Source: Candidatus Shapirobacteria bacterium GW2011_GWF2_37_20 (GTDB lineage: Bacteria; Patescibacteriota; Microgenomatia; UBA12405). From it: a DNA stretch of 64,000 bases. Below, piece after piece: positions 1 to 64,000 of the stretch. Every line of letters starts with the position of its first letter. Positions within the stretch are counted from its first letter, which is position 1. The notes below the pieces were generated by a model. That model ran no database searches and had not been told where the DNA came from. It saw only the letters and a list, made by a program, of their open reading frames with translations. Location of the stretch: positions 4,409-68,408 of the forward strand of contig LBTB01000005.1 of the NCBI GenBank assembly GCA_000989305.1. Direction: 5' to 3'. The translations under genes and the position numbers were made by a program.

Positions 1-804
1 ACCGGCCAGTTTTTGATATTTGATTTTGGTGCCACAATTAAGACACGGCTCCCCTTTCCGTTCATAAACTTGAAAGAAAAATTGATTTTTGCCGGCAGTG
101 CCGTCGGGGCGAAGATATTTGTGATCGCGGGCAGTTGAACCACCGGCTAAAACAGACTGTTTCATAATCTTAATTATAAACTTATGGATTGATTTTGCCT
201 GTTTTTGGGTAATTTTGTTTGAAGAAGTTTGAGGATGTATTCCGGCTAAAAAGAGGGCATCATTGGCGTAGATATTGCCAATTCCGGCAAAAAAATGTTG
301 ATCTAAAAGAACTGCCTTGACAGGACGACCACTGCGTTGAAGTTGTTGAAAAAGATATTTGGGAGAAAATAAGGGGTCAAAAATGTCGAGACCTAAATTT
401 ATCTGGGATTTTTTGAGTTCGCTTGGAGTAAGCAGTTTAACCCAACCGAATTTGCGTTGATCGTTAAAATATAATTTTGAATTATCAGTAAAAGTAAATA
501 TCAGGCGGGTAGATTTGGCGGGCATGGGAAGAGTAGATTCCTTGGTAGGATGACCCAAAACATGGCCCTGATAAATAAGTTGACCGGTCATTTTGAGGTG
601 GACCAACAGTATTAATTCATTGGCTAAATAGATAGAAAGCTGTTTACCGACGCGAGATAATTTAACTATTTTTTGCTTTTCGGCAAGCTTGGGATTACCA
701 ATGAAAGATTTGGGATTAAGAATTTCTAACTTGGAAATAGTTTTGTGAAAAAGTTTCTGCTCCAAAAAAAGCTTAACTACTTCGACTTCAGGAAGTTCAG
801 GCAT
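1..804 (-). CDS. fpg: Formamidopyrimidine-DNA glycosylase (Fpg/MutM); 3' end runs off the window
   Basis: The reverse-strand ORF starts with ATG at 804..802 and translates as MPELPEVEVV..., the canonical Fpg N-terminus (catalytic Pro2/Glu3). A C-terminal CxxC zinc-finger begins (CLNCGTKI) before the window edge. It is missing from the ORF track because the ORF is open at the edge. Confidence 0.85.
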   Translation of the reverse strand, partial: MPELPEVEVVKLFLEQKLFHKTISKLEILNPKSFIGNPKLAEKQKIVKLSRVGKQLSIYLANELILLVHLKMTGQLIYQGHVLGHPTKESTLPMPAKSTRLIFTFTDNSKLYFNDQRKFGWVKLLTPSELKKSQINLGLDIFDPLFSPKYLFQQLQRSGRPVKAVLLDQHFFAGIGNIYANDALFLAGIHPQTSSNKITQKQAKSIHKFIIKIMKQSVLAGGSTARDHKYLRPDGTAGKNQFFFQVYERKGEPCLNCGTKIKYQKLAG

Positions 805-810
805 AGGCTA

Positions 811-1713
811 TTATATTAAATCGTCGAGGTTGATAGCGGAAATGGCTTCATTTTTGGCCAAGTGTTCGAGTCCCACATCCATATCAGTGAAAGAGTCTTT
901 AAGAAAAGTCTGGGTTTGGGTGACATAACCCATGATAAGAACCAGGTGTGATAAATCTTTTTGCCCAGAATAAACGGTATAAATTAAATACAGCAAATTT
1001 ATACAATAGAAAAAAACGGCTGAGTTTTGAAGTGCAAACCACTCAGTAAAACCCCATTTACATAAACGATTAAAGTGCCGGGTATAAGATGCTTGTTCGA
1101 GATCAAAGTCATTACTGTCCTGAAGCTTGGCAAAATAAGCTTCGGTTTTAGAGTTTTGGATATCCTTAAGTTGAGCATAGCGTTGAGTGGTATAGATATC
1201 GATGAGAAGATAAATGGAAACACCGGCAATAGTTATCACAAAAGAAGGAAAATCGACGGCAAACAAAATTACAGGAATAATAAGAAAAGAAACAACACTA
1301 TCGATACCAGGTTGTTTTATGATATTCAAAGTGACTGAAGAAGCGTCGGAGAAATTACGGATAGCCTGAACGGTGGCATGACGTTCTTCTTTTGACTTGG
1401 ATTCCATGCCGAATAAAAAATAGTTGTTAATATCAAAACCAATATTACTGATGATGTGTTCCAGGCGGGTAATAGAAATTAGACGAAGGTGGTTGTCGAT
1501 AATGCGGACAATGAAAGTTAATGCCACCGTCATGAAGACTATTGACAGGGAAAGCTTCAGTTCCAGTTGTTTGACGATCAGGGAATATAAGTAGATGGTA
1601 AGGAGGGGAAGAATGGCGGAAATAAAACGAACAAATGTCCAAAAAAACAAGCTCCGACGATCGGAAATTATTTTTAAAACAAAGATAAAGACTTTTCTGG
1701 TTTCACTATTCAC
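811..1713 (-). CDS. Polytopic membrane protein resembling an ABC-exporter transmembrane domain without an ATPase domain
   Basis: 300-aa ORF with about 6 hydrophobic helices whose N-terminus resembles an ABC_membrane fold. It sits 6 bp upstream of fpg on the same strand, and no NBD follows it. Confidence 0.4.
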   Translation of the reverse strand: MNSETRKVFIFVLKIISDRRSLFFWTFVRFISAILPLLTIYLYSLIVKQLELKLSLSIVFMTVALTFIVRIIDNHLRLISITRLEHIISNIGFDINNYFLFGMESKSKEERHATVQAIRNFSDASSVTLNIIKQPGIDSVVSFLIIPVILFAVDFPSFVITIAGVSIYLLIDIYTTQRYAQLKDIQNSKTEAYFAKLQDSNDFDLEQASYTRHFNRLCKWGFTEWFALQNSAVFFYCINLLYLIYTVYSGQKDLSHLVLIMGYVTQTQTFLKDSFTDMDVGLEHLAKNEAISAINLDDLI

Positions 1714-1776
1714 TGAAATTAATTATTGATGAAAAGAAGATAATAAGCAAGAAAAAAATTAAGGTAAAATAGGGAC

Positions 1777-2736
1777 ATGGTAGAAAATAATCAAATTTAT
1801 GACACAGTAATTATTGGTTCGGGGCCAGCGGGATTGACGGCGGCAATATATAATATTCGGGCCGAATTAAAAACCGTGGTAATCTCGGGGAATGTTCCCG
1901 GAGGCCAACTGACGGTGACAACAATAGTGGATAACTGGCCAGGTTTTCCAAAGGGCACCGGCGGAGTGAAATTGATGATGGATATGCAACAACAGGTAAT
2001 AAATTTGGGGGTCGAAATAAAAAATGGAAATGTGGTAAAAATTGATTCTGGAAACGAGAAGGCAGATTTTAGATTTGAGATACAGCTAGATAACGGAGAA
2101 ATGTTGAAAACAAAAGCGGTGATTATTGCTACCGGAGCAGGAGCAAGGTGGTTGGGATTACCCAATGAGAAGGAACTAATAGGAAGAGGCATTTCGGGTT
2201 GTGCTACTTGTGATGGAATGTTTTACAGAGATAAAGAAGTGGCGATAATCGGAGGCGGAAATGTGGCCTGCGAAGAAGCTGATTTTTTGGCAAAAATTTG
2301 TAAAAAGGTTTATTTAATTCACCGCCGAGATGAATTGAGAGCGTCACCGACTGAAGCCAAAAGAGTTTTGGAAAATCAAAAAATTGAAAAGGTTTGGGAT
2401 AGCGTGGTGGAAGAAATTACAGGAAAAGAAAAAGTTGAGGCAATTAAAATAAAAAATATTAAAACTGGTGAGGAAAAAATATTACCCATAGACGGGTTGT
2501 TTGTGGCTATAGGTAGAATTCCGGCAACAGATTTTGTGAAAAGTTTAATTGAGTTAAAGGAAAATGGTTATATCGTGACCGGAAATAACCAGGAATATCC
2601 TTCCATGACTTCAGTGGAGGGGGTATTTGCGGCCGGAGATTGCATGGATGAAAGCTACCGACAGGCAATTGTAGCGGCAGGAGCCGGCTCAAAGGCAGCA
2701 CTGGATGCAGAAAGATGGTTAAATTCAAAGGAATGA
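1777..2736 (+). CDS. trxB: Thioredoxin-disulfide reductase
   Basis: N-terminal FAD-binding GSGPAG motif, redox-active CATC (GCATCDG), and an NADPH-binding GGGNVACEEA motif. Confidence 0.9.
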   Translation: MVENNQIYDTVIIGSGPAGLTAAIYNIRAELKTVVISGNVPGGQLTVTTIVDNWPGFPKGTGGVKLMMDMQQQVINLGVEIKNGNVVKIDSGNEKADFRFEIQLDNGEMLKTKAVIIATGAGARWLGLPNEKELIGRGISGCATCDGMFYRDKEVAIIGGGNVACEEADFLAKICKKVYLIHRRDELRASPTEAKRVLENQKIEKVWDSVVEEITGKEKVEAIKIKNIKTGEEKILPIDGLFVAIGRIPATDFVKSLIELKENGYIVTGNNQEYPSMTSVEGVFAAGDCMDESYRQAIVAAGAGSKAALDAERWLNSKE

Positions 2737-2832
2737 AAAAAATAATTTCATGGAGCCTGGTGGCGATAGTTGTTTTCTTTGTAGGAAGTGTATTATTTAC
2801 GCCAGTTGAGACTGGAACCGAAGTTGGAAAAA

Positions 2833-3942
2833 CTACCTTGTGGAAGAGTTTGACGGAGAAATAAGAGATTTGATTTTTTGGATAAAGTTGTCACGGGAAA
2901 ATTTTTGAGCTTGGGCGACGCAGTCTTTAGGATTAAACTTCATCTTTTCAAATCTTTTAACGGCATCGACCAAAGAATCAACTGTGGGTTGGTTGAAAAA
3001 CGTACCGGTTTTTCCTTCAACAACAGTCTCTAAATAGCCACCACCGTGATAAGCAATGACCGGAGTACCCATTAACATGGATTCAACGGGGGTAATGCCA
3101 AAATCTTCGTCAACAGAAAGAACTAAAAAAGCCTTGGCACCGGCATAGAGACGGACCAATTCTTCATCGGAAACATAACCTAAAAATTCGACATTATTTT
3201 TACTTATTTTTTGAAGGTCTTTATATTCGGTGTAAAGACCAGTAGCTTTACCGGCAATTTTTAGATGAATCCCCAATTCCATGGCGGCATGAACAGCTAG
3301 ATCTAAGCCCTTGGCACCAACAATGCGGGTAATTATTAAATAATAATCTTGTTTTTTGGGTAGATTGTCGACATAGGGAAGTGAAACAGGTGGATAAATT
3401 ACTACTGATTCACGGCGATAATATTTCCAAATACGATCAGCCACATTTTTAGAATTGGCTATAAACTGAGTAACTCTTTGAGCGGCCCAGAAATCGTAAA
3501 GACGCATAAAATGGCCGACAACGTGAGCATAAAGACGAACAATCCAAAAGCGTTGTAATTCAACCGAGGTTTTAAAGCCATAGAGCCAACGGGGCGGAGT
3601 ATGACAATAACAAATTTCGCGGGTGTTGGATCCCTTGCGAAAACCTTTGGTGATATACCAGGAAGCGGAACTTAAAATAACATCGTATTTTTTAAAATTA
3701 AAAGATAGCCAAATTAGGGGAGTTAAAAAACGAAGAGGAGAATAGAGTCGATTGAAAAATGGGATGTAATGAGCCCAGGAAACGCGAATGTCCTTGCCTC
3801 TGAAACGTTCCCAGGCAGGAGAACCCTTCTTACAAAAAGCAGTATAAATGGGGGCGTCGGGGAAAGCTTCGGAAAGGGCTAATAAAACCCGTTCGGCACC
3901 GCCAAATTCATTGAGACAATCGTGAACGAGAGCGATCTTCAT
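2833..3942 (-). CDS. Glycosyltransferase family 1 (GT4-type)
   Basis: The C-terminal EDFGITPVESMLMGTPVIAYHGGGYLETV matches the GT-B glycosyltransferase group 1 signature (E-x7-E region). Confidence 0.8.
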   Translation of the reverse strand: MKIALVHDCLNEFGGAERVLLALSEAFPDAPIYTAFCKKGSPAWERFRGKDIRVSWAHYIPFFNRLYSPLRFLTPLIWLSFNFKKYDVILSSASWYITKGFRKGSNTREICYCHTPPRWLYGFKTSVELQRFWIVRLYAHVVGHFMRLYDFWAAQRVTQFIANSKNVADRIWKYYRRESVVIYPPVSLPYVDNLPKKQDYYLIITRIVGAKGLDLAVHAAMELGIHLKIAGKATGLYTEYKDLQKISKNNVEFLGYVSDEELVRLYAGAKAFLVLSVDEDFGITPVESMLMGTPVIAYHGGGYLETVVEGKTGTFFNQPTVDSLVDAVKRFEKMKFNPKDCVAQAQKFSRDNFIQKIKSLISPSNSSTR

Positions 3943-4857
3943 TGGCTAAATGATAGCAAAATGGGATTAATATATACTACAAACATGGTCGGAGTTGTTT
4001 TTGCATTGCTTTGCGCAGTATTTATCGGATTTTCACAGATATCGCTTCGGAAAAGTTACAAGGAACTATCGCCCTCAGTGGCGTTTTTATTTGATTCGAT
4101 TTTTGGTCTATTGCTCTGGGTTCCTTTGGCAATTTTTATGGGGGTGTCGAGTGGAGCAAGCTTCGGGCAAGCATTTATTTTTGCTGTAATTTCGGCAATA
4201 TTATCTGAAGCAATAGTCTTTTATGCATTATCGCGAGGAGAATTGGCAGTAACCGCAACAATAATTACCACATATCCGGTTTATACGGTTATCTTTTCAA
4301 GGATACTGAATAAAGAATTGTTGTCGGCGGGAATAGTTGTTTTTGTCGTTTTAGCAATTTTGGGTAGTATTGTAGCCAGCCTGCCAGATAAAATTAACAA
4401 GTCTGAATTTAAGTTAAACAAGGCCGCGCTTTGGCCGTTTGTAGCGGCAATTTGTATTGGTCTTTCGGACACCCTTTCCAAGGGTTATATAAACCGCTCG
4501 GGTGATTTTAGTTTTTTGCTGATGCTTGGTTTTGTGCAAATACCGGTTGCCTTGGCTTACTTGAGAATTGAAAAAGAGTCATTTTTAAATTCAATAAAGG
4601 GAGTAATCAAGAGGTTTAAGGACTATAGATTTGCACTTATCGGCGGGTTATTCAATATCATCGGAACCGGATTTTTATGGTTAAGTTTTTCGTATGCTCC
4701 GGCCTCTATTGCCTCACCAATAACCGGTTCAAATGGAGTGTTTACGGTGCTACTTTCCAGATTCTTGTTGAAAGAAAAGATATCCAGAATTAAATATTTA
4801 GGAATATTCTTGGCTATTGTGGGAGTGATTGGAATCGCGGTGTTGAGAGAGGATTAG
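3922..4857 (+). CDS. DMT/EamA-like 10-TM permease (hypothetical)
   Basis: About 10 predicted transmembrane helices arranged as two 5-TM halves. The true start may be the internal Met (MGLIYTT) at about 3961. Confidence 0.4.
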   Translation: MNESDLHWLNDSKMGLIYTTNMVGVVFALLCAVFIGFSQISLRKSYKELSPSVAFLFDSIFGLLLWVPLAIFMGVSSGASFGQAFIFAVISAILSEAIVFYALSRGELAVTATIITTYPVYTVIFSRILNKELLSAGIVVFVVLAILGSIVASLPDKINKSEFKLNKAALWPFVAAICIGLSDTLSKGYINRSGDFSFLLMLGFVQIPVALAYLRIEKESFLNSIKGVIKRFKDYRFALIGGLFNIIGTGFLWLSFSYAPASIASPITGSNGVFTVLLSRFLLKEKISRIKYLGIFLAIVGVIGIAVLRED

Positions 4858-5810
4858 AACAAAGAACTTTGATTGGGGTCGATTTTTTGTTTAAGGGTTT
4901 TGACTGGTTTAGTGTTTTCTTCAAAATTTAGTCTTCTTTTGAGGCGGGAAGAGAGAGATTTAAAATGATATTCCTCAAAAAGAGATAAAAGTCCCAAGAA
5001 TTTATCCTGATTTAGGCGAGCGGAACGGAATTTAAATTTTAGAGGAATGTTACAGATTAGGGTGGCTAGTTTTTGTGAAAGATAGGCGTTGTTTTTGTCT
5101 TTGATTAATTTTTCCTTGACATTATCGCTAATCTCATCAAGATGGGTATAGATATTGTCCAGGTTTTGATACTTAGTTAAAAGATCAATGGCTGTTTTGG
5201 GACCAACGCCGGTAACGCCGGGATAAGAGTCCGACATATCCCCCATCAGAGCTTTTAAGTCGACAACTTGAGGTGGGGTAACTCCGAGTTTTTCTAAGAC
5301 TCCGGCCGGATCATAAGTCTTAGTTTCAGAAAGACCCCGAATAGGTACAAAAAGAGAGACTTTTTTGTTGACCAACTGCATTAAATCTTTATCGCCGGTG
5401 ATAATGGTAATTTTTTGAATAAATTTTTTCTTTTGGGCTTTTTTGGCAAGAGTGCCAATGAGATCGTCGGCCTCAAAGCCACCCATAGAAAGAGAAGGGA
5501 TGCCCGTTTTTTCTAAGGTTTGGGATAAAAGCGGGAGCTGAGAAACAAGATCGTGGTCAGTAGGTTTGCGCTTGGCACGATAGCCAATAAATTCATCATT
5601 GCGGAAAGTGGGGCCGGGAGAATCGAGACAGACTAATAAATAATCAGGCTTTAACTGATCAATGGAAGATAAAACCATGGAATAGAAACCATAAATGGCG
5701 TTTACGGGCTGAGCATTGAGACTGAGGGGTGGAATGGAGTGATAGGCACGGTGGGCAATAGCGTGGCCATCGATAATGACAAGATGAGACATAAGGTGAT
5801 TATAAGGCAT
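4854..5810 (-). CDS. Stand-alone 5'-3' exonuclease (Pol I N-terminal/FEN-like)
   Basis: VIIDGHAIAHRAYH, GFEADD and TGDKDLMQL acidic metal-binding motifs, plus a helix-hairpin-helix region (YPGVTGVGPKTA). Confidence 0.8.
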   Translation of the reverse strand: MPYNHLMSHLVIIDGHAIAHRAYHSIPPLSLNAQPVNAIYGFYSMVLSSIDQLKPDYLLVCLDSPGPTFRNDEFIGYRAKRKPTDHDLVSQLPLLSQTLEKTGIPSLSMGGFEADDLIGTLAKKAQKKKFIQKITIITGDKDLMQLVNKKVSLFVPIRGLSETKTYDPAGVLEKLGVTPPQVVDLKALMGDMSDSYPGVTGVGPKTAIDLLTKYQNLDNIYTHLDEISDNVKEKLIKDKNNAYLSQKLATLICNIPLKFKFRSARLNQDKFLGLLSLFEEYHFKSLSSRLKRRLNFEENTKPVKTLKQKIDPNQSSLF

Positions 5811-5831
5811 TAATAAGGTAGAATTTTAGTA

Positions 5832-6755
5832 ATGGAACAACATCCGATTCCACAACAGATTACCTCCTACGAATTTAAGCTGGTGGGAGAAATGACCCTG
5901 AAGCAATTTGCCAGAGCGGCGGGAGGAGTAATTTTGGCATTAATTATCAACTCGACAAAGCTGGTGTTTTTCATTAAATGGCCATTAATCGCCATCACGG
6001 CTGGGGGGGGCCTGGCTTTGGCTTTCGTACCTTTTCAGGATAGACCGCTGGAAGTATGGTTGGGGGCTTTTTTGAAATCAATTTATTCACCAACAGTATT
6101 TTTCTATAAAAAGAAAAAACCAACAAACTGGTTGGATATTGACCTGACAAAATCCGTTAAAAAAACAGATGAAGAAGAACCCTTGGTTTTGCCTCAAAAA
6201 GAGACCGAAAAAGTAGCTGAATTTATTGGCTCCTTGCCATCAGTGGGAAGAGAAGAGGAGGTGGAAACAATAAACGAGGTTTTAGAAACAAAGGATGAAA
6301 TCTCAGAAGAAAGAGAGACAGAAAAAGTGGTGGCAGAAGAGAAAAAGTCAGAAGTAGCGGTGGAAGAAAAGACAGAAGAAGGAATTGAAGAAAAGAAAGA
6401 AGAAGTCGGTAGGGCTAATTTGGGATTGAAGACGGAAAAATTAGGCGCAACAGGAAGGGCGGTGTTTGGAGAAATTCCAATGCCAGATATTCCCGACTTA
6501 CCAAATTTAGTGGTAGGAATGGTGATGGACAAAAACGACAAAATAGTGGAAGGGGCGATTGTGGAAATACAAGACAAGGAAGGACATCCAAGCCGGGTGT
6601 TAAAAACAAACCAGTTGGGACAATTTAAAATCCTAACTCAATTAAGTGATGGAAAATATTTGGTGGTAACCGAAAAGGAGGGGTTGGAATTTGACAGAGT
6701 AGAAATTAATTTGGACGGAAATATTGTCAAACCAATCAAGATTCTCGCCAAATAA
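5832..6755 (+). CDS. PrgI-family (VirB3-like) T4SS membrane protein with a long Glu/Lys-rich C-terminal extension
   Basis: The N-terminus IPQQITSYEFKLVGEMTLKQF is followed by two TM helices, as in PrgI-family proteins. The C-terminal half is low-complexity and E/K-rich. Confidence 0.55.
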   Translation: MEQHPIPQQITSYEFKLVGEMTLKQFARAAGGVILALIINSTKLVFFIKWPLIAITAGGGLALAFVPFQDRPLEVWLGAFLKSIYSPTVFFYKKKKPTNWLDIDLTKSVKKTDEEEPLVLPQKETEKVAEFIGSLPSVGREEEVETINEVLETKDEISEERETEKVVAEEKKSEVAVEEKTEEGIEEKKEEVGRANLGLKTEKLGATGRAVFGEIPMPDIPDLPNLVVGMVMDKNDKIVEGAIVEIQDKEGHPSRVLKTNQLGQFKILTQLSDGKYLVVTEKEGLEFDRVEINLDGNIVKPIKILAK

Positions 6756-6782
6756 AACAGAAATAGGTTATCATTAAACAGT

Positions 6783-7481
6783 ATGCCAAGTGACCCATTA
6801 AAAATTGCCATTAAAGGTAGCACCCAGGACAATCTTCCAATTGAAGATATTGTTGATGGAATCGTGATTTTGAAGGACGGATCGGCATCAATGGTGCTTC
6901 AAGTATCGTCTGTTAATTTCGACTTATTATCAGAAAGAGAACAAGGTGCTTTAGTGTTTGCCTATGGAGGAATATTAAACTCGTTAAATTTTCCAATTCA
7001 AATAGTAATAAGCTCGACAACAAAAGATGTGGGTAATTATTTGAATAATCTGGAACTGGCAAAAAACAGCCAACAAAACGAAAAGCTGAAGGAGAGAATT
7101 GCCTCGTATAAAAAATTTGTCGAGGAAACAGTAAAAAGAAATGACGTGTTGTCAAAAACTTTTTATATTGTGATTCCTTTTTCCAGTTTAGAACTGGGAA
7201 TCAAGAATGCGCAAAAACAGATATTTAACTCACTAAACCCAATCAAAAAAGAAGTGGAATTGCCTTTTTCCAAAGAATATATTGTAGAGAAGGCCAAGGC
7301 GAGTTTGCAACCGAAAGAGGATCATTTGGTGAGACTATTTTCCAGATTAGGATTAGAAATAAAGGCTTTAAATACTAAGGAATTAATCGAGCTTTTTTAT
7401 AAAATATATAACGAAGACACCTCAAATAATCAAAAATTACAAAGCGTAAATTATACCGCCGCCGCGGTAACAGGAAAATAA
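6783..7481 (+). CDS. Hypothetical protein resembling a free-standing copy of the Gram-positive VirB4 N-terminal domain
   Basis: It shares IVDGIVILKDGSASMVLQVSSVNFDLLSEREQ...FAYGGILNSLNFPIQIV with the N-terminus of the downstream ATPase (VEGLVSIKDIIAPSAIEVDFNHIRI...FVAGYPRFVGLNWLSTLINF). Confidence 0.4.
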   Translation: MPSDPLKIAIKGSTQDNLPIEDIVDGIVILKDGSASMVLQVSSVNFDLLSEREQGALVFAYGGILNSLNFPIQIVISSTTKDVGNYLNNLELAKNSQQNEKLKERIASYKKFVEETVKRNDVLSKTFYIVIPFSSLELGIKNAQKQIFNSLNPIKKEVELPFSKEYIVEKAKASLQPKEDHLVRLFSRLGLEIKALNTKELIELFYKIYNEDTSNNQKLQSVNYTAAAVTGK

Positions 7482-7488
7482 AAAATAA

Positions 7489-10338
7489 ATGAATTTTTTA
7501 GATTTAATCAAAAAAAAGAAGACCGCTGACGGCTCTGCAGTTCCAATAGACAAGCCAGAAGTAGCGGTGGAGGCAAGGGCCGCTGACGGAACTAAACAAT
7601 TTGTGGAAGGACTGGTGTCAATAAAAGATATTATTGCCCCGTCGGCAATTGAGGTGGATTTTAACCACATAAGAATTGACAACAAATACTTTCGGACTTG
7701 TTTTGTGGCCGGATATCCACGCTTTGTAGGGCTAAATTGGTTGTCAACTCTAATAAACTTTGACGCTTCGTTAAAAACTTCGATGTATATCTATCCAACC
7801 GACGGAAAAGAGATATTGGATGATCTTCGGCGAAAAGTGGCGGAAATGGAGGCGGAAATTAGCACCGACATCCAAAGAGGAAGGGTGGTTAATCCGGCAA
7901 CACAAGCAAAACTAGAAGACGCCCTTAATTTGCAAAGCGATTTGGTAAAGGGAGAGGAAAGATTTTTTCAATTTGGTTTATACATGACATTGTCCTCTAA
8001 GACAAAAGAAGACTTGGATCGATCAACAAAGAATTTGGAATCGGCCCTGGGGGCCCTGATGATAATTTCTAAAAAGGCCAGCTTACAAATGGAGGAAGGT
8101 TTCACAAGTACCCTACCCCTGTGTTCAGACAAACTAAATATAACCAGAAATATGGACACCACATCTTTGGCTAGCACTTTTCCTTTTGTGTCTTCTGATT
8201 TGTCTGACGACAAGGGAATAATGTACGGAATCAATGAACACAACGGCTCACTGGTAATTTTTGATAGATTTTCAATGCAAAACTACAACTCGGTAGTATT
8301 TGCTTCAGCGGGAGCCGGAAAATCATACATGATAAAGCTTGAGGCGATGAGATCTCTAATGTTGGGAACTGATATTTTGGTAATTGACCCGGAAAATGAG
8401 TACCGAAGCCTAGCGGAATCAGTGGGAGGACAATACATTGCTTTTGGGTACGGAGAAGAATCAAAAATTAATCCTTTTGATTTATCGTTGGTGGTGGAAG
8501 AGGGAGAAAATGCCCTAAACGACAAGGTTTTAACGCTTCATAAAATGTTTAAGATAATGCTTGGAGCCATGGACCCAATGGAAGAGTCGATTTTAGACAA
8601 AGCGGTGATGGAGGCTTATAAGGCCAAGGGAATTACTCCTGATCCGGAAAGCCAAAAGAAGGAAGCACCATTGATTGAGGATTTATATAAGGCCTTAATC
8701 GGGATGGAAGAGGAAAAAGCTAAGAATTTAGCGGCAAGGTTGGAAAAATATATCAAGGGTTCTTTTGCGGGAATCTTTAACCAAAAAACAACAATAAATT
8801 TAAAGAATTCTTTTGTGGTGTTTGGAATCCGAAACCTTGAGGAAAGCTTAAGGCCGGTAGCAATGCACATTATTTTAGATTACATTTGGACAATTGTTAA
8901 AAGAGAGCTGAAAAAGAGAATCCTAATTGTGGATGAGGCTTGGTATTTAATGCAATACGATGACTCGGCGGCATTTTTACGGGGAATCGTAAAGAGAGGC
9001 CGAAAATATTACTTAGGAGTAACAACAATAACCCAGGATGTAGACGACTTTTTGGAGACACCTTACGGAAAAGAAATTGTGACCAACAGTGCCATTCAAA
9101 TCTTACTAAAACAACACAGTGCGGCCATCGATAAGGTGGGAGAAACATTTTACCTATCTGAGGGAGAGAAGCAGTTGTTGTTGTCGGCAGATAAGGGTGA
9201 AGGAATATTTTTTGCCGGACAAAATCATGTAGCAATTCAAGTAATCGCCTCTGACGAAGAACATAAATTGATTACTTCTAATCCTGAGGATTTGTTGAGA
9301 CAAAAAATTGCTGAAAAACAGGCGGCAATTGTTAAACAGGAACTACCGCAAGTAATTGAGGAAGAGACGGAAAACAAAGACGAGAGTCCAGAGACAAAAA
9401 TAGGGAAAAAAGTAGACCCGGCTATTGTGCCAACTGAAGCTGGAATTAGCCAGGTAAAAGAAGAATTAAAACCAGTTCCGACTCCGGAAATGGCGAAGGA
9501 ACCGATGGTTTCTGTGCCAGTAACGGAAACAAAGACTGAGATTAAAGCGGAAGAAAATCTTAAGCCCCCAACCCCGACAGATGCCGAAACGCCCCCCCTC
9601 AATCCTCCTTTGCCCGCGACTTCAGACCTACAGAACAAAGAAGATTCAGAAAGCGCCGAAGAAAAACCACAAATATTGTTTAAATCTGAGGTAGAAGAAT
9701 CACCGGAGGAAATCTTAAAGAAAAGAATTGCTCAAATGGAAGTACAAGAGAAAAAGGAAATAGAGGAACATAAAATCAAAGAGGCTGAAGAGGCTAAAAA
9801 CACTCAAGGCGGGATGGGTAAATTTGACGGAAGTGTCGGGGCCCTACCGAAATATCAGGAATTATTTAAGTCGCCAACATCAAAATTACCACCTTTGCCA
9901 CCTTTGCCAAAATTTGAAGCACCAAAACAAAGTGGTAATTTACCAAAATTTGAAGCTCAAAAACCCAGCTTTTTAACTCAAACCGAGGAAAAAGTAATTC
10001 CCCAACCACCACAATTAGCCAAAAAGGCAAAAGTGGAATTTGTTCCGGCTCCGCCACCGATCAAAACGGACACCCCTCTTAATGAAGAAAAAATCAGGGA
10101 AAAGAAGGGGGAGGAAATAAAAGCAACTGAGATTAAAGAAGTTGGTGAGACAAAACAAAGTCCCTCCCCTGATGTAAAGACGGAAGTTCTCCCTGACACT
10201 CCTTCACAAAAAGCTTCGGAGATGCAGAGTAAGGGAGACCAAGAAAAGAAAATAGACGAAGCAAAACCTGCTTCCACTGATGGTGCCGGTGAGGCGAAGA
10301 TGACTTACGAAGAATTATTCGGAAACGACAAAACATAG
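7489..10338 (+). CDS. VirB4/TrbE/PrgJ-like T4SS ATPase with an about 350-aa Pro/Glu/Lys-rich C-terminal tail
   Basis: Walker A ASAGAGKSYMIK, Walker B RILIVDEAWYL, and a VirB4-type N-domain. The tail (about 9250-10338) is low-complexity and contains the repeat LPKFEA x2 and PPLPPLP. Confidence 0.8.
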   Translation: MNFLDLIKKKKTADGSAVPIDKPEVAVEARAADGTKQFVEGLVSIKDIIAPSAIEVDFNHIRIDNKYFRTCFVAGYPRFVGLNWLSTLINFDASLKTSMYIYPTDGKEILDDLRRKVAEMEAEISTDIQRGRVVNPATQAKLEDALNLQSDLVKGEERFFQFGLYMTLSSKTKEDLDRSTKNLESALGALMIISKKASLQMEEGFTSTLPLCSDKLNITRNMDTTSLASTFPFVSSDLSDDKGIMYGINEHNGSLVIFDRFSMQNYNSVVFASAGAGKSYMIKLEAMRSLMLGTDILVIDPENEYRSLAESVGGQYIAFGYGEESKINPFDLSLVVEEGENALNDKVLTLHKMFKIMLGAMDPMEESILDKAVMEAYKAKGITPDPESQKKEAPLIEDLYKALIGMEEEKAKNLAARLEKYIKGSFAGIFNQKTTINLKNSFVVFGIRNLEESLRPVAMHIILDYIWTIVKRELKKRILIVDEAWYLMQYDDSAAFLRGIVKRGRKYYLGVTTITQDVDDFLETPYGKEIVTNSAIQILLKQHSAAIDKVGETFYLSEGEKQLLLSADKGEGIFFAGQNHVAIQVIASDEEHKLITSNPEDLLRQKIAEKQAAIVKQELPQVIEEETENKDESPETKIGKKVDPAIVPTEAGISQVKEELKPVPTPEMAKEPMVSVPVTETKTEIKAEENLKPPTPTDAETPPLNPPLPATSDLQNKEDSESAEEKPQILFKSEVEESPEEILKKRIAQMEVQEKKEIEEHKIKEAEEAKNTQGGMGKFDGSVGALPKYQELFKSPTSKLPPLPPLPKFEAPKQSGNLPKFEAQKPSFLTQTEEKVIPQPPQLAKKAKVEFVPAPPPIKTDTPLNEEKIREKKGEEIKATEIKEVGETKQSPSPDVKTEVLPDTPSQKASEMQSKGDQEKKIDEAKPASTDGAGEAKMTYEELFGNDKT

Positions 10339-10353
10339 GATATAATTTAAGTC

Positions 10354-13300
10354 ATGAGTGAGTCTCCAAAAAACATAAAAGTATTAGTTGGGGCTCTTAG
10401 AGATCTGCAAGGTCGGGTATTGCTTAGCAACGAAAGACTTTATATCGAAAGTCGCCAAGTATTTGAAAAATTACAGGGTCTGAAACTAGCAAAAACAAGC
10501 GACCTTGACGTAAACCATATTGATAAAACAATTAAGGTTTTGGAGGCGTTGCCAAAGGAGATTACCGAGCTTGATATTGAAGAATTAGGCAAAGAATCCA
10601 AGGAGCCCGAATCGAAGGCGTTGAACGAAAAAGAACTAGACCAACTCCTGGATGATTACAAAAAGTCTGAAAGCGAGAATGAAAAAGGAAAAATAGAAGA
10701 AAAAATTAAAAAATCGGGAAACAAGGAAAATGTTGACCGCTTTATTGACACTCAGAAAGAAATTGCTAAAAAATTTAAGGAGGAAGCGGCTTTCGAATCG
10801 GCAAGTAAGACTCGGGCAAAAAAAACAATAATGGAGCTGGTCGACGAATTTAAGAAAGCAGGAAATGATAAGAAAAGAGAAATCGAAAAAGAAATATACC
10901 TTATAACCGGGGAAAAAGATGCGCAAAAGTATATCCAAAAAAGTGAGGCAGTGGTAAACAGAAACACCAAAGGTTTGGAAAAAATAAACGTAGACTTGAG
11001 AGAAAAAGTGTCCCAAGATTTAATTAAAATCAGTGAAAACCAACCCGAAAAGGTGGTTAAAATTGTCGAAGAGGCAAGTTTGAAAGAAGAATTTGATAAA
11101 AAAAGAACGGAGAGGGAAATTAAAAAAAATGTTAAGGGCTCCGAGGAAGCAGAAAGAATTGTTCAAAAAATTGAAGAAATAAGAGCAGAAATTAAAGTCG
11201 AAGGCAAAGCAGAAGAGATTGCTCAAATAACTTATGAGAAATTAAAAACAGAGAATATTCCGGTATCAGAAAGGATTAAGGTTGAATTAAAAGAGGAAAT
11301 TTTAAGTTCATGGAAAGAGGGCGACGAGATAAAGATTCCCGACCAGTTACAGGGCAAGGGCGGGGAAATTGTTGTCAGAGAAGCGGCAAAAGCGGCAGAT
11401 ATTTTCAAGGAAAATAACTTGGAAGTAGTGGTTAATTATCGCGCGGGAGAGTTAGGAAAAGAAATCGGGACGGAATTAAGAAGAAGCGGAGTAAGTGATG
11501 AAAAATTGATTGAAAGATATGTTGAGGTGAGCAATAGGTTGACCAATAATCCAGAAACAATAAGGGTTGAAGCGAAGAGGGGTGAAATTGCCAATTTTGT
11601 TGAAGCTAACAATAAAAATGTTGGTGCAGGAGAAGTGGAAAGATCGATAGATGAGGCGAGATTTATGGCAAAGAGCGTAGTAATGGCGCCAAAGAAATTT
11701 AACAAAGCCATAAAAGATTACAACGAAGCAAGAGATTTAATTGGAGCAGAAAAACTACCAAAACTAAAAGAAATTAGGGTGGTGGAAAAAATGACCTCTC
11801 TTTTCAAGAACAGTCCGGGAATGTTGAGACTGATGAACGGAGCCCAAAGAATGACGGGCATCTTTCAAAGAATAAATGCTTTTCCGGGAAGTTTACTGGC
11901 AAGAACTGGAATGCAAAAAGCGGGTTATAAAATCTTGGGTAAAATTGGAGGACAGGCGGCGGTTGAGTTTGTAAAAAATGCAGCGGCAGTAATTGCAAAA
12001 GAAGGTACATTGCAAGGTGTTAAAACAATAGCCTTAAGTTTGATGGGTAAGGGGGCGGTGGTAGCGGGCAGTGGAGCGGCTACCGGCGGAGCCTTGGCAG
12101 GAGTAGTGGCGGCTTTTCAGGCTCTACCCGTGGTGGGACAAGTGGTGGCGGTGGTGGTAGCGGCGGTAGTACTTCTTAAGGGAGTAATTGATGGGGTGAA
12201 GGGGGTTTTGAGCAAGATAACCGGCCTAGACATGAACGGAGTAAAAAACTTTGTTTCAGACACTTTGGGACTGGGAAAGTTTGTTGGAGGAACGGTACAA
12301 TTTGCGGCTGATGTGGGTACTTTATTGGTTGGAATTCCGACTTTTATTGGGATGTTGGCCATGGGGGCGATTGTAACTCCGGTTGTAATATTTTTCTTTT
12401 TGGGAACAATGGCTTACTCCATGTTTCAACAAAACCTGGTGTCATCTCTAGTGCCGCCGGCAGACATGAGTAATTGTGTACTGAAAAGTGAATACGGCGG
12501 AGCAATAAACTGTGACCAAAACGCGCCGGAAAATTCAATAACCGGTGTAGATAAGGCTAATTTTATAGACATAGCAAATAGGTGGCAGAGCGGATCAAAT
12601 TTTGCCAGCGTTTGTTATAACGACACGGTAAACAGAGCGTTGTGTGCCGGAATTAATCCTACCTATGCTTTATGGGTGTGGTTACACGAATCCGGAGCTA
12701 GCAACTACTCACGTGACGATATCGAAGATTTTGGAATTCACGACAGTACAACCCCAAATAGAAATTTTGACGCACAAATTACGAAGTTTTTAACATTAAC
12801 CGGGGTAGGAAGTAGGTGTTTGTCTGACCCAAGAATCAATGGAGATTTTTGGTTGTCCTGGGCAACAAGTTATTTGAACGGATATGATTGTGATCCGGAC
12901 AAACCGAACTCAATATTTCCCGACATGACTCCAAGAAAATATGCGGCGGGGCTTAGAGACCAATGGACCTGGATTAGTAGTTCGCCAATACCTAATGGAA
13001 TTTTGGTAGCCAAGGGAGGAAAAAACTGCGGCCAGATCGGGATAGGATCGACAGAATATGCCGGAAATGCCCATGAAGTAACTGATAAGGATGGAAATGT
13101 ATGGGTGTGTACGGAAAATACACAATCGCCAATAGGTGATTTTGACCCTAATTCTCCAGGGTTGGGTGGAGTAGTTGTTGATGGGGAATGTAGCGTGGGA
13201 GAAGTAGTAGTGCCAACAAGACAATGTGATTCTCAATGGGGACAAATACCGCTTAACGGCGGGAGTTGTGCTAATGGAAAACCGGGAACAATATGTTCGG

Positions 13301-13749
13301 CGGGATGTGGCCCAACCAGCGTGTCAATGTTGACCAGACATGTAAACGGATCTTTAACGCCAAATAATGTTATTTTCAGTCGAGGGTCAGCTTATTACAA
13401 CATGGGATGTGAAGGTTCAAGTCTTAGTCAGGCACAAACAGAATTGGTTAAACAATTTGGCAGCGAAGCAGTAAGCCTTGATTCTGTTACTCAGGGCTGT
13501 GATGAAAAAGCGATTGCCAATTGGATTTGTAGCGGAAAAGTGGTGATGGTATTGGCAAATTTTTACCGAAACACAAGCTTGGAACTGGGAGGGCACTTTG
13601 TAATGGCAGTGGGAGTTAGAGATGGAAAAATTGTAGTCCAAGACCCTTATTACGATGCGACGGACACCCCGTTTGACGGGACCAAGGCATACGGCTATGC
13701 TCACGATATCAGAGGATGCTTATTAGTTGATAAGACGGCAGTAAAATGA
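10354..13749 (+). CDS. Large membrane-anchored protein: coiled-coil N-terminal region, TM/Gly-Ala-Val-rich segment, and C-terminal lysozyme-like plus Cys/His peptidase-like (C39/CHAP-like) domains. Candidate PrgK/VirB1-like cell-wall hydrolase.
   Basis: About 550 aa of E/K-rich coiled coil are followed by hydrophobic helices (VVAVVVAAVVLL..., IVTPVVIFFFLG). The C-terminal part has a candidate nucleophile Cys in GCGPTSVSM and His in GGHFVMAVGVRDGKIVVQDP. Confidence 0.5.
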   Translation: MSESPKNIKVLVGALRDLQGRVLLSNERLYIESRQVFEKLQGLKLAKTSDLDVNHIDKTIKVLEALPKEITELDIEELGKESKEPESKALNEKELDQLLDDYKKSESENEKGKIEEKIKKSGNKENVDRFIDTQKEIAKKFKEEAAFESASKTRAKKTIMELVDEFKKAGNDKKREIEKEIYLITGEKDAQKYIQKSEAVVNRNTKGLEKINVDLREKVSQDLIKISENQPEKVVKIVEEASLKEEFDKKRTEREIKKNVKGSEEAERIVQKIEEIRAEIKVEGKAEEIAQITYEKLKTENIPVSERIKVELKEEILSSWKEGDEIKIPDQLQGKGGEIVVREAAKAADIFKENNLEVVVNYRAGELGKEIGTELRRSGVSDEKLIERYVEVSNRLTNNPETIRVEAKRGEIANFVEANNKNVGAGEVERSIDEARFMAKSVVMAPKKFNKAIKDYNEARDLIGAEKLPKLKEIRVVEKMTSLFKNSPGMLRLMNGAQRMTGIFQRINAFPGSLLARTGMQKAGYKILGKIGGQAAVEFVKNAAAVIAKEGTLQGVKTIALSLMGKGAVVAGSGAATGGALAGVVAAFQALPVVGQVVAVVVAAVVLLKGVIDGVKGVLSKITGLDMNGVKNFVSDTLGLGKFVGGTVQFAADVGTLLVGIPTFIGMLAMGAIVTPVVIFFFLGTMAYSMFQQNLVSSLVPPADMSNCVLKSEYGGAINCDQNAPENSITGVDKANFIDIANRWQSGSNFASVCYNDTVNRALCAGINPTYALWVWLHESGASNYSRDDIEDFGIHDSTTPNRNFDAQITKFLTLTGVGSRCLSDPRINGDFWLSWATSYLNGYDCDPDKPNSIFPDMTPRKYAAGLRDQWTWISSSPIPNGILVAKGGKNCGQIGIGSTEYAGNAHEVTDKDGNVWVCTENTQSPIGDFDPNSPGLGGVVVDGECSVGEVVVPTRQCDSQWGQIPLNGGSCANGKPGTICSAGCGPTSVSMLTRHVNGSLTPNNVIFSRGSAYYNMGCEGSSLSQAQTELVKQFGSEAVSLDSVTQGCDEKAIANWICSGKVVMVLANFYRNTSLELGGHFVMAVGVRDGKIVVQDPYYDATDTPFDGTKAYGYAHDIRGCLLVDKTAVK

Positions 13750-14135
13750 CAAAGAAAAATAAAATAATTTTAGGACTGACAATTTTAGTAGTGATAGTGG
13801 GAGTGGTGGCGTTTTGGCCAAAAGAGGAAGAAATAAACAAGATTGTTGATAGCCCGGTGGTTGTTCCGGACAGAATAATTACTGATTATGGGAGTGATAC
13901 CGGAGCCAAAGAGATTAGTCTGAGTGAAGAACAATATAGTGAAGTATATTTAATTAAAGACCTGAGAGATAAGGTGCCGATAAACAGAACCTATTTTTTA
14001 ATTGATTTTGACTACGGAGTAAATAAATTTATAGTGAAATATAAAGACACCAACAAAGGGGTGGCTGAGTTTGAAAAATGGTTGGTGGACACCGGATATA
14101 ATGTAATTTCTAAAGAATATTTTCAAATAAAATGA
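13746..14135 (+). CDS. Small membrane-anchored protein (N-terminal TM), translationally coupled to the upstream gene
   Basis: ATGA start/stop overlap with the upstream gene. The N-terminal helix is IILGLTILVVIVGVVAFW. Confidence 0.45.
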   Translation: MTKKNKIILGLTILVVIVGVVAFWPKEEEINKIVDSPVVVPDRIITDYGSDTGAKEISLSEEQYSEVYLIKDLRDKVPINRTYFLIDFDYGVNKFIVKYKDTNKGVAEFEKWLVDTGYNVISKEYFQIK

Positions 14136-14485
14136 TAAAAAACATAAAACAATATTGGTTAGTAGGACTCTTGGTGATAATTGCGGCATGGATGGGGATT
14201 ACAAAAATCAGATATCGAAATGTCGATTGGGACTTTGTCAGCGGGTTAATAACACCGACGGTAATGCCAACGAGAGCCCCGCAAATAAACGCCGACTATC
14301 CTTTGTGGGAATTACTCCCCTACACCGGAAAAGACTTCGTGGTTGACCGCTATACAGAACCTTTAGTGTTGGCAATAAAAACAAATATTAACAAAAACAC
14401 AGTGACCCAAGAGGTTTATAAGTGGTTGCTAGAAAATAACGTAGCAACAGAAAGCCATAAATTAGTTTTTGAAGAAAAAGAATAA
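14132..14485 (+). CDS. Small membrane-anchored protein
   Basis: Overlapping start/stop with its neighbour. The N-terminal helix is YWLVGLLVIIAAWMGI. Confidence 0.45.
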   Translation: MIKNIKQYWLVGLLVIIAAWMGITKIRYRNVDWDFVSGLITPTVMPTRAPQINADYPLWELLPYTGKDFVVDRYTEPLVLAIKTNINKNTVTQEVYKWLLENNVATESHKLVFEEKE

Positions 14486-14760
14486 TGAAAAAATATCTAA
14501 TAATTGCTGCTTTAGTGGTGTCTGCCTTTGGATTGGGTGGTTGCGGAACCCAAAAAACAGAGACAACAATATTAAACTCCGTCGTAAGTCGTGAAGGAAC
14601 ACTAACAATAAAGAGCGGTGAAGTCTATTTATTGTCGACTACGGAAGGAATTGTAAATATAACCAGCAAGAAGGTTGATTTAGATGATTATTTAAAAAAG
14701 AGGATTAAAGTGACGGGGATGTTTTCGGGCGACACCTTGTATGTCGATGAGGTGAAATAA
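14485..14760 (+). CDS. Small putative lipoprotein
   Basis: Signal peptide ending in a lipobox-like motif (AFGLGGC). 91 aa, coupled to the upstream ORF. Confidence 0.45.
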   Translation: MKKYLIIAALVVSAFGLGGCGTQKTETTILNSVVSREGTLTIKSGEVYLLSTTEGIVNITSKKVDLDDYLKKRIKVTGMFSGDTLYVDEVK

Positions 14761-14761
14761 T

Positions 14762-15880
14762 TTAATCCTGGATACGGACCGGCATAATGATGTGGGTAAG
14801 AGCAGGGTCAGATTGATCTCGGAAAAGGCCGGGAGAAAGAGGTTCGCTTAGCTCTAAAACAATTTCATCGCCGGTACAAATTGACAAGAAATCAGAAATA
14901 AATTTGTAGTTAAAGGCAATGTCGAGAGCTTCACCCTCAATGCGAGCGTCAACATTTACTTTATTTTGACCAATCTGGGGGGCATTGGCGGAAAGTTCAA
15001 TTGAACTAGCCTTAAGACTAATTTTTACTACATTAGCAGATTCGCGAGCAAAAACAGAGCTTTGTTTGATGGCCTGGGCGAATTCGTCACGATTTAAATA
15101 GATTTTGGTTCCGGATTCTTTGGGAATAATTCGATTGTAGTCAGGATATTCACCATCAATAAGACGGGAAACTAACTCTAAGTCCTCTAAAACAAAAACA
15201 ACCTGATGGGCGTCTTTGGTTAAACCAATTTTTACCTTTTTAGCATTTCGAGCAAGCTTGACAATCTCCAGTAAGGATTTGGCGGGAATTAATAGGGTTT
15301 CTTTTTCTTCAGATAGACTAAGAGGATTAACCAGCTTAATGCTTTTTAACGAGAGACGGAAACCGTCAGTGGCCACCAGTGTTAGTTCTTCGTTACTAAA
15401 GGTACATAAAATAGCGGTGAGAACAGGACGAGAATCGTCGGTGGCGGCGGCAAAGGCAATTTGATTAATAGCCTGAGTTAAAACAGGAAGATCTATTTCA
15501 AATGCAGTCTTTGGATCTAAAGAAGGAATTTCAGGAAAATCAGCCGGAGGAAGACACGCGAAATTGGATTCGGTTTTGGTTGAAGTCAGAGTAAGGATGT
15601 TGGTGTCTTTCAGAGAAAGATCGATTCGGCCAGCTGGCAGATAGGAAACAAATTCGGTGATTTCTTTGGCCGGGAGACAAAAAGAACCTTCGGTTTCAAT
15701 TTTGGCGCCTAACCAATAATTAATAGCTAATTCAAGATTGGTGGCCGATAGTTTGAGACGACCGTTGTCGGTAGAGAAAAGAATGTGGTTTAAAATGGGA
15801 AGCTGGATTTTAGAAGCAACAAAGCGAGAGGTGTGACTTAAGGCTTGAGAAAGATTTTCCTCTAAAAGTGAGAGCTTCAT
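14762..15880 (-). CDS. dnaN: DNA polymerase III beta sliding clamp
   Basis: 372 aa. The N-terminus MKLSLLEENLSQALSHTSRFVASKIQLPILNHILF is typical of DnaN, and the three-domain length fits. Confidence 0.9.
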   Translation of the reverse strand: MKLSLLEENLSQALSHTSRFVASKIQLPILNHILFSTDNGRLKLSATNLELAINYWLGAKIETEGSFCLPAKEITEFVSYLPAGRIDLSLKDTNILTLTSTKTESNFACLPPADFPEIPSLDPKTAFEIDLPVLTQAINQIAFAAATDDSRPVLTAILCTFSNEELTLVATDGFRLSLKSIKLVNPLSLSEEKETLLIPAKSLLEIVKLARNAKKVKIGLTKDAHQVVFVLEDLELVSRLIDGEYPDYNRIIPKESGTKIYLNRDEFAQAIKQSSVFARESANVVKISLKASSIELSANAPQIGQNKVNVDARIEGEALDIAFNYKFISDFLSICTGDEIVLELSEPLSPGLFRDQSDPALTHIIMPVRIQD

Positions 15881-16150
15881 TGACCTATATATTAACAGAT
15901 TGGAGCTTTAGAGAACAGTAGTATTGTTAATAGGGTCGGGGGGAAAGTGGGTAAGATTAAAATATGGTGAAAGTAGAGACTAGAAATGAGAAAGAGGAGG
16001 GTGAATATGTTAGAAATAGCGGAAATATATGGTTTGTGGCAGAGATTTAACTTATAGTGTGTAGCTGGACTTTGGGAAAGTTTCGGGGGAAAAGGAGAGG
16101 GAAAAAAGTGGATAAGTCGGTGGATAAGTAAAGGAAAAAGGTGGATAAGT
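15881..16150. promoter_or_regulatory. dnaA-dnaN intergenic region with a DnaA-box cluster (putative oriC element)
   Basis: Three co-oriented GTGGATAAG boxes (the reverse complement of TTATCCAC) at 16108-16116, 16120-16128 and 16141-16149. There is an additional TTGATAAG at about 16174. AT-rich sequence lies upstream at 15890-16060. Confidence 0.6.
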
Positions 16151-17515
16151 TTAGAGTGAATTTTTTATTCGGTTGATAAGTTCTTTTAATTGTGGAGAAG
16201 TGGCTAACTCAGAGGCCACCTTGTCTCGGGCGTGCATAATGCTGGTGTGGTCGCGACCACCCAAAAGATCACCAACCTCTTTTAAAGGGATTTTAATTTC
16301 ATTAAGAAGAAGATAGGCGGTGATGTGTCGGGCGGTAACGAGATCTTTTTTTCGTGAAGAGCCACACAAGTCCCCTGTTTTTACGTTGAAATATTTAGCA
16401 CAGACTGACAGAAGGTGACGGGAGTTGAGTTTGGGGGAGGTGGAAGCAAAGGAGGGAGAAAATGAGCCGTTTTGAGAACTAAAGTAGGCGGAAACAAAAT
16501 CGATGTCAACTAATTTATGGCCCTGAGCAAGAGACATAACAGCAATTTCCTGAACCTTGCCTTCAATATCACGGGTGTTGGATTGAATGTTGTCGGCCAG
16601 GAATTGAACGGCTTCGAAAGTGAGGTCTACTCCCTTTTCCTGAGCCTTTTGTTGAATAATAGCAGAGCGCATTTCTAAGTCCGGGGGTTGAATGTCGACA
16701 GTCAAGCCGCCCATGAAACGGGAAACAAGGCGGTCTTCCAGGTCTTTAATGTCTCCCGGCTTACGGTCTGAGGTTAAGATGATTTGTTTACCGGCGAGAT
16801 GGAGGGCGTTGAAGGTGTGAAAAAACTCTTCCTGGATATATTCTTTGCCGGCAAGAAACTGAACATCATCAACTAAAATGCAATCTAACTGGCGGTATTT
16901 GTTTTTAAACTGGTTAATAGATTTGGTTTTGAGGGAGTTGATTAGTTCGTTTCCAAAAGTTTCGGCAGGAAAATATTTTATTTTTAAGTCGGGGTTATTT
17001 TTTAATAATTCGTGGCCAATGGCCTGCATTAAATGAGTTTTGCCAACCCCTACCCCACCCCAAAGGAAAAAGGGGTTGTAGGAAAGTCCGGGGTTTTTTA
17101 CAACTCCTTGGGCGGCGGCATAGGCGAAATTGTTACTGTTACCAACAATTAGGTTGTCGAGAGTGTATTTAGGATGGAGGCCAGCTTGAGAGTGGTTAAG
17201 GGAGGAGGTTTTGGGTTGGTAAGAAAACAAAGGGGTTAGTGAAGGGTTTTGGGAATCATCATTTTTTATTATTTCCTGAACCACAAAATGAAGGGTATTG
17301 TTGTTTTTGGTTTGGTTGTCGAGGGCGCTTTTAAAGAGTTGGTAGTAACGTTTTTGGTTTAGATCACAAAGATAGGCATTGGAACAGGCAATGGTGGCGT
17401 CGAGATTAACAAGAGAAACCAGTTGGGTTTTGACAACAAAGGTTTGGTAAACAGCTGGAGCCAGAACAACCCGGAGTTCTTCCTGGGTGTTTTTCCAAAG
17501 TTGTTCAATGTCCAT
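16151..17515 (-). CDS. dnaA: Chromosomal replication initiator DnaA
   Basis: AAA+ Walker A GGVGVGKTHL, Walker B ILVDDVQFL, and C-terminal DnaA domain IV (ARHITAYLLLNEIKIPLKEVGDLLGGRDHTSIMHA). Confidence 0.95.
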   Translation of the reverse strand: MDIEQLWKNTQEELRVVLAPAVYQTFVVKTQLVSLVNLDATIACSNAYLCDLNQKRYYQLFKSALDNQTKNNNTLHFVVQEIIKNDDSQNPSLTPLFSYQPKTSSLNHSQAGLHPKYTLDNLIVGNSNNFAYAAAQGVVKNPGLSYNPFFLWGGVGVGKTHLMQAIGHELLKNNPDLKIKYFPAETFGNELINSLKTKSINQFKNKYRQLDCILVDDVQFLAGKEYIQEEFFHTFNALHLAGKQIILTSDRKPGDIKDLEDRLVSRFMGGLTVDIQPPDLEMRSAIIQQKAQEKGVDLTFEAVQFLADNIQSNTRDIEGKVQEIAVMSLAQGHKLVDIDFVSAYFSSQNGSFSPSFASTSPKLNSRHLLSVCAKYFNVKTGDLCGSSRKKDLVTARHITAYLLLNEIKIPLKEVGDLLGGRDHTSIMHARDKVASELATSPQLKELINRIKNSL

Positions 17516-17750
17516 ATTAGAAATGAGGGTCTAGATTCTAGAAACTAGAAAAATAGATATTTAATAAAAAATAACTAAAAAACAGGCAGGAATTAGGTCT
17601 CGAGACAAGAGATCCTTTTGGGTTATCCACATCATCATAAATTAGTTTTCCACATTTTGGAATGGGTCAAATACCTCAGGGAGACAAGGCGATAGGTTTT
17701 AGAAACTAGAAAACAACAAAATATTTTGCTGTTTGTGGTAAAATTGCCAC
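17516..17750. promoter_or_regulatory. dnaA/rpmH divergent intergenic region with DnaA boxes (second origin segment / promoters)
   Basis: A perfect TTATCCACA at 17623-17631 and TTTTCCACA at 17647-17655. TGTGGTAAA (two mismatches to the reverse-complement consensus TGTGGATAA, opposite orientation) is at 17733-17741. The motif TAGAAACTAGAAAA occurs twice (17539-17552 and 17700-17713). Confidence 0.55.
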
Positions 17751-17903
17751 ATGAAACAAAAGGGTACATATCAACCAAAAAAGAAAAAAAGAGTCCGTGT
17801 TCACGGGTTTTTAGCAAGAATGGCGACTGCTCTTGGTCGAAAGATTATTAAAAGAAGAAGAGCTAAAGGCAGAAAACACCTGACAATTTCTTCTCAAAAG
17901 TAA
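17751..17903 (+). CDS. rpmH: 50S ribosomal protein L34
   Basis: Translates as [50 protein letters not shown], which carries the L34 signature (HGF.ARM.T..GR....RRR.KGRK.L). It is below the ORF-track size cutoff. Confidence 0.85.
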
Positions 17904-17967
17904 TAAATTTTGTTTTATGATTAAGCCCTCCTGTAACTGGGAGGGCTTTTAATATGTGGGATAATAG

Positions 17968-18288
17968 GTGGTGCTGAAGAAAATAAACAGAATTTGTAAA
18001 AAAAACGAATTTGAGGAAGTAAAGTCCAAGGGAGAAATGAAGGCGACGGAGTTGTTTTCGATAGTTTGGTTAAAAAAGAGCGGAGAAAAAGCTTTTGGGG
18101 CGATAATTTCTAAGAAAATTTCGAAGAAAGCGGTGGACAGAAACCAAATTAGAAGAAGATTAATGGAAGCAGTGAGGTTGAATATGGATATATTTCCTCA
18201 AGGATTTAGGGGAATATTTTTGGTAAAGAAAAATATTTTGAAGAAAAGTGAAACGGAGGTTGAAGAATGCTTAAAAAAATTGTTTTAA
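17968..18288 (+). CDS. rnpA: RNase P protein component
   Basis: 106 aa and basic, located immediately after rpmH. The RnpA-like region is FGAIISKKISKKAVDRNQIRRRL. Confidence 0.8.
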   Translation: MVLKKINRICKKNEFEEVKSKGEMKATELFSIVWLKKSGEKAFGAIISKKISKKAVDRNQIRRRLMEAVRLNMDIFPQGFRGIFLVKKNILKKSETEVEECLKKLF

Positions 18289-18473
18289 AGGTTTTAATTT
18301 TTTATAAAAAATATATATCGAGGGGTTATGATTGCCGATTTATCCCCTCTTGTAGTGAATATACTTACCAGGCGGTAGAAAAAATTGGGGTAATTAAAGG
18401 TCTTTGGATGGGGGTAAAAAGGGTAAGCAAGTGTCACCCTTGGGGTGGTGGTGGCGTAGATTTGATAGAATAA
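18267..18473 (+). CDS. yidD: Membrane protein insertion efficiency factor YidD
   Basis: YISRGYDCRFIPSCSEYTYQAVEKIG...CHPWGGGGVD matches the YidD signature (Cys-rich, HPWGG). Confidence 0.8.
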   Translation: MLKKIVLKVLIFYKKYISRGYDCRFIPSCSEYTYQAVEKIGVIKGLWMGVKRVSKCHPWGGGGVDLIE

Positions 18474-18509
18474 GAGGTTAATTTAGAATTTAGAAATTAG
18501 AAAAATAAA

Positions 18510-19328
18510 ATGAACTTGTTTATTGCCCCTTTTGTTAACGCTCTGTTTGGGTTTTATTATTTGTTGGGAAATTTGGGATGGTCAATTGTGGCGGTGACAA
18601 TAATTATTCGATTGGTGTTGATGCCCTTAGTTTGGCCAAGTCTAAGGTCTTCGATAAAAATGCAGGCCTTACAACCAAAACTGAAGAAATTGCAGGAAAA
18701 ATTTGGAAAGGATAAACAGGGTTTGGCCAAAGCACAGATGGAAATGTATAAAGAGGAGGGAGTTAATCCCCTGTCGGGTTGTCTGCCAAACATTTTACAG
18801 ATTGCAGTATTGATGATTTTCTTTTCCGCCTTTAATATGGTGTCTGGGTTTTCCGAGGGAAAAGTGACGACGGAAACGATTAATCAACAACTTATAAAGA
18901 CTTTTCAAATCAATAATGATTTTAAGTTTAGTGACCAGTTTATGGGGGTTAGCTTGTCGGCGACACCAGGAAAAGTGTTCAAGGACGGATTGAGTTTGAG
19001 TTTGGTTTTACCCTTGTTCTTATTACTAGGATCGGGATACTTACAATTCTGGAGCGCAAAAAAAATGATGCCTGCTTCTGCAAAGAATTCTGGCATGGCA
19101 AAGCTTTCTCCCGCGGTTAATGATACGGCCTATACAAAGCAAACTCCGGGTAAAGAAGACGACATGATGGCGATGATGAGAACCCAGTCAATTTACATGA
19201 TGCCACTAATGACAATATTTATTGGTTTTAGTTTTTCAGTGGGGATTTTAATTTATTGGTTTGTAAACAGTGCTGTAATGGCAGGCCAACAGTTATTAAT
19301 GGCCCAAATTGACAGAAAAAAAGAATAA
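18510..19328 (+). CDS. yidC: YidC/Oxa1-family membrane insertase (short form)
   Basis: Conserved QPKLKKLQEKFGKDKQ...MEMYKEEGVNPLSGCLPNILQIAVLMIFF region with about 5 TM helices, in the rpmH-rnpA-yidD-yidC context. Confidence 0.85.
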   Translation: MNLFIAPFVNALFGFYYLLGNLGWSIVAVTIIIRLVLMPLVWPSLRSSIKMQALQPKLKKLQEKFGKDKQGLAKAQMEMYKEEGVNPLSGCLPNILQIAVLMIFFSAFNMVSGFSEGKVTTETINQQLIKTFQINNDFKFSDQFMGVSLSATPGKVFKDGLSLSLVLPLFLLLGSGYLQFWSAKKMMPASAKNSGMAKLSPAVNDTAYTKQTPGKEDDMMAMMRTQSIYMMPLMTIFIGFSFSVGILIYWFVNSAVMAGQQLLMAQIDRKKE

Positions 19329-19341
19329 GGGGTGTGATAAA

Positions 19342-19821
19342 ATGGCCACTATGGATAATAAAAAAAGAAACGAATTAGTTTTAAATTTGGCCTGTGAAAT
19401 GTTGCAAAACATTAATTATGAAATTGATAATGCGTATGTGGAAGACGTTGAAGGAGAAGAGGGGCAAGTTTTAGTTAGTGTAACCGTGGGAAAACCAGGC
19501 GGATTGATTGGTTTTAGGGGCCGAAATATGGCGGCTTTACAATTACTATTGTCGTTGATGGTTAAAAAACAATTAGGTGAATGGGTCAGAGTAATTTTGG
19601 ACATTAACAACTATCGTGGAGAACAAAAGGAAAGACTGGAGGGCATGGCTAAAGATTTGGCTCAAAAAGCAATTGAAACCGGCAAGGAAGTGGAAATGGC
19701 TAATATGAGTTCATATGAAAGAAGGATTTGCCACATGGTGTTGACGGAGATTGAGGGAATTACCAGTGACTCTGAGGGTGAGGGTGAAAACAGACATATT
19801 GTAATTAGACCGAAACTTTAA
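19342..19821 (+). CDS. khpB: Jag/KhpB/EloR RNA-binding protein (KH + R3H)
   Basis: KH-like GGLIGFRGRNMAALQLL and R3H-like YERRICHMVLTEIEGITSDSEGEGENRHIVIRP motifs. The ORF track starts at a TTG at 19309, but the ATG at 19342 (MATMDNKK) follows AAGGGG and is preferred. Confidence 0.7.
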   Translation: MATMDNKKRNELVLNLACEMLQNINYEIDNAYVEDVEGEEGQVLVSVTVGKPGGLIGFRGRNMAALQLLLSLMVKKQLGEWVRVILDINNYRGEQKERLEGMAKDLAQKAIETGKEVEMANMSSYERRICHMVLTEIEGITSDSEGEGENRHIVIRPKL

Positions 19822-19884
19822 ATTCTTCGTTGTACGGAGACCTCCTTTTGAAGAAAGGGGTTTTGTTTTGTGTTAGGATAGGGC

Positions 19885-21111
19885 GTGGAGAGATTTGTCA
19901 CCGTTTTTTGGTTGTTACTAATTCCGACACAGTTGGGCAGACATTTTTGGTTGAAAGAAAGTAGTGTAATGGGGGCGAGGGTAGATTATTTATCAATTAT
20001 TTTGTATTTAACTGATTTGGTATGGCTTCTCTGGGTCTGGACTCAGAGAAAAAAGATTAAGTTGAAACCTGATTTTTTTAGTTTCATTTTACTTTTATTG
20101 GCGGTGGCAAACATAATTTTTGCTCCGGCCAGGTTGGTAGCGGTTTATAAGTGGTTGCGAATTGGACAATGGTGGTTGACTTGGCAATTAGTAAAAGAGA
20201 ACAAGATAAGGATTTTAAGTTTATTAAAGAAAATTGTACCGGCGTGGATAATAGTGGAGTCGTTTTTAGGTTTGGCTCAAGTATTGAAGGGAGGAAGCTT
20301 AAACGGAATTTGGTGGTGGCTTGGGGAAAGAAGGTTTACTTTTGGGGGGATTGGAATTGCTCAAATGAGGTTTTTTGATGAAGGTTGGATTAGGGCTTAT
20401 GGGACTTTTTCGCACCCTAATTCTTTGGCAGGATTTTTGTTGTTGAGTTGGTGGTGGTGGAGAAAACAAAGACTAAACATAAATAAGGTTTTTTATTGGG
20501 TGGTAAATTGGAGTGCAATATTGGGAATAATTTTGACAGGAAGCCGAATTGTATGGGGACTGACTTTGGGGTTGTTGATAGTTGAGCAAATAAGAAAACT
20601 AATACCCAACCTACCCCCTTTTGGTGGGGAGAATAAGAAAAAATATTTTAGGGAAATGTTGGGCAAGGGCTTATTGATTCTGGGAATAATATGTTTAACG
20701 TTGGGGGTGGTAAGTATTAATTATCGGGTGAGTGATTTTGTGGGAGGTTGGGACGTGGATAGTTGGAATAAAAGGGAAATGCTGGGCTTGGCGGCGATAA
20801 AAATGATTGGGAAATCCCCTCTTTTTGGAGTTGGGGCAGGTAATTTTGTGGTTAGGTTGCCAAAATTCCAGACGGGAAACTTTTATTGGATGCAACCGGT
20901 ACATAATATTTTTTTGTTAATGTGGTGTGAGATTGGGGCTTTGGGCATAATTATGTTTTTAGCTTTGGGGATAAATAAGTTAATTGGTTTTAAGTGGAAA
21001 AAACAGGTGTGGTTTTTGTTGATTGTGGGAATAACGGGGATGTTTGACCATTATTGGCTGACCCTGCCTCAGAATAATTGGCTGTTGGCGATAATATTGG
21101 GGTTGATATAG
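19885..21111 (+). CDS. O-antigen ligase/Wzy_C-like polytopic membrane protein
   Basis: About 10-12 TM helices with a central loop containing FSHPNSLAGFLLLSWWWW, as in the O-antigen ligase family. It uses a GTG start. Confidence 0.5.
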   Translation: MERFVTVFWLLLIPTQLGRHFWLKESSVMGARVDYLSIILYLTDLVWLLWVWTQRKKIKLKPDFFSFILLLLAVANIIFAPARLVAVYKWLRIGQWWLTWQLVKENKIRILSLLKKIVPAWIIVESFLGLAQVLKGGSLNGIWWWLGERRFTFGGIGIAQMRFFDEGWIRAYGTFSHPNSLAGFLLLSWWWWRKQRLNINKVFYWVVNWSAILGIILTGSRIVWGLTLGLLIVEQIRKLIPNLPPFGGENKKKYFREMLGKGLLILGIICLTLGVVSINYRVSDFVGGWDVDSWNKREMLGLAAIKMIGKSPLFGVGAGNFVVRLPKFQTGNFYWMQPVHNIFLLMWCEIGALGIIMFLALGINKLIGFKWKKQVWFLLIVGITGMFDHYWLTLPQNNWLLAIILGLI

Positions 21112-21125
21112 AGTAAAATCAAATA

Positions 21126-22370
21126 ATGTTAAAAAGACTGGCAGTGAATACCGGAGTACAGATATTGGGAAAGGTGTTGTCGGTAATAGTGTCACTGATA
21201 ACCACAGGAATTTTGACGAGAAAATTGGGGGTTGCGGTTTACGGGCAATATATCCTGATCGTGTCCATGTCAATATTTTTTGATGCTTTGGCTGATTTTG
21301 GAACTTCGATTATTGGTGTCAGAGAGGCTTCAAAAGTTGAGAGCGAGGGCGAGAGGGTAAAAATATGGTCTAATGTAGCCATTTTAAGATTAGTGTTGGC
21401 GGTGTTTAGTTTGGTTTTGGGATTGGGGTTGATCTTTTCCTGGCCTGATTTAAGGGAAGTCCGAATGGAGGCGGTTTTGGCCTGGGTAATGTTGGTCTTT
21501 ACTTCTTTGGCCGGGTCTTTGGGAGTAGTGTGGCAGACGAGAATTAGGATGGAGGCAAAGGTGTTGGTAGAGGTAATGTTTCCGACCATATTTTTGCTTT
21601 GTTTATGGTGGTTTTCCGGTGAGATTAACTTAGTTTGGGTTTTTGGGACTTATTTAATTGCCAGGATAATTACTTTGGCCTGGGGTTGGTGGATTGGCAG
21701 AGGAACAATAAATTTCAAATTGCTTGACACAAAGATGGTGAAAAAACTATTGGTAATGAGTTGGCCAATGGGGGTATATTTGTTGATATTTTCAGCATAT
21801 GATCGGGCAATCGACGCAATGATGATCAGAAGATTTTTGGGAGCCGGAGAGGTGGCCTGGTACGGATTGGCATATAAAATTTATGGAGTCTTGATTCAGC
21901 CGGCGTATTTTTTAGTAAGTGGGATATTTCCAATTTTGTCAAGAAACCTAAAACCTAGCTCGCCTTTTCCTGCTGAAGGTCGGCAAAAAAATACAAATAT
22001 CATATTTTGGGCTTCGGCGGCGATATTGTTGGTCTCAGGAATAACCTTGATGTTGGGAGTTTGGATGTTTGCACCAATTATGGTTCACGCGTTGGCCGGA
22101 AGCCAGTTTGAAGCTTCGGTGGGGGTATTAAGAATTTTAATGTTGGCTTTGGTATTTTCATATTTAGGCCATTTAGTGGGATTTACTCTGATTTCCAGAG
22201 AAGGGCAAAAGGAAATGTTGGGAATGGGAGTGATAATCTTGGTGTTTAATTTTGTGGGTAATATGGTGGCAATCCCCCGTTTTGGGATTATGGGAGCGGC
22301 GGGAGTAACGGTGTTGACAGAAGTATTATCTTTGATGTTGATGAGTAGCCGGCTGAGAAAGCGTAATTAG
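21126..22370 (+). CDS. Wzx-like polysaccharide/oligosaccharide flippase (MOP superfamily)
   Basis: 414 aa and about 12 TM. The N-terminus LGKVLSVIVSLITTGILTRKLGVAVYGQY is typical of polysaccharide-biosynthesis flippases. Confidence 0.6.
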   Translation: MLKRLAVNTGVQILGKVLSVIVSLITTGILTRKLGVAVYGQYILIVSMSIFFDALADFGTSIIGVREASKVESEGERVKIWSNVAILRLVLAVFSLVLGLGLIFSWPDLREVRMEAVLAWVMLVFTSLAGSLGVVWQTRIRMEAKVLVEVMFPTIFLLCLWWFSGEINLVWVFGTYLIARIITLAWGWWIGRGTINFKLLDTKMVKKLLVMSWPMGVYLLIFSAYDRAIDAMMIRRFLGAGEVAWYGLAYKIYGVLIQPAYFLVSGIFPILSRNLKPSSPFPAEGRQKNTNIIFWASAAILLVSGITLMLGVWMFAPIMVHALAGSQFEASVGVLRILMLALVFSYLGHLVGFTLISREGQKEMLGMGVIILVFNFVGNMVAIPRFGIMGAAGVTVLTEVLSLMLMSSRLRKRN

Positions 22371-22699
22371 AAGGTAGTTTTGTACTATTCCCCTATCTGA
22401 AATACTGACGGATTTTAACTTGATAAAAAACACAATTATGACATTTTCTTTGATCGAAAATACATTTTTTTGGCACTTGCTCTTTTCGGTCTATCCCCGA
22501 CTAAAGCTAAACCACACAATAATCTTGCGATAAAAAAATTTTTTGAACAGAAAATTATTTAAAAAACACCAAACTAGTTATGACGATTTTTCACGTTCCA
22601 TAGAGACGGTTTGACAAGTTGTGACAGTTTTAACAGGAAAATAACCGCAAATTAACCGAAACATTACCGCAATGGATTTCTTTGCTTTAAAATGGAGAC

Positions 22700-25627
22700 A
22701 TGGAAGGAGTGTCGACAACCGCAGTAGTTTTTGGAGGGGGATCTTTTGTGGCTGACAAACTGGAAGAGCAACTCAAAGAAAGAGGAATAAAGGTGGTTAG
22801 GGGTGATTATGAAAATATTCCTGAAAATGTGGCATATTTTTTTGATTTTGAAGGAAGAGAAGAGGTTTGGGAAAGACTGAACAACAACCAAAGATTGGTG
22901 TTGGTTGAGGTTGATAGTTTTGAAAAAATTGAGGAGTGGGAAAAAAAGCTAAATTCGAGGAATTTGAACTGGAGAATTGTGGCGGGAGTAAACGTTTATG
23001 GTGAGGGGATGAGTGAGGAGGGTTTTTTGGGCAGAGCTTTTTTACAAGCAGCTAAAAATAAAAATTTAGTTTTACCAGGTCTTGATCAAATATATAGAGT
23101 CTTGGCGGTTGACGACATGGTTGAGGCAATATTAAGGTCATGTTTTTTCTCGGGAACTTCCGGTAAGACTTTGTTTGTCGGCGGGGGAGAAATTAACTCA
23201 AAAATAGTAGCAGAAGTACTGGTGGAAGAAGCAAAAATGACGAAAACTCAGGTGATTCAAGACCCTCCCAGGGCTGATACGTTGTGGCGGGCAAGCCAAG
23301 AGGAATTAGAAAAAAAAATAATAAAGAGCCAAGAGTTGTTAAGATGGGGGCCGGAAATTACTTTTACTGAGGGAGCGAAGGCGGTAATCCAATATTTTGT
23401 AGCAAAAGTCGACCAAGAGAATAGAAAAAAACCAACAATAAAAAATTCAAAAATTGGGCCACAAATCACCAGGGAGATGGTGGAAAAAAGATATGCAGTG
23501 GAAGTAGAAGAAGAGGAAATTGGTGATGAGACCTTAGAAAGGAAGTTTGCTGGTGAGGAAAGCCACCATGAGGTGGAGGATGAAGAAGAGATTTTAGATC
23601 CCAGAACCGAGATTTTAGAAGAAGAAACAGGGGAAGAAGAAAGTCGAGAGGAGTTTAAGTTGGAAAGCCTGAAAAAAAGTCCATTACCAGAACGGGTGGT
23701 GGAAGAGAAAGAGGTTGAAATTGAACCTGATTTGGGTGAAAGCTCCGTTGAGGAGAAGTTAATTCCACCCCCAGCCTCTTTATTAAAAAAGGAAGAGAGT
23801 AAAAAAATTGTAAAAAATAAAGGCAGTTTCTGGAAATGGGGGTTGTTTGGGGTGGGGTGGATATTTTTGGTTTTATTTTTGGTGAATTTTATAAAAATAG
23901 TAACTATTCCCAAAAAGATCATGGGAACAGAAAGCCTGATTGAAAAGGGAAAATATGAAGAAGCAAAAAAAGAAATAGAGCTTCTGTCGAAAAATAATCA
24001 GAAATTGTTGGAAATTTTTGGTGGGGGGAAAGTGGGAACATTGTTGAGGGCGGAAGGAGAAGTGGTAAGTTTGTTGGGGTTGAGTGTAGAGCTGGCTCAA
24101 AGCGGAGAAAAGATAAGTAGCAGTATGTTTGGGGAAAAGGAAATTGAGATGAGGGGTGAATTACAAAAAGTGGAGAAGAGCTTAGATGAGATGGTTTCGA
24201 AAATGGGAATATTACAAGGGAGACTATCAGGACAATGGCAATGGTTGCCAGGGAGATATAGAGAAGATTTAAATAAATTAAAAGACAAGCTGACAAAAGA
24301 GAGAGAAAATGTTGAAAGAATACGAAAAATATTACCAATATTACCTGAAATTCTAGGTCTTGACGGTAAAAGGAGGGAATATATGGTGTTGCTCCAGAAT
24401 GAAAATGAAATTAGAGCCTCCGGAGGTTTTATTGGTTCTTATGCCATATTAAGTTTTGAAGGTGGGCGATGGCTGGGATTTGAAGTCAAAGACGTCTATG
24501 AGGCCGATGGGCAACTCAAGGGGCATGTGGAACCGCCGTCTGAAATTAAAAAATATCTGGGAGAAGCTGGCTGGTTTATGAGAGATGCAAACTGGCAAGC
24601 CAGCTTTCCTTCAGCGGCAAGAGACATTCAGTGGTTTTTGGAAAAAGAAACCGGACGAAAGGTTGACGGGGTGATTGGCTTGAATTTGGCATCAGTTAAG
24701 GCAATTTTGGGAGTAACAGGAGAAATATATGTAACTGATTTTAAGGAGAAGGTAAATGAAAATAATTTATACGAACAAGCTGAATATTACTCGGAAACAA
24801 AGTTTTTTGCCGGGTCGGTACAAAAGGCGAGTTTTTTGGGAGGGGTAAGTAAGCAATTAATGGAGGAAATAAAACTGGCAAAAGGAGCTGAGGGACAAAA
24901 ATTGTTGACAGCGGTTATGGATTTGATGGACAGGAATGAAGTACAAGTAGTTTTGAATGAAAAAATGGCTTCAGAGGTGTTGGCAGAGGCAGGTTGGGAC
25001 GGGGCAATTTATGAAGGGAAGTGTAATGGGGAAAAATGCGTGGCGGATTATTTATATATAGTGGAATCTAATCTGGGGGTAAATAAGGCAAATTATTTTT
25101 TGTATCGAAATATTGAAAGAGAGATAGAAATTGGAGAAAAAATAGTAAAAAATACTTTGAGGATTACTTATGAGAACACAGCAAAAAGTAGTGCCTGGCC
25201 GGGAGGGGATTATAAGAACTATATAAGAATTTATGTCCCAGTCGGAACCGGGGTTCAGGAGGTTAACTGGAGTGAGAATGGAGGCGGAGAAAGAAAAGTG
25301 ATAAGCGGCGAGGAACTGAAGCTTAGCCGGGTGGGGAACAAGGAAGAAATTGGGTTTTTGGTGATAGTGCCGGTGGGAAAGAAAATTGGTGTAGAAGTAA
25401 AATATGTGGAAAATATAAATTTGACGACTTTGCAAAGCTTTTCTTATTTGAATTATATTCAAAGACAGAGTGGTTTTGGAGATACGGGAATAGTAACTTT
25501 GATTTCTATACCGGAAAACTGGAGAATAAATGCGGTGGAGCCGGCGGCGAGCGTGGTTGGAGGCAAGCTACTGTTTAATCAAAAATTGGATAAAGACATA
25601 AAGATGGGGGTGGAGATATCGAGATGA
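22700..25627 (+). CDS. Large membrane-anchored protein: degenerate Rossmann/epimerase-like N-domain, acidic linker, one TM, and an extracytoplasmic DUF4012-like domain
   Basis: GGGSFVA Rossmann-like turn at the N-terminus. The TM helix is FWKWGLFGVGWIFLVLFLV. The extracytoplasmic part contains LLQNENEIRASGGFIGSYAIL, which matches the DUF4012 hallmark (QNNAELR.TGGFIGSY) as I recall it. Confidence 0.5.
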   Translation: MEGVSTTAVVFGGGSFVADKLEEQLKERGIKVVRGDYENIPENVAYFFDFEGREEVWERLNNNQRLVLVEVDSFEKIEEWEKKLNSRNLNWRIVAGVNVYGEGMSEEGFLGRAFLQAAKNKNLVLPGLDQIYRVLAVDDMVEAILRSCFFSGTSGKTLFVGGGEINSKIVAEVLVEEAKMTKTQVIQDPPRADTLWRASQEELEKKIIKSQELLRWGPEITFTEGAKAVIQYFVAKVDQENRKKPTIKNSKIGPQITREMVEKRYAVEVEEEEIGDETLERKFAGEESHHEVEDEEEILDPRTEILEEETGEEESREEFKLESLKKSPLPERVVEEKEVEIEPDLGESSVEEKLIPPPASLLKKEESKKIVKNKGSFWKWGLFGVGWIFLVLFLVNFIKIVTIPKKIMGTESLIEKGKYEEAKKEIELLSKNNQKLLEIFGGGKVGTLLRAEGEVVSLLGLSVELAQSGEKISSSMFGEKEIEMRGELQKVEKSLDEMVSKMGILQGRLSGQWQWLPGRYREDLNKLKDKLTKERENVERIRKILPILPEILGLDGKRREYMVLLQNENEIRASGGFIGSYAILSFEGGRWLGFEVKDVYEADGQLKGHVEPPSEIKKYLGEAGWFMRDANWQASFPSAARDIQWFLEKETGRKVDGVIGLNLASVKAILGVTGEIYVTDFKEKVNENNLYEQAEYYSETKFFAGSVQKASFLGGVSKQLMEEIKLAKGAEGQKLLTAVMDLMDRNEVQVVLNEKMASEVLAEAGWDGAIYEGKCNGEKCVADYLYIVESNLGVNKANYFLYRNIEREIEIGEKIVKNTLRITYENTAKSSAWPGGDYKNYIRIYVPVGTGVQEVNWSENGGGERKVISGEELKLSRVGNKEEIGFLVIVPVGKKIGVEVKYVENINLTTLQSFSYLNYIQRQSGFGDTGIVTLISIPENWRINAVEPAASVVGGKLLFNQKLDKDIKMGVEISR

Positions 25628-25920
25628 GGAATTTTATTAAAAAGAAAGAAAATTTTAAATGTGAAAATTGTGGATTTGAAGTGAGTGGAGACGGATACAC
25701 AGACCATTGTCCAAAGTGTTTGTGGGGAAAACATGTGGATGAGGAAATTCCGGGGGATAGAGCCAGCGAGTGTGGAGGCTTGATGAAAGCAGTAGAAAGC
25801 ACCTATGTTTCAGGCAGATATAAGATACATTACAGGTGTGGTAAATGTAGACATGAATTTTGGGTAAGGGAAGGAGAAGATGACGATAGAACTCTATTAA
25901 TGGAGTTGATGGTAAAATAA
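25624..25920 (+). CDS. Small zinc-ribbon protein (RNHCP-like)
   Basis: Cys pairs at CENCG, HCPKC and CGKC. It overlaps the upstream gene by ATGA, which indicates translational coupling. Confidence 0.4.
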   Translation: MRNFIKKKENFKCENCGFEVSGDGYTDHCPKCLWGKHVDEEIPGDRASECGGLMKAVESTYVSGRYKIHYRCGKCRHEFWVREGEDDDRTLLMELMVK

Positions 25921-25923
25921 TTT

Positions 25924-26169
25924 ATGGATTATGGTGAGCTTATGAAAGCGAAACACCCAAAACCCGATAATGGCGGTCAAGCTGTACCAGTAATTCCAAC
26001 AGCAGAAATTGTGGAAAAGGTTAGAGACCCGGCAACGGGAGTGGAATTTCCGATAAAACCCGGAATTACCGGAGAAAAAGCTATTACAGAATGGGAAAAA
26101 GAAAATGGTGACATTAGTGAGCCGGCTTATAAAAGACAGCAAAAAAAGAAAGAGACGGGAGAAATTTAG
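25924..26169 (+). CDS. Hypothetical small protein
   Basis: 81-aa ORF with no recognisable motif. Confidence 0.3.
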   Translation: MDYGELMKAKHPKPDNGGQAVPVIPTAEIVEKVRDPATGVEFPIKPGITGEKAITEWEKENGDISEPAYKRQQKKKETGEI

Positions 26170-26210
26170 GTTGCTGTAAAATAATAATCAATAAATTGAT
26201 AGAATAATTT

Positions 26211-26417
26211 ATGGGAGAAACAAGTAGAGGATTAAGTCCAGGAGAGGTGGGTAAAAAAAGGGTCTCAAAGGTTGACCAGTATAAAAAATTGTCAGAAGAA
26301 GCGATGGGCTATAACCTGGGAAATGATTTGGTAAGTGAGATGGCGATGAAACACTTAAGTGCGGTGGCTAAGAGTATTAACAGAGCTAATCGGAAAGCTG
26401 CGGTAAAAAAACGGTGA
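26211..26417 (+). CDS. Hypothetical small basic protein
   Basis: 68-aa ORF, Lys/Arg-rich at the C-terminus. Confidence 0.3.
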   Translation: MGETSRGLSPGEVGKKRVSKVDQYKKLSEEAMGYNLGNDLVSEMAMKHLSAVAKSINRANRKAAVKKR

Positions 26418-26476
26418 AAGTGCGGAGATCGGAAAGATAGATATTAGAGGTAGATACGATGATATAATTGAAAGAC

Positions 26477-28417
26477 ATGTGGGAAAGAATTAAGAAAATA
26501 TTAGGATTAAAATCTGGAAACCGGAAAGCAGATTCTGGAAACGAAAAAAAAGACAATAAAGGGATACCCAAGGAAGTTTTGGATAAATTGCCACCAGGAG
26601 TGAAAATAAAAAAAATCGAAATTGGACCATCACAAATAATAAGAAGCGTGATTTATATGATTGTGTTTTACATGATTGCTTCGACTTTGTTGAGTTTTTT
26701 GGTGGGGGAGAATTTGGCAAAAGTGTCTTTGTCGGAAGTATTGGATTCTATTAAGAAAAATGAAGTAGAAGAGGTGACGGTAATGGACAATGAGGTGATC
26801 GCCAAATTAAAAGATAATTCTAAAATTTTAACGGCTTCAAAAGAAAGTAATGTGTCGATGTCTGACATACTACAAAAAGAAGGAATTGATATCAGTACAG
26901 TGAAGTTTACAGTTCAAAACAGAAGCGGATGGAAGGCTTTTGGAGATATTGTAACCTTATTGTTGTCAGTAGGGTTGCCAATTATTTTTATATTATGGTT
27001 TTTTGGAAGACAGAGCGGTGGGGGTGCCGGAGGGGGAATGTTTGGATTTGGAAAATCAACGGCAAAACTGTTTATAAAAGGGAAGCAAAACTTGTCTTTT
27101 AAAGATGTGGCGGGAGTAGAAGAGGCCAAAAAAGATCTGGAGGAAGTGGTAGATTTTTTGAAACATCCGGAAAAATACCGAAAGATGGGGGCGAGGGCTC
27201 CAAGAGGAGTGTTGCTGGTGGGACCAGCCGGAGTAGGAAAAACACTATTGGCAAAAGCAGTGGCAGGAGAGGCCAATGTGCCTTTTTATAGTATGGCCGG
27301 ATCTGAATTTATGGAAATGCTCGTCGGGGTCGGAGCAAGTAGGGTACGAGACCTATTTGGTACAGCGAAAAAAGCAGGGAAAGCAATTATTTTTATTGAT
27401 GAAATTGATGCAATTGGTCGAATGAGAGGGGGGATGGATGGGGGTCACGGCGAAAGAGAACAAACCTTGAATCAAATATTAGTAGAAATGGATGGTTTTG
27501 AAACAAATACAGCAGTGGTAGTATTGGCGGCCACGAATAGGGGCGACTTACTTGACCCAGCACTATTGAGACCGGGACGTTTTGACAGAAGGGTGATATT
27601 GGAAATGCCTGATCTTAAGGACAGAGAGGAAATAATTAAGATTCATGCTAAAGGAAAACCTTTTGTGAAAGATGTTAATTGGACAACAGTAGCCCGAAGA
27701 ACAGTTGGATTTTCTGGAGCTGATTTAGAAAACATGTTAAATGAAGCGGCAATAAAAGCGGCCAGAGAGAATAAAACAGCAGTGGAGATGGTTGATATTG
27801 AAGAAGCGGCACTTAAGGTTAAATTGGGGTCGGAAAAACGCCGAGACCAAACGGATGAAGATAAATTGATGACGGCTTACCACGAGGCGGGACACGCAAT
27901 CGTAAATTTTGCGGAGGACCTGGACCCGGTTCATCGGATTTCGATTGTTTCACGGGGAATGGCATTGGGTTTTACCCTTATTCCACCAAAGATGGATAGA
28001 GTTCACGAAACGAAATCAAGACTGATTAAACAAATGGCGATGGCGATGGGAGGGAGAGCGGCTGAGGCGTTGGTTTTTGACGATATTACTACCGGAGCCA
28101 GCAGTGATATTAGTCATATAACTAACATTGCCAGAAACATGGTAATTGAATGGGGAATGACGGAATTGGGACCAATACATTGGGGGCCACAAGTTGACAT
28201 TGAGGATTTTGGTAAAGCCTGGATGGAGCCGGCAAAAATTTCCGATGAAATGCAGGGAAAGGTAGATGAAGAAATTAAAAAATTAGTGAATACAGCTTTG
28301 GTGAGAGCCGAAACATTGCTGAAGAAAAACAGAAAGAAACTTGATGAATTAGCGAAACTCTTGGTGGAAAAGGAAAGTCTGGATGACAAGGAATTTGAAG
28401 AGTTTATGAAGAAGTAG
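26477..28417 (+). CDS. ftsH: ATP-dependent zinc metalloprotease FtsH
   Basis: Two N-terminal TM helices, AAA+ Walker A GPAGVGKTLLAKA, SRH region, and zinc-binding HEAGHAI. The ORF track starts at TTG 26468; an ATG is at 26477. Confidence 0.9.
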   Translation: MWERIKKILGLKSGNRKADSGNEKKDNKGIPKEVLDKLPPGVKIKKIEIGPSQIIRSVIYMIVFYMIASTLLSFLVGENLAKVSLSEVLDSIKKNEVEEVTVMDNEVIAKLKDNSKILTASKESNVSMSDILQKEGIDISTVKFTVQNRSGWKAFGDIVTLLLSVGLPIIFILWFFGRQSGGGAGGGMFGFGKSTAKLFIKGKQNLSFKDVAGVEEAKKDLEEVVDFLKHPEKYRKMGARAPRGVLLVGPAGVGKTLLAKAVAGEANVPFYSMAGSEFMEMLVGVGASRVRDLFGTAKKAGKAIIFIDEIDAIGRMRGGMDGGHGEREQTLNQILVEMDGFETNTAVVVLAATNRGDLLDPALLRPGRFDRRVILEMPDLKDREEIIKIHAKGKPFVKDVNWTTVARRTVGFSGADLENMLNEAAIKAARENKTAVEMVDIEEAALKVKLGSEKRRDQTDEDKLMTAYHEAGHAIVNFAEDLDPVHRISIVSRGMALGFTLIPPKMDRVHETKSRLIKQMAMAMGGRAAEALVFDDITTGASSDISHITNIARNMVIEWGMTELGPIHWGPQVDIEDFGKAWMEPAKISDEMQGKVDEEIKKLVNTALVRAETLLKKNRKKLDELAKLLVEKESLDDKEFEEFMKK

Positions 28418-28419
28418 GG

Positions 28420-30063
28420 TTAGGAGTTTTCTTCCAGTTCGATGATGCGTTGGAGAATTGCCAGGCTACCAAGATAGACGGGTTCGACACCGGCGAGATT
28501 GAGAGAACCGGCACCGAGGTTTTTAGCCTTAGAATAAGGGGTGTCGGAGGTGTAGTTGATGATACCAATATCAAAGGGGGTGGAATTGAGATCAACCATG
28601 GTGCCACGGGGAGTTTGTTGATCATAGGTGGCCTCGGTAATAGCGGAAAGATAGGGGCCATTTTCCATTTCGATAACGGTGAGATCGTTTTGGGAATATT
28701 TTTTTAGGAGGGGTTCATTTTCTAAAAAGGTACCAAAGACGGTAACAGATTTTTGGTTGGTGAGAATGGAACCCTGGGAGTTGTTAAAAGGGAAGGAGGT
28801 GTTGAAACAATTTTTGAAAAAGTAGGAATTTTGCGAATGTTCGTCAAAAACCAGACGAGGAATCTGGAGATCGCCAACTTCAGAATTAAGAACAGCGGCT
28901 TTACCTAAAATATAGACACCTTTGACGGCGGCAACATTTTCCAAAACCTTATTTAGGACATGATAAGCGGCAAAACCGAGAGGATAGTCGATGTTAAAAA
29001 TCAGAGCATCACTTTTGGCAATTTTACTGGGTTTGCTAATTTTCAGACGAGGGTCAAGATATTTTGATTTAGAAAAAGACTTGACGGGGAAAATTTGAGT
29101 GTTGACATCGAGATAGTGGGCGGAAGGAGTGGTTTGAATATTAAGATTGTCTTGAATTTTTTGCCAATCCTTTTGGTATTTTTTATCGCTGACAAAAAAT
29201 TTGGAGAGATAATAGAGAAGATCTTGGGGAGGGATATAAGGACAGAGGTCATTGCAATTTTCCGGGGCAATTTTAAGAAGTTTTTTTTCTGATTTGAGAG
29301 CAAAACCGGTAATGATGTTTAGAAGTGAATGAGAATTACTACTGACAAAATAGACGCGTTGACGGGAAAGATGAAAAGATTTTGAGACACTGAAGGAAAT
29401 ATTTTTCCACCAGTGCTGGGTGGTTTTGGTGTAGTCAATCCAGGAACCAGCCAAAAGACGGAGGCGGATGTTTTGGGGGCGGTGATACATTCTCTTTAAA
29501 CGAAGACGCCAATTTTTACCAAGAGCGATTTTAATTTTTTGCCAATCTTCAGCCGATAAGTTGACAACTTTTAGAAAGTCGGGAGAAGTTAGGGCTTTTT
29601 TAAACTGAGAATATTTGGGGTAGGTGGAAGTGGCGATTTGGTGGAATTTATTCCATTCGAGTTGGTAGGCAATCAGAAGATTAACAATGTCGTCAACATC
29701 GGTGACGGAACTGATGAAGGAGGCGGCAACACCGGTTTTTCGGTTTAAAAAACGGGTACGGCGACGGGCGGTAACGGCAAGTTTTGACCATTTAGTGACG
29801 TCAGGAAAACCGGCGTCAGAAAAAACCTGAGGATTTTGACCCATGACAACAATTTTGGTGATGTCGACAACTTTGGGTAGACGAAGAAGGGAGTAAACAA
29901 TGGCGGAGGGATCGAGACGGGTGGGGTCGCGGGCAAGGGGGTGTAAAATTGTGTCCATTTTTAGGTAAGAATTGGTGAGAGAATGAACGGTAACCTCAAG
30001 ATTGCTTTTGAGGGCAGAGCGATAAGTACGAATGTGGAGGTCAATAGAATCAATGGAGGACAT
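28420..30063 (-). CDS. Hypothetical protein with a C-terminal nucleoside phosphorylase/MTA-nucleosidase-like (PNP_UDP_1-like) domain
   Basis: The C-terminal about 230 aa contains GKAAVLNSEVGDLQIP and TVIEMENGPYLSAI, which resemble the MtnN-type motifs G.AG.L...GD and vEMEs.A.A. The N-terminal about 300 aa is unrecognised. Confidence 0.35.
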   Translation of the reverse strand: MSSIDSIDLHIRTYRSALKSNLEVTVHSLTNSYLKMDTILHPLARDPTRLDPSAIVYSLLRLPKVVDITKIVVMGQNPQVFSDAGFPDVTKWSKLAVTARRRTRFLNRKTGVAASFISSVTDVDDIVNLLIAYQLEWNKFHQIATSTYPKYSQFKKALTSPDFLKVVNLSAEDWQKIKIALGKNWRLRLKRMYHRPQNIRLRLLAGSWIDYTKTTQHWWKNISFSVSKSFHLSRQRVYFVSSNSHSLLNIITGFALKSEKKLLKIAPENCNDLCPYIPPQDLLYYLSKFFVSDKKYQKDWQKIQDNLNIQTTPSAHYLDVNTQIFPVKSFSKSKYLDPRLKISKPSKIAKSDALIFNIDYPLGFAAYHVLNKVLENVAAVKGVYILGKAAVLNSEVGDLQIPRLVFDEHSQNSYFFKNCFNTSFPFNNSQGSILTNQKSVTVFGTFLENEPLLKKYSQNDLTVIEMENGPYLSAITEATYDQQTPRGTMVDLNSTPFDIGIINYTSDTPYSKAKNLGAGSLNLAGVEPVYLGSLAILQRIIELEENS

Positions 30064-30118
30064 TAGAACATTATAAACATTATTAGAAAAGATGACGGGG
30101 GTAGATGATATAATTTAG

Positions 30119-32743
30119 TTGAATATGGAAAACTTAGGTAGTCCCCAAGAAAAAGCGGCAAGAAGGCCGGAAATTAATAGGGTGAAGGAGTTAATAAAAG
30201 TAGCAAATAGTGTCAGGCAAAATGAAGATCCGGACCGTCCTGTCATGGATGCGGGATATAAAGACGTGGTTAGGAGTTTTGGTTTACAGGGAGTAGAGAC
30301 GGTTGATGATTTGTTTAATAGGACAGATGCACCAAATTATAACCCGGGCAAAGCAAGGGAAGCATTAAATGTGATGGCAACGGCGGTTTACGAGACGATG
30401 AAGGAAGAGGGAAAAGGAAAACTGGTAGTAGCGGGAACATCTTCGGTTGAAAAATATTTACCAAGTGAGTTCGTGGGCAGAGATAAGGGTGATCCTGAAG
30501 GAAGCCGTTTTGCTTCGATGGTGGTACAAAATTTTATTGATAAATTCGGAACGGAAGAAAAGAGAATTGAAGTTTCAAACACTTTAGAATATCTAGATTA
30601 CATAAAAAATAGCGGATACAACAGGGGAACATTTTTAGCAGAACAAGCTGATGAGACGTATGCAAATTTAAAAAAGATTAGGCCAAATGTAATGGATAAA
30701 GAAGAAATGGAGGCCTATGTAAAGGCAATTGATTATGTGTCTGGATTAAAAACCAAGAATGTGGTGGCTGAATCTCCAAAGAATAAAACCGGCGAAAGCG
30801 TTGAAGATCCAAAGAAAAAAATCGGGGAAAAAGCGAGACAGAGTGTTGAAGATATTATAAACGAGAAATTAGAAAAACATCCTTTAGCGTTTGATAAATC
30901 CGAAATGCCGTCGGACTCTGACACAGAAGAGGAAAGAGAAGAAAAGTTGAGAAGAAGAGAGTTAAAAATAGAAAAAAGAGGGGAGGGAGTGGCAAGGGTA
31001 TTAAACCAGTTTGATATGAGGGGAAGGGGCGAAAGATCAGAGCTGGAAATAATGGGACCTGTTAGTGTTGATGAAATAAGACATACATTAAAAGAGATGG
31101 AAGATAGCGGTAGAGATGTTAGCGATCTGACTTTGAATTCTCGTAAGTTTGGGAAATTGATAGACATAACAAATGACATAAACGATAAAATTAAGGCGAT
31201 TGAAGAGGGCGATGCAGAAAAAATTGAGAAATCAATTGTGGTGTTGGGGAAAAATGGTCAAGTGTTGAATAAGGCTGAAATGATGGAATTACGAACAGAA
31301 ATAAAAATGAGGAGTTTTTTGAATGATTTTTTTCTAGCGACGTCTGATGCCCACGATATTGAAAGTATAGCAAAGACAATGATTGCCTTTCACAAAGGTG
31401 ATACAGATAAAGACTGGGACAAAATGTTTATAAGTTTTTTCCTGAAAAACACTGAGAAGAAAGATGGTGATGGTAAGCTGAAAGAGCTTGGTTCGGCAAA
31501 TGGTTTGTTTGTTGATGTGGCGTGGGATTTGAGACAGGATGCATATTTTAATTATGGTGGTGAAAACGTTAATAAAGATGTTGAAAGCGGTATATTAAAT
31601 GAAATTGTCAAGCGAGAAGATCTTATGCGTGAATACGCAAGAACAAAAGGGAAGGAGCTTGATTTTAATAGTCCAAAAGATGAGGCTAGGACTAGCTTTC
31701 TTAAAGTTTCATTGTTGATGGGTAAAAGTAAGGAATATAAAATTGACAAAAATTATTATACGAATTTGAGAAACGACTTAAACCTAGAAAGGAAAGAGAT
31801 TGTAAAGAAGTATATGATCGAGGAGATTGTAAAAAAGGTTGAGGCTAAGAATCCTGATTTAAGAGGTATTTATACAAAAGAGGAGGCAGAGAGGGCATAT
31901 GAGTTGGCGAGAAAACTATCGGTAGCAACATATACAGACTCTGCCGCAAACATAGCATTTGCAGACGGAGATGATTATAGTGAACTAATTTTATTCAAAG
32001 CGTTGAGATATCAAGACGGGGTGGAGGTGGTAGTAGAAGTTGATGACAAGGGTGTGAAGCATAGAAAGCCAGCCAAAAATAAACCCGTTGGATCAACTGA
32101 GACAATAAAATATATCGAGTCGCTGACGTCGCCATGGTTAGCTACGTTTGCAAAGGTCGATGCGGATAGGGGGGCTTGGAAGGTTTTAAGGGCGGAGGAT
32201 ATTGATATTAATAAAATTAATCCAAAGTCTGAGTCGACTTATCATTTTGGATCAATAATATTGAAGAAGGTCCAAGAGGCTAAGTTGATATTGATGTCAG
32301 GAGCTTCTGCAAAGGATGTTATGGATCCTGATAAAACTCAAAAAGTTTTTGAAAGATTATCAAAAGTTGTGGCGGAGGCAGACAAAGCTGGCTGGAACGT
32401 ATTTAATCCGGAGTACTTTAAGTTACCACCAGTTGACAAAGACCATGATAGGCTAATTGAGGATTTGGTTAGAGCTCAACGATTTATGAGATTTGTTTAT
32501 GTTATGGGTTTGTTGGAGAGGGCGACAAAAACATCTTTGTACGGATGGACCAGAACGACATATGACGAATATGTAAAATTACTTATGGATAGCGGAATGT
32601 TTACTGACGTGAATGGTGGACAAAACGAAAAGTTTATTTCAGAAAAGCAACTTGATTGGATAAATGGTGCTTATCGTCCAAGACAAATATTTGATTTGTT
32701 TGAAAGTCGGGAAAGAGCGAAGAAAAGAAAATATTTTAGGTAA
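30119..32743 (+). CDS. Large hypothetical cytoplasmic protein (874 aa, E/K-rich)
   Basis: Long ORF with no TM helix and no recognisable catalytic motif. Confidence 0.4.
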   Translation: MNMENLGSPQEKAARRPEINRVKELIKVANSVRQNEDPDRPVMDAGYKDVVRSFGLQGVETVDDLFNRTDAPNYNPGKAREALNVMATAVYETMKEEGKGKLVVAGTSSVEKYLPSEFVGRDKGDPEGSRFASMVVQNFIDKFGTEEKRIEVSNTLEYLDYIKNSGYNRGTFLAEQADETYANLKKIRPNVMDKEEMEAYVKAIDYVSGLKTKNVVAESPKNKTGESVEDPKKKIGEKARQSVEDIINEKLEKHPLAFDKSEMPSDSDTEEEREEKLRRRELKIEKRGEGVARVLNQFDMRGRGERSELEIMGPVSVDEIRHTLKEMEDSGRDVSDLTLNSRKFGKLIDITNDINDKIKAIEEGDAEKIEKSIVVLGKNGQVLNKAEMMELRTEIKMRSFLNDFFLATSDAHDIESIAKTMIAFHKGDTDKDWDKMFISFFLKNTEKKDGDGKLKELGSANGLFVDVAWDLRQDAYFNYGGENVNKDVESGILNEIVKREDLMREYARTKGKELDFNSPKDEARTSFLKVSLLMGKSKEYKIDKNYYTNLRNDLNLERKEIVKKYMIEEIVKKVEAKNPDLRGIYTKEEAERAYELARKLSVATYTDSAANIAFADGDDYSELILFKALRYQDGVEVVVEVDDKGVKHRKPAKNKPVGSTETIKYIESLTSPWLATFAKVDADRGAWKVLRAEDIDINKINPKSESTYHFGSIILKKVQEAKLILMSGASAKDVMDPDKTQKVFERLSKVVAEADKAGWNVFNPEYFKLPPVDKDHDRLIEDLVRAQRFMRFVYVMGLLERATKTSLYGWTRTTYDEYVKLLMDSGMFTDVNGGQNEKFISEKQLDWINGAYRPRQIFDLFESRERAKKRKYFR

Positions 32744-32881
32744 GGCGTTGATCTATTCAGTTGGTGGTGGGTTATTATTACGAAAAATTTCCCCTCGAAG
32801 TCTGTTGTTTTCGATTTTTTGTTTAACAGTATTATTTTGGTTTAAATTAGTCATTTTGTTTATAAGTTTTTATTTACATAT

Positions 32882-34555
32882 CTAGTCCAAATCACCAACA
32901 TCTGGATTTTTTACTTGGAAATCTTTACCCTTTTGGTCTTGTCGTTTTTTCCTCCAGGAATCAAATGGCATAAAGACTTTCTTATCAACATAATCAGTGG
33001 TTTTATCGCTAATTTCTTCGCGAATTCCACCTGTTACGCTTGATGCAACAGCGCCGCCTAGACTTGTTGCCATGTTCTTACTAAGACCTTCACCAATAGC
33101 CTGGCCCCAAGGAGAGGGCTTAATCATAAAGATAAATTGAGGCACCATTTCAGGAAGCTTGCTGATGAGAGCGAGGCCAGCCAAACCAATGGCGGCACCG
33201 ATAATGGAGGGGGAAATACCGCCAGCACTGAGAAGTGATGGGGTCCAAACTGCGGGTTGAAAAAGACCACCGGTAGAACCGACATTAGAAACAGAAACAG
33301 CATCGATAATCATATTCAGAAGAACTAAAAATATTCCAACTACAGGGAAAACAGCCATGTTGGCGGCAACATCAAGAATCCAGGAGGAAAAACCTATTTT
33401 TGCATTAGGAAAAGCACCCATGCCAATCTCGAGCGGAGCTAGAACAATTTTGAAAATGAGAGTGACGTAACACTTGAGAAGACCAAAATAGAGTTTGATC
33501 AACCAAATGGCGACGATAATACAAAGAACAATGGGAACTAAGAGACCACCAATAAGACCACCGGCGGCACCGCCAACCACACGACCAACCATGTCACCAA
33601 CAAAATTAGCTCCGGTTCCAAATATGGCACCAACACCACCGAGAAGGAAACCGAGAACAATGCTACCCAAAAGACCGCCAAGCATAACAAGTGAAAGCCA
33701 ACCGGGGACAGCCCGATAGGTTAACATTTGCATGTCGCGGAGAGTAGGGTTGCTGAGGCTTGAAAATTTAAAGTTTTCAGGGGTAAAAATAGCACCAATT
33801 CCATTAAGAATGTCGCTGACAATCGGAAAGCCAGAACCCCACCAACCGGGGAAGAGACTATCAGTAAGAGGTACACCTTTGACGGAAAAGAGAAGGGCGA
33901 CGACGAGAGCCTGGATGAAATTGAACAAATCGATAACCAGACCAGCGATAGCGTAGGAAAAGGTGACTAAAATGAGAGTGGTTATCAATTGGGGGATGGC
34001 ACTTTGAACGGTGACGACGGCCTGGGGACTAATTTTGACCCGAAGCATAATCATAATGCCAATGGCTATAAAAATTATTGAGGTAAGGACATAGACGGCA
34101 TTTCTGAAACCGCGCCAAAGAGGCAATAAAAACTGAAGGCCGTTAAAACCAACACCTTGGGCATAGGCGGGTTTACCTAAAAAAGAATCCCTAACTTGGG
34201 CAATATATTCAACGCCGGAAGCGGGAGGAGTATTGAGAGCGGCGACCATATTGTTCATAGTGCCAAAGGCCCCACCGGGAATATAGTTTTGAATAACGTT
34301 GGTAGTAGGAGTACTGGATTCAAAAATTTCAGCAGGAATTTCACCAACCATACCAGTAAAAAGAGACATCATGTTACTACTCATGGCTTCATTAGTCCAA
34401 GATTCCAGGCCGCTACCATTTTTAATAGCGGACTGTTTTTGAAGAAAGAGATTGGGTTGGGATTGGGCAAAGGCAGGAGAGACAAAGAAAGACCCGCTTA
34501 GACCAAAGGTTACAGCAAGGAAAAGTAAAAAACCAAATAAAGATCGGCTGGACAT
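32882..34555 (-). CDS. Signal-peptide-bearing polytopic (about 8 TM) Gly-rich membrane protein; possible VirB6/TrbL-like channel component
   Basis: Signal peptide ...FFVSPAFAQS, an about 120-aa extracytoplasmic region, then about 8 hydrophobic helices. It lies just downstream of the pilin-like array on the same strand. Confidence 0.35.
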   Translation of the reverse strand: MSSRSLFGFLLFLAVTFGLSGSFFVSPAFAQSQPNLFLQKQSAIKNGSGLESWTNEAMSSNMMSLFTGMVGEIPAEIFESSTPTTNVIQNYIPGGAFGTMNNMVAALNTPPASGVEYIAQVRDSFLGKPAYAQGVGFNGLQFLLPLWRGFRNAVYVLTSIIFIAIGIMIMLRVKISPQAVVTVQSAIPQLITTLILVTFSYAIAGLVIDLFNFIQALVVALLFSVKGVPLTDSLFPGWWGSGFPIVSDILNGIGAIFTPENFKFSSLSNPTLRDMQMLTYRAVPGWLSLVMLGGLLGSIVLGFLLGGVGAIFGTGANFVGDMVGRVVGGAAGGLIGGLLVPIVLCIIVAIWLIKLYFGLLKCYVTLIFKIVLAPLEIGMGAFPNAKIGFSSWILDVAANMAVFPVVGIFLVLLNMIIDAVSVSNVGSTGGLFQPAVWTPSLLSAGGISPSIIGAAIGLAGLALISKLPEMVPQFIFMIKPSPWGQAIGEGLSKNMATSLGGAVASSVTGGIREEISDKTTDYVDKKVFMPFDSWRKKRQDQKGKDFQVKNPDVGDLD

Positions 34556-34593
34556 TGAGTTATTTTAGCAAAAAAACAGGTAATGTTTTCATA

Positions 34594-36015
34594 TTAAAAC
34601 CAGGATGCGGGACGAAGTAATGATTGCATTTCCTTATAGAGGGCATCAGCTCGGTAGCCAGGGTCGGGGATAGGATTATTTTGATTAGTGGTAGTGGTGC
34701 TGGAAAAAGACTTATCCAAGAGATTGTTGTTTTTGAGAGTGGAGGCAGGAATCATGTTGGAATAAGCCATTTCGGCAACCTTGGTATTATCAACTACTTT
34801 GGCGTCGTAGGTACTGGAAACTTTGATATCAACACTTTTTTCAAGAGAATTACCGGCGGTGACACGTTGAAAAAAAGCGGCAATAAGAGCGATGCTGGAA
34901 TCAACGGGTTGGTCGCGAGCAATTTCGGAATTTTTTTCAACATTGTCACAAAGAGAGGGGTTGGATAGAGTTTTTTGGCCAGCATAATTGATAAAGCCAA
35001 GATTTTGGTTGGCATTGGCGGCGGCGGCGGCAGGGAGAGTCCGGTCGAAGGAGGTTGGGACGGGACAGGCAGGATTGCCGTTGGCGTCGGTACAATTATA
35101 GTTAACAACAGTGACCTTGCTATTGACGTTGCCCTTGGGAATGTAGTTTAACTGAGAGTACATTAATTCATAGAGATCTTTAGTCAGAGGTGAAAATGAT
35201 TTTCCCTTAGAACGAGTGGAATAACAGCCGTAGGGGCCGGAACAGTTACCACCATAATGGCTTTGGACGTTGCTTAAGACATTTGAAGGAAAGGTGACGG
35301 GAGAGGCAGCGGGGGAAGAATAGTAGATGGGTTCGTCTTTGAGACCAAAAAGAAGCTCGCTGATATAAACTGGACGACAAGAATTACCGGTTGATTGATT
35401 GGTGAGTTCCTGGCAGGTGCCACCACAAGACCAGGCGATTTGATAATCCTGAACAACGGTGTCGATGGGGTTGGCTTGGTCGAGAGATTGGGCAATTTCG
35501 AGTAAAAATTGGCTACGATAATAAAGGAGCTGGGAATAAGGGGTGGTTCGAAGGGAGGCACTAGTGCCGTCGGTGTCAAAATTGGTGAAGGCGGCTTTGG
35601 CCCTGTCGGGGGTGCACTTGATACCACCACGAGCAAAGAATGTTTGATAATTGCGATAAAAATCGTTACTGAGATTTTCGACATCCATTTCGCCAGTGAT
35701 AGGACCCTGCGCCGTGTAATCAACATATTCAAAAATTGGATTACCGTTGGCGTCAGTGGTGCCAGTATCCTGTTGAACGGGTTCCCAGGACTTGGAAATT
35801 GTGGCAACACCTTCACAGGTGATGATATTGTCTTCTAAGGTGTTGGAGTAGGTGTCGTTGCTGGGAACTTCCGGAGCCAAAGCAGGTCCAGGAACAGAAC
35901 GGGTGCTGGGTTGCATTTGAATAGGGGGGAAAAGGAAGTCAATGAGATTAAAGGCTTTTGCCGGAGCCGTTGAAAAAAAGAAAAAAATAGCGATGAGGGC
36001 AGAGACTTTTTTCAA
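34594..36015 (-). CDS. Secreted hypothetical protein (473 aa, Cys-containing)
   Basis: N-terminal signal peptide MKKVSALIAIFFFFSTAPAKA with no further TM helix. Confidence 0.4.
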   Translation of the reverse strand: MKKVSALIAIFFFFSTAPAKAFNLIDFLFPPIQMQPSTRSVPGPALAPEVPSNDTYSNTLEDNIITCEGVATISKSWEPVQQDTGTTDANGNPIFEYVDYTAQGPITGEMDVENLSNDFYRNYQTFFARGGIKCTPDRAKAAFTNFDTDGTSASLRTTPYSQLLYYRSQFLLEIAQSLDQANPIDTVVQDYQIAWSCGGTCQELTNQSTGNSCRPVYISELLFGLKDEPIYYSSPAASPVTFPSNVLSNVQSHYGGNCSGPYGCYSTRSKGKSFSPLTKDLYELMYSQLNYIPKGNVNSKVTVVNYNCTDANGNPACPVPTSFDRTLPAAAAANANQNLGFINYAGQKTLSNPSLCDNVEKNSEIARDQPVDSSIALIAAFFQRVTAGNSLEKSVDIKVSSTYDAKVVDNTKVAEMAYSNMIPASTLKNNNLLDKSFSSTTTTNQNNPIPDPGYRADALYKEMQSLLRPASWF

Positions 36016-36018
36016 GAT

Positions 36019-36450
36019 TTAGCCGGGAATGATAAATTGAGTAATGTTGACGCCGGTGAATTGTTGAATAAAGCTTAAGATTAACCAGGAAGCGATTATG
36101 CCGATAAGTCCAATAAAAGCCATGGTTAGGGTTGAAGAGGCGGTGGCAACAGCCTTTTGTTCACCGCTACTGAGAAGGTATTTAAAGCCGCCACTAATAA
36201 ACATAAAGAGAAAAGCTAAACCGGCAAGTAAAACAATTACCTGGAGAACATTGAAGAAGAGACATTCAAAACCTTGGATGGTGGCAATGTCATTGTAGGT
36301 AACATTACCCAGGCCATTGGGGTTAACAGTAACGCTTTTGACACAGCGACCGGTGGTAGTCCAAGATTGAGGACTTTGGGCAAAAGCAGGAGAAACAAGA
36401 AACAAGAGATTGGAAACTAGAAAGAAGAAGAAAAAGAACATGGTTTTCAT
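36019..36450 (-). CDS. Small 2-TM pilin-like protein, paralog 1 (T4SS pilin/VirB2-TrbC-like candidate)
   Basis: Signal peptide ...LVSPAFAQS, a Cys pair in the mature N-terminus, then TM1 ending in ISGGFKYLLSSGEQKAVATA and TM2 FIGLIGIIASWLIL. Confidence 0.5.
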   Translation of the reverse strand: MKTMFFFFFFLVSNLLFLVSPAFAQSPQSWTTTGRCVKSVTVNPNGLGNVTYNDIATIQGFECLFFNVLQVIVLLAGLAFLFMFISGGFKYLLSSGEQKAVATASSTLTMAFIGLIGIIASWLILSFIQQFTGVNITQFIIPG

Positions 36451-36524
36451 GGGTTAATTATAGCAAGAAAAACCCGGTCATTATGTCCATTGGGCACGCT
36501 GACCGGGTTGAAGTTTAATAAAAA

Positions 36525-36905
36525 TTATTTATTAAAGGTTGGAATGGTGATCCCGCTAAGAAGACTGATGCCAAAGATGGTTTCGATCAGCTTCATGATG
36601 GCGAAGGTGGCGAAAACGATAGCCAAACCAATTAAGGCATTGGTAATTTGATTGCGGGCAGTCTCGACATTTTTTTGGTCACCACCAGACATAACCCATT
36701 TTAAACCGCCCATGATAAGGATAAAAAAGAAAACTAAGGCGACAACAAGAAGAGCTAGAGAGATGGCTCCAGAGACGATACCGGAAGCGGTAATGCTGGT
36801 AAGAGGCTTAAAATCGCTGGTACCAGGAGTGAGTTCGATGGTGGCGGCATAAGCGGGAACGGCCAAGATAGCGTATTGAAGTTTGTTTTTGATTGAGGAG
36901 ATCAT
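36525..36905 (-). CDS. Small 2-TM pilin-like protein, paralog 2
   Basis: Signal peptide AILAVPAYAAT. Core motif IMGGLKWVMSGGDQKNVETARNQITNALIGLAIVF. Confidence 0.5.
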   Translation of the reverse strand: MISSIKNKLQYAILAVPAYAATIELTPGTSDFKPLTSITASGIVSGAISLALLVVALVFFFILIMGGLKWVMSGGDQKNVETARNQITNALIGLAIVFATFAIMKLIETIFGISLLSGITIPTFNK

Positions 36906-36958
36906 ATTTTTAAAATTAATAAATTTATTAATGAATTTTAACAGTAAGATAAGTTTTT

Positions 36959-37282
36959 TTAAAGGGTGGGCCAGGTTATTTGTAAGTTTTCGAGTCCGGT
37001 AACACCAAGCACAGTGCCAACAAGCTTGAGAACAGCGAAGACGCCGAAAATGACAACTATACCGATAAGGGCAAAGGTAATTTGGTCTTTGGCAACAGTT
37101 AATTTTTTAGGATCACCTTCGGTGCTAATTAAATGATAGCCGGCCATAATGAAATGCCAAATGAAGTAGACAGAGGCAACGAGAAAAAAGATGGAAAAAA
37201 CAGTTTGAATGACGTTGTTGGTGTAGGTGGTGGGGTCTTCAACTTGCTGAAGACCATTTTTTAAGAGGGGATTGAAAATCAT
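36959..37282 (-). CDS. Small 2-TM pilin-like protein, paralog 3 (start trimmed to the internal ATG)
   Basis: The ORF-track start at 37408 would overlap the upstream paralog by 119 nt. The ATG at 37282 (MIFNPLL) removes the overlap. Core motif IMAGYHLISTEGDPKKLTVAKDQITFALIGIVVIF. Confidence 0.45.
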   Translation of the reverse strand: MIFNPLLKNGLQQVEDPTTYTNNVIQTVFSIFFLVASVYFIWHFIMAGYHLISTEGDPKKLTVAKDQITFALIGIVVIFGVFAVLKLVGTVLGVTGLENLQITWPTL

Positions 37283-37289
37283 ATATTTT

Positions 37290-37652
37290 TTATAAACCCA
37301 TATTGGTAAACATGGTTTGAAGATCGAGGGGGTTGTTGAGGCCAAGGAGTTTGGAAATAAGAGTACCAAGACCAATGGCGATAACAACGATAAATAATCC
37401 CAAAACACCGTTGGTGAGTTTACTACGGTTCATTTCTAATTTTTTCTCGTCACCTTGGGTGGACATAAAGCCGTAACCGGCCAATATAATTTGGACGATA
37501 AAAAAGATAACAGCGATGATGGTGAGAACACCAATGAGTTGGCTGATCAGTTTTTCGAGCATGGTAGTGGCTTGGACACCATCGGTGGGGGAAAGTCCAG
37601 GACCCTTGAGGGTATATTGAACAGCTAGAAGTTTATTGGTTAGTGGGGCCAT
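37290..37652 (-). CDS. Small 2-TM pilin-like protein, paralog 4
   Basis: Core motif ILAGYGFMSTQGDEKKLEMNRSKLTNGVLGLFIVVIAI. Confidence 0.5.
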   Translation of the reverse strand: MAPLTNKLLAVQYTLKGPGLSPTDGVQATTMLEKLISQLIGVLTIIAVIFFIVQIILAGYGFMSTQGDEKKLEMNRSKLTNGVLGLFIVVIAIGLGTLISKLLGLNNPLDLQTMFTNMGL

Positions 37653-37962
37653 AGATTTGTGGACTTAAAATGTTAATTCCGGTGAGTCGTCCGACCAAAC
37701 CGGCAATGATAAAAGCAGCGGAAATAATGATAAGTCCAACCAGACTTTGCCAAATTTTCATCCAGGCGAGTTCGGTTTTTTTGGTGTCGCCATTAGCATT
37801 GATGTAATCAAAACCGGCAAAAATTAGTTGAGCAATCATGAAAATGCCACCGGCAATAGCGGCAAATTTTAAAACATTGCCTAAGAAATCAAAAAGACCT
37901 TGACCGGGAGTGGTGCTGGTGTATTTGGTGGGATTTTGGATAGTACCAAAGAGTCCAATCAT
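37633..37962 (-). CDS. Small 2-TM pilin-like protein, paralog 5
   Basis: Core motif IFAGFDYINANGDTKKTELAWMKIWQSLVGLIIISAAF. Confidence 0.5.
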   Translation of the reverse strand: MIGLFGTIQNPTKYTSTTPGQGLFDFLGNVLKFAAIAGGIFMIAQLIFAGFDYINANGDTKKTELAWMKIWQSLVGLIIISAAFIIAGLVGRLTGINILSPQIYGPTNQ

Positions 37963-37965
37963 AGT

Positions 37966-38289
37966 TTATAGAATAGATAATCCAGTAATAACTTCAACAA
38001 TTTGGATTATAAAGTAACTGAGAAAAATTACCAAGAAGCCAATAAGAGCGTCGGTAATCAAGGTTTTTCCGGTAGCGGCTTTTTTTTGATCACCGGAACC
38101 GGCACTGGCAATCATCATAAAACCACCGGCGATTATAAGGACTATAAGAATAATTCCGGCTATGGTTAGGCCATTTTTGACAATTAAAGTAATGAGAGAG
38201 GCGGGGTCGGGATAAGTTTGAGAAATGCTTTTACCGCCACCCAAGGGGGTGTCACCAAGATTGACGGCAGCTAAGACAAGGTTGGTCAT
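37966..38289 (-). CDS. Small 2-TM pilin-like protein, paralog 6
   Basis: Core motif IAGGFMMIASAGSGDQKKAATGKTLITDALIGFLVIFL. Confidence 0.5.
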   Translation of the reverse strand: MTNLVLAAVNLGDTPLGGGKSISQTYPDPASLITLIVKNGLTIAGIILIVLIIAGGFMMIASAGSGDQKKAATGKTLITDALIGFLVIFLSYFIIQIVEVITGLSIL

Positions 38290-38394
38290 AAATATATAGT
38301 TGGATTATACAATAAATAAGGATAATAATGGTGTTATAATACGCCACAAAATTAATTGATAGAATAAATTTATAAATTAATATTTGCCAAAAAT

Positions 38395-39252
38395 ATGAGA
38401 AAAACTGCCCTAATAGTATTTGCGTGTATCTACCTTAGTTTGGGGATAATTAGAATTGAAGCAAAAGCAGTTAGTCCAACTGTAATACCAACAGCGATAC
38501 CAACAGTGGAGATAATGCCAACGGTGGCGGCGAGAGAGAACATTACTGAGGTATCAAACAAGACGGCGATAAAGACGACTGAGGTGAAATGGAAAGGATG
38601 GAATAGTATAAGTTTCTTGATTTCAGAAGCGATAAAGAGAGGGGTGCCGGAAAATACAATAGTGTTACTGTTACTTTTACCTTTGGTGGCAACTTTAGCC
38701 TCGTTTTTGCACTATGTCGGAGGATTATCCGGATATGGGGTTTTTACACCAACGATGATGGCGGTGGCTTTCTTGGCAACCGGAGTGACGGGCGGATTGG
38801 TTTTATTTGCGGTAATATTGGCGATTACATCCCTGAGTAATATTTTTCTTAAAAAAATGAAGCTGCATTTTTGGCCAGCAAGATCGATTTCTTTGCTGTT
38901 TGTGAGTCTGGGAACTTTTGGGGTAATGATAGTGTCGGCACTACTGAACATCTCTGAAGTGAGTAAAATTTCCATTTTCCCGATTTTGTTTATGATTTTG
39001 CTAACGGAAGAGTTTGTGAGAACCCAATTAATAAAAAGCAAAAAGGAGGCAGTGAGATTAACAATTGGTACCCTAATATTGGCGGGGGTGGGAGCAATTT
39101 CAATGGAAATAAAAGGGTTGCAGGAATTAGTTTTAAAATATCCGGAGATGTTGGTTTTGATGGTAATTGTGATAAATATAGTGGTCGGAAGCTACGGGGG
39201 GATTCGGTTGACAGAGATAAAGAGGTTTAAAAATGCAATCAGAAAAAAATAA
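38395..39252 (+). CDS. 7-TM membrane protein of the 7TM_transglut type (no transglutaminase domain), partner of the ATP-grasp ligases
   Basis: Signal peptide, an about 70-aa Pro/Thr-rich extracytoplasmic segment, then seven hydrophobic helices. It lies immediately upstream of RimK-type ATP-grasp genes. Confidence 0.55.
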   Translation: MRKTALIVFACIYLSLGIIRIEAKAVSPTVIPTAIPTVEIMPTVAARENITEVSNKTAIKTTEVKWKGWNSISFLISEAIKRGVPENTIVLLLLLPLVATLASFLHYVGGLSGYGVFTPTMMAVAFLATGVTGGLVLFAVILAITSLSNIFLKKMKLHFWPARSISLLFVSLGTFGVMIVSALLNISEVSKISIFPILFMILLTEEFVRTQLIKSKKEAVRLTIGTLILAGVGAISMEIKGLQELVLKYPEMLVLMVIVINIVVGSYGGIRLTEIKRFKNAIRKK

Positions 39253-39277
39253 ATTAATAATGAATAATTAAAAATAT

Positions 39278-40666
39278 ATGTTGGGCATAGATTTAAAACA
39301 GTACCGGCAGTTTTTGACAAAAAACGAAAGAAACAAGGTGTATCTACGCAAAAACAGTTCGCAAGGACGGTCAATTGCTGATAACAAATATAAAACCAAA
39401 ATAAGACTGGCAAGGGCGGGAGTAAGTGTACCAGAATTGATGGCCAGATTTAGAAAAGGAGAAGATCTAAGGAGTTTTGAATGGGGGAAATTGGAGGCGA
39501 ACTTTGTGATTAAGCCGGTATTGGGCTATGGAGGAGAGGGAATACTTATTATAAGAAGGAAACTAGATTCTAGAGACGAGAGAGGGGAAGAAAGATATCT
39601 GATGATGAGCGGGAAGATAATTGGCCTGGAAGAAATTAAACTACATTGTCAGGAAATTTTAGCAGGTAAATATAGTATGCACGGAACGGCTGACAACGTG
39701 ATTATTGAAGAAAGAATTAAAATTCACCCGATGTTTTTTTCACTAACCAAGGTGGGTACTCCGGATATCAGAGTAATTGTGTTTAATTGGGTGCCAGTGA
39801 TGGCCATGTTGAGAATTCCAACCGAAAAAAGCGGGGGAAAGGCGAATTTACAGCAAGGAGCTTATGGTTTGGGAATTGATTTGGCAACGGGAATTACTAC
39901 CTTTGGGATTGAAGGGAAGGGTGAAGAGGTGCGAAAAATTTTTGATTATCGAAAAAAAAGAATGATTAAGGTAAATGGGATTAAGATTCCTTTTTGGAAA
40001 GAAATTTTAGAAACAGCAGTAAAATGTCAGAGGGCAATCCCGGGATTGGGATTTATGGGGGTTGATATAGTGCTGGATAAAGAAGACGGACCAAAGGTGT
40101 TGGAAGTTAATGCCAGACCAGGCTTGTCAATTCAGCTGTGCAACAAGGCGGGGATGAAGAGAAGGATTGAAAAAATCGATGATATAAACGTGAGAAGTGA
40201 TGAGCACGCCATCTCTTTGGCGAAGTATTTGTTTGGAGAGAAGTTTTCAGATAAGGTCGCTGAGAAGGAACAGGAGAAAAAGATTCAGCCTCTCGAGATT
40301 ATTAAAATGAAAATTCCTCGTGGTTTTAAACCTGATTTACAAAAAAGTCCAATTTTAAAACAAGGGAAACACCGGGTGGTGGAGGTAAGGGCGAAAGTTG
40401 ATACCGGAGCGTTTAGAAGCTCGATTGACAGAAATTTGGCGGATAAATTGGGATTGATGTCGGTGGAAAAGATTTTATATTTTCGGCATTACAAATCAAG
40501 CCTGGGAAAACACAAGGACAGACCGGTAATCGGAGTGACTTTTTGGTTGCAAGGAAAAAAGGTAGTAACGGCAGTTAACGTAGCCGATAGAAGTAAGCTT
40601 CGAACCAAGTTTTTGCTGGGAAGAAAAGATTTGGAAGGATTTTTAATTTCGGCCAAAAAAATATGA
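39278..40666 (+). CDS. ATP-grasp ligase (alpha-L-glutamate-ligase-related, ATPgrasp_ST-like) fused to a C-terminal retropepsin-like aspartic protease domain
   Basis: ATP-grasp motifs IKPVLGYGGEGI and GVDIVLDKEDGPKVLEVNARPGLS. The C-terminal about 130 aa carries KVDTGAFRSS (the D-T-G-A aspartic protease hallmark, as in Pfam Zn_protease/TIGR02281-type). Confidence 0.7.
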   Translation: MLGIDLKQYRQFLTKNERNKVYLRKNSSQGRSIADNKYKTKIRLARAGVSVPELMARFRKGEDLRSFEWGKLEANFVIKPVLGYGGEGILIIRRKLDSRDERGEERYLMMSGKIIGLEEIKLHCQEILAGKYSMHGTADNVIIEERIKIHPMFFSLTKVGTPDIRVIVFNWVPVMAMLRIPTEKSGGKANLQQGAYGLGIDLATGITTFGIEGKGEEVRKIFDYRKKRMIKVNGIKIPFWKEILETAVKCQRAIPGLGFMGVDIVLDKEDGPKVLEVNARPGLSIQLCNKAGMKRRIEKIDDINVRSDEHAISLAKYLFGEKFSDKVAEKEQEKKIQPLEIIKMKIPRGFKPDLQKSPILKQGKHRVVEVRAKVDTGAFRSSIDRNLADKLGLMSVEKILYFRHYKSSLGKHKDRPVIGVTFWLQGKKVVTAVNVADRSKLRTKFLLGRKDLEGFLISAKKI

Positions 40667-40700
40667 AGAAGTTAATAAATATTATTTTTTTTAATTAAAA

Positions 40701-41681
40701 ATGACTAAAATAGCATTGTTTTTTGGGGGGAAAATCAGTAAACATTTGGTGTTGGTGAGAAATGCGGCGAGGAAAGAGGGGGCGGAACTGGACTTGGTGT
40801 CATATAACAATGTTTGTTTTGAGACGGAAACAGGGAAGATAAGTTTACGGGGAAAAGACGTAAATGATTACGATGTGCTATTTTTTAGGACGACGGGGAA
40901 ACACTGGGAGGAAGTTGACCTGATTATTAATAGTATAAAAAAAGAGGACATGGTGGTAATTGATCCTTTGGTTCGAGACGGAAAACCAAGCTATGCCTGC
41001 AAAGCGTGGCAGATGTTGAAATTAAAAGAAGCAGGGATTGATGTGCCCAGAAGTGTGTATGGATCTTTGTGGTATTTATATGAAGTTATGGCCAGAAATG
41101 ATAATACCCACCAACGAATTTTTTCTTCCGGTGAAGCTGCCAGACAGGCACAAAGTCAGGAAAAGATACTGGAAGGAGATTATGAATTTAATTTTCCGGT
41201 GATAATTAAGGGGAGCGGCGGAGATAGGGGAACAAGAGTGTTTAAGGCTAACAATTTGAAAGAATTAGAAAAATTGGTCAGAGACTTGAGAAAAACGGAA
41301 ACTGAGGGAGGGAAACGATATTTATTACAGGAATACATCGAAAATGATGGAGACTTTAGGGTTTTGATACTGGGAGAAAAAGTGTTGGGGGTAATGAAAA
41401 GAGCCAGGGCGAATAAAAATGAGTTTAGGAATAATTATAGTGCCGGGGGAACAGTGGAAGTGGCTGATTTGCCGGAAGAAGTGAAAGAGTTAGCGGTTAG
41501 GGCGGCGAAAACTTGTGGGCTGGCGGTGGCGGGAGTTGATGTGGCATTCAGAGATTTTGATATGAAAAAACCGGTGATTTGGGAGGTGAATAAGGGCCCA
41601 CAATTTAAGGGTTTTATGAAAGCCACAGGAGTTGATGTGCCGACAGAAATTGTTAAATATTTGGTTTCACTTAAAAAATAA
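40701..41681 (+). CDS. RimK-like ATP-grasp ligase, paralog 2
   Basis: FPVIIKGSGGDRGTRVF and GVDVAF...KPVIWEVNKGPQF match RimK-family motifs. Confidence 0.75.
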   Translation: MTKIALFFGGKISKHLVLVRNAARKEGAELDLVSYNNVCFETETGKISLRGKDVNDYDVLFFRTTGKHWEEVDLIINSIKKEDMVVIDPLVRDGKPSYACKAWQMLKLKEAGIDVPRSVYGSLWYLYEVMARNDNTHQRIFSSGEAARQAQSQEKILEGDYEFNFPVIIKGSGGDRGTRVFKANNLKELEKLVRDLRKTETEGGKRYLLQEYIENDGDFRVLILGEKVLGVMKRARANKNEFRNNYSAGGTVEVADLPEEVKELAVRAAKTCGLAVAGVDVAFRDFDMKKPVIWEVNKGPQFKGFMKATGVDVPTEIVKYLVSLKK

Positions 41682-41685
41682 AATT

Positions 41686-42594
41686 ATGAAGAGAAAAATT
41701 GTTACTTTTACCATGTCGCTTCGACAAAGCCAATTTGAGGTGGACAGACTTGAAGGGGAAGCCAATAAAATGGGAATTGAAGTGAATAGGGCGCTTTATA
41801 GAGAATTAAGCTTTGATCTGAAAGACGGGGCGGCGAAAGTATTCGTCCGAGGCGAGGAATTGACAGCCGAGAATACTTTAGGATTGTGGTTTAGGGTAGC
41901 GGGAACCAGAAGCGGAAAGTATACCGAAGCGAGAAATCTAGTAATCAGAATCCTAAGAGGAAAAGGAGTGTTTTGTGTTAATGAAAAAGGTTATCTGATG
42001 TGGACGAGAATGGGAAAAATTGCTCAGCATGGGGTGTTTTTGGAGAATAATATTCCGGTGGTGCCGACAATGGTTTTTTATACAAAAGAACAGGTTTTGC
42101 AAAGTAAAATAGGAGAAGAATTCGGGTGGCCGGTGATAGCTAAGCATGAGAGGGGGTATCAAGGGAAGTCTGTCAGAAGATTTGAAGAGAGAAAAGAATT
42201 AGAAAAATTTGTTAGGAAAATTAACGAAAAAAACGTGGGAATGTTTTTGTGGCAAAAGTATTTACCAACTAAGTGGGATATCCGAGCAGTAATTGTTGAC
42301 GGAAAGGCGATTGGGGGAATGAAGAGGTCGGCGGTGGGAGAGGAGTTTAGAAGTAATTTTTCATTGGGAGGAGAGGTGGAAGCGTGGAAATTGAGTGACG
42401 ATGAGATAAAATTGGCGGAGAAAGTGGCAAATGTTTGTGGACTGGATTATGGTGGGGTAGATATTATGAAAGACGAAAAAGGGAATAATTATATTCTGGA
42501 GATAAATCGGCAATGTCAGTTTCAGGGTTTTGAAAAAGCGACAGGAATCAATGTGGCCAAAAGAGTAGTTGAAATGATAGCCAATAAAAAATAG
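41686..42594 (+). CDS. RimK-like ATP-grasp ligase, paralog 3
   Basis: WPVIAKHERGYQGKSV and GGVDIMKDEKGNNYILEINRQCQF. The ORF track starts at 41632 and overlaps the previous gene; the ATG at 41686 (MKRKIVTF) is preferred. Confidence 0.75.
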   Translation: MKRKIVTFTMSLRQSQFEVDRLEGEANKMGIEVNRALYRELSFDLKDGAAKVFVRGEELTAENTLGLWFRVAGTRSGKYTEARNLVIRILRGKGVFCVNEKGYLMWTRMGKIAQHGVFLENNIPVVPTMVFYTKEQVLQSKIGEEFGWPVIAKHERGYQGKSVRRFEERKELEKFVRKINEKNVGMFLWQKYLPTKWDIRAVIVDGKAIGGMKRSAVGEEFRSNFSLGGEVEAWKLSDDEIKLAEKVANVCGLDYGGVDIMKDEKGNNYILEINRQCQFQGFEKATGINVAKRVVEMIANKK

Positions 42595-42615
42595 TTATAA
42601 TTGTTAAAATAGGGT

Positions 42616-43140
42616 ATGAAACAAGTATTTCTAACTTTGGGGTTGTTGTTGGCGGTAATGGTGGGGTTTTACTGGGTGAGCAATAGATTTGAGGTTAAAA
42701 AGGAAGTAAGTGTTCAAATAGCTGATAAAGAAATATATTTTGAAACACCGGAGAAATTAATGGCCATGACAGAAACGGAAATTAAGTTGTTAGCCAGACA
42801 TGAAAATGGAAAGCTCGTGAGTTATTGGATAGATTTCAATTATGATCCGGCAAAAATAAAAATACTGAATATTGAGGTAAATAAGGATGTTTTTGATAAA
42901 AAAGTGGCGGTGGAACTTGATGAAATAATGGGCAAGGCAAAAATAATTGGGGAAAATTCAAAAAAGAGGGAAAACTTAGTGGGGGGAGACGTATTATTGG
43001 CGACTTTAAAAATAAAAGGGTTGAGTAAAGGAGAGACAATGATTTATGCCAGTAGAAAGCCGGAAGTAGGGATTTTGGAGGGGATAAAAGTGATCGAAGG
43101 TAATTTCCAAATGCCTAACTTTAAGGTAAATTTCTTGTGA
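42616..43140 (+). CDS. Membrane-anchored hypothetical protein (174 aa), last gene of the ATP-grasp cluster
   Basis: N-terminal TM helix LTLGLLLAVMVGFYW. The remainder is hydrophilic and lacks an obvious motif. Confidence 0.4.
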   Translation: MKQVFLTLGLLLAVMVGFYWVSNRFEVKKEVSVQIADKEIYFETPEKLMAMTETEIKLLARHENGKLVSYWIDFNYDPAKIKILNIEVNKDVFDKKVAVELDEIMGKAKIIGENSKKRENLVGGDVLLATLKIKGLSKGETMIYASRKPEVGILEGIKVIEGNFQMPNFKVNFL

Positions 43141-43159
43141 TATACTAATTGGAAATTAA

Positions 43160-43233
43160 GGGCAATTAGCTCAGTTGGTTAGAGCACCGTCCTGATAAGA
43201 CGGGGGTCAATGGTTCGAGTCCATTATTGCCCA
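43160..43233 (+). tRNA. tRNA-Ile (anticodon GAT)
   Basis: Cloverleaf: acceptor GGGCAAT/ATTGCCC, D-arm GCTCAGTTGGTTAGAGC, anticodon stem CCGTC/GACGG with loop CTGATAA, T-arm GGGTCAATGGTTCGAGTCCATT. No CCA is encoded. Confidence 0.85.
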
Positions 43234-43422
43234 CAGGTGTTATTTTTGTAGTGTTAGAATTAAATATGGAAGAGAAGAAGTATAGTTTCTTAAAAGTTTT
43301 GGGAATTTTGGGGGCAACGATATTGATTATTTTTGGAAGTGTGGACAATATTTGGCGGACGCTAAAACTGGGCTGGAATAAGGTAGCAAAAAAATAAGGG
43401 GAGCCTGATATAATTTGAGGAT

Positions 43423-44067
43423 ATGTCGCAGCTGAAATATATAATTGATTTGTTTTTGCATATTGATAAGAATTTGGCCGCAGTGATTGTGCAATATGGG
43501 GTCGGGAGCTATGTATTGTTGTTTATGATTATTTTCATGGAAACAGGCTTTGTGGTGACTCCATTTTTACCCGGAGACTCACTGCTTTTTGCGGCCGGAG
43601 CTTTGACGGCTTCAATGGGGGTTTTTGATATCAAACTATTATGGCTATTAATGGTGGCAGCGGCCTTTTTGGGCGATACGGTGAACTATTGGATAGGACA
43701 TTTTATTGGACCTCGGGCCTTTCAATCAAAAAGTAGGTTTTTGAAAAAAGAATATTTAGATAAAGCCCAGGCTTTTTATGATAAACACGGGGGAGTGGCA
43801 ATTGTGTTGGCACGTTTTGTACCGATTGTACGGACCTTTGCCCCTTTTGTGGCCGGAATTGGAAAAATGCATTACACCAGATTTTTGTCGTTTAATGCGG
43901 TCGGAGGATTGCTTTGGGTGAGCATAATGTTGTTGTCGGGATACTTTTTTGGGAATATCTCTTTTATTAAAAATAATTTTCACTATGTAGTAGTGGTAAT
44001 TATTTTGATTTCAGTGGTACCAATCTTTGTGGAATGGTTGAAGAGCAGAAGAAAGAGGGTAAAATAG
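43423..44067 (+). CDS. DedA/SNARE-associated family membrane protein
   Basis: VTPFLPGDSLLFAAGAL is the DedA signature. Confidence 0.75.
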   Translation: MSQLKYIIDLFLHIDKNLAAVIVQYGVGSYVLLFMIIFMETGFVVTPFLPGDSLLFAAGALTASMGVFDIKLLWLLMVAAAFLGDTVNYWIGHFIGPRAFQSKSRFLKKEYLDKAQAFYDKHGGVAIVLARFVPIVRTFAPFVAGIGKMHYTRFLSFNAVGGLLWVSIMLLSGYFFGNISFIKNNFHYVVVVIILISVVPIFVEWLKSRRKRVK

Positions 44068-44070
44068 TTT

Positions 44071-44499
44071 ATGGACAATGAAGGAGAAATAAAATTAGAA
44101 AAAATCAGACAGACAGTTAATTTGGAAAAGATTACGACTGAAAATTTTGTGAATAAGTGGAAGGAAATTTTTGGAGAAGAGACAACTGTTAGAAGAGAAA
44201 GGTTTGTTAATCAAAGCGGTAAAGAAATCAGTGGAGTGAAGGATACAATTATAGAAAACGTAAAAATAACTCCTGTGGAAAATTTGATTTTTTTGACATA
44301 TCAGGGGGGAGTTGGTCAAGCTGACAAATATATAGCGATTGATAGTAAGGAATATCTTATGGGGGTACAAGATCATGATGGTGGCGAAAAGTCATTTATC
44401 TTGGTTCACAATACAGAGAATAAAAAGACCGGAGAAAATAGGCAGACAACAAGACGCTTTACGCCAGCAAGAGCACAGACCTCGATAAATCAGGTATAA
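44071..44499 (+). CDS. Hypothetical protein (142 aa)
   Basis: Unremarkable ORF. It is a distant paralog-like neighbour of the next ORF; both contain the RER(F/V) motif. Confidence 0.35.
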   Translation: MDNEGEIKLEKIRQTVNLEKITTENFVNKWKEIFGEETTVRRERFVNQSGKEISGVKDTIIENVKITPVENLIFLTYQGGVGQADKYIAIDSKEYLMGVQDHDGGEKSFILVHNTENKKTGENRQTTRRFTPARAQTSINQV

Positions 44500-44925
44500 T
44501 TGGGCATGGAAGTAAAGAATAATATTGAGCCGAAGGAAGAAAATATTTCAATGGAGTGGAAAAAATTACCGGCGAATGAAGCGGTGAAAGTTTTCCGAGA
44601 AGTAATTCCAAATGCATCGATTAATGTGCAGAGGGAAAGGGTGCTATTTGTCGAAGGAAAAAAAGTAAATTATGAAGAGGAAGAGGTGATGTTTTTAATA
44701 AGTTCTCTTGAGGGAAAAAATAATGAGAAGCTAAAATTAGCCTGGAGAACAGATGTTGGGGGAAAGGGTGGTGGGGTATTGGAGTTTGAAGGGAAAATAA
44801 GTATAGCCCAACAGAAAATTGAAGGGGGAAATGATTTGGTGTTGATTGGCGAAAAAGGGGTGACAGATGATGGTAAAAAATGGGAATCTATCCGAAGATT
44901 TCAAGTAAAAGGGAGACAGATTTAA
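44500..44925 (+). CDS. Hypothetical protein (141 aa)
   Basis: Adjacent to and the same size as the previous ORF, and followed by a terminator hairpin. Confidence 0.35.
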   Translation: MGMEVKNNIEPKEENISMEWKKLPANEAVKVFREVIPNASINVQRERVLFVEGKKVNYEEEEVMFLISSLEGKNNEKLKLAWRTDVGGKGGGVLEFEGKISIAQQKIEGGNDLVLIGEKGVTDDGKKWESIRRFQVKGRQI

Positions 44926-45033
44926 CCCATTGATTTGGAGGTAGAGATTAGATACAATATGAACACTTGATGTATAAGCTTCAAATTCGGAATGGAAACA
45001 ATAATACGTGAGAGTATTAGGTCCGAATTTTGG

Positions 45034-45059
45034 GAGCCGACGCAAGTCGGCTTTTTTTA
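45034..45059 (+). terminator. Rho-independent terminator hairpin
   Basis: GCCGAC-GCAA-GTCGGC stem-loop followed by TTTTTTTAT. Confidence 0.55.
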
Positions 45060-45095
45060 TGCTAAACATCGGCTCTTTTTAAATAATAGGCTCTT

Positions 45096-45171
45096 GGGCC
45101 TGTGGCTTAGTTGGTTATAGCGCTTCATTTGCAATGAAGAGGTCGGGAGTTCGAATCTCCCCAGGTCCACC
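45096..45171 (+). tRNA. tRNA-Ala (anticodon TGC)
   Basis: Acceptor GGGCCTG/CAGGTCC with the G3:U70 Ala identity pair, anticodon loop TTTGCAA, T-arm GGGAGTTCGAATCTCCC. Confidence 0.85.
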
Positions 45172-45309
45172 TACGCCATTAGAGAAATGTACCTAGAATT
45201 AGGAAAAGAATCTGAATTGATTGTTTTCCTTGACTATGTACGCACATTAACAATCTATTGAATATTTTATTTTTAATTTTTATCTTGGCAACTAAACTGA
45301 GTTGCTTAA

Positions 45310-48297
<2,988 letters not shown>

Positions 48298-48395
48298 TAC
48301 AGCTCTTAGGCCGCCAGCACTGGTGGTTTAGGAGCTGATTAGGCAGCTCAATTTAGAGGCCAAGAAAAATTAATATAAAATAACTTTACTTTTTG

Positions 48396-48517
48396 AGTCT
48401 CGGTCATCAGAGCGAGGTGGCTCCACCTTTTCCCATTCCGAACAGAGAAGTGAAACGCCTCAGCGCCGACAATAGTCTCCCTGCAAAGGGTCCTGAAGAT
48501 AGGTCGTGGCCGGGACT
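48396..48517 (+). rRNA. rrf: 5S ribosomal RNA
   Basis: CCGAACAGAGAAGTGAAACGCCTCAGCGCCGA matches the 5S consensus (CCGAAC.CAGAAGTGAAAC...AGCGCCGA). The terminal helix is AGTCTCGGTC / GGCCGGGACT. Confidence 0.85.
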
Positions 48518-48549
48518 GAGAAAGTAAAAATTCAATAGATTGAAAATTA

Positions 48550-48576
48550 AATCCCCTCAAACAGGGGATTTTTTGT
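48550..48576 (+). terminator. Rho-independent terminator after 5S
   Basis: ATCCCCT-CAAAC-AGGGGAT followed by TTTTTT. Confidence 0.6.
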
Positions 48577-49082
48577 GGTGTTCTACTATGATATTTAGTG
48601 ATATAATATACACCATATGAGGGAAAGAAAAAGAATATTTGAGGTGTTACCAGGCGGGAAAGTTCAATGTAATTTATCCTGTAGGACAGGAAGTACTTAT
48701 CAGGATTTAGCGTATATTGATGGAGATAATAATGTTTGTATTGCGGCTGAGACCCCGTTAATTGATGGTGGATATTTGGGCAGGGATACTTTAATGATTA
48801 AAGGCAGATTTAGAGTGTGTGCCTTAGTGGGGGCTGTGACCGGAAAAGTTGAGGGAAAAAAGTAATTTTCTCCATAGTTTTGATATGGTGTAATATAATT
48901 GGCGATGTGTGAAAAATACAGACGTTATCGACAAATGTGACGGAAAGTAGTGTGAAAGAGTGACGAATATCTAGAGGGCGGAGGAGTAGGAAACATTGAG
49001 GTGGAAAGAGGCGTACTCTGTGCTATAATAGCCAAGCTTTGAATTAGTTATTCATTTATTTAGGGTATCCAATCCCGCGAAT

Positions 49083-49110
49083 AATCCCGATTGAAAGCGG
49101 GATTTTTTAT
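49083..49110 (+). terminator. Hairpin + U-tract immediately upstream of rpsA (terminator/attenuator candidate)
   Basis: ATCCCG-ATTGAAA-GCGGGAT followed by TTTTTTATTTT. Confidence 0.45.
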
Positions 49111-49119
49111 TTTAAAAAA

Positions 49120-50235
49120 ATGGCAAAAAAAATAAAAGTTTCTAAAAAGAAAAACTCTGGCCCAATGACCATGGAAGAGTTGTTGAAGATGGATGGTGTG
49201 CAGATTTCCGGCTTAAAAAAAGGTCAAGATGTTAAGGGTAAGATTACTACCATAAAAAATAAATCCATTTTTATTGACATTGGCGGAAAAACCGATGCGG
49301 TGGTAATGGGCAAGGAATATGAATTTGTGAAAGATTATGTGGCAGACCTGAAGGTTGGTGATGAGATTGAAGTTCAAGTAAAACATCCGGAAAATGATAA
49401 AGGTCAAATTTTGGTGTCGATTAGAGGAGCTGCTTCCGGTTATGGCTGGAATTATTTTACAGAAAAAGAAAAGAACGAAGGTGAAGTAACTGTATTTGGA
49501 AAAGAATTAAATCGAGGCGGGGTAGTAGTGATTGCACCTTTTGGATTTTTTGGGTTTATCCCAGGATCGCAAATTGGGAGTAAATACGATATTGATCCGG
49601 AGAAACTGTTGGGGAAAAAGATTAAAGCTAAGGTTTTGGAGGTGGATCAGTCTAAAAATAGGTTGGTATTTTCCGAAAGATTAGTGTCTGAACCAAATAA
49701 AGTGGGCGAAGAGTCAGTGGCAATAGAGAACTTAAAACTCGATGATATTTTCCAGGCAGAAGTGGTTAGGGTTGAACCTTTTGGAATCTTTGTAAAAGTG
49801 GAAGAAAGTTTTGACGGGAAGCCAATGAAACTGGAAGGCTTGGTTCATATTTCTGAAATTTCCTGGGCGAAGGTTGATGACGTGACGGGGATGTTTAAGG
49901 CTAAAGATAAAATAAAAGTAAAGCTAGTTAATAAATCTGAGGGCCGTTTGCAATTTTCTCTAAAGAGATTAAAAGAAGATCCCTGGACCAAAATTGAAGA
50001 AAAGTATCCAAAAGATAAGGAGTTTGACGGTGAAGTAGTAAAAATCGCCAACTTTGGTGCCCTGGTCCGACTGGAAGAAGGAATTGAAGGATTGATTCAT
50101 ATATCAAAACTAGCTGGAGTGGTGTTGAAGCCAGAAGAAAAGGTTCAGGTTTATATTGAATCGATAGATGTAGGAAAGAGAAAGATATCGCTGGGACTGG
50201 TAAATACTGACAAGAGCAAGGTTATTTATAAATAA
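49120..50235 (+). CDS. rpsA: 30S ribosomal protein S1 (four S1 domains)
   Basis: Four repeated S1/OB-fold segments (G..V.G.V..I......FV.I), for example GQDVKGKITTIKNKSIFIDIG, FQAEVVRVEPFGIFVKV and FDGEVVKIANFGALVRL. Confidence 0.85.
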   Translation: MAKKIKVSKKKNSGPMTMEELLKMDGVQISGLKKGQDVKGKITTIKNKSIFIDIGGKTDAVVMGKEYEFVKDYVADLKVGDEIEVQVKHPENDKGQILVSIRGAASGYGWNYFTEKEKNEGEVTVFGKELNRGGVVVIAPFGFFGFIPGSQIGSKYDIDPEKLLGKKIKAKVLEVDQSKNRLVFSERLVSEPNKVGEESVAIENLKLDDIFQAEVVRVEPFGIFVKVEESFDGKPMKLEGLVHISEISWAKVDDVTGMFKAKDKIKVKLVNKSEGRLQFSLKRLKEDPWTKIEEKYPKDKEFDGEVVKIANFGALVRLEEGIEGLIHISKLAGVVLKPEEKVQVYIESIDVGKRKISLGLVNTDKSKVIYK

Positions 50236-50246
50236 GAAAAGGTTAG

Positions 50247-50276
50247 AAACCCGCTTCGAAAGAGGCGGGTTTTTTG
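50247..50276 (+). terminator. Rho-independent terminator after rpsA
   Basis: AAACCCGC-TTCGAAAGAG-GCGGGTTT followed by a T-tract. Confidence 0.6.
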
Positions 50277-50648
50277 ATATCATATGCCATGGTAAAAAAG
50301 GTGAAAGAAATTGAAACAATAAATAATAACGAGTTGAGTTATGATACAAAAACACTAATTACGGTGATTACTTTGGTGACGATATATCCCGTAGGTTTAA
50401 TTTTGATGTTTGTGTGGATGAAATGGGGCAAGTGGATTAAATTTTTAGTAGCACTTCCCTTGTTTTTAATATTGTTAATACCCTTATTTGTAGTATTGGG
50501 GGTGTTGACGGTGGTGTTTAGAATAATGTCTCACCCGGAAGACAGTATTAAGACCTTTGAGGTGATTCGGGAAGAAGTGAGGAAAGAGATGGTGATTAGT
50601 CCAACGGAGGTTGTTGCTAGTCCGACAATAAGAATGGTAAGGAAATAA
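50274..50648 (+). CDS. Small membrane protein (2 TM), hypothetical
   Basis: Two hydrophobic helices (LITVITLVTIYPVGLILMFVWM and LVALPLFLILLIPLFVVLGVL). The start probably lies at an internal ATG (MAMVKK or MVKKVK). Confidence 0.4.
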   Translation: MISYAMVKKVKEIETINNNELSYDTKTLITVITLVTIYPVGLILMFVWMKWGKWIKFLVALPLFLILLIPLFVVLGVLTVVFRIMSHPEDSIKTFEVIREEVRKEMVISPTEVVASPTIRMVRK

Positions 50649-50675
50649 TGCGAAAATGGTGGTATAATCGGGAAT

Positions 50676-51089
50676 ATGGCAACAAAAAATAATACTGAGT
50701 GTCTCAAGTCTAGTTTAAAAATAGATTTGTTCAAGGGAGAGGGATCTTTTCCTCAGCACCCTATTTGGGTATGTCCGTTAGGGGAAACTTGTATAACTAG
50801 GCCAGGAGGAAAAGGGGGAGAGGTTAGGGTTATTTTGGGTAGGGCTGAGAAAAAGTGGGGAGATCATAAAAAGATTTTTGGAGTAGTGGGTTGTAGGAGA
50901 GTGGAAGAAACAACAAAACAAAGTTATTGCGACTTTCAAGACAAGGAGATTGAGCTAAGAAAGATTAATGGATTACCAAGATGTATTACAAGTTGTGAAC
51001 ACTTGAAGGGTTTTCAGGGTTTTGTATTATTGGATGAGGGAGAAGATGTTGGTGGTTGTGGTAACAGCGAAATAGTTTATCAGCTATAA
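50676..51089 (+). CDS. Cys-rich hypothetical protein (137 aa, 9 Cys)
   Basis: ORF with multiple Cys residues (CPLGETC, GCRRVEE, CITSCEH, GGCGN) and no TM helix. Confidence 0.35.
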   Translation: MATKNNTECLKSSLKIDLFKGEGSFPQHPIWVCPLGETCITRPGGKGGEVRVILGRAEKKWGDHKKIFGVVGCRRVEETTKQSYCDFQDKEIELRKINGLPRCITSCEHLKGFQGFVLLDEGEDVGGCGNSEIVYQL

Positions 51090-51177
51090 TTGCTGGTATT
51101 ATCCGGTAAAAAATGTAGTGGCTTCATGAGAGGCGCTTAAAACGAAGAAAAGAGATAAAGCTTGATAAAATTAGGGT

Positions 51178-52479
51178 ATGAAAAGGAATTTAGAGACGAT
51201 ATTTGTATGTGCTAATTGTGGGAACGAGTTTTCGAAATGGGCGGGTCAGTGTAGTGCTTGTCATGAATGGAATAGTTTAAAGGAAGTTAAGAGTTTGGGA
51301 AAGAAAATAAAATCCGGTAGGGCGTCGGCAAGCGTCGCCCCTACATTAAAAAACTTAAAAGAAATTAATAGTGAAAATAAGAGTAATGTGGCTATATTTT
51401 CGACGGACATTAAGGAGTTTGATAGGGTTTTGGGTAAAGGAATTGTTCGAGGACAAGTAGTGCTTTTTGCCGGCGAGCCAGGGATTGGGAAGAGCACGTT
51501 GTTGACACAATTGCTTGGGAAAATAGGTGGATTGTATGTGGCTGGGGAAGAAACTGCTGAGCAAATTGCCCTACGGGTGGAGAGGTTAGGTTTGGACAAG
51601 GAAAAATTCGATATTTTAGAGACAAATATTGTAGAAGAAATTGCCGGGGTAATAGAACGAACAAATAATGTGTTCAAAATAGTGGTGGTGGACAGTATCC
51701 AAATGATGATGAGCGAAAATAATGCTTCGGTACCGGGGAGCATTGGTCAAATTAGAGAATCGACCTTTCGACTGGTGGAAATGGCAAAAAAAAGTGGGGC
51801 TGCAATTTTTATTGTAGGACACGTAACCAAAGAAGGGGAGATTGCAGGACCAAAAATGATGGAGCACATGGTGGACACGGTATTATATTTTGAGGGGGAG
51901 AGAAACGGAGAGTTGAGAATTTTAAGGGTGGACAAAAATCGTTTTGGTCCAACTGACGAAGTGGGGGTTTTTAAAATGGAAGAAAAGGGATTACGGGAGA
52001 TTTCTTCAGAAGAGGTAAGTCTAATTGATAATAAAGTGAGTCAAATTGGATCAACTGTAAGTTTAGTGATGGAGGGGACTCGACCGCTTTTGGTAGAAAT
52101 ACAAGCATTGGTAACTGAAAGTTTTTCGCAAATGCCAAAAAGAATATTTTCGGGAATTGATTTTAATCGGGGACAGTTGTTGGTGGCGGTGGCGCAAAAA
52201 GTTTTAGGGATACCATTATATAAGGAAGACGTTTTTGTGGCGGTCTCAGGTGGGATAAAAATTTCTGACCCGGGAGTGGACTTGGCAGTAATCGGAGCAA
52301 TATATTCGAGCTATAAAGACAGACCATACAAAAATGGAATAGTGCTGGTGGGGGAGGTAAGTTTGTTGGGACAAGTGAGAAAAGTAAAGATGGGAGAGAA
52401 GAGAACTAAAGAGATAAAAAGTCTGGGGAGGGAGATGTTGACTATAAATAGTATAAGAGAATTGAAGGAACTGATTTAA
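51178..52479 (+). CDS. radA: DNA repair protein RadA/Sms
   Basis: N-terminal C4 zinc finger CANCGNEFSKWAGQCSACHEW, Walker A GEPGIGKSTLL, KNRFG motif (RVDKNRFGPT), and a C-terminal Lon-like domain. Confidence 0.9.
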   Translation: MKRNLETIFVCANCGNEFSKWAGQCSACHEWNSLKEVKSLGKKIKSGRASASVAPTLKNLKEINSENKSNVAIFSTDIKEFDRVLGKGIVRGQVVLFAGEPGIGKSTLLTQLLGKIGGLYVAGEETAEQIALRVERLGLDKEKFDILETNIVEEIAGVIERTNNVFKIVVVDSIQMMMSENNASVPGSIGQIRESTFRLVEMAKKSGAAIFIVGHVTKEGEIAGPKMMEHMVDTVLYFEGERNGELRILRVDKNRFGPTDEVGVFKMEEKGLREISSEEVSLIDNKVSQIGSTVSLVMEGTRPLLVEIQALVTESFSQMPKRIFSGIDFNRGQLLVAVAQKVLGIPLYKEDVFVAVSGGIKISDPGVDLAVIGAIYSSYKDRPYKNGIVLVGEVSLLGQVRKVKMGEKRTKEIKSLGREMLTINSIRELKELI

Positions 52480-53183
52480 CCCCCGCTTTTAATGATAAAT
52501 TCGAATATCTTTTCCGGTGAGGAGAAATAATTGATTATTAGCTAGTTATCCACATAGTGTTGATAAGAGGGATCTTGAAGGGGTTTTGAGGCTAAAATGT
52601 ATGAAAAATAAAAATATAGGATTAGAGATTTTGGAGGGTTAATTTAATATAGGGTATAGACAAGTGAAAAAGGGAGTGATAAAGTTATGACAATGCTTAA
52701 GAAATGGTGGATGAAACTACAAAAGAAAGATAAGTGGGCTGAAGGACAGATTAAGGAGATGGCAAAATTAGGCGGGAAGCTGATTATTATGTAGGCAGAA
52801 AAAGGGATTGAGTATCACTCCGATGCTCGTCTAAAGATTCGATCGGAGTCTTGTTTTTAGGCAAAATTTCGTCGCTTGAAGCTTGAAATTTTACCTAAAA
52901 AAAAGAAAAAAAAGAAACAACTTTATCGATATTCTCAAAGCAGGTGGAACACGAATATTGTTGTTTCTTCAACATCTAAAATAGAGGAATGTGGCCCAAT
53001 TGTCAAATTGGCGGGTTTAAGTTGATATTAGTGTTGAGAGTAGCAGAGGGGGCAGGTCTGCTACTTTCAACAGTGAAATCATCGATGAGCGAAAAGTAAA
53101 TAATTTGACACCAGAGGAAGGATTTATTACAATAGAGCATTCCCTGAACGAGCAAGCTTGTTTTTTATAAGTTTTCCCAATAA

Positions 53184-54545
53184 ATGCCTAGAAAATCAAT
53201 GAAGACCGATGAGGTAGTGGCGGTATCTGCCGTCGTTAACAGTGAAGATAAAGACACCAAGGTCGTGTCCGACTTGGCAAAGAGCTCCGTCGAGACAAAG
53301 CCGGAGGTGGTTGCGCCTGTTGTAGTCGAGGCGACGAATAATCGGGTGGGAATCGTAAACCCCAAAAAAGTAAATCCACCAATTGTTGTGGAAACACCAA
53401 AAACAGTAATACCGACGAAAATTGAAAGTAATCCAGTGAAACTGGAGATGATAACCGGCGTTTTGGAAATTATGCAGGATGGTCAGGGTTTTGTCAGACC
53501 AAAATTTAATCCAGGATATAAGGATGCCGTTATCGGGTCGATGCAAGTCAGAAAATATGGTTTGAGGGTGGGGGATATGGTGACTGGTGTGGCAAAAGCA
53601 CCCAAGGATGGCGAGAAATATTGGGGTTTGGTTAGAATCGATAAAATTAATGGCTTGGAATTGGCGGCGGCGCAAAATAGAGTGGAATTTAAAGACCTGG
53701 TCCCAATTTATCCAATCAAGAAAGTCAGTTTGGAATTTGATAAATCAGTAGCATCAACCCGGATTATAGATATTTTTTGCCCGATTGGTTTTGGTCAAAG
53801 AGGAATGATTGTGTCTCCGCCTAAGGCGGGAAAAACAACCTTATTGAAGGAGATCGCGGCCGGAGTGGCGGCAAATTATCCAGAGATACATTTGATGGCA
53901 GTGTTGGTGGGAGAAAGGCCAGAAGAAGTAACTGACATGCAAAGATTTATTAAAGGTGAAGTAATTGCGTCTCATTTTGATCAAAAACCGGAAGAACAAA
54001 CCAGAGCGGCGGAAATAGCGATTGAAAGAGCCAAAAGACTGGTGGAAATGGGTAAGGATGTGTTTATGGTTTTTGATTCGATTACAAGACTGGCCCGAGC
54101 TTACAATTTGGCAATTCCGACCTCAGGAAGAACTTTATCGGGTGGTTTTGATCCGGCGGCTTTGTATCCTTCTAAAAAGTTTTTTGGTGCAGCCAGAAAA
54201 ATTGAAAACGGCGGATCTCTAACTATCATTGGAACAGCCTTGGTAGATACGGGTTCGAAGATGGATGAATTGATTTTTGAAGAATTTAAAGGAACCGGAA
54301 ATATGGAATTGAGGTTGGAAAGAAAGTTGGCAGAAAGAAGAATTTTTCCATCCTTTGATATTTTGAAGTCCGGAACCAGAAAGGAAGAACTATTGTTACC
54401 GGCAGAAACCTTGTCTAGGGTGATGGCAATGAGAAGAATGTTTGATAATCTAGAAGAGAAGGATCAAATGACGGAATTAATTATTGACCAAATGAATAAA
54501 ACGGATAATAATGAAGACTTTTTAAAAAAAGTCGGTAAGAGATGA
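53184..54545 (+). CDS. rho: Transcription termination factor Rho (with N-terminal extension)
   Basis: RNA-binding OB region (GVLEIMQDGQGFVRP), Walker A PPKAGKTTLL, the Q/R-loop region and Walker B VFMVFDSITRLARA. Confidence 0.9.
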   Translation: MPRKSMKTDEVVAVSAVVNSEDKDTKVVSDLAKSSVETKPEVVAPVVVEATNNRVGIVNPKKVNPPIVVETPKTVIPTKIESNPVKLEMITGVLEIMQDGQGFVRPKFNPGYKDAVIGSMQVRKYGLRVGDMVTGVAKAPKDGEKYWGLVRIDKINGLELAAAQNRVEFKDLVPIYPIKKVSLEFDKSVASTRIIDIFCPIGFGQRGMIVSPPKAGKTTLLKEIAAGVAANYPEIHLMAVLVGERPEEVTDMQRFIKGEVIASHFDQKPEEQTRAAEIAIERAKRLVEMGKDVFMVFDSITRLARAYNLAIPTSGRTLSGGFDPAALYPSKKFFGAARKIENGGSLTIIGTALVDTGSKMDELIFEEFKGTGNMELRLERKLAERRIFPSFDILKSGTRKEELLLPAETLSRVMAMRRMFDNLEEKDQMTELIIDQMNKTDNNEDFLKKVGKR

Positions 54546-55657
54546 AGAAAATAATAGAGTTGATAAAAGAGTATTTTGGATATGAAGGTCAGTTGATAAA
54601 ACAATTTTTAGGACTGCAGGGGCGGTTTTGGGTAGAAATCGGATCTTTATTTTTAGGCTGGGTAGTGAATATTAAGGATGGAACAGCAAAGTTAATGTAT
54701 AAACAAAGAGGACGTTTTTCTCAGAGTTTTGTGAGTACAAGTTTGGCAATTCTGTCTTTTGGGGCAGTTGTGTTTTCAGGAAATTTGGAAGATTTGATTA
54801 AGAGGGGGAGTAATTCTGAGGTGGGAGGTAGCGGCTATTTAATTATGGCGGCTGATAGCGGAACGGGTGGAGCGGAAACTTTGATTTCCGATTTGCCAAA
54901 AGGAGAGACAACTGAGTATCGGGTAGTGGAGGGGGATACGATTTCCAGTATTGCCCAAAAATTTGGAGTCAGTATTGATACAGTTCTTTGGGAAAATAAT
55001 TTAAAGTCAGTGGAGGCAATTAAACCTAAACAGATTTTGAGGATTCTTCCGGTGACGGGAGTTAGACATCAGGTAAAACGTGGCGAAACAGTTTATAGCA
55101 TTGCTAAATACTATTCGGTTGATGCTCAAAACATTATTGATTATCCTTTCAATACCTTTAGTAACGATGAAATATTTGCGTTAACGGCTGGGCAGGAGCT
55201 GATTATTCCCGAGGGAATTGAACCAAAAGAGACAATTACGGGGACAAGAAGTATTGCCAGAACGGTGGCTCCAATACCGGGAGTGGTGGGAGAGGGTAAT
55301 TATATGTGGCCAACGTCGGGGACGATCACTCAAAGATCTTCTTGGTATCACCGAGCGGTGGACATCGCTAATCGTGGTAATCCGGCGATTGTGGCGGCGG
55401 CAACGGGAACGGTGGTGACAGCAGGTTGGAACGGGGGCGGCTATGGAAATTATGTGGTTATTGATCACGGCAATGGCCAATCGACCCTGTATGCACATAT
55501 GTCAAATAATTCAATTGTTGTTAAAGCGGGAGATAAGGTGTCTCAGGGGCAAAAAATTGGTACGATGGGAAGCACGGGAAGATCGACCGGGACGCATCTG
55601 CATTTTGAGATTGTTGCTGGGGGAGCTAAGTTGGATCCACTGAAGATGTTGAAGTAA
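54542..55657 (+). CDS. LysM-domain M23 family metallopeptidase
   Basis: Two LysM repeats (YRVVEGDTISSIAQKFGVSIDTV and HQVKRGETVYSIAKYYSVDAQNI). The M23 catalytic motifs are HRAVDI and GSTGRSTGTHLHFEI. Confidence 0.8.
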   Translation: MKKIIELIKEYFGYEGQLIKQFLGLQGRFWVEIGSLFLGWVVNIKDGTAKLMYKQRGRFSQSFVSTSLAILSFGAVVFSGNLEDLIKRGSNSEVGGSGYLIMAADSGTGGAETLISDLPKGETTEYRVVEGDTISSIAQKFGVSIDTVLWENNLKSVEAIKPKQILRILPVTGVRHQVKRGETVYSIAKYYSVDAQNIIDYPFNTFSNDEIFALTAGQELIIPEGIEPKETITGTRSIARTVAPIPGVVGEGNYMWPTSGTITQRSSWYHRAVDIANRGNPAIVAAATGTVVTAGWNGGGYGNYVVIDHGNGQSTLYAHMSNNSIVVKAGDKVSQGQKIGTMGSTGRSTGTHLHFEIVAGGAKLDPLKMLK

Positions 55658-55718
55658 TAGTGCGGAGAAAATTTAATTTGGTATTGTCACCGGAACGGGC
55701 TTTTGTTAAGCTCATTTT

Positions 55719-57704
55719 ATGATTAAAATACTGCAAATGTATTTAAAGGTATGGTTATTGGTACTGCCGATTTTTTTCTTGCCGGTAGTTGTGGATAGTT
55801 TTGGTTTCGGGAAAAATTGGTTAATGCTGCTGACAATGTTGTTGGGAATAATAATTTGGGGGATGGCTTTGGTAATCAGAAAAGAAAACAAGATTTTTAT
55901 AGGAAAGGGCCTGGGGTGGTTGATAACTTTGACGGTGTGGGCGACAATTGTTTGGTATTTTGGGGAAGCTGGAGTGAGAATGAGAACTTTTATGGGAACA
56001 TCCGGTTTAGCGTTGATGTGGAGCATGACTATCTGGACGTTTTTGTGGATGCAGGCGAGCGAAGAGAAGGACGAGGGTGGAGAGAAATGGTTGATAGTTG
56101 CGGGAATTTTGGTAGCACTAAGTTCTTTGGTAGTATTTTTATTGCCGGCAGCTAAATTGCCAATTTCTTGGCCAAAACAAAACCCGATTATAAACATTAA
56201 TTCGGACTGGTCATTGACGGGTTCGGTTTTGGGAGAGTTGTGGTTGCTGGGTATATTGGGGACAATTTGGATAAAAAAACTGGCAGAAAAGATTAAGAGG
56301 AAGGAGGGGTATGTCGGAGAGATGGCGATAACGGCGATATTAGTATTGGTGTTATTTTTGGATGTTTTCAAAATGTTTAGAAGTGGTTGGAACTACCTCG
56401 ATATAAATAGTTCATGGACAATTGCCACAGAATCGTTAAAGTACCGACCATTGCAAGGAGTGGGGGCAGGAAATTATTTAGAGGCATTTAATAAGTGGAG
56501 ACCGGTGGCTTTTAACAACAGTAAAAACTGGTCAGGAAGTTTTGGATGGGCGGCCAACGGAGGATTGCAATTGTGGACGGAGCTAGGAATTGTGGGCTTA
56601 ATAATCGGGATATTGACAATGAGAGCTTTGATAAAAGGTCAAAAAAATAAAAGCAGAAAAATAGGAATAGCTTTGGGAGGGGTAATGCTGGTATTAACAC
56701 CATTTAATCTGGTGGGGTTGATGTTGATGATGTGGCTAGTGACAAGAGAAATAGAGAAGAAAGAAAGAAGTCTGATGTTAAAAGTCGGCGAAAAGGGATT
56801 GAACGCGGCACCAATTATATTGGCGGTGGTGGTGTTGCTGGGAAGTGGTTTTGGACTTTACTGGTGGACGAGAGTTTTGTTGGGTGAGACTTATTTGAAA
56901 AAATCATTGGTGGCGGCAGTAAACAATGATGGAGGGTCAACTTATATTTGGCAAATAAAAGCGATTACGGCTAATGCCAATAATGCTGAGTATAGAAGGA
57001 TCTATTCACAAACTAATTTGGCGTTGGCAATAGGGTTAATGAGTAATAAAGATATTACTAATGACCAGAAAGAAAAGGCGGCAGTGCTGATTCAACAAGC
57101 GGTGAGAGAAGGGAAGGCCGCGGTGGCTTTAGATACGAGGAACGCAAGTTATTGGTCCAATTTAGCTTCTATTTACCGACAGCTAGTGGGGAGTGTTGAG
57201 GGGTCGGCAGACTGGAGTTATGAGGCGTATTCTCAGGCGATAGGCTTAGATTCAGTGAATCCATCTTTAAGACTTGATTTTGGAGGCTTGCTATTTGCGA
57301 CAGGAAGATATGAGGAGGCGGATAGATTGTTTGAACAGGTGGTTTCTTTAAAACCTGATTTAGCAAACGGTTGGTACAACTGGGCATATACGGCAAAAAA
57401 TATGAATAAATTATCAAGTGCGGTAGCCAGGTTAAGCCAGGCGCTTAGTTTGGTGCCGATTGATTCCGGTGACTATGATAAAGCTAGTAAAGAACTTGAG
57501 GCCTGGAACAAAGAGTATGAAGCCCTGATAAAACAACAGCAAGGCTTACAACAAGAGAAAGAGGCAGAAACACTGAAACTACCAGAGGCTTTACCCGACG
57601 ACGGTAATAATAGTAGTGTGGTAGTGCCAACGGGTGGTTTAGAGCCGCCGGTGGTTGAGGTAACGCCGACACCTAGTGACGGCGGAGTGATAATAGAACC
57701 TTAA
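55719..57704 (+). CDS. O-antigen-ligase (Wzy_C)-like membrane domain fused to C-terminal TPR repeats
   Basis: The N-terminal about 420 aa is polytopic. The C-terminal about 240 aa has TPR-like repeats (YWSNLASIYRQLVG..., GWYNWAYTAKNMNK...). Confidence 0.5.
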   Translation: MIKILQMYLKVWLLVLPIFFLPVVVDSFGFGKNWLMLLTMLLGIIIWGMALVIRKENKIFIGKGLGWLITLTVWATIVWYFGEAGVRMRTFMGTSGLALMWSMTIWTFLWMQASEEKDEGGEKWLIVAGILVALSSLVVFLLPAAKLPISWPKQNPIININSDWSLTGSVLGELWLLGILGTIWIKKLAEKIKRKEGYVGEMAITAILVLVLFLDVFKMFRSGWNYLDINSSWTIATESLKYRPLQGVGAGNYLEAFNKWRPVAFNNSKNWSGSFGWAANGGLQLWTELGIVGLIIGILTMRALIKGQKNKSRKIGIALGGVMLVLTPFNLVGLMLMMWLVTREIEKKERSLMLKVGEKGLNAAPIILAVVVLLGSGFGLYWWTRVLLGETYLKKSLVAAVNNDGGSTYIWQIKAITANANNAEYRRIYSQTNLALAIGLMSNKDITNDQKEKAAVLIQQAVREGKAAVALDTRNASYWSNLASIYRQLVGSVEGSADWSYEAYSQAIGLDSVNPSLRLDFGGLLFATGRYEEADRLFEQVVSLKPDLANGWYNWAYTAKNMNKLSSAVARLSQALSLVPIDSGDYDKASKELEAWNKEYEALIKQQQGLQQEKEAETLKLPEALPDDGNNSSVVVPTGGLEPPVVEVTPTPSDGGVIIEP

Positions 57705-58837
57705 GGGTTAACTATCCACCATTTGAAGGTAACATCTTCGGAAAGAGGAGAGAGAAAGCCAGCCGAAAAAGAATCGAGGGACTTAGAAAGAAGTTCAAGA
57801 GATTGGTTTTTGCCGCCGGTCAAGACAGTGAGATAAACCTGGGAGGAAGGAGTAAGTTGGGAATTTTGAATGACGACTTGTTTTTGGCCGGAAGGAATAG
57901 TGCCAGTACCGGAGAGAGAGTTGGAATCAGTTTGATTTTTGAGAGAGATGTTTTGAGAAATTTCGGGAGCGGCGATTATAAGACTGGAAATCATTGAGGC
58001 CTGAAGAAGATTGCCTTCAGTGATAATAGAAGGTTGAGGGGCGCTGGTGGGGGTCGAGGGACTGGTAAAGTCGTTTTGGGCAACAATTTTTTCCAATGTT
58101 TTTTTTTCAGTTTCAACTTGAAGTTTTTGAGCGGAATCTGAGATTAAGGGGAGGAGGCGATTGTAGGTGGCCAGGGCGTCGGGAAGAAAACCGGCTTGTT
58201 GTTGAATGCGGGCCAGGTCGTAGAAATTCTGAGCCTTGGTTGGTTCAAGAGAAACGGTGGCTGAGAGATAGGCGAGAGTGTTTTGGAGATCGCCCTTTTT
58301 GGCATAGAGAGAAGCTAATTGTCGGGTAAGATCAGGAGAATTTTGATTTAAATTTTGAGCTTGCTGGTAATCACTAATGGCGGCGGCAATTAGTTGAGGT
58401 TGAGTGTCTAGGAGGGAGAGGTAGATCCGGCCACGTTGTTCGTAGCCACGGTAGTCAGAAGGTGATGTTTTGATAGCATCTGATGCGGCTATTATTGATT
58501 GATTAAGATAATTTATGATAGTTTGGTTATCACTTTTTGAGGCTTGAGAATCTAAGGCTTGGGTGAAATATTGCTGGGAAGCCAGAAGATAGTGTTGGAT
58601 TGATTTAGGAACCTGGGTGGGAGAGGGAAGAGATTCTTGAGATGGGAAATTGGAGGGGGGGGTAATTGAAGAAGAATTTTTGGTTTTTAATAAAATAAGG
58701 CCACCGAGAGAAAGGAGAGTGATTCCGGAAATAGAAAAAAGGGGGATAAGATTGATTTTTGAAGGAATTTGATCTGGTTTGGTGGGTGTTAGACCGAGAT
58801 TTTCGAGCTGTCGTTGCTGGTTGGGGGTGGGGTCCAT
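57701..58837 (-). CDS. Membrane-anchored TPR-repeat protein with a conserved C-terminal ~55-aa domain ending in WWIVNP
   Basis: N-terminal TM helix LIPLFSISGITLLSLGGLILL. TPR-like helical repeats (YEQRGRIYLSL, YDLARIQQQAG). The C-terminus VVIQNSQLTPSSQVYLTVLTGG...DVTFKWWIVNP is homologous to the C-terminus of the 62380..64000 ORF. Confidence 0.5.
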   Translation of the reverse strand: MDPTPNQQRQLENLGLTPTKPDQIPSKINLIPLFSISGITLLSLGGLILLKTKNSSSITPPSNFPSQESLPSPTQVPKSIQHYLLASQQYFTQALDSQASKSDNQTIINYLNQSIIAASDAIKTSPSDYRGYEQRGRIYLSLLDTQPQLIAAAISDYQQAQNLNQNSPDLTRQLASLYAKKGDLQNTLAYLSATVSLEPTKAQNFYDLARIQQQAGFLPDALATYNRLLPLISDSAQKLQVETEKKTLEKIVAQNDFTSPSTPTSAPQPSIITEGNLLQASMISSLIIAAPEISQNISLKNQTDSNSLSGTGTIPSGQKQVVIQNSQLTPSSQVYLTVLTGGKNQSLELLSKSLDSFSAGFLSPLSEDVTFKWWIVNP

Positions 58838-58870
58838 GGATTTATTTTAAATGATTTGTAATTTAATACA

Positions 58871-61800
58871 TTAGTAAAAACGGAAGGTTCCGGTTTGGAG
58901 GGTAACGGTTGGGGTGGTGCACCAGTCTCCATAAATTGGGCCGGTAAAATAAGGGGCAATTCGATATTGATATGAATTGCCAGAAGAGACACTGGTGTCA
59001 GTGTAAGCAGTAGTGCCGACACCGAGATCCTGGAAGGCAGTAAAGCCTATGGAGTTAACGTTTCTTTCAACAAGAATACCGTTTTCACCACTGGCCTGAA
59101 GGTTCCAGACAACTTTGATGGAAGAATTATTATTAGCTTTTTGTAATAAACAGCCCTGACTAACTCCCGGGTTGGCAACGGTGGTAAAGTTGAAAGGAGT
59201 AACTTGGGTGGGACTCCAAACGTTGGTGCCACTGTAATCGATGGATTGAGATTTCCAATAGTAGGTAGTGTCGGGTATTAACTGGCTCTGAAAGGTATAA
59301 GTGGCAACAGTTCCGGAAGAATAAGCAGAGGTGCCGACATTTTGACCACTCCAACCTACATTGGAGGAAGTTTGATCATAAACATTGCAGTCTGTGGTCA
59401 TATCTGAATCAGAGCAAACAGTAATTTTATATTGAAGGGGGTTACTGTTTGGGTCAGAGCTAGAGGTACCAAGAGATAAGGTAAGGGGTTGGTTAATACT
59501 ATCGTTTGCGGGGGAAATTAAAGTTGGAGTATAAGAAAGGCCGTCGGTGGTAAAACTGTAGGCGGCGGCTTGAGTGCTGCCCCAGTTTTTACTACCGGCA
59601 TAATCTTTGGCGCGAGTTTTCCAGTAATAGGTGGTACTTGGTGCAAGGGTGGATCCGCTTTGAATGATATAAACGGCGGTAGTTCCGGAAGAATAAGCAG
59701 AAGTACCGACATTTTGACCGCTCCAACCAACATTGGAAGAAGTTTGGTTGTAAGTAAGACAACCGGTAGTCATGATGGAATTGGTACAAATTTTTAGTTC
59801 ATATTGAAGATTGTCACTTTCGGTGTCGGTGGTAACGGTTTTGAAAGTGGGAGCTAATTTTTGATTAGTGGCGGTGTTGATGGGAAGGGAAAGGGCGGGA
59901 ATAGCGGGGAGATTGTTTACTACTGTTTGAATATTGTCAAAATAGAAAATTTGACTGGGTTCAGCATTATTAATGTAAAAATCAAACTTAGTGACAGCAT
60001 TTCTGGCGCTAGGATCAATACCGGTAATATCCCAAGATTTTTGCTCCCAGGTGTTGGTACTACCAATAGTAATATTATTTGAGTTTTCGCTGGCATTGGT
60101 TTCGCCAAAACGAAACCGGAGGTTTTGGCCGGCAATGTTGGAATAAACATAATAGGTGATAGTGATACTACTGGAAAGGTCAATGGAAGTGGTTTTGGTA
60201 ATCGTGTCTTGATAGGAGGCTAAATTATCTTGAGCGGTGGTAGCGGAGGGGTTATTAGTAGAACCGGAAAGGGAGGTGATGTAGAAGGCGGCAATTCTGC
60301 CGGCACCACCATTGCCTCCATCACCTCCAGAAGTACTGTTACCACCAGTGCCTCCTGGAGCAGAGACAAGGTTGGTACCAAGGGTAATAGTATTGGCAAG
60401 AAGGCGAATTGAACCTCCAGCACCGCCACCGCCACCGCCTCCATAGGTTGGAGCGGCGCCATTAGTGCCAGCGCTTGTAATAGCTCCGGAAACACTTATA
60501 CTGCCCGCGCCAATGATAATGATGCCGCCGCCAGTACCACCGGCACCGCCAGTAGTGGCTCCGCCACCTCCGCCACCTCCTCCTGAGCCTAAGTGAGCGA
60601 TGGCCAGAGTGGCATCTCCGTAGGTACCACCTCCGCCACCTCCTCCTCCGATGACACCACCAGTACCACCATTACCACTAGCATTAGTACCTCCGTTGGC
60701 TCCATTGTTGGTACCGACACCGTAATAACCAAAGGTACCATAACCACCGCCGGCACCTCCACCACCCAGGGGGTTGACGGCGTAGTGGACAGTACCACCA
60801 CCGCCACCACCTCCTCCAAGGGAAGCGCTACCGGCACCGCCGGCATAGGCAGTGGTCATATTGTAACCGCCACCACCACCGCCACCACAAGTTCCGGCAA
60901 GACCGGCGTTGTTGAATTGACCTCCATTACCACCACCGGCAGTACCGCAAAAGGCAATTCCACCGGTAGCACGGGCACCACCGTCGACTCCACCCGTGCC
61001 GCCAGAAAAACCGAGACCGCTGGCACTGATAGTGCCAGAAACAGTAACGGTGCCATTAGCCTTGAAAGCAAGGACACCGCCCTTGGTACCATTAAAGGCC
61101 ATGGGACGGAATATTTGACCGGCATTAACGGTAACATTGGTGTATTGAGGGACACGCTGAACCATAATTTTTTGAGTAGTACCCGCATAAGCATTTTGAA
61201 GGCCGGTGTCGAAAATAAATTTGGTAGTGCCAATTTTTTGAGTAACAGTTCTAAGTTCATATTTGCCAACGTCTGCATAAGTGGTGCCAACACCCTGAAG
61301 GTTGATGATGATAACTTCGTCTCCGACGTCAACACCGGTGGTGGTAGTGGAGACAACAATAGCGGTACTGCCAGCCGAGGTATTAATAGTCGAGGAAAAA
61401 TTGACGGCATCGGCGGTGGCACGACCGACACAGGATTCGGTATTTATTTCATCGTTACTAGTGGATGAGACAGTACAAGCGCCATCTTTGCCGGTGCCGG
61501 CGTAGCCAATAATGTTAACTCTGACTGAGCCGGTACCTTCCTGTTTGATAGCGGTGTCCTGGGTGGCGGCAGCATAGGTAGTGTCACTGCTGACCCAGTT
61601 AGCAACTGCATCAGCATTATCAATAACAAGGTCGATAACAATGGGGTAACTACGGTTATGCTCATTTAACCATTGCTGACCTTCCTGGGTGATAATTTTG
61701 CTAATAGAATACTGGTTTTTGGAGAGAGGCTTAATTTCGTATTTAATACCAAAAGAAAGGATGCCGGGACTGTTGGCTTCATACATGACGGGCTTGGGAA

Positions 61801-62380
61801 CGGTAAAGGATTTTTTACCTTGACTGTAAAAATCGATTCTACCGTCGATTTCCTGGTATTTATCAATACCGGAAGTTTCAACGTTTTGAATTATTTTATC
61901 AATGCTTATAGCGGTAATTTTGTCAGCGACGATAAACTCTTCCAAAAGACGGGTGGGGTTAATGGAATATTTGAGGTCGATATGGGGAAAGATCTTCGGA
62001 TAGGTAATGGAACTTTCGCTGACAACGGGTTTTTCTTTGGTTTCGGAGGAAGCGAAGGTTTGTTGAGGAGGAGTATAAAAGGTGAGAGAACTGGAATTGT
62101 TGGTGAATTTGATGGCATTTGAGACAAGGGGATTGGATTTAAAATAAGTTTGAAAATTGTTGGTAGTATTTTCGTAATTGTATTGTCCTTTGGAGGGTTT
62201 AATGGTGGTGTCGATATTTTTGAAAGTGTTTAAATTGTTGCCAAAAGATGATTTTTGGTTTTTGTTGTTAATTAAAAATCTGGTGATGACTATAAAGAGA
62301 GAAATAATGACAATAAAAATGACTCCAAATATAATTATCAGATCTGATTTAGGGCGGTGGGTAAAAAGATGTTTAATCAT
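58871..62380 (-). CDS. Giant surface-anchored protein (about 1170 aa): N-terminal TM anchor, extreme Gly-rich central region, two tandem FN3-like repeats plus a third FN3-like C-terminal module
   Basis: The ATG at 62380 (MIKHLFT) overlaps the upstream gene's stop as TAATG; the ORF track extends to a GTG at 62395. Residues about 455-700 are mostly Gly (GGGGGGG runs). Two about 120-aa repeats contain TSSNVGWSGQNVGTSAYSSGT...TTYYWK. Confidence 0.6.
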   Translation of the reverse strand: MIKHLFTHRPKSDLIIIFGVIFIVIISLFIVITRFLINNKNQKSSFGNNLNTFKNIDTTIKPSKGQYNYENTTNNFQTYFKSNPLVSNAIKFTNNSSSLTFYTPPQQTFASSETKEKPVVSESSITYPKIFPHIDLKYSINPTRLLEEFIVADKITAISIDKIIQNVETSGIDKYQEIDGRIDFYSQGKKSFTVPKPVMYEANSPGILSFGIKYEIKPLSKNQYSISKIITQEGQQWLNEHNRSYPIVIDLVIDNADAVANWVSSDTTYAAATQDTAIKQEGTGSVRVNIIGYAGTGKDGACTVSSTSNDEINTESCVGRATADAVNFSSTINTSAGSTAIVVSTTTTGVDVGDEVIIINLQGVGTTYADVGKYELRTVTQKIGTTKFIFDTGLQNAYAGTTQKIMVQRVPQYTNVTVNAGQIFRPMAFNGTKGGVLAFKANGTVTVSGTISASGLGFSGGTGGVDGGARATGGIAFCGTAGGGNGGQFNNAGLAGTCGGGGGGGYNMTTAYAGGAGSASLGGGGGGGGTVHYAVNPLGGGGAGGGYGTFGYYGVGTNNGANGGTNASGNGGTGGVIGGGGGGGGTYGDATLAIAHLGSGGGGGGGGATTGGAGGTGGGIIIIGAGSISVSGAITSAGTNGAAPTYGGGGGGGAGGSIRLLANTITLGTNLVSAPGGTGGNSTSGGDGGNGGAGRIAAFYITSLSGSTNNPSATTAQDNLASYQDTITKTTSIDLSSSITITYYVYSNIAGQNLRFRFGETNASENSNNITIGSTNTWEQKSWDITGIDPSARNAVTKFDFYINNAEPSQIFYFDNIQTVVNNLPAIPALSLPINTATNQKLAPTFKTVTTDTESDNLQYELKICTNSIMTTGCLTYNQTSSNVGWSGQNVGTSAYSSGTTAVYIIQSGSTLAPSTTYYWKTRAKDYAGSKNWGSTQAAAYSFTTDGLSYTPTLISPANDSINQPLTLSLGTSSSDPNSNPLQYKITVCSDSDMTTDCNVYDQTSSNVGWSGQNVGTSAYSSGTVATYTFQSQLIPDTTYYWKSQSIDYSGTNVWSPTQVTPFNFTTVANPGVSQGCLLQKANNNSSIKVVWNLQASGENGILVERNVNSIGFTAFQDLGVGTTAYTDTSVSSGNSYQYRIAPYFTGPIYGDWCTTPTVTLQTGTFRFY
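59183..59906. repeat. Tandem duplication (about 2 x 360 bp, about 75% identical) encoding two FN3-like modules
   Basis: Direct-repeat DNA, for example ACATTTTGACCACTCCAACCTACATTGGAGGAAGTTTG (about 59340) versus ACATTTTGACCGCTCCAACCAACATTGGAAGAAGTTTG (about 59709). Confidence 0.65.
60283..61020. repeat. Low-complexity Gly-codon repeat region (CCACC/GCCACC-rich on the + strand) inside the giant gene
   Basis: Dense reiteration of CCACCGCCACC / CCTCCTCC tracts. It generates many spurious overlapping ORFs on both strands. Confidence 0.7.
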
Positions 62381-64000
62381 TAGTTTATTAGCCACCAGTT
62401 AATATTTACATTATCGTTTAAGGCTTGATCGATGGCAATGGTAAAGGTGTCTTGGTCTTTACTTTTTAGATAGGGAACTTGGTTTTGAGTAGAAGAAGTA
62501 GGGGTGAGATAGACCATGGAGGTTGAAGTAAGTTGGTTGTTTTGGATGGTAATTTCGGTTTGACCGGCGGCAAGAGTGATAGTACCGACAGTGGCATTAG
62601 TTGAGAGTTGAGCGGAAGAGGTGGCAAGAGAAGCAAGTGAAGAATCAGCAATAATAGCGGAGGAGGTAGCGATGTTGATTTTTTCAGCGGTTAAATTTTT
62701 AGTTTCGATGTTGTCGGCTTTTAACAAGTTGGCGATAAGAGAACCGTTAATATTTAGGTTACCATTGATGGTAACATTACCGTCGCTACTAAGAACCAGG
62801 CGGTCGTTTAAGAAATGAATGGTACCAAGACCACTGGGTTGGATATAGAGATTTTCAGAAGTGGTTTCCAAAATATTATCCTGAAGAGCAATTTGACCTA
62901 CGGTGAAGATATCGGAAACGTTGGCGGAGGTAAATTTACTAAGACCCTGAACAGTGAGCTGAGCACCGATAATGAGGTCGTTGCTAAGAGTGAGATTGTC
63001 GAGAGTAAGGTCAGCGCTGTCGGTAGAAACTGAGGTATCCCAGGTAGTAGAATCAGCCAGAAGAGCAGAAGGAGTGGCTTGATTCTCAGCGATAATAGTC
63101 TTGATCTCGTCACGAAGAGCAGTGATTTTGGCGGCGAAAACATCAGAAATGTTACCTTCGGGGTTGATAATTTGATCGGCGTAAATTGAGGAGAAGGAGG
63201 CCTCGTTGGCGGTGATTTGGTTGGCAGTAAGATCTGAGATTTCGGCAGTAGTGGCGGTGATATTTCCGGTGATGATGGTTTCGGAGGCGATTTTTTTGGC
63301 AGCAAGATTGTCGACGATAATATTCTTGGCGGAGAGGAGGCCGGTGTTGATTTTGGCGGCGGAGATTTGGGCAAAGAGACCGATTTTGGTGATGATTTTA
63401 TCTGTAGAATCAGTTAAAGAGTAAGACGCGGTCTCGATTTCATTTTTAGTATCGGAATAACCAAGAGAGGCGAGAACTTCGGGAGAAACATTGTAGTTGA
63501 CGGCGACTTGGCCATTTTCGGTGATGAAGACATCTGGGTCGTACCAACCCAGATTGACGATGACATTAATTAGACCCACCTGATTCGGATCGGAGCTATT
63601 GTATGAGTCTATGGCTTTGGCGGCAATATATCCGGCGCTGATAGCTTTGGAGGCAATTCCTTTAATTGAGCTTGCTGTTAGAGAATCGCCTGGATTTATT
63701 GGACCATTAATGGAACTTACTTTTAACTTGACGATACCAGACAAGGCCAAAGGTAGGGCATTGGGTTGATCAGCAATATTTTCATTTCCGACAAATGAAG
63801 GATCAAAAGAGTGAATTCCGGCCAATGAATTATCGGAAGAGGCTTTAATATATTTATTGTCAGAAAAGGCAATTAAGTCACCAGCTTCTGTGGGTTCGCT
63901 GGCGATGACATATTCGGCAAAATCAGCAGTACCAGAAAGACTGTAGGCAACAGAAGAAGCTAAAACATTGGTTCTGATTCTACCGACTTTAGTACCACTA
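62380..64000 (-). CDS. Repeat-rich surface/fibre-like protein whose N-terminus lies beyond the window. The C-terminus has the same ~55-aa domain as the 57701..58837 ORF (ends NINWWLIN).
   Basis: The reading frame stays open from 63825 to the window edge, and the 'start' at 63825 is a TTG. The protein is rich in N/T/S/I repeats (NITATTAEISDLTANQITANEAS). The C-terminus is ITIQNNQLTSTSMVYLTPTSS...NINWWLIN. Confidence 0.5.
   Translation of the reverse strand, partial: SGTKVGRIRTNVLASSVAYSLSGTADFAEYVIASEPTEAGDLIAFSDNKYIKASSDNSLAGIHSFDPSFVGNENIADQPNALPLALSGIVKLKVSSINGPINPGDSLTASSIKGIASKAISAGYIAAKAIDSYNSSDPNQVGLINVIVNLGWYDPDVFITENGQVAVNYNVSPEVLASLGYSDTKNEIETASYSLTDSTDKIITKIGLFAQISAAKINTGLLSAKNIIVDNLAAKKIASETIITGNITATTAEISDLTANQITANEASFSSIYADQIINPEGNISDVFAAKITALRDEIKTIIAENQATPSALLADSTTWDTSVSTDSADLTLDNLTLSNDLIIGAQLTVQGLSKFTSANVSDIFTVGQIALQDNILETTSENLYIQPSGLGTIHFLNDRLVLSSDGNVTINGNLNINGSLIANLLKADNIETKNLTAEKINIATSSAIIADSSLASLATSSAQLSTNATVGTITLAAGQTEITIQNNQLTSTSMVYLTPTSSTQNQVPYLKSKDQDTFTIAIDQALNDNVNINWWLIN

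What the first reader, a model, noticed from the sequence alone, without database searches (positions are those of the whole stretch)
5832..14760. Gram-positive-type T4SS-like module (PrgI / split VirB4 / PrgK-like hydrolase) abutting dnaN and oriC
Seven co-directional, tightly packed genes encode, in order: a PrgI-family (VirB3-like) protein, a free-standing VirB4 N-domain homologue, a VirB4-like ATPase (Walker A GAGKS, Walker B IVDEAW), a 1131-aa membrane-anchored protein with lysozyme-like and Cys/His peptidase-like domains (PrgK/VirB1 analogue), and three small coupled membrane proteins or lipoproteins. No VirD4 coupling protein, relaxase or oriT is visible in the window. The module ends 1 bp from the dnaN stop, in the chromosomal origin region. 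That placement argues for a chromosomally fixed apparatus, for example for DNA uptake or host/partner interaction, rather than a conjugative element.
Basis: partly seen in the sequence, partly recalled or inferred. Interest (0 to 1): 0.75.

Follow-up and report, generated by a model that had tools for sequence, protein, structure and literature searches.

The report
Patescibacteria-type type IV secretion system
This is the chromosomal type IV secretion system that ultrasmall, host-dependent Patescibacteria (here a groundwater Shapirobacteria) carry next to dnaN/dnaA; the gene calls are right, but this kind of system, its lack of conjugation genes and its position were published in 2023-2025.

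Summary
Seven tightly packed + strand genes at 5832-14760 encode, in order:
- a PrgI/VirB3-like protein;
- a free-standing TrsD-like VirB4 N-domain;
- a VirB4 ATPase of the CD1110 family, above NCBIfam's cut-off;
- a 1131-aa membrane-anchored protein with a lysozyme-fold domain and a C39-like Cys/His/Asp peptidase domain;
- two single-pass membrane proteins and a lipoprotein.

The last gene ends 1 bp from the dnaN stop.

The window comes from a Candidatus Shapirobacteria (Microgenomatia, Patescibacteria/CPR) groundwater genome. The order exonuclease–prgI–trsD–virB4–(variable hydrolase)–dnaN–dnaA–yidC recurs in about 50 related species. No integrase, relaxase, coupling protein or att-like repeats were found.

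The system is larger than the flagged span. Six VirB2-like pilin genes, a secreted Cys-rich protein and a VirB6-like membrane protein lie at 32882-38289 on the minus strand.

All of this matches the Patescibacteria T4SS already described (Wang 2023; Quiñonero-Coronel 2025), including the dnaA/dnaN proximity. What the system transports is unknown.

Details that may be new:
- the peptidase module of the post-virB4 hydrolase is swapped between species;
- the VirB6 candidate family carries no annotation;
- the GC skew does not change sign at dnaA.

The parts
5832..6755 (+). PrgI/VirB3-like membrane protein. It has two TM helices (30-68), an acidic E/K-rich linker and a conserved C-terminal CarboxypepD_reg-like beta-sandwich (227-289).
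   Evidence: PF12666 scores 26.1 bits (cut-off 27) and CarboxypepD_reg 24.9 bits. All 30 orthologues hit both families, best E 1.7e-10 and 1.9e-9. TM positions. The KKKK run after TM2 suggests the C-terminal domain is cytoplasmic (inference).
6783..7481 (+). TrsD-like protein: a free-standing homologue of the VirB4 N-terminal domain.
   Evidence: NF041427 TrsD E 7e-10. It matches positions 2-132 of the CD1110 VirB4 model and 103-256 of the Mbov_0397 VirB4 model. PF26593 TraC-like in the precomputed annotation. Present next to virB4 in 73 of 80 related loci.
7489..10338 (+). VirB4-family ATPase lacking the N-terminal domain, with a roughly 350-aa E/K/P-rich, probably disordered C-terminal tail (600-949).
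   Evidence: NF045971 scores 387.5 bits, above the cut-off of 325, over model positions 183-734. P-loop_TraG 3e-29. 4AG5 E 1e-48. Walker A at 275 and Walker B at 480. Tail composition. Orthologue lengths of 528-991 aa show the tail is variable.
10354..13749 (+). Membrane-anchored bifunctional cell-wall hydrolase, the VirB1/PrgK/CwlT analogue. It has an E/K-rich N-terminal half (1-560), three TM segments (576-674), a lysozyme-fold domain (about 715-900, invariant Glu in HESGAS at 778) and a C39-like Cys-His-Asp peptidase (967-1099).
   Evidence: Peptidase_C39_2 30.5 bits, cut-off 24. Model and fold matches. Motif positions. The equivalent slot in 34 relatives carries M23 (9), VanY (4), NlpC/P60 (4), CHAP (4) or C39_2 (3). 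It is 57% identical in L001, where VirB4 is 92% identical.
13746..14135 (+). Small single-pass membrane protein (129 aa), translationally coupled by a 4-bp overlap.
   Evidence: TM at 7-25. No family hit. Found only in the two closest relatives.
14132..14485 (+). Small single-pass membrane protein (117 aa), translationally coupled.
   Evidence: TM at 8-26. No family hit. Detectable in 14 related loci, in 13 of them just upstream of dnaN.
14485..14760 (+). Small lipoprotein (91 aa, LGGC lipobox). Its stop lies 1 bp from the dnaN stop.
   Evidence: Sequence. Signal-like segment at 4-22. Weak lipoprotein signal-peptide hits.
32882..34555 (-). VirB6-like polytopic membrane protein: signal peptide, a roughly 130-aa external region and about 8 TM helices.
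   Evidence: It has no Pfam or NCBIfam hit, and 711 or more homologues carry no annotation. In the AlphaFold model (mean pLDDT 70), 9 of the 14 best PDB matches, including the first seven, are TrwI/VirB6 chains of the R388 T4SS stalk (8rt9_F E 0.016, prob 0.99). It lies a few kb upstream of prgI in 8 distant relatives. It follows the pilin array in L086 and L087.
34594..36015 (-). Secreted Cys-rich protein (473 aa, 10 Cys) between the pilin array and the VirB6-like gene. Its role is unknown; it sits where a VirB5-type or tip component would (speculative).
   Evidence: Signal segment at 4-22. No family hit. A protein of variable length (265-418 aa) occupies the same slot in L086 and L087.
36019..38289 (-). 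Array of six VirB2-like T4SS pilin genes: 36019-36450, 36525-36905, 36959-37408 (the true start is probably further downstream), 37290-37652, 37633-37962 and 37966-38289.
   Evidence: PF18895 T4SS_pilin scores 33.5, 25.6, 34.6, 26.8, 27.7 and 23.2 bits against a cut-off of 26.6. Sub-threshold hits to NF045849, the Mbov_0395 pilin-like conjugal transfer protein. Each has a hairpin of two hydrophobic helices. Pairwise identity is 23-37%.
14762..17515 (-). Context: dnaN (14762-15880) and dnaA (16151-17515), with a DnaA-box cluster in their spacer.
   Evidence: Pfam hits. DnaA boxes at 16107, 16119, 16140 and 16191.
17516..18509 (.). Context: the dnaA upstream region, with a perfect DnaA box (17623) and a one-mismatch box (17646). 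It is followed by rpmH, rnpA and yidD and carries copies of the motif TTAGAAAYTAGAAAA.

Best explanation
The locus is the core of a chromosomally encoded, vertically inherited Patescibacteria-type type IV secretion system. It descends from the conjugation machinery of monoderm bacteria (the MPF-FATA class) in a Candidatus Shapirobacteria genome.

**Shown here**
- Module A (5832-14760) encodes the membrane-anchored motor: PrgI/VirB3-like, a TrsD-like VirB4 N-domain and the VirB4 ATPase. It also encodes a membrane-anchored lysozyme-fold plus cysteine-peptidase cell-wall hydrolase and three small envelope proteins.
- Module B (32882-38289, minus strand) encodes six divergent VirB2-like pilins, a secreted protein and a VirB6-like channel protein.
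- Neither module has a relaxase, coupling protein or integrase nearby.
- The arrangement next to dnaN/dnaA is conserved across many Microgenomatia species.

**Inferred**
- PrgI and TrsD dock hexameric VirB4 to the membrane, as VirB3 and the VirB4 N-domain do in solved T4SSs.
- VirB4 powers assembly of a VirB6-based channel and a pilus-like filament.
- The hydrolase opens peptidoglycan at the site.
- The apparatus mediates contact-dependent exchange with the host cell, either import of host macromolecules or export of effectors, rather than conjugation. In a cultivated Saccharibacterium the homologous system is essential for epibiotic growth.
- Because the peptidase module of the hydrolase is exchanged between species and the protein evolves much faster than VirB4, I think it acts at least partly on the host's wall. 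That step is my inference only.
For: **Gene identities:**

**Hydrolase fold and catalytic motifs:**

**Module swapping in the post-virB4 slot:** M23 x9, VanY x4, NlpC/P60 x4, CHAP x4 and C39_2 x3 of 34.

**Pilin array:**

**VirB6-like fold and linkage:**

**Taxon and conserved synteny:**

**No conjugation or integration genes or att repeats:**

**Affinity to monoderm systems**
- The nearest plasmid VirB4s are from Bacillota and Actinomycetota, at 30-38% identity.
- A Pontibacillus plasmid has the same order: pilin-like, large protein, small protein, TrsD-like, VirB4 and an M23 hydrolase.

**Literature**
- PMC12102498 describes this T4SS clade, TrsD, PrgI, pilin arrays (abundant in Microgenomatia), the absence of relaxases and the dnaA/dnaN proximity.
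- PMC10633639 shows by Tn-seq that the T4SS genes and pilin array of Southlakia epibionticum are essential during co-culture, and that no coupling protein or relaxase is recognisable.
- PMC12857230 and PMC11665869 summarise this and state that the role is unknown.
Against: - No function was tested here. The direction and substrate of transport are unknown even in the model organism.
- PrgI is 0.9 bits under Pfam's cut-off in this protein. TrsD is far below NCBIfam's subfamily cut-off (39 vs 200 bits).
- The VirB6 assignment rests on a medium-confidence model and weak Foldseek E-values (0.016-0.25), although the top hits agree with each other.
- A coupling protein or relaxase could be encoded elsewhere in the genome, which I could not search.
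- No VirB8-like component was identified.
- Whether the hydrolase acts on its own wall or the host's wall is untested.
Confidence: 0.85

Rival explanations
1. The region is an integrated conjugative element, or a decayed remnant of one, that happened to insert beside dnaN.
For: The proteins are homologues of conjugation proteins of Gram-positive plasmids and ICEs. The nearest non-Patescibacteria relatives are plasmid-borne.
Against: - The same gene order between the exonuclease gene and dnaN is kept in about 50 species, with VirB4 down to about 58% identical.
- No integrase, relaxase, T4CP, flanking tRNA or att-like repeats occur.
- G+C content matches the flanks.
- All genes are intact and tightly coupled.
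- The literature finds relaxases in only 103 Patescibacteria genomes, rarely near virB4 (PMC12102498).
Confidence: 0.03
2. It is a dedicated DNA-uptake (competence) machine of the Helicobacter ComB or archaeal Ced type. It would import host or environmental DNA as a nucleotide source.
For: - VirB4 gives weak hits to the archaeal DNA-import ATPases CedB (1e-14) and CedD (4e-5), far below their cut-offs.
- There is no relaxase or T4CP.
- The organism is expected to lack nucleotide synthesis, as Patescibacteria generally do.
- DNA or macromolecule import is the hypothesis favoured in PMC12102498 and raised in PMC11665869.
Against: - No DNA-binding or ComEC-like component lies in either module.
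- The CedB/CedD hits reflect shared ATPase ancestry only.
- In S. epibionticum, comEC is needed for transformation but dispensable for growth, while the T4SS is essential. So the essential role is not classical competence (PMC10633639, PMC12857230).
- Nothing distinguishes import from export at the sequence level.
Confidence: 0.15
3. It is an effector-export system. The T4SS injects proteins, possibly including wall-degrading enzymes, into or onto the host bacterium to subvert it. The fast-evolving hydrolase would itself be a host-directed weapon rather than an assembly factor.
For: - The post-virB4 hydrolase evolves fast (57% vs 92% for VirB4 in L001).
- Its peptidase modules are swapped between species. 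That pattern is expected for host-directed enzymes.
- Effector delivery is the speculation recorded in PMC10633639 and PMC11665869.
Against: - The hydrolase has three TM segments and a 560-aa N-terminal region without a signal peptide. It looks anchored rather than secreted.
- No candidate effectors or T4CP-type substrate receptor are in the window.
- Two-domain wall hydrolases are standard assembly factors of Gram-positive T4SSs (PrgK, TraG, CwlT; background knowledge and PMC12102498).
Confidence: 0.25

Closest known systems
Patescibacteria (CPR) T4SS, as defined by Quiñonero-Coronel et al. 2025 (PMC12102498) and shown to be essential in Ca. Southlakia epibionticum ML1 (SEML1_0006-0019; Wang et al. 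2023, PMC10633639)
   Same: - VirB4 with MPF-FATA affinity.
- Adjacent TrsD and PrgI/VirB3.
- Peptidase/lysozyme-type hydrolase directly downstream of virB4.
- Array of six divergent VirB2-like pilins (PF18895).
- A VirB6-like protein.
- No relaxase or coupling protein nearby.
- Location beside dnaA/dnaN, reported for Microgenomatia and Paceibacteria.
   Different: - Here the pilin/VirB6 module is 18 kb from the virB4 module, on the other strand.
- The VirB6 candidate is invisible to HMMs. The paper notes that VirB6 homologues are scarce in Microgenomatia.
- PrgI carries a conserved C-terminal beta-sandwich.
- VirB4 carries a long E/K/P-rich tail.
- The paper did not find VirB1 homologues strongly linked to virB4 outside Paceibacteria. 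Here a large hydrolase always follows virB4.
pGO1/pSK41-type Gram-positive conjugation system (TrsC, TrsD, TrsE, TrsG), a subclass of MPF-FATA
   Same: - Split arrangement of TrsD (VirB4 N-domain-like) followed by the VirB4 ATPase.
- A VirB3-like small membrane protein upstream.
- A two-domain wall hydrolase.
   Different: - Those systems are plasmid-borne with a relaxase, oriT and coupling protein, and they transfer DNA.
- They lack VirB2-like pilins.
- Scores against TrsD are far below the family cut-off (39 vs 200 bits).
PrgK (pCF10), TraG (pIP501) and CwlT (ICEBs1): VirB1-type bifunctional wall hydrolases of monoderm T4SSs
   Same: Membrane-associated, encoded in the T4SS operon, and combining a lysozyme-superfamily glycosidase with a cysteine peptidase.
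   Different: - No SLT or CHAP HMM hit in this protein. The peptidase is C39-like, and the glycosidase fold is closest to GH73/GH23.
- It has a 560-aa charged N-terminal region and three TM segments.
- The peptidase module varies between species.
Chromosome-like T4SS cluster on the 898-kb non-mobilizable plasmid of Pontibacillus sp. ALD_SL1 (NZ_CP062975), and the Mbov_0395-0397 genes of Mycoplasma ICEs
   Same: - Same order: pilin-like genes, large protein, small protein, TrsD-like (30% identical), VirB4 (38% identical) and a 1051-aa M23 wall hydrolase.
- The window's pilins give sub-threshold hits to the Mbov_0395 pilin-like family.
   Different: These are in Bacillota and Mycoplasmatota, not next to dnaA, and their function is untested. 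The similarity suggests the pilin genes may have come with the monoderm system rather than from diderm T4SSs (inference).
R388/Agrobacterium VirB system (MPF-T), the structural reference
   Same: Equivalents of VirB2, VirB3, VirB4, VirB6 and VirB1. The model of the 557-aa protein best matches TrwI/VirB6 of the R388 stalk.
   Different: No VirB7/9/10 outer-membrane core, no VirB11, no VirD4 and no recognisable VirB5 or VirB8. The organism is a monoderm.

Membership tests
VirB4/TraC/CagE ATPase family (T4SS signature protein) | Significant match to curated VirB4 models above the family cut-off | tested here: met
   NF045971 (VirB4-like, CD1110 family) scores 387.5 bits against a cut-off of 325. 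TraC-F-type scores 2.9e-56 and VirB4_CagE 9e-37, both below their own cut-offs. PF19044 scores 102 bits against a cut-off of 25.8. 4AG5 E 1e-48.
VirB4/TraC/CagE ATPase family (T4SS signature protein) | Intact Walker A and Walker B motifs | tested here: met
   GAGKS at residue 275 and IVDEAW at 480.
Patescibacteria-type T4SS (PMC12102498) | TrsD-like gene adjacent to virB4 | tested here: met
   6783-7481, 7 bp upstream of virB4. TrsD E 7e-10. Present in 73 of 80 related loci.
Patescibacteria-type T4SS (PMC12102498) | PrgI/VirB3 homologue adjacent | tested here: met
   PF12666 scores 26.1 bits, marginally below the cut-off of 27. All 30 orthologues hit it, best 1.7e-10. Two TM helices.
Patescibacteria-type T4SS (PMC12102498) | VirB2-like pilins (PF18895), often in arrays of divergent paralogues | tested here: met
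   Six genes at 36019-38289. Four are at or above the 26.6-bit cut-off. Pairwise identity is 23-37%.
Patescibacteria-type T4SS (PMC12102498) | VirB6-like polytopic membrane protein | tested here: inconclusive
   No HMM hit. The structure model's top PDB matches are TrwI/VirB6 chains, but with E 0.016-0.25 and TM-score 0.35-0.45. Genomic linkage to prgI or the pilins supports the assignment.
Patescibacteria-type T4SS (PMC12102498) | No relaxase or coupling protein associated with virB4 | tested here: met
   None among the 58 window ORFs scanned, which are all the non-nested ORFs of 120 aa or more. The rest of the genome was not searchable.
Patescibacteria-type T4SS (PMC12102498) | VirB4 falls in the monophyletic Patescibacteria clade | not tested
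   No phylogeny was built. Indirect support: all of the 80 best genome hits whose record titles are informative are Microgenomatia or other Patescibacteria. The best non-Patescibacteria plasmid hit is only 38% identical.
Integrative conjugative element / conjugative plasmid | Relaxase with oriT and a VirD4/TcpA-type coupling protein | tested here: not met
   No such Pfam or NCBIfam hits in the window.
Integrative conjugative element / conjugative plasmid | Integrase and flanking att repeats; variable presence among related genomes | tested here: not met
   No integrase. Only chance-level direct repeats. The module is present at the same site in about 50 related species.
PrgK/TraG/TrsG VirB1-type hydrolases | SLT (PF01464) glycosidase domain plus a CHAP domain | tested here: not met
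Chromosomal replication origin (oriC) adjacency | DnaA-box clusters beside dnaA, and a GC-skew sign change | tested here: inconclusive
   DnaA boxes cluster at 16107-16199 and 17623-17654. Skew stays positive on both sides, with only a step. More distant relatives do show the sign change at dnaA.

The most novel reading that the evidence does not exclude
The T4SS works as a host-piercing feeding conduit. The membrane-anchored hydrolase, whose peptidase module is exchanged between species to match the host's peptidoglycan chemistry, would breach the host wall. The VirB6 channel and a filament built from the variable pilins would then carry host macromolecules inward, powered by the split VirB4. 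In this reading the hydrolase module and the pilin set together determine host range. The import idea itself is already in the literature. The host-range role of the swapped hydrolase modules is the untested addition.
Probability: 0.2. Interest if true: 0.8.

Novelty: already known. Interest (0 to 1): 0.3.

Why it matters
Patescibacteria make up a large share of bacterial diversity and live attached to host cells. How they extract what they need from the host is an open question. Their T4SS is one of the few machines known to be essential for that lifestyle.

This window adds no new kind of system. It does give a clean, complete example from the little-studied Microgenomatia, and it points to three testable details:
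- A large wall hydrolase always follows virB4, and its peptidase module is swapped between species (M23, VanY, NlpC/P60, CHAP, C39). This makes it a candidate host-specificity determinant.
- An unannotated family of more than 700 proteins is a likely VirB6 equivalent. That fills a gap the 2025 survey noted for Microgenomatia.
- The GC skew in this lineage does not switch at dnaA. The published idea that origin proximity raises T4SS gene dosage therefore needs checking for this lineage.

Tried and rejected
1. **ICE or prophage-like insertion: rejected.** I searched for integrase, relaxase, T4CP, flanking tRNAs and att-like direct repeats and found none.
2. **Sequence-profile search of the PDB with the lysozyme-like domain alignment (A4).** It gave only spurious I-CreI matches. 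A single-sequence PDB search of the hydrolase C-terminus gave nothing. The fold assignment therefore rests on the structure model alone.
3. **Peptidase part of the hydrolase model.** It was too poor to use (pLDDT 20-40, only 8 sequences). Only Pfam and the conserved Cys/His/Asp support it.
4. **Sequence searches for VirB6.** Pfam at E up to 5, NCBIfam, and PDB searches by sequence and by profile all gave nothing for the 557-aa protein.
5. **An HMM built from the six window pilins.** It found pilins in only 2 of 80 related loci. The pilins are too divergent, so linkage was checked through precomputed Pfam annotation instead.
6. **Promoter and terminator scans of 4800-16200.** They were not above shuffled expectation, so there is no statement on operon boundaries.
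7. **The 874-aa ORF at 30119-32743**, beside the VirB6-like gene, was considered as a hidden coupling protein. It has no P-loop, no TM segment and no family hit.
9. **The second rRNA-type explanation for the skew** was not pursued.

Full report
**1. What is there**

The region 5832-14760 holds seven + strand ORFs of 307, 232, 949, 1131, 129, 117 and 91 aa. They are separated by 27, 7 and 15 bp and then overlap by 4, 4 and 1 bp. The last stop codon ends at 14760. The convergent dnaN ORF occupies 14762-15880, so the two stops are 1 bp apart. dnaA follows at 16151-17515. Beyond it, on the + strand, lie rpmH, rnpA, yidD, yidC and jag.

**2. Gene identities**

*ORF1 (PrgI-like).*
- It matches Pfam PrgI at 26.1 bits (cut-off 27) over residues 5-89.
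- It has a CarboxypepD_reg-like beta-sandwich at 227-289 and two TM helices at 30-68.
- All 30 orthologues tested hit both PrgI (best 1.7e-10) and CarboxypepD_reg (best 1.9e-9). The fusion is therefore a conserved feature of this lineage.

*ORF2 (TrsD-like).*
- It matches the TrsD/TraD family (E 7e-10).
- It also matches the N-terminal 130-150 positions of two VirB4 models.

*ORF3 (VirB4).*
- It passes NCBIfam's cut-off for the CD1110 VirB4 family (387.5 vs 325 bits).
- It aligns only to model positions 183-734, so ORF2 and ORF3 together correspond to one full-length VirB4.
- It has Walker A GAGKS (275) and Walker B IVDEAW (480).
- It matches the solved Thermoanaerobacter VirB4 C-terminal domain, 4AG5, at 1e-48.
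- Residues 600-949 form an E/K/P-rich tail. The tail's length varies among orthologues, whose total length runs from 528 to 991 aa.

*ORF4 (hydrolase).*
- Its N-terminal half (1-560) is E/K-rich and has no signal peptide. Three TM segments follow at 576-674, then a Cys-rich C-terminal part with 17 Cys.
- The last domain passes Pfam's cut-off for Peptidase_C39_2 (30.5 vs 24 bits). It keeps a Cys (983), His (1079) and Asp (1094) in the expected motifs.
- The middle domain has an invariant Glu in WLHESGASNY and no HMM hit.
- In an AlphaFold model, that domain reached pLDDT 60-90, while the peptidase part failed.
- The twelve best Foldseek PDB hits are all lysozyme-superfamily enzymes.

*ORFs 5-7.* Each has a single N-terminal hydrophobic segment. 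ORF7 has an LGGC lipobox.

**3. The system extends beyond the flagged span**

At 36019-38289 on the minus strand lie six small genes that hit Pfam T4SS_pilin (PF18895). Four are at or above the cut-off. Each encodes a hairpin of two hydrophobic helices, and they are only 23-37% identical to one another.

Downstream follow a 473-aa secreted, Cys-rich protein and a 557-aa protein with a signal peptide and about eight TM helices. The 557-aa protein belongs to a family of more than 700 unannotated proteins.
- An AlphaFold model from 38 sequences has mean pLDDT 70.
- Nine of its 14 best PDB matches, including the first seven, are TrwI/VirB6 chains of the R388 T4SS stalk. The best has E 0.016 and probability 0.99.
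- In eight more distant Microgenomatia, the homologue lies a few kb upstream of prgI.
- In two other genomes it again follows a six-pilin array and a variable secreted protein.

I regard it as a probable VirB6 equivalent, with the caveat that the scores are weak.

**4. Organism and conservation**

The 557-aa protein is identical to a protein of Candidatus Shapirobacteria bacterium GW2011_GWE1_38. Exact copies of VirB4 occur on groundwater metagenome contigs, including the Rifle aquifer project.

A scan of one genome per species found at least 574 loci encoding relatives of VirB4. Among the best 80 whose record titles are informative, nearly all are Shapiro-, Woese-, Curtiss-, Ames- or Chisholmbacteria or other Patescibacteria. 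Titles such as 'uncultured Gammaproteobacteria', and a few others, look like mislabels from bulk submissions.

tblastn with the window's proteins shows the order exonuclease(-) / prgI / trsD / virB4 / variable region / dnaN(-) / dnaA(-) / yidC / jag in about 50 of these loci. In a more distant group, dnaA-dnaN sits directly downstream of virB4 in the other orientation.

**5. Not a mobile element**

None of the 58 window ORFs scanned against Pfam is an integrase, relaxase or VirD4/TcpA-type coupling protein. These are all the non-nested ORFs of 120 aa or more, plus a few shorter ones. The ORFs left out are nested in longer ORFs or lie inside the 23S gene. The same holds for genes up to 8 kb left of the window.
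- The only tRNAs are 28 kb away.
- Direct repeats flanking the module are at chance level.
- G+C content is uniform.

**6. The slot after virB4**

In 34 relatives, the gene after virB4 is nearly always a large membrane protein (mostly 650-1240 aa), usually followed by one to three small single-pass proteins. Scanned one by one against Pfam, these large proteins carry Peptidase_M23 (9), VanY (4), NlpC/P60 (4), CHAP (4), Peptidase_C39_2 (3) or NAGPA (1).

The lysozyme-like domain of the window's protein recurs in 9 loci. In database proteins it is joined either to the C39-like or to an M23 domain.

The protein is 57% identical in the closest relative, where VirB4 is 92% identical.

So this is a wall hydrolase whose peptidase module is exchanged between species. 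That it partly targets the host wall is my inference.

**7. Relation to known systems**

The closest plasmid-borne VirB4s are from Bacillota and Actinomycetota, at 30-38% identity. The best, on a non-mobilizable 898-kb Pontibacillus plasmid, sits in a cluster with the same order: pilin-like genes (Mbov_0395 family), a large protein, a small protein, a TrsD-like protein (30% identical, E 5e-29), VirB4 and a 1051-aa M23 hydrolase. The window's pilins also give sub-threshold hits to the Mbov_0395 pilin-like family of Mycoplasma ICEs.

The literature already describes this system.
- Wang et al. 2023 (PMC10633639) found an essential T4SS (SEML1_0006-0019) in Southlakia epibionticum. It has an essential pilin series and no recognisable coupling protein or relaxase.
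- Quiñonero-Coronel et al. 2025 (PMC12102498) surveyed Patescibacteria and reported:
  - a distinct VirB4 clade related to MPF-FATA;
  - abundant TrsD and PrgI next to virB4;
  - pilin arrays, especially in Microgenomatia and Saccharimonadia;
  - few relaxases;
  - dnaA and dnaN among the commonest neighbours of virB4 in Paceibacteria and Microgenomatia.

  They proposed a gene-dosage effect and an import function.
- Reviews (PMC12857230, PMC11665869) state that the role is unknown.

The finding is therefore real but already known.

**8. Mechanism**

*Shown:* the parts list, their order and their conservation.

*Inferred from solved T4SSs and from the Saccharibacteria genetics:*
- PrgI and TrsD anchor the VirB4 hexamer to the membrane.
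- VirB4 drives assembly of a VirB6-based channel and a pilin filament.
- The hydrolase opens peptidoglycan.
- The machine serves contact-dependent exchange with a host cell rather than conjugation.

Import versus export cannot be decided from sequence.

**9. The origin claim**

DnaA boxes cluster in the dnaA-dnaN spacer (four within 93 bp) and upstream of dnaA, where there is one perfect box and one with a single mismatch. The gene order is the classical origin arrangement.

Yet the + strand is G-rich over the whole window. The skew is 0.1-0.5 except for about 3 kb near 59-62 kb, where it falls to about 0. It is positive across the minus-strand dnaN and dnaA too.

Third-codon-position skew, expressed on the + strand, is 0.43 for + genes and 0.62 for - genes. 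It stays positive for 8 kb beyond the window's left end. Only a step from about 0.25 to about 0.4 occurs near 17.8 kb.

Close relatives behave the same way. Some distant ones show the normal sign change at dnaA, and others are negative on both sides.

'Abutting oriC' is therefore plausible but not established for this genome, and I have no explanation for the skew offset.

Noticed in passing
window 1-64000 (also L088 1-20960 and L001-L033): The + strand is G-rich over almost the whole window (skew 0.1-0.5, about 0 near 59-62 kb), whatever the gene orientation. Third-position skew on the + strand is 0.43 for + genes and 0.62 for - genes. There is no sign change at dnaA despite the DnaA-box clusters, only a step near 17.8 kb. 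Close Shapirobacteria relatives behave the same way. Some distant Microgenomatia show the usual switch at dnaA. This is unexplained. It bears on the published gene-dosage idea for the T4SS.
   Followed up: partly
window 17532-17552, 17693-17713, 18483-18504: A motif, TTAGAAAYTAGAAAA (part of a 21-nt repeat), occurs four times. All copies lie just upstream of dnaA, rpmH and yidC. The window as a whole has 7 matches at up to 2 mismatches, against 1.5 expected. It could be a regulatory or origin-associated element.
   Followed up: partly
window 43160-48515: The rRNA arrangement is unusual. tRNA-Ile (43160) is separated from tRNA-Ala (45096) by three protein-coding ORFs (a VTT-domain protein and two unknowns). 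23S and 5S follow, but no 16S rRNA gene is detected anywhere in the window, so 16S appears unlinked from 23S-5S.
   Followed up: no
window 5832-6755 and alignment A5: The PrgI/VirB3-like protein is fused through an acidic linker to a strongly conserved CarboxypepD_reg-like beta-sandwich. Residues N225, G229, R255, N260, G263, Q264, F265 and Y276 are invariant. The fusion is present in all 30 Microgenomatia orthologues examined. The positive-inside rule suggests the domain is cytoplasmic.
   Followed up: partly
window 9289-10338 (VirB4 residues 600-949): VirB4 has a long E/K/P-rich, low-complexity C-terminal tail with short internal repeats, for example at 9903-9964. It is present in the Shapirobacteria group (total VirB4 length up to 991 aa) and absent in distant relatives (about 530-650 aa).
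   Followed up: partly
L085 (Pontibacillus sp. ALD_SL1 plasmid NZ_CP062975, 351-361 kb): A Bacillota megaplasmid typed as non-mobilizable carries a cluster with the same order as the Patescibacteria system: pilin-like x2, large protein, small protein, TrsD-like, VirB4 and an M23 hydrolase. It lies next to flagellar genes, and no relaxase is annotated nearby. It may be a non-conjugative relative in a free-living monoderm.
   Followed up: partly
window 38395-42594: Next to the pilin array lies a conserved cluster: a 7TM_transglut membrane protein, an ATPgrasp_ST protein and two RimK-like ATP-grasp ligases. The same cluster flanks the pilin array in L086 and L087. Any functional link to the T4SS is unknown.
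   Followed up: no
window 58871-62395 (minus strand): A 1174-aa ORF has a higher G+C content (about 0.49 vs 0.40) and near-zero overall GC skew, unlike its surroundings. It has no convincing family hit and may be foreign or unusually composed.
   Followed up: no
window 5811-5831: Only 21 bp separate the divergent start codons of the 5'-3' exonuclease gene and prgI. The promoters of both must therefore lie inside the neighbouring coding sequences.
   Followed up: no

Follow-up and report, generated by a model that had tools for sequence, protein, structure and literature searches.

The Patescibacteria, which live on other microbes, account for a large part of bacterial diversity. The window studied here, i.e. 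the whole stretch of 64,000 nucleotides that was analysed, belongs to one of their lineages, Candidatus Shapirobacteria (Patescibacteria/CPR, Microgenomates), which has a tiny genome and depends on a host. It raises the question of what may be built from six small, mutually related membrane proteins encoded in tandem together with one secreted and one polytopic protein. The answer favoured here is that the locus quite probably encodes the membrane and extracellular half of a chromosomal Patescibacteria-type T4SS, related to the monoderm MPF-FATA conjugation machines.

The operon and its six pilin-like genes

The eight co-directional genes recognised by the sequence-only reading were all recovered as minus-strand ORFs at exactly 32882-38289. 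From upstream to downstream they encode proteins of 107, 109, 120, 107, 126, 143, 473 (TTG start) and 557 aa, with intergenic gaps of -20 to +74 nt. A scan of the operon sequence showed no conspicuous terminator-like site. They are likely to form one operon, this being said with the confidence given to the T4SS reading as a whole. The 105 bp that separate pilin gene 1 from the divergent 7TM_transglut gene (38290..38394) probably hold the operon promoter, as judged from their sequence: a promoter-like site lies at 38390-38361 on the minus strand and a TATAAT is present shortly upstream of the ATG of pilin gene 1, both being consensus matches only. A divergent spacer upstream of pilin gene 1 (median 114 bp) was seen in 57 of 58 related loci, the constant divergent neighbour being an ATP-grasp/7TM_transglut cluster that contains no T4SS genes.

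Concerning the six upstream genes, their description as paralogues holds, the proteins being 23-31% identical to the first one on alignment and each having two hydrophobic helices. An HMM prepared from 18 such pilin-like proteins gave exactly six matches in the whole window, all in the array; the paralogy is far beyond chance. The earlier assignment to the T4SS pilins was borne out by the profile search, with PF18895 (T4SS_pilin) as the top Pfam family for all six; genes 2, 3, 4 and 6 pass its curated gathering threshold of 26.6 bits, genes 1 and 5 lie just under it, and all orthologues in the related locus L002 carry a precomputed PF18895 match. Neither holin nor immunity families, named beforehand as alternatives, were matched in Pfam or PHROGs. 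The cut-off of the PF04956 TrbC/VirB2 profile was reached by none of the six, and hhalign produced no alignment between the six-paralogue profile and R388 TrwL.

Pilin-like gene 1 (37966..38289, as all six on the minus strand; orthogroup 1, 107 aa, PF18895 23.2 bits, E 7.3e-5) has two TM helices and an SGDQKK loop, and a hydropathy scan revealed no signal peptide; its positional orthologues score 99-100 bits as compared with at most 52 for the window paralogues. Gene 2 (37633..37962; orthogroup 2, 109 aa, 27.7 bits), with orthologue scores of 102-125 bits and the orthogroup consensus GDpKKte.AwakIWQS, overlaps by 20 nt with gene 3 (37290..37652; orthogroup 3, 120 aa, 26.8 bits; orthologues 98-114 bits), the latter giving a weak match to PF04956 (E 0.02, 15.5 bits, cut-off 27.9). 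Gene 4 (36959..37282; orthogroup 4, 107 aa, 34.6 bits) is counted from the ATG at 37282; reading from the GTG at 37408, as far as which its ORF is open, would yield 149 aa and an overlap of 119 nt with gene 3, and its orthologues in loci L001 and L002 (118-121 bits) do not overlap gene 3. The best conserved of the six is gene 5 (36525..36905; orthogroup 5, 126 aa, 25.6 bits), with orthologue scores of 142-149 bits and a mean pairwise identity within the orthogroup of 57.9% (59 genomes); its N-terminal leader ends in AVPAYAA and does not reach the hydropathy threshold. Gene 6 (36019..36450; orthogroup 6, 143 aa, 33.5 bits) shows an N-terminal hydrophobic segment followed by two TM helices, i.e. 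a Sec-type signal peptide (..VSPAFA|QS) and, after an extracellular N-terminal part that carries a Cys pair, the two-TM pilin core; the Cys pair is conserved in the orthogroup consensus W.g.Cv...ATIQG.ECLF.N. It should be pointed out that genes 1-4, unlike classical VirB2/TrbC, have hydrophilic N-termini without a signal peptide recognisable by hydropathy.

The motifs proposed from the sequence needed some adjustment. TM1 does end in (A/G)G(F/Y/L), but the expected double glycine is not present in every paralogue; the loop motif S.GD..K is roughly right and reads G(D/E)xK(K/N/A) in the alignment, and the aLIGl.IV of TM2, also roughly right, begins as (A/S/G)(L/F/V)(I/V/L)G(L/F/I). The 143-aa pilin and the 557-aa protein do have the VSPAFAQS stretch in common, the DNA for VSPAFAQ being identical at 19/21 nt. 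The Ser codons differ (AGT versus TCC) and the flanking sequence is unrelated, and we read the stretch as a probable common signal-peptidase-type site rather than a trace of recent duplication.

The polytopic and secreted proteins and the partner module

The last gene of the operon (32882..34555, minus strand) encodes a polytopic membrane protein of 557 aa, a candidate for a divergent VirB6-like component. A signal peptide and a conserved extracytoplasmic N-domain of ~110 aa precede its ~8 TM helices, and the C-tail is disordered. No sequence match was found in Pfam (including PF04610 TrbL/VirB6), NCBIfam or PDB, nor did any transporter family emerge, although transporter homology had been envisaged; a profile of its family could not be aligned with R388 TrwI by hhalign. 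Among 76 relatives, two match Pfam TrbL at E <= 0.01, and one relative, P0283, passes the TrbL cut-off (26.4 versus 25.9 bits). The AF2 model has a mean pLDDT of only 63.9, with a good region, the helical core, at residues ~133-480 and low confidence in the conserved N-domain; in the whole PDB set, the two structures that match it best both belong to VirB6-type T4SS proteins. The predicted fold is VirB6/DotA-like, similar to that of a solved VirB6, and the VirB6 assignment comes from fold and context. The gene lies directly downstream of the six pilins in 56/56 related array-complete loci that have both, and the family, unannotated and comprising >3000 clusters at 50% identity, is a new candidate for the VirB6 reported to be scarce in Microgenomatia.

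Between the pilins and this gene is positioned a TTG-started gene (34594..36015, minus strand) for a Cys-rich 'slot' protein of 473 aa with a signal peptide (..APAKA|F), which is predicted from sequence to be Sec-secreted and evolves fast. Its predicted model is confident (pLDDT 86), and structure comparison found no solved relative. The protein was also considered as a VirB5-type pilus-tip protein and rejected as such, no VirB5-like fold being found and the model remaining unmatched.

The energising half lies ~22 kb away, across dnaA/dnaN. It begins with a PrgI-like (VirB3-type) membrane protein (5832..6755, plus strand) with two hydrophobic segments side by side and a C-terminal CarboxypepD_reg-like domain, which scores slightly below the PF12666 cut-off (26.1 bits, E 1.3e-5; cut-off 27 bits). 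It is followed on the same strand by a VirB4-like ATPase of 949 aa (7489..10338; PF19044 TraG P-loop E 3.4e-29, AAA_10 E 2.4e-14, CagE_TrbE_VirB match weak) and a membrane-anchored protein of 1131 aa (10354..13749) with two to four central TM segments and a C-terminal Peptidase_C39_2 domain (PF13529 E 6.5e-7, residues 967-1099), a candidate, from its position only, for a cell-wall hydrolase in the VirB1 role. Two small bitopic proteins (13746..14485, plus strand; 129 and 117 aa), each with one N-terminal TM and no Pfam match, close the module; their topology may be of the VirB8 type. Neither a pilin nor a polytopic protein was found within 5.8-14.5 kb, so that the gene contents of the two modules are complementary, in agreement with the earlier view of the operon as the pilus/channel half of the same apparatus. 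On this complementarity and the literature, a functional link between them is probable. The claim that the two modules lie on either side of the origin fits the gene order, dnaN, dnaA, rnpA and yidC being located between them and DnaA-box clusters flanking dnaA, although no sign change of GC skew was seen at the dnaA region. Fourteen genes lie between virB4 and the operon, and the array begins 17 CDS from virB4, inside the +/-20 CDS range of PMC12102498. The locus combines VirB4 and a PrgI/VirB3-like protein with VirB2-like pilins nearby and no outer-membrane core, as expected of the Patescibacteria-type (MPF-FATA-related) systems.

Conservation of the array, the proposed machine and its alternatives

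Copy number was compared among relatives, as had been proposed. In 57/62 array-complete loci the six pilins are 1:1 orthologous in the order 1-2-3-4-5-6, followed by a secreted protein and then the VirB6-like gene. Pilin orthologues score 93-149 bits as compared with 0-68 bits for paralogues, identity inside each orthogroup is 44-58% across ~60 species-level genomes, and every orthogroup has a conserved signature of its own. Duplications are rare and lineage-specific, concerning orthogroup 5 with three copies in L065 and two in L020. It is in the secreted slot protein, and not in the pilins, that the locus varies, and the stretch between pilin 6 and the VirB6-like gene ranges widely, from 0.7 to 6 kb.

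The machine that may be assembled from these parts would comprise six non-redundant VirB2-like pilins, one rapidly evolving Sec-secreted protein and a divergent VirB6-like platform, energised by the PrgI/VirB3-like protein, the VirB4 ATPase and the membrane-anchored hydrolase. The pilins would be inserted so that their termini face outward and the basic GDxKK loop faces the cell interior; at least gene 6 has a clear Sec-type signal peptide, and gene 5 has an N-terminal leader that ends in an AxA-type motif. The VirB4 ATPase would pull them out of the membrane, and on the VirB6-like platform we infer their assembly into a short heteromeric pilus or conduit reaching the host bacterium. The variable secreted protein would be its far end, in contact with the host, or else a substrate. 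If Southlakia epibionticum is taken as a model, the apparatus probably serves the host-dependent way of life rather than conjugation. To our knowledge, none of the members of the lineage has so far been observed to carry a pilus. A bolder version, which we consider decidedly unlikely, is that the six pilins, the platform and the hypervariable secreted protein form a heteromeric tube of defined composition, not a homopolymeric conjugative pilus, which takes material from hosts or injects it into them, the exchangeable secreted protein setting host specificity; if true, the Microgenomatia, a whole class of uncultivated bacteria, would have repurposed a T4SS into an organelle for feeding or attachment.

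The same T4SS could also do without a long polymeric pilus, the pilins and the VirB6-like protein forming a heteromeric stalk or channel of defined stoichiometry that crosses the thin envelope where the host is contacted. This is rather unlikely, although several observations agree with it, such as the six orthogroups fixed in number and order with signatures of their own and the VirB6-like N-domain, whose conservation in spite of its low model confidence suggests folding on partners. Monoderm MPF-FATA systems normally have no pilus, the S. epibionticum pilin array is called essential in a review (PMC12857230), and the Tn-seq data, in the part of the source available (PMC10633639), give essential calls for SEML1_0014, 0017, 0018 and 0019, which argues against redundancy. 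On the other hand, the characterised members of the homologous pilin families polymerise, and one major pilin with several minor ones would leave the same genomic pattern.

The array might, alternatively, be a variation device supplying interchangeable pilins for antigenic variation or different host strains, as proposed for the VirB2 paralogues of Bartonella and Anaplasma and suggested for Patescibacteria (PMC12102498). The low paralogue identity and the rare duplications of orthogroup 5 would fit this idea already raised in the literature, but the 1:1 positional orthology is the opposite of birth-and-death turnover, and it is the slot protein that varies. The fixed orthology and the orthogroup signatures largely refute variation for this lineage, leaving it very improbable. 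Hardly more can be said for the view that the operon is an envelope system of its own without relation to VirB4, such as a new membrane complex, a transporter, a holin or an immunity set, and resembles T4SS parts by convergence. The scores against the pilin families are indeed modest (23-35 bits), short hydrophobic proteins easily give spurious matches, the 557-aa protein has no direct sequence link to VirB6, and the operon is separated from virB4 and constantly adjoined by the ATP-grasp/7TM_transglut cluster. Against this stand the same two pilin families ranked first by all six paralogues in two libraries, the VirB6-type identity of both best PDB matches, the absence of holin, immunity and transporter families among the matches, and the pairing in S. 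epibionticum of pilins with an adjacent VirB6-like gene inside an essential T4SS cluster.

Relation to known systems

The closest parallel to the T4SS reading is the cluster SEML1_0006-0019 of Southlakia epibionticum ML1 (Saccharimonadia; Wang et al. 2023), essential by Tn-seq according to the available part of its description (PMC10633639), from which the following gene content is also taken. Six tandem small genes, SEML1_0014-0019, adjoin a TrbL/VirB6-like protein; SEML1_0014, 0015 and 0016 match PF18895, SEML1_0019 has the product name 'pilin', and six sequence-divergent VirB2-like pilins are counted by a review (PMC12857230). Both systems are chromosomal, with a PrgI-like protein, a large VirB4-type T4SS protein, a TrbL/VirB6-like polytopic protein and a tandem of six divergent VirB2-like pilins, without orthology between the two sets being implied, and no relaxase or coupling protein is recognisable in the ML1 cluster as far as this source goes. 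The ML1 genes form a single cluster, whereas the Shapirobacteria system is split by dnaA/dnaN and housekeeping genes; in ML1 the pilin genes and a 1088-aa VirB6-like gene are divergently oriented and an NTF2-like protein is also encoded, whereas here the 557-aa VirB6-like gene is co-transcribed downstream of the pilins with the variable secreted protein between.

In Patescibacteria, 441 VirB2-like arrays of 2-11 genes have been described in 383 assemblies (Quinonero-Coronel et al. 2025, PMC12102498). They are abundant in Microgenomatia, where VirB6 is 'scarce'; virB4 lies near dnaA/dnaN, and host-range versatility was proposed for the arrays. The present locus shares the tandem PF18895/VirB2-like genes, the ~25% identity within the array and the position of virB4; it differs by the VirB6-like candidate directly 3' of the array and by the fixed order of six orthogroups. 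Pilin arrays of this type are thus already published (Wang 2023; Quinonero-Coronel 2025), and the present locus adds the VirB6 candidate, the six orthogroups in fixed order and the slot for a variable secreted protein. The only genetically tractable species needs this type of T4SS, with its pilin series, to grow as an epibiont, as far as the available part of the primary source goes (PMC10633639, PMC12857230). Current views are not overturned; an already described system is refined, in that the Microgenomatia locus gives a VirB6 candidate open to testing, the fixed, non-interchangeable pilins argue against antigenic variation, and the hypervariable protein between pilins and platform is the obvious place for host-specificity determinants.

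Two more distant systems may be compared. The top NCBIfam match of 6/6 pilins is NF045849, the 'pilin-like conjugal transfer protein' of Mycoplasma ICE (Mbov_0395 family; E 6.4e-8 to 2.7e-3), and both occur in wall-poor or monoderm contexts of MPF-FATA type; the Shapirobacteria proteins are not members, since their 17-32 bits are all under the cut-off of 40, and their genes, six instead of one, lie on the chromosome and not on a mobile element. With TrwL/TrwI/TrwJ of R388 (diderm MPF-T, PDB 7o3v) the locus shares small two-TM pilins with a basic loop and a VirB4 ATPase, without significant sequence or profile similarity to TrwL or TrwI; neither a VirB5-like fold nor an outer-membrane core complex was found, six pilin paralogues replace one, and the partner module is of the monoderm type (PrgI, C39-like hydrolase).

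Anatomy of the operon and its pilin-like products

The eight co-directional ORFs that the sequence-only reading had placed on the minus strand at 32882-38289 were found exactly there, encoding, in the order of transcription, proteins of 107, 109, 120, 107, 126, 143, 473 and 557 aa. Adjacent genes are spaced by -20 to +74 nt, and the promoter and terminator scan revealed no strong or convincing terminator inside the stretch, a single operon being the simplest reading. The ORF of the fourth pilin gene is open up to an upstream GTG, which would yield a protein of 149 aa and an overlap of 119 nt with gene 3; translation more probably begins at the ATG at 37282, since no such overlap exists for the orthologues in two other genomes. 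It should be pointed out that TATAAT-like boxes (TATAAT, TGCTATAAT, TGCTAAAAT) lie approximately 8-15 nt from the start codons of pilin 1, pilin 6 and the gene for the 557-aa protein, i.e. upstream of 38289, 36450 and 34555 on the minus strand, with no obvious Shine-Dalgarno-like sequence ahead of these three starts; the boxes may represent internal promoters with very short leaders.

Concerning the six small proteins, from pilin 1 (37966-38289) to pilin 6 (36019-36450), their assignment to the T4SS pilins was supported, PF18895 (T4SS_pilin) being the top Pfam family for all six with 23.2-34.6 bits, and four of them exceeding its curated cut-off of 26.6 bits. The top NCBIfam match of each is the "Mbov_0395 family pilin-like conjugal transfer protein" (NF045849) from Mycoplasma ICEs, with E-values down to 6.4e-8, albeit below the cut-off in every case. 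Their paralogy was likewise supported, as a hidden Markov model built from 18 such proteins matches these six and no others in the 64-kb window; they show 23-31% identity when aligned, and each possesses two hydrophobic helices. The sequence motifs proposed earlier hold approximately, in the form of (A/G)G(F/Y/L) at the end of the first helix, G(D/E)xK(K) in the loop and xLIGL at the start of the second helix.

Two other assignments were considered for the small proteins. Holin, immunity or phage families would have been conceivable, and searches of PHROGs and Pfam returned nothing of the kind. Nor do the proteins belong to the classical TrbC/VirB2 family, for which there was a single weak match (E 0.02); the profile of the six pilins gave no hhalign alignment with TrwL of R388 (R388 sequences taken from NC_028464). 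The matches to NF045849 also hint that some of the monoderm MPF-FATA elements, described in the literature as being without VirB2 homologues, may already contain pilin-like proteins.

The octapeptide VSPAFAQS, noted previously as common to a pilin paralogue and the 557-aa protein, is indeed present in both the 143-aa pilin and the 557-aa protein, and we read it as a similar signal-peptidase site. Its being a trace of recent duplication or gene conversion was rejected because different codons are used for Ser and the flanking sequences show no relationship. A related motif, P(A/V)(Y/F)A(Q/A), recurs in the operon: SPAFAQ ends the signal peptides of pilin 6 and the 557-aa protein, VPAYAA is found in the leader of pilin 5 (36525-36905), and the short leaders of the orthologues of pilin 4 contain KPVYAQ and QPIYAQ. 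One more copy, KPAYAQG, is located inside the extracytoplasmic N-domain of the 557-aa protein (residues 128-134), where Y, A and Q are the same in all of 30 homologues and K and P are present in at least 90% of them. The motif may mark a common processing site.

The VirB6-like and the secreted protein

The 557-aa ORF (32882-34555) matches, at 100% identity, a hypothetical protein from Candidatus Shapirobacteria bacterium GW2011_GWE1_38_10, which belongs to the Microgenomates group within the Patescibacteria (candidate phyla radiation). It has no sequence match in Pfam, NCBIfam or PDB; its family profile, compared with all PDB sequences, gave one spurious match only (E 1.6). It belongs to a large unannotated family, with 711 matches in a word-indexed search and 3420 clusters at 50% identity in an exhaustive one. 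The protein consists of a signal peptide, a strongly conserved extracytoplasmic N-domain of ~110 aa and about eight TM helices. The AlphaFold model, based on 30 homologues, has a mean pLDDT of 63.9, the helical core (residues 133-480) reaching about 76-92 over most of its length. The relation to VirB6 is traced through distant relatives: one of them, P0283, at 35% identity over 371 columns, passes the Pfam TrbL/VirB6 profile (26.4 bits; cut-off 25.9), although just two of 76 such relatives match TrbL at E ≤ 0.01. For the representatives that are most distant—P0283, P0292 and P0286—the contigs measure 3-7 kb and are too short to include pilins. The profile of the 76 family members gave no hhalign alignment with R388 TrwI, and the link to VirB6 is therefore only structural and transitive. 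From the predicted fold and the context, we conclude that the protein is a VirB6-like platform, sequence homology to VirB6 being probable rather than established.

The 473-aa protein (34594-36015), whose gene fills the slot separating pilin 6 from the VirB6-like gene, carries a Sec signal peptide and a single hydrophobic segment at its N-terminus, and several of its cysteines are invariant. Only 35 homologues of it are detectable, versus 711 for its 557-aa neighbour. Its model is confident (pLDDT 86.3, pTM 0.84), and the fold is without a solved structural relative. A VirB5-like fold was considered for it and rejected.

Conservation across related loci

The scan, taking one genome per species, yielded 80 loci encoding relatives of the 557-aa protein. 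Most of them carry the labels Shapirobacteria, Woesebacteria or Patescibacteria, and the remaining labels look wrong for such a locus. Many public MAG records with the locus (L003, L007, L010, L013 and many others) are designated "uncultured Gammaproteobacteria", and "Candidatus Methanoperedens" is the name on one; wrong labels or wrong binning are the probable cause.

The pilin genes were counted in the 62 loci not truncated at the array. In 57 of these, six genes could be assigned to orthogroups, in the order 1-2-3-4-5-6. Among the rest, two loci read 1-2-3-5-5-6, though the score margins are negligible; a further locus has two additional pilins at a distance of 9 kb, another has four pilins only, and the locus L065 (4865-8048) has orthogroup 5 in three copies and eight pilins in total. 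Such departures are rare. Positional orthologues score 93-149 bits, in comparison with 0-68 bits for paralogues; identity inside an orthogroup averages 44-58%, and each shows a conserved signature of its own, that of orthogroup 6 combining a signal peptide, a Cys pair and ATIQGxECLFxN.

The slot behaves differently, its length varying from 0.7 to 6 kb, with one locus reaching 8 kb or more. A single signal-peptide protein of 240-1093 aa is encoded there in most loci, about half of these proteins being recognisably related to the 473-aa protein, and in the longer ones the shared part sits C-terminally. The locus L020 (113-9860), in which orthogroup 5 is present twice, has a slot of 8 kb occupied by three large ORFs of 607, 490 and 552 aa, of which the first has a signal peptide. 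With regard to the question of whether the copy number of the array varies among related genomes, the fixed order, the one-to-one orthogroups and the variable slot thus indicate that it is constant and that the secreted protein is the variable element. The idea of antigenic or host-range variation residing in the pilins themselves fits poorly with such a fixed set.

Partner module, known systems and surroundings

The second gene group, at 5832-14485 on the plus strand, encodes a PrgI-like (VirB3-type) protein, a 232-aa protein, a VirB4-like ATPase, a membrane-anchored protein of 1131 aa that ends in a C39-like peptidase domain, and two small bitopic proteins. It contains neither a pilin nor a polytopic protein, and the two modules are therefore complementary. 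They are separated by dnaN, dnaA, rnpA, yidC, jag, envelope polysaccharide genes and ftsH. The earlier view that the modules lie on opposite sides of the origin fits this map: DnaA-box clusters (16107-16199 and 17623-17654) accompany dnaA (16151-17515), and dnaN and dnaA separate the modules, but the GC skew, +0.1 to +0.49 nearly throughout the window with a stretch near zero at 58871-63825, does not change sign at dnaN-dnaA-rnpA. If the origin is there, the VirB4 module is transcribed toward it.

This kind of system is already known, and interpreting the feature as a T4SS pilin array, which was correct, matches current understanding. In Southlakia epibionticum, as shown by Wang et al. 2023 (PMC10633639), the T4SS cluster SEML1_0006-0019 is essential for epibiotic growth; it comprises a PrgI-like protein, a TrbL/VirB6-like protein and six tandem small genes (SEML1_0014-0019). 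Of these six, at least 0014-0016 match PF18895, 0019 bears the name "pilin", and at least 0014, 0017, 0018 and 0019 were scored as essential. In a later survey (Quinonero-Coronel et al. 2025, PMC12102498), 441 VirB2-like arrays of 2-11 genes were catalogued, virB4 was often near dnaA/dnaN, and VirB6 homologues were scarce in Microgenomatia, "suggesting extreme sequence divergence". A 2025 review (PMC12857230) draws attention to the six VirB2-like pilins found in S. epibionticum, with speculation about a pilus-like conduit. What is new here is a concrete candidate for the VirB6-like family of Microgenomatia, whose genes accompany the pilins and not virB4; evidence for the six pilins being a fixed, ordered and non-interchangeable set; and a hypervariable slot for a secreted protein.

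The analysis establishes the assignments to families and folds, the layout of the operon and its conservation, and a mechanism is proposed from them. The pilins would insert in the membrane with the basic loop inside, and VirB4 might drive their extraction and assembly on the VirB6-like platform into a short, heteromeric structure, a pilus or conduit directed at the host, the secreted slot protein possibly being a distal or host-contact component, or a substrate. Conjugation as the role appears unlikely by analogy, since the cluster of S. epibionticum has no recognisable relaxase or coupling protein.

As regards the surroundings, the genes divergent from pilin 1 (38395-42594, plus strand) encode a 7TM_transglut membrane protein, an ATPgrasp_ST ligase whose C-terminal region resembles an aspartyl/zinc protease, and two ATP-grasp ligases of the RimK type. 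Of 58 related loci, 57 have this neighbour, the median length of the spacer being 114 bp; it could be a pilin-linked peptide-ligase or modification system, or simply conserved synteny. Convergent with the VirB6-like gene is that of an 874-aa lysine/glutamate-rich soluble protein (30119-32743, plus strand), without a match in Pfam, PHROGs or PDB; the same position is occupied by a 670-750-aa gene in the related loci L001, L002, L085 and L086, and similarity detectable by BLAST is confined to 11 of 58 loci. It adjoins a gene for a full-length DUF6909 protein (28420-30063, minus strand; E 1.5e-151), found nearby in 36 of the 58. An unusual rRNA arrangement at 43160-48515 (plus strand) consists of tRNA-Ile, three protein ORFs (one with a VTT domain), tRNA-Ala, 23S and 5S, with no adjacent 16S gene in the window. 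Finally, the minus-strand stretch 58871-63825 covers two large ORFs (1174 and 481 aa) without a Pfam match, and its G+C of up to 0.49, together with a GC skew falling to about 0, is unlike the rest of the window.

Follow-up and report, generated by a model that had tools for sequence, protein, structure and literature searches.

Six diverged pilin-like genes lie in tandem on the minus strand (36019 to 38289) of a 64,000-nucleotide stretch of contig LBTB01000005.1 from Candidatus Shapirobacteria bacterium GW2011_GWF2_37_20 (the window). Two scenarios may explain why one locus carries so many copies. First, the genes could form a repertoire of interchangeable variants of a surface protein. Alternatively, each may encode a subunit with a role of its own. 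A sequence-only reading of this DNA had left both scenarios standing, proposing either antigenic or functional variation of a surface filament subunit or a division into major and minor pilins.

Six tandem genes of the T4SS pilin family

The six co-directional ORFs, placed as the sequence-only reading had them, encode proteins of 107 to 143 amino acids with a two-helix core in common. We refer to them as classes a to f in order of transcription; paralogs 1 and 3 of the earlier reading are f and d, respectively. All six proteins match the T4SS_pilin family of Pfam (PF18895), with E values of 2e-8 to 7e-5. Classes f, d, b, and c reach the gathering score of 26.6 bits, and e and a, whose close relatives carry precomputed PF18895 matches, fall 1 to 3.4 bits below it. 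Every protein has two hydrophobic segments by Kyte-Doolittle analysis, and the AF2 model of class e consists of two helices (residues 40 to 72 and 77 to 111) joined by a 4-residue loop, with pLDDT above 90. The shared motif is not generic transmembrane composition: local alignments of all 15 array pairs score 6 to 20 SD over shuffled sequences, and the columns G...G-D-x-K...G...G are kept across 105 family members. The array encodes two-helix hairpins with a conserved G-D-x-K(K) loop. Identity among the copies is lower than the 30 to 40% first estimated, at 23 to 37% when only the aligned part of the core is counted and 14 to 31% globally when the window proteins are compared with the other classes of related loci.

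Class a (37966..38289, minus strand; 107 aa; E 7.3e-5, 23.2 bits) opens the array with a short N-terminal LxLAA/LAQ-type segment and lacks a classical signal peptide. Class b follows (37633..37962, minus; 109 aa; 27.7 bits); in the class alignment, its start falls at the position of the would-be cleavage in the leader-bearing orthologues of loci L010 and L011. Class c (37290..37652, minus; 120 aa; 26.8 bits) begins within the end of b, overlapping it by 20 nt. Class d (36959..37282, minus; 107 aa) scores 34.6 bits against PF18895 when scanned as the long ORF, whose GTG start at 37408 would make it overlap c by exactly 119 nt. As the earlier reading proposed, the right start is the ATG at 37282: every orthologue begins with MI(F/T/Y)NP, and the database entry US68_C0004G0027 is 107 aa long. 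Class e (36525..36905, minus; 126 aa; 25.6 bits) has a short leader ending in AYA|A, and class f (36019..36450, minus; 143 aa; 33.5 bits) has a predicted Sec-type signal peptide (AFA|QS) and a pair of cysteines.

The class III signal peptide motif of type IV pilins (G|F/M-T-L-x-E) is absent from all six array sequences. Moreover, both hydrophobic helices lie in the C-terminal two-thirds of each protein, while type IV pilins have a single N-terminal helix. Judged by sequence, the array encodes members of the T4SS (VirB2-like) pilin family rather than type IV pilins.

Processing signals and a borderline link to VirB2

The earlier reading had counted two cleavable signal peptides. That of f is clear and present in all nine lineages aligned, and that of e is only partly secure, being short, atypical, and in some orthologues reduced to MKLIAQ. 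The a to d proteins of the window have no leader or only a few leader residues, and some b and d orthologues have leaders ending in AQ. At the predicted site, an A-x-A|Q-type leader is probably removed from f, and probably from e as well. These statements draw on the nine-lineage alignments; a crude rule-based signal peptide census mislocated the N-region in several proteins and, being unreliable, was left unused. The cysteine pair reported for f is confirmed as C37 and C73 (numbering of the 143-aa ORF), the latter at the start of the first transmembrane segment; both are found in all nine lineages, and at least two cysteines occur in 62 of 64 species. The N termini, first described as unrelated, are so between classes, but within each class the nine-lineage alignments show them to be conserved. 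In some relatives (loci L100 and L093), large extracellular N-terminal domains are fused to the core.

The VirB2/TrbC/TraA family (PF04956) shares with the array a small two-helix hairpin, a short basic loop, a C-terminal T-G motif, and linkage to VirB6 and VirB4. An A-x-A-Q found without exception in the aligned VirB2 proteins is also present in classes e and f, as well as in some orthologues of b and d. Unlike the VirB2/TrbC/TraA proteins of diderms, the array belongs to a monoderm host, and four of its six members lack a classical leader. VirB2/TrbC/TraA systems usually have one pilin gene each. Sequence similarity to this family is only borderline and is clearest in class c: the window protein scores 15.5 bits against PF04956 (E 0.02; cut-off, 27.9), and five of nine class-c orthologues match the family in the correct register, the best at E 5.2e-7.

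To our knowledge, none of the Patescibacteria T4SSs has been observed to carry a pilus. The two-helix proteins could stay in the membrane, lining a hetero-oligomeric ring or channel of the T4SS or forming part of an unrelated complex, with "pilin" being merely a family label. Several results lean this way. T4SSs of monoderms are described as generally lacking pili (PMC12857230 and PMC12102498), and hhalign, a weak test given the low diversity of both profiles, gave no link between the family and class-c profiles and eight Agrobacterium-type VirB2 proteins (probabilities of 3% and 0.4%, respectively). A Foldseek search of the PDB with the class e model gave nonspecific matches, all of them generic helical hairpins (best E 0.88) and some of them ATP-synthase c-like. 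Classes e and f also match NF045849, the Mbov_0395 family of pilin-like proteins from Mycoplasma ICEs, at E 3.2e-4 and 1.6e-4; these matches are weak, their scores of about 20 bits falling far under the 40-bit cut-off. Like the array members, the Mbov_0395 proteins are small, have two transmembrane segments, and serve a monoderm MPF-FATA-type system, and the VirB4 of the window also matches the Mycoplasma ICE VirB4 model. Yet NF045849 proteins are encoded by a single gene rather than an array, and we know of no demonstrated pilus for that family. Retention in the membrane nevertheless seems rather unlikely to us, given the correct-register matches of the class-c orthologues to TrbC/VirB2, the VirB2-like leader and AxA|Q processing signals, the N-terminal domain fusions, which fit surface display, and the presence of six distinct subunits, many for a simple ring.

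Six classes in fixed order across genomes

We identified 68 complete species-level loci, each with class a as its first gene. The order is abcdef in 64, and the other four (L052, L072, L083, and L093) differ only in extra copies of e ("ee" or "eee"); no other complete arrangement occurs among the classifiable loci of the census. Across the nine loci examined in depth, identity is 44 to 98% between orthologues, against the 14 to 31% that separates paralogues. A neighbor-joining tree of these nine lineages likewise resolves six clean clades, one per class, class a included. Ratios of dN to dS between orthologues range from 0.03 to 0.36 across every class, with dS saturated (>1) in most comparisons and reliable ratios obtained only from the closest pair (locus L004). 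The six classes thus occur in a fixed order and, as their sequences indicate, are under purifying selection. On these comparisons, the six copies are fixed, separately conserved subunit types and not a variable repertoire, and functional differentiation of the classes is supported. The earlier suggestion of major and minor subunits accords with this result, with the amendment that they are T4SS pilins.

Class e is the most conserved, with a mean pairwise identity of 62% and 45 columns at least 90% conserved among 64 species. It is also the sole class amplified in some genomes, where the N termini of the extra copies have diverged and one copy carries a Cys-rich domain. Class e is therefore a candidate for the major subunit; the roles assigned here to e, f, and a to d are all read from conservation, copy number, and operon structure. 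A tblastn search with pilin e found no match among 72,556 plasmids, which argues against recent import from a plasmid.

Putative transcription units and neighboring genes

Between e and f lies an intrinsic-terminator-like hairpin (36464..36509, minus), with a 10-bp G+C-rich stem followed by TTTTTCTT. RNAfold, which detected it, gives -25.4 kcal/mol for the e-f intergenic region; the loop is longer than 8 nt, hence a standard terminator scan missed it. A hairpin with a T-run is found at this junction in 72 of 80 genomes (90%), with differing stem sequences, and at 0% of the junctions between the other neighboring classes (a-b, b-c, c-d, d-e). A TATAAT -10 box (36457..36462, minus) stands 6 nt before the ATG of f, and TAnAAT occurs 5 to 7 nt ahead of that codon in 56 of 64 species, suggesting that the f transcript is near-leaderless. 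A second TATAAT (TGTATAAT, an extended -10; 38304..38309, minus), 14 nt upstream of the class-a ATG and conserved in six lineages, is the putative promoter of an a-e unit. These signals are consistent with two transcription units, one running from a through e to the terminator-like hairpin and the other comprising f and the two genes that follow it. Upstream of gene a, a conserved 20-mer was considered as a shared operator and rejected: it is unique in the window, with TGTTATAAT on the opposite strand, and is probably just the promoter of a divergent gene.

The first gene after f, on the same strand, encodes a 473-aa secreted protein with a signal peptide (34594..36015, minus) that has no match in Pfam, NCBIfam, or the PDB. 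Its relatives vary in length from 265 to 755 aa and are detectable in 25 of 72 genomes, at a median identity of about 26%. By sequence comparison, it is this secreted protein, and not a pilin, that is the fast-evolving product of the locus, and we propose it as a candidate tip or adhesin component. The next gene encodes a polytopic membrane protein of 557 aa (32882..34555, minus), whose homologue lies downstream of the array in 61 of 62 genomes. No Pfam domain was found in this protein or in 120 listed homologues. In a Foldseek search of the PDB with its AF2 model (pLDDT 71), TrwI/VirB6 chains from the R388 T4SS take the top seven places; the matches are weak (best E 0.023, probability 0.99; TM 0.23 to 0.40), making the protein a weak, model-based candidate for a divergent VirB6. 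When the pilin family, the polytopic family, and the 473-aa protein were each searched against the PDB by sequence profile, nothing meaningful was returned.

The window also holds a T4SS core module, separate from the pilin array (5832..10338, plus strand). It encodes a PrgI/VirB3-like protein (5832-6755, plus; PF12666 PrgI, E 1.3e-5), a TrsD-like protein (6783-7481, plus; NCBIfam TrsD, E 7e-10), and a VirB4 ATPase (7489-10338, plus) with P-loop_TraG/AAA_10 matches and 387.5 bits against the NCBIfam VirB4-like CD1110 family (cut-off, 325). Although virB4 lies about 26 kb from the array, beyond dnaA, the pilins presumably serve this module.

Relation to known pilin arrays

Arrays of this kind are already known, having been described between 2023 and 2025, and the new detail added here is modest. 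A survey of Patescibacteria found 441 VirB2-like arrays of 2 to 11 genes (PF18895/PF04956), which were commonest in Microgenomatia and Saccharimonadia and had intra-array identities averaging 25% and reaching at most 54% (Quinonero-Coronel et al. 2025, PMC12102498); its Table S1 includes Ca. Shapirobacteria GW2011_GWE1_38_10 (GCA_000992285.1). Our array has the published hallmarks, with six tandem PF18895 genes in a Patescibacteria genome with VirB4 and low identity between paralogues. The accessible part of the survey stresses variability and suggests host adaptation, in contrast to the fixed orthologue classes found here, and reports neither such classes nor an internal terminator nor a VirB6 candidate for Microgenomatia.

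A close parallel is the saccharimonad Southlakia epibionticum ML1, in which six PF18895 pilins (SEML1_0014 to SEML1_0019) adjoin VirB6 (Wang et al. 2023, PMC10633639). Both arrays comprise six tandem genes of diverged sequence and common fold near a VirB6-like gene, and both belong to a T4SS of the Patescibacteria monoderm type, with no recognizable relaxase. The S. epibionticum array lies inside the virB4 cluster, downstream of VirB6, whereas that of Shapirobacteria is distant from virB4, upstream of the VirB6-like gene, split by the terminator, and accompanied by a hypervariable secreted protein. The S. epibionticum pilin series is called essential in the text, and SEML1_0017 to SEML1_0019 are each essential by Tn-seq (PMC10633639), which fits the nonredundancy inferred for the Shapirobacteria six.

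Tandem arrays of diverged virB2 paralogues also occur in the T4SSs of Bartonella and Anaplasma, where they are interpreted as antigenic or host-interaction variants (as cited in PMC12102498). By this analogy, which PMC12102498 also draws, the six genes could be a repertoire of interchangeable, fast-diversifying subunits that changes the cell surface or matches different hosts. The low identity between paralogues, the class-specific and presumably exposed N termini, and the occasional amplification of e with diverged N termini and, once, a Cys-rich domain would suit such a repertoire. Unlike the Bartonella and Anaplasma arrays, however, this one is stable in copy number, order, and sequence: all 68 complete loci have the same class set in the same order, orthology is one-to-one across lineages, and each class is under purifying selection. 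In addition, the locus consists of six complete genes with no silent cassettes, its variable gene encodes the secreted protein, and the essentiality reported in S. epibionticum speaks against interchangeable copies. Antigenic variation, raised in the sequence-only reading, is therefore largely refuted for this clade, and we consider it very improbable. Least credible of all is that the copies are redundant duplicates raising the dosage of one abundant subunit, as tight, co-directional packing and the further duplication of e in four species might suggest, since homogenization or loss would then be expected in place of six stable classes in 68 species with 14 to 31% identity and class-specific motifs, leaders, and cysteines.

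A model of six distinct subunits

We consider it likely that the array specifies six VirB2-like (PF18895) pilin subunits that cannot replace one another, all part of a chromosomal, monoderm-type T4SS in the Shapirobacteria cell. If VirB2/TraA and the R388 model are a guide, each pilin would insert into the membrane so that its basic loop lies inside and its two termini outside, and f, and probably also e, would lose its leader at AxA|Q/A. The distant VirB4 ATPase would then power both subunit extraction and assembly, the latter on the VirB6-like platform, to yield a heteromeric pilus or a short conduit through the wall. The bulk of this structure may be class e, with a to d as accessory subunits, and f, presumably disulfide-bonded and co-encoded with the variable secreted protein, may sit at the base/tip interface. 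The assembly might serve contact with a host cell or transport to or from it.

A bolder version, which we hold tentatively and think doubtful, is that the six classes are an obligate ancient set that co-assembles at defined positions in a heteropolymeric T4SS pilus or conduit, with e forming the shaft and f and the secreted protein the host-recognition end. Sets of six are found in Shapirobacteria, in one Curtissbacteria genome (locus L100), and in the Saccharimonadia (S. epibionticum). Orthology among these sets would place the duplications before the Patescibacteria classes diverged; if the heteropolymer is real, it would be the first conjugative-type pilus with several different VirB2 subunits.

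A large fraction of uncultivated bacteria are Patescibacteria, which live attached to host cells; where it has been tested, in a single species, the T4SS with its pilin series is essential (PMC10633639). VirB6 is reported to be scarce in Microgenomatia (PMC12102498), and the 557-aa protein offers a candidate for it there. The finding of fixed subunit types bears on models of wall-spanning T4SS assembly in a monoderm cell, and it points to the neighboring fast-evolving secreted protein as the likelier determinant of host specificity.

Six paralogous pilin genes with a shared core

Six closely spaced ORFs occupy the minus strand at 36019-38289. In transcription order they encode class a (37966-38289; 107 aa), class b (37633-37962; 109 aa), class c (37290-37652; 120 aa), class d (36959-37282; 107 aa), class e (36525-36905; 126 aa), and class f (36019-36450; 143 aa), each class being an orthologue group. 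Paralogs 1 and 3 of the sequence-only reading correspond to f and d, respectively. Every protein has two hydrophobic segments within its C-terminal two-thirds. All 15 pairwise local alignments scored 6-20 SD over shuffled controls, with a core identity of 23-37%, and the six-way alignment contains invariant glycines and a G-D/E-x-K loop motif, columns that are still conserved across a 105-member family alignment. Given these scores and conserved columns, the idea that the proteins share only generic transmembrane composition fails, and the array of paralogs with a two-helix core described in the sequence-only reading is real. The same reading had moved the start of class d from a GTG at 37408, which creates a 119-nt overlap with class c, to an ATG at 37282; every orthologue and a 107-aa database entry agree with this correction. 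Exact database matches of window proteins include US68_C0004G0023 and G0027 from Candidatus Shapirobacteria bacterium GW2011_GWE1_38_10.

All six proteins match PF18895 (T4SS_pilin in Pfam, VirB2-like); four exceed its gathering score, and two narrowly miss it. Class c has a subthreshold match to TrbC/VirB2 (PF04956; E 0.02), a family matched by 5 of 9 class c orthologues (best E 5.2e-7). From a 105-sequence alignment, AF2 models class e as a hairpin of two helices (residues 40-72 and 77-111; core pLDDT >90) that Foldseek could not distinguish from other hairpins, and profile-profile comparison with eight Agrobacterium-type VirB2 proteins was negative. Therefore, membership in PF18895 is firm, and the link to canonical VirB2 draws on a borderline sequence signal, the fold type, and processing motifs. 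As to the latter, b and d begin where leader-bearing orthologues would be cut after A-Q, and the site at which VirB2 is cleaved likewise has an invariant A-x-A-Q. Orthologues of f retain its signal peptide and Cys pair, and the class e leader is short and variable in length.

In Curtissbacteria (L100:4320-5777) and in the third class e copy of a further related genome (L093), large extracellular N-terminal domains are fused to the two-helix core; in some relatives, such domains span ~170-240 aa, and some are Cys-rich. These fusions are consistent with an N terminus displayed at the surface.

Six fixed orthologue classes

The window and eight related loci (L004 and L006-L012) each carry six pilin genes of similar size in an identical order, between the same flanking genes. 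Identity between same-position orthologues is 51-98% for the five closer loci and drops to 44% for the three most distant ones, against 14-31% between different classes. In a neighbor-joining tree, the 54 proteins fall into six clades, and every locus contributes one protein to each clade. We then typed each pilin ORF with class-specific HMMs in 80 species-level genomes with a class e relative. The arrangement was abcdef in 64 loci, abcdeef in 2, and abcdeeef in 2; 10 arrays were cut by a contig end, and 2 distant ones were unclassifiable, one of them from Curtissbacteria and likewise with six genes. Thus, the six classes keep a constant copy number, order, and identity, with amplification of class e as the sole variation.

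The sequence-only reading offered antigenic variation or major/minor pilin differentiation as explanations for this diversity. The former is not supported: the classes are fixed, every class shows a dN/dS of 0.03-0.36 when the window is compared with its relatives (dS being saturated except against L004, the closest pair, for which the ratios are 0.03-0.22), and the fast-evolving component of the locus is not a pilin. It is a secreted protein of 473 aa without a known domain (34594-36015, minus strand), located between f and a VirB6-like gene. This secreted protein is recognizable in only 25 of 72 related genomes, at a median identity of 26%, and ranges from 265 to 755 aa in relatives; it may be an adhesin or a tip component. 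Major/minor differentiation, in contrast, is supported by the six separate classes and by class e, which is the only one amplified and the most conserved (mean pairwise identity, 62%; columns with ≥90% conservation, 45, compared with 14-32 in the other classes). We infer a filament built from the a-f pilins and roles for the individual classes within it; class e is likely the bulk subunit.

Putative signals dividing the array

Between e and f (36464-36509) lies a G+C-rich hairpin with a T-run behind it. Hairpins of this type, with differing stem sequences, occur at the e-f junction in 72 of 80 genomes and are absent from all a-b, b-c, c-d, and d-e junctions. Because 56 of 64 genomes have a TAnAAT box 5-7 nt upstream of the ATG of f, the sequence suggests that f and the two genes downstream form a separate, near-leaderless transcript.

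The second of these genes encodes a polytopic protein of 557 aa (32882-34555, minus strand) conserved in 61 of 62 genomes. Neither this protein nor its 120 listed homologues contain a Pfam or NCBIfam family. The seven best Foldseek PDB matches of its AF2 model (pLDDT 71) are weak, and all of them are chains of TrwI/VirB6 from the R388 T4SS (best E 0.023; prob 0.99; TM 0.23-0.40), making it a candidate divergent VirB6.

Genomic surroundings

Directly upstream of the array and divergent from it, 38395-42594 (plus strand) encodes a 7TM_transglut protein and three ATP-grasp (ATPgrasp_ST/RimK-like) ligases; the 7TM gene is kept in 64/64 related genomes and the first ATP-grasp gene in 62/62. We know of no functional link between this cluster and the pilins. 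A 20-nt element, GTGGCGTATTATAACACCAT (38328-38347), is unique in the window, and six lineages share it unchanged even though their proteins are only ~60% identical. Since it contains TGTTATAAT on the plus strand, the element probably serves as promoter for the divergent 7TM gene; an operator is a less likely option.

A monoderm-type T4SS core lies at 5832-10338 (plus strand), comprising a PrgI/VirB3-like protein fused to a CarboxypepD_reg domain, a TrsD-like protein, and a VirB4 ATPase (387.5 bits against the CD1110 family; cutoff, 325). The module extends to 14485 with a 1,131-aa protein that has Peptidase_C39_2 as its C-terminal domain, plus two small ORFs, and it adjoins dnaN (14762-15880) and dnaA (16151-17515). 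GC skew is positive in all 2-kb bins on either side of dnaA (about 0.00-0.48) and does not change sign over 1-64000, which would be unexpected were an origin located beside dnaA. At 28420-32743, a DUF6909 protein (547 aa; E 1.5e-151) is convergent with a highly charged 874-aa protein without a family; related loci have a 681- to 872-aa gene at the latter position, poorly conserved in sequence and detected in 11 of 57 genomes. In the rRNA/tRNA region (43160-48515), tRNA-Ile (43160) is separated from tRNA-Ala (45096) by three ORFs (43423-44925) that encode proteins, one of them containing a VTT domain; 23S and 5S rRNA follow, and no 16S rRNA gene was detected within the window.

Relation to described arrays

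This kind of locus is already described, and very probably so is this very array. In 383 Patescibacteria assemblies, Quinonero-Coronel et al. (2025; PMC12102498) found 441 VirB2 arrays, which contain 2-11 genes and are commonest in Microgenomatia and Saccharimonadia, with a mean intra-array identity of 25%; host adaptation is proposed there by analogy with Bartonella and Anaplasma, and Table S1 lists the genome studied here. According to the same study, Microgenomatia have few VirB6 proteins, and the 557-aa protein may be this “missing” VirB6. In Southlakia epibionticum (Saccharimonadia), according to Wang et al. (2023; PMC10633639), VirB6 is adjoined by six PF18895 pilins (SEML1_0014-0019), a series termed essential in the text, with a Tn-seq score of “essential” for each of SEML1_0017-0019; a 2025 review restates this finding (PMC12857230). 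New here are the fixed six-class orthology over ~68 species, a terminator and a promoter, both conserved, that divide the array, the likely role of class e as bulk subunit, the hypervariable secreted neighbor, and the VirB6 candidate.

Follow-up and report, generated by a model that had tools for sequence, protein, structure and literature searches.

A five-gene cluster of Candidatus Shapirobacteria as a possible candidate-phyla variant of the Rlo and Rim ligase-peptidase systems

A peptide-synthesis or tagging system combining an ATP-grasp ligase, a 7TM-transglutaminase protein, and a peptidase was reportedly predicted by Iyer, Abhiman, Burroughs, and Aravind in 2009 (Mol Biosyst 5:1636). The rloABC operon of P. 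aeruginosa and P. fluorescens, dissected genetically by Lormand et al. (mBio 2025, PMC12239564), has a role in hypo-osmotic stress tolerance, and deletions of rloB or rloC suppress the loss of rloA. RloA, for which structures have been solved, cleaves runs of at least eight Glu residues and binds poly-Glu through residues K46, R92, and R114; RloB was reported as 96% proteobacterial (PMC12239564). RimK makes poly-alpha-Glu, RimB cleaves this polymer and stimulates RimK, and a RimB-RimK hybrid (RimBK) is active (Little et al., JBC 2025, PMC11957791). In methylofuran biosynthesis, MyfA and MyfB are ATP-grasp Glu ligases that act sequentially, an initiator followed by a RimK-like elongator, to form a poly-glutamate chain (PMC8141765). 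A preliminary description of the locus analyzed here regarded associations of this kind as biochemically uncharacterized. That statement still applies to the ligase and 7TM functions of Rlo but not to RloA, with its structures and poly-Glu cleavage (PMC12239564), or to RimBK (PMC11957791), and the 2025 rloABC genetics outdates the remainder. The architecture found in candidate phyla, namely, the fusion, a 7TM protein without transglutaminase, and either RimK or MATCAP with a dead protease, was absent from the searchable literature.

The cluster is located on the chromosome of an uncultured Candidatus Shapirobacteria bacterium of the candidate phyla radiation (Patescibacteria). It occupies positions 38395–43140 on the + strand of the window, that is, the whole 64-kb stretch of DNA that was analyzed, and consists of five ORFs separated by gaps of 4–34 nt. 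All five were confirmed, in the order originally described: a 7TM protein, a ligase fusion, two ligases, and a small anchored protein. The HMM searches proposed in that description matched 7TM_transglut for gene 1, PF14397/TIGR02291 for gene 2, and RimK for genes 3 and 4. The intergenic region between the operon and a divergently oriented pilin array (38290–38394; 105 nt, AT-rich) is the presumed promoter region; promoter-like matches in it did not exceed the shuffled expectation. Neither an acidic C-terminus nor a run of at least six Asp/Glu residues was found in any ORF of the window.

Gene 1 (38395–39252, + strand) encodes a 285-aa RloB-like 7TM membrane protein that matched PF14402 (7TM_transglut) with 92 bits and an E-value of 5e-26 (Pfam; cut-off 25). 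The RloB model NF052267 aligned only at positions 312–506 of 508 (76.7 bits; cut-off 900), and accordingly, gene 1 lacks the transglutaminase module, as had been noticed from the sequence; Pfam and NCBIfam likewise gave no Transglut_core match. Hydrophobic segments at aa 1–19 and 88–271 outline a protein with an N-terminal signal or anchor, a Pro/Thr-rich extracellular stretch of ~68 aa, and seven TM helices, with ~87 aa before the first core helix and a basic cytoplasmic tail (...RFKNAIRKK) at the C-terminus.

Gene 2 (39278–40666, + strand; 462 aa) encodes an RloC-type ATP-grasp ligase (39311–40213, + strand, aa 12–312) followed by a linker and a C-terminal retropepsin domain, and the motifs IKPVLGYGGEGI, VDIVLDKEDGPKVLEVNARPGLS, and KVDTGAFRSS highlighted earlier were all located in this product. 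The ligase part matched PF14397 (196 bits, 7.8e-58; cut-off 31.4) and, over the full model length, TIGR02291 (258.6 bits, 6.5e-77; under the hypothetical-equivalog cut-off of 314). Thus, of the three ligases initially taken to be RimK-type, the products of genes 3 and 4 belong to that family (PF08443), but the first is RloC-type (ATPgrasp_ST). Residues D263, E276, and N278 are invariant, and the AF2 model of the ATP-grasp part (pLDDT 80–90) is nearest to the structures of ArgX, RimK, CphA1, and Ddl. The fusion, which is 100% identical to a protein of Ca. Shapirobacteria GW2011_GWE1_38, contains no TM segment, other hydrophobic segment, or signal peptide and is therefore predicted to be cytoplasmic.

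The retropepsin domain (40283–40663, + strand, aa ~336–462) was identified as RloA/RimB-type (PF05618) by profile comparison, AF2 modeling, and Foldseek search. Pfam and NCBIfam gave weak PF05618 and clan-AA matches over aa 367–460; gene 2 alone scored slightly under the PF05618 cut-off (25.9 versus 27 bits), and a homolog with 56% identity cleared it at 42 bits. TIGR02281, suggested at first as the protease family, was not matched by gene 2 in the NCBIfam search. A domain profile compared with PDB sequences retrieved 9g59 (RloA2, 3e-8) and 9g58 (RloA, 1e-5), followed by 2pma, ApRick, and Ddi1. Modeled on its own with AF2, the domain reached a pLDDT of 92.4, and all 43 Foldseek matches to PDB at E<1e-3 were retropepsin-like (43/43), with RloA2 and RloA the best, in agreement with the aspartic-protease fold anticipated for this domain. 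The catalytic motif D375-T-G-A378 (40400–40411, + strand; KVDTGAFR in translation) is invariant in 46 close homologs. Residues K373, R415, and R438 fall, in the alignment with the RloA structures, on K-x-D, RPV, and DRS and, judging from their spacing, probably occupy positions equivalent to K46, R92, and R114 of RloA. The domain has no cysteines and a pI of 10.6; the latter carries little weight, as the proteins of the operon are basic throughout.

Genes 3 (40701–41681, + strand; 326 aa) and 4 (41686–42594, + strand; 302 aa) encode two RimK-family ATP-grasp ligase paralogs, 29% identical, in both of which the catalytic K, D (GVD), and E-x-N are intact. The start of gene 4 is the ATG at 41686, as in the database protein (P0121); the TTG at 41632 given by the ORF lister is an artefact. 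Both matched PF08443 (3e-30 and 1e-29, respectively), and against TIGR00768 (cut-off 143.4), gene 4 scored 152.6 bits and gene 3 138.3 bits, marginally under. The best PDB sequence matches were E. coli and Pseudomonas RimK for gene 3 (2e-18) and RimK for gene 4 (1e-15), the latter representing a narrow family (440 matches). All equivalog cut-offs, including those for RimK, LysX, GshB, and CphA, were missed by a wide margin, which argues against standard enzymes of primary metabolism. The S6–L-glutamate ligase model PRK10446 (cut-off 331) gave 76.9 and 64.2 bits and the RimB model NF052261 (cut-off 200) 15.9 bits, scores that sequence divergence of the candidate phyla may lower. Cyanophycin synthetase, a single protein of ~870 aa, was rejected at 26–41 bits versus 850 (TIGR02068) and by the absence of the Mur_ligase domain. 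The LysX/ArgX carrier pathway was rejected at 102–104 bits versus 275.6 (TIGR02144), the narrow intergenic gaps leaving no space for a small LysW carrier gene, and graspetide or other ATP-grasp RiPP maturases at 18–33 bits versus cut-offs of 230–425, with no room for a precursor ORF inside the operon. None of the three ligases reaches an equivalog cut-off, and their sequences do not indicate which amino acids they use.

The arrangement recurs in ~110 related loci (counted as contigs, not as independent lineages), that is, far beyond chance. The 7TM gene is directly upstream of the fusion (position -1, same strand) in 105/110 loci; a RimK-like gene occupies +1 in 70 loci and +2 in 50, with at least one downstream in 82/110. 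Natural single-chain fusions also exist: protease-7TM-ATP-grasp (P0387), RimK-RimK (L087), and ATP-grasp-retropepsin-MATCAP, the last in 35/77 representatives. This linkage of the first four genes and the fusions support the functional association of ATP-grasp, 7TM, and clan-AA protease inferred in the preliminary description. RimK-type loci carry one to three RimK-like genes, varying between lineages, with 18–33% identity among paralogs; the expansion to several ligases, first seen as a peculiarity of this genome, is the usual arrangement in many lineages of the candidate phyla. The fusions at the 82 RimK-containing loci are 37–85% identical to the window protein. DTGA together with K373, R415, and R438 is kept in 72/72 RimK-linked fusions, and the ATP/Mg residues are kept in 129/129 RimK-like neighbors. 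In a second type of locus, a MATCAP metallopeptidase takes the place of RimK, and the protease motif of the fusion is degenerate (NTGR, NTSR, and similar), with the Asp lost in 20/22. This loss where MATCAP replaces RimK suggests that the system needs a peptidase activity and that the Asp protease is tied specifically to RimK-type ligases.

The best explanation, to which we assign a probability of roughly 0.55, places the cluster among the Rlo/Rim systems as a candidate-phyla variant that would synthesize and trim, at the membrane, an acidic peptide of the glutamate type. It shares with Rlo the same three families (PF14397/TIGR02291, PF14402, and PF05618) and a retropepsin with DTG and conserved basic residues that is matched best, in both structure and sequence, by crystallized RloA and RloA2; the scores for the NCBIfam RloB, RloA2, and RloA3 models were under the cut-offs. 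Unlike in Rlo, where RloA is a separate protein, the protease forms the C-terminal part of a ligase fusion, the 7TM protein is without RloB's inactive transglutaminase domain (N-terminal and periplasmic), the candidate-phyla loci contain one to three additional RimK-family ligases, and the bacterium is a monoderm of the candidate phyla. Furthermore, RloA is secreted and periplasmic, whereas the protease analyzed here is cytoplasmic, without a signal peptide or disulfide cysteines, and therefore, the logic of the system may differ from that of Rlo. The coupling or fusion of a cytoplasmic ATP-grasp ligase to a retropepsin-like endopeptidase, as well as the RimK-family membership of genes 3 and 4, resembles RimK-RimB and RimBK. 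In RimBK, however, the protease is N-terminal on a true RimK, in contrast to its C-terminal position on an RloC-type ligase in gene 2; considering the opposite domain order and the other ligase type, the two fusions are independent. The 7TM partner, the several ligase paralogs, and scores under the equivalog cut-offs for the S6 ligase and RimB further distinguish the cluster from RimK-RimB. The presence of two divergent ATP-grasp ligases recalls MyfA/MyfB; in that system, the acceptor is a cofactor, and the protease and 7TM partner are absent.

The fifth gene (42616–43140, + strand) encodes a small, N-terminally anchored protein of 174 aa with a weak cohesin-like domain (PF00963, E=0.005). It has only 28 homologs, all Shapirobacteria-type and some with a precomputed cohesin match; these are found at +3 in only six loci and are displaced by 2.6–3 kb in L001, L003, and L010. 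Gene 5 is a lineage-specific accessory and probably stands outside the core of the system. Divergently upstream of the operon, there are six T4SS_pilin paralogs, a secreted protein, and a polytopic membrane protein, and it had been proposed that the ligases tail these VirB2-like pilins, or other surface proteins, with amino acids. This divergent arrangement is conserved in ~30 Shapirobacteria-like loci (fusion at least 53% identical), but only there: the array is absent at all ~40 RimK-type loci outside this group (fusions 37–49% identical) as well as at L032–L034, so the adjacency is lineage-specific synteny, and VirB2 arrays are in any case frequent among Microgenomatia (PMC12102498). Considering also that the ligases and protease are cytoplasmic, without signal peptides, and that, unlike the S6 and LysW substrates, which end in Glu, the pilins have hydrophobic or neutral C-termini, pilin tailing is very improbable.

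A classical RimK/RimB function, in which poly-glutamylation and trimming of S6 would tune translation, appears unlikely as well. It would fit genes 3 and 4, with E. coli and Pseudomonas RimK as their closest solved relatives, the RimB/RloA-type protease, cytoplasmic like RimB, and the existence of RimB-RimK hybrids, but not the PRK10446 and RimB scores or the location of the protease on an RloC-type ligase in an order opposite to that of RimBK. The 7TM partner and two to three divergent paralogs would be superfluous for S6, and rpsF was not present in the window or in the related loci retrieved. There is some, although limited, likelihood that the cluster builds a defined short non-ribosomal peptide or small-molecule tail stepwise (an osmolyte, a cofactor-like tail, or an envelope precursor). 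In this case, each ATP-grasp enzyme would add one specific residue, the 7TM protein would serve as an exporter, and the protease would be involved in processing or self-regulation. The strong divergence of the three ligases suggests different specificities, small molecules are modified by enzymes of the RimK family (MptN, CofF, MfnD, and MyfA, which turned up among the matches), a related module (L032) lies beside a cyanophycin-synthetase-like ligase, MATCAP, and a GNAT, and the Rlo phenotype is osmotic (PMC12239564). However, an endopeptidase of the retropepsin type depends on an extended peptide, at least eight residues in the case of RloA; the basic residues that, by alignment to RloA, would bind poly-Glu are kept exactly where RimK-like genes occur; and a number of RimK-like genes varying from one to three between lineages fits a polymer better than a fixed sequence.

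Under the preferred reading, a variant of Rlo/Rim, the RimK paralogs and probably also the RloC-type ATP-grasp ligase would use ATP to assemble an alpha-linked acidic oligo- or poly-amino-acid in the cytoplasm. This product, most likely glutamate-rich, could be free or joined to a putative acceptor, and the RimK paralogs could act as initiator and elongator or form a heteromer. The RloC-type ligase may dock to the 7TM protein from the cytoplasmic side. The retropepsin domain, which would have to dimerize to form its active site, might cut the polymer for length limitation, release, or recycling, as RimB does for RimK. As for the 7TM protein, it would either hand the product over to the cell surface or link its synthesis to the condition of the envelope.

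The cluster occupies 38395-43140 and comprises five tightly packed genes on the plus strand, with gaps of 4-34 nt in the ORF listing: a gene for a 7TM membrane protein (gene 1, 38395-39252), one for a 462-aa fusion of an RloC-type ATP-grasp ligase to a C-terminal domain (gene 2, 39278-40666), two for RimK-like paralogues (gene 3, 40701-41681; gene 4, 41686-42594), and one for an anchored protein of 174 aa (gene 5, 42616-43140). Gene 4 starts at ATG 41686, the TTG at 41632 having come from the ORF lister. The gene 5 product shows a weak cohesin-like match and belongs to a family of 28 proteins from Shapirobacteria only. The fusion protein is 100% identical to one from Candidatus Shapirobacteria bacterium GW2011_GWE1_38 (candidate phyla radiation, Microgenomates). 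The window is chromosomal; 23S and 5S rRNA genes and tRNA-Ile and tRNA-Ala genes lie shortly downstream of the operon, and a phage or mobile-element origin of the cluster was rejected because of this rRNA and tRNA gene context. Scans for promoters and terminators across 37900-43500 returned no signal exceeding the shuffled expectation.

The rRNA region (43160-48515) is itself unusual, with the order tRNA-Ile, three protein genes, tRNA-Ala, 23S, and 5S, and with the tRNA-Ile gene beginning 20 nt past the end of the ligase operon. The three protein genes encode a VTT/DedA protein (43423-44067) and two adjoining unannotated products (142 and 141 aa; 44071-44925), and no 16S gene was found in the whole 64-kb window. 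Elsewhere in the window, a 547-aa protein encoded on the minus strand (28420-30063) has a full-length match to DUF6909 (E = 1.5e-151).

The component families and their association were known or predicted earlier. In the rloABC system of Pseudomonas aeruginosa, RloA is a secreted retropepsin that cuts runs of at least eight Glu residues, RloB combines a 7TM module with an inactive transglutaminase, and RloC is an ATP-grasp ligase; without its three RloA paralogues the bacterium shows osmotic, biofilm, antibiotic, and shape defects, which deletion of rloB or rloC suppresses (PMC12239564). Poly-Glu tails made by RimK are cleaved by RimB, which also stimulates RimK, and in a naturally occurring, active RimB-RimK hybrid the protease is N-terminal (PMC11957791). 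The view of the preliminary description that the system is biochemically uncharacterized is partly outdated because these Rlo and RimB/RimK data, including rloABC genetics and poly-Glu cleavage by RloA, have been published. Our literature search returned no paper describing the candidate-phyla architecture.

Profile searches identified a full-length TIGR02291/PF14397 ATP-grasp domain in the gene 2 product (aa 12-312), a 7TM_transglut protein in gene 1 (PF14402, 92 bits), and RimK-family ATP-grasps in genes 3 and 4 (PF08443, about 1e-30 each), as the preliminary description had anticipated; for the approximately 130 residues that follow the fused ligase, which it had taken for a retropepsin-like protease, they yielded only weak PF05618/clan-AA matches. 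When the entire fusion was modelled with AlphaFold from a shallow alignment, the ATP-grasp domain was well resolved and nearest to ArgX, RimK, CphA1, and Ddl, and the C-terminal domain had a pLDDT below 50. When the C-terminal domain was modelled separately from a diverse alignment of trimmed database sequences, AF2 pLDDT reached 92.4, and all 43 Foldseek hits in the PDB with E < 1e-3 were retropepsin-like (RloA2, RloA, ApRick, Ddi1, 2pma, and retroviral proteases), upholding the protease assignment. Against PDB sequences, a single-sequence search with this domain was marginal (E = 1e-3), and its profiles matched the crystal structures of RloA2 (9g59, 3e-8) and RloA (9g58, 1e-5).

The DTGA motif of the fusion is encoded at 40400-40411. 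In the alignment with the RloA structures, K373, R415, and R438 fall on the K-x-D, RPV, and DRS residues; judged by spacing, they are probably the counterparts of K46, R92, and R114, which bind poly-Glu in RloA. The retropepsin domain has a pI of 10.6. It lacks cysteines and the fusion protein contains no hydrophobic segments, so the protease is predicted to be cytoplasmic, like RimB and unlike the secreted, disulfide-bonded RloA.

The RimK-like paralogues share 29% identity, and paralogues within one locus are 18-33% identical everywhere. Both missed every cut-off of the equivalog models for S6 ligase, LysX, MptN, CofF, GshB, and CphA by a wide margin; profile-model scores ruled out identities as cyanophycin synthetase, LysX/ArgX, GshB, or graspetide maturase. 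The Lys, Asp, and Glu-x-Asn catalytic residues are retained in all 129 RimK-like neighbours across loci. UPGMA clustering and identity to the window paralogues did not separate these neighbours into two orthologous groups outside Shapirobacteria. The match of gene 1 to the RloB model is confined to the model's C-terminal 7TM part, which indicates that the gene 1 product lacks the transglutaminase domain; a crude hydropathy scan gives an N-terminal anchor and hydrophobic segments across aa 88-271. At its C-terminus the 7TM protein has a conserved helix of the pattern G-x-R-x-x-E-x-x-R-F. In a distant relative (locus L033, 6511-7980), the 489-aa 7TM partner has an extracellular PKD domain at its N-terminus where RloB has the transglutaminase, indicating that the outward-facing module of the 7TM protein is exchangeable.

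We analysed 34 genome and 80 metagenome loci, counted as contigs, that encode fusion relatives at 34-85% identity, 110 of them with the full fusion gene. The 7TM gene lies directly upstream of the fusion gene on the same strand in 105 of the 110. One to three RimK-like genes follow immediately downstream in 82/110 loci (at position +1 in 70 and +2 in 50); a gene for a MATCAP/DUF1704 metallopeptidase occurs instead of RimK in 22. These two flavours differ reciprocally in the retropepsin domain: DTGA and K373, R415, and R438 are present in 72/72 fusions of the RimK flavour, whereas those of the MATCAP flavour have lost the Asp in 20 of 22 cases (NTGR, NTSR, NTGW, HTGR, KTGR), along with K373 and R415, and their retropepsin is, to judge from these residues, catalytically dead. 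The second flavour (L032, 8004-13407; L036-L054 and similar loci), with the order 7TM, ATP-grasp-dead retropepsin (NTGR, NTSR, NTGW), and MATCAP/DUF1704, usually has additional upstream genes, often encoding a Transglut_core protein (about 640 aa) and a 120-aa membrane protein that resembles Phage_holin_4_2; L032 also has a downstream cyanophycin-synthetase-like ligase and a GNAT-like gene (GNAT assigned by eye).

Further domain fusions also occur. ATP-grasp, retropepsin, and MATCAP form a single chain in 35 of 77 scanned representatives of the nearest 50%-identity clusters, and others among the representatives add a YdjC domain or a second ATP-grasp. Rosetta-stone fusions comprise the 657-aa database protein P0387, in which the retropepsin, 7TM module, and ATP-grasp form one polypeptide, and a 611-aa protein joining two RimK-like ligases (L087, 4219-6054). 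Many database proteins of about 800 aa contain ATP-grasp, retropepsin, and MATCAP, reminiscent of the eukaryotic TTL/MATCAP pair.

Upstream of the operon, six divergent T4SS_pilin (PF18895, VirB2-like) paralogues of 107-149 aa are encoded on the minus strand (36019-38289); VirB2 arrays of this kind are reported to abound in Microgenomatia (PMC12102498). Because the GTG-start ORF at 36959-37408 shares 119 nt with its neighbour at 37290-37652, it probably starts further downstream than listed. Next to the array (32882-36015, minus strand) lie genes for two products that gave no significant Pfam match: a secreted protein of 473 aa and a polytopic membrane protein of 557 aa, the latter containing some 11 hydrophobic segments. 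These genes keep their synteny with the pilin array in almost every Shapirobacteria locus. The 557-aa product may represent a strongly diverged VirB6-like component; VirB6 is seemingly missing in Microgenomatia (PMC12102498). The Shapirobacteria-type synteny of pilins and ligases, with 76-85% protein identity, also occurs on contigs that bear the label 'Candidatus Methanoperedens sp.' or 'uncultured Gammaproteobacteria' (L001, L003, L004, L007, L008, and others), which suggests mis-binned or mislabelled MAG contigs.

We place the cluster in the Rlo/Rim class, as a variant of the candidate phyla. In the mechanism we consider most likely, with a probability of about 0.55, the RimK-like paralogues would make an acidic polymer or tail that the retropepsin trims, with the 7TM protein as dock, export route, or sensor. 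The paralogues, probably together with the RloC-type ligase, would carry out ATP-dependent synthesis of an alpha-linked, probably glutamate-rich product, acting as initiator and elongator, like MyfA and MyfB (PMC8141765), or forming a heteromer, a possibility suggested by the L087 fusion; the retropepsin domain would dimerize and trim this product. Poly-Glu is favoured as the physiological substrate because the Asp protease specifically accompanies RimK-type ligases, which make poly-glutamate. Among all window ORFs, no candidate substrate with an acidic C-terminus or a run of at least six Asp/Glu was found. That the product is instead a defined small peptide or a small-molecule tail seems unlikely. 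Poly-glutamylation of ribosomal protein S6, the activity of RimK proper, is distinctly improbable. A tblastn search with E. coli S6 located no rpsF gene, either in the window or among loci L001-L034.

The preliminary description, noting among other things the neighbouring pilin array, had raised as a speculation the modification of pilins or other surface proteins. A link to the pilins is not supported and pilins are very improbable substrates: the array adjoins the cluster only in 30 Shapirobacteria-like loci, no other RimK-type locus has it and neither do the distant L032-L034, the ligases are cytoplasmic, and the pilins lack acidic C-termini.

Hosts from the candidate phyla radiation are wall-bearing, periplasm-less epibionts, and in such a monoderm cell a protease joined to the cytoplasmic ligase may take the place of secreted RloA. 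As a broader and frankly speculative scheme, which we consider unlikely, the four conserved genes would encode a peptide factory that works without ribosomes, is coupled to the membrane, and is widespread in the candidate phyla radiation; in it, several specialized ATP-grasp ligases make an acidic polymer or defined peptide, the retropepsin sizes it, and the 7TM protein delivers it to the surface for envelope homeostasis or host attachment; the ligase-protease fusion would be the monoderm solution to periplasmic RloA, and the MATCAP flavour with its dead retropepsin would parallel, in bacteria, the cycle of addition and removal by TTL and MATCAP on tubulin.

In Pseudomonas, the Rlo operon influences how cells tolerate antibiotics and form biofilms, as well as their shape (PMC12239564), and the candidate-phyla variant provides independent comparative evidence bearing on what Rlo ligases make. 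Fusion in all combinations argues that ligase, 7TM protein, and peptidase are one machine, and the reciprocal occurrence of an active retropepsin or MATCAP argues that peptidase activity is indispensable. The candidate-phyla fusions are small, soluble enzymes that could be expressed for biochemistry. Rlo-like systems are extended by this variant from Proteobacteria to genome-reduced monoderm symbionts, in which the retention of four biosynthetic genes implies an important role.
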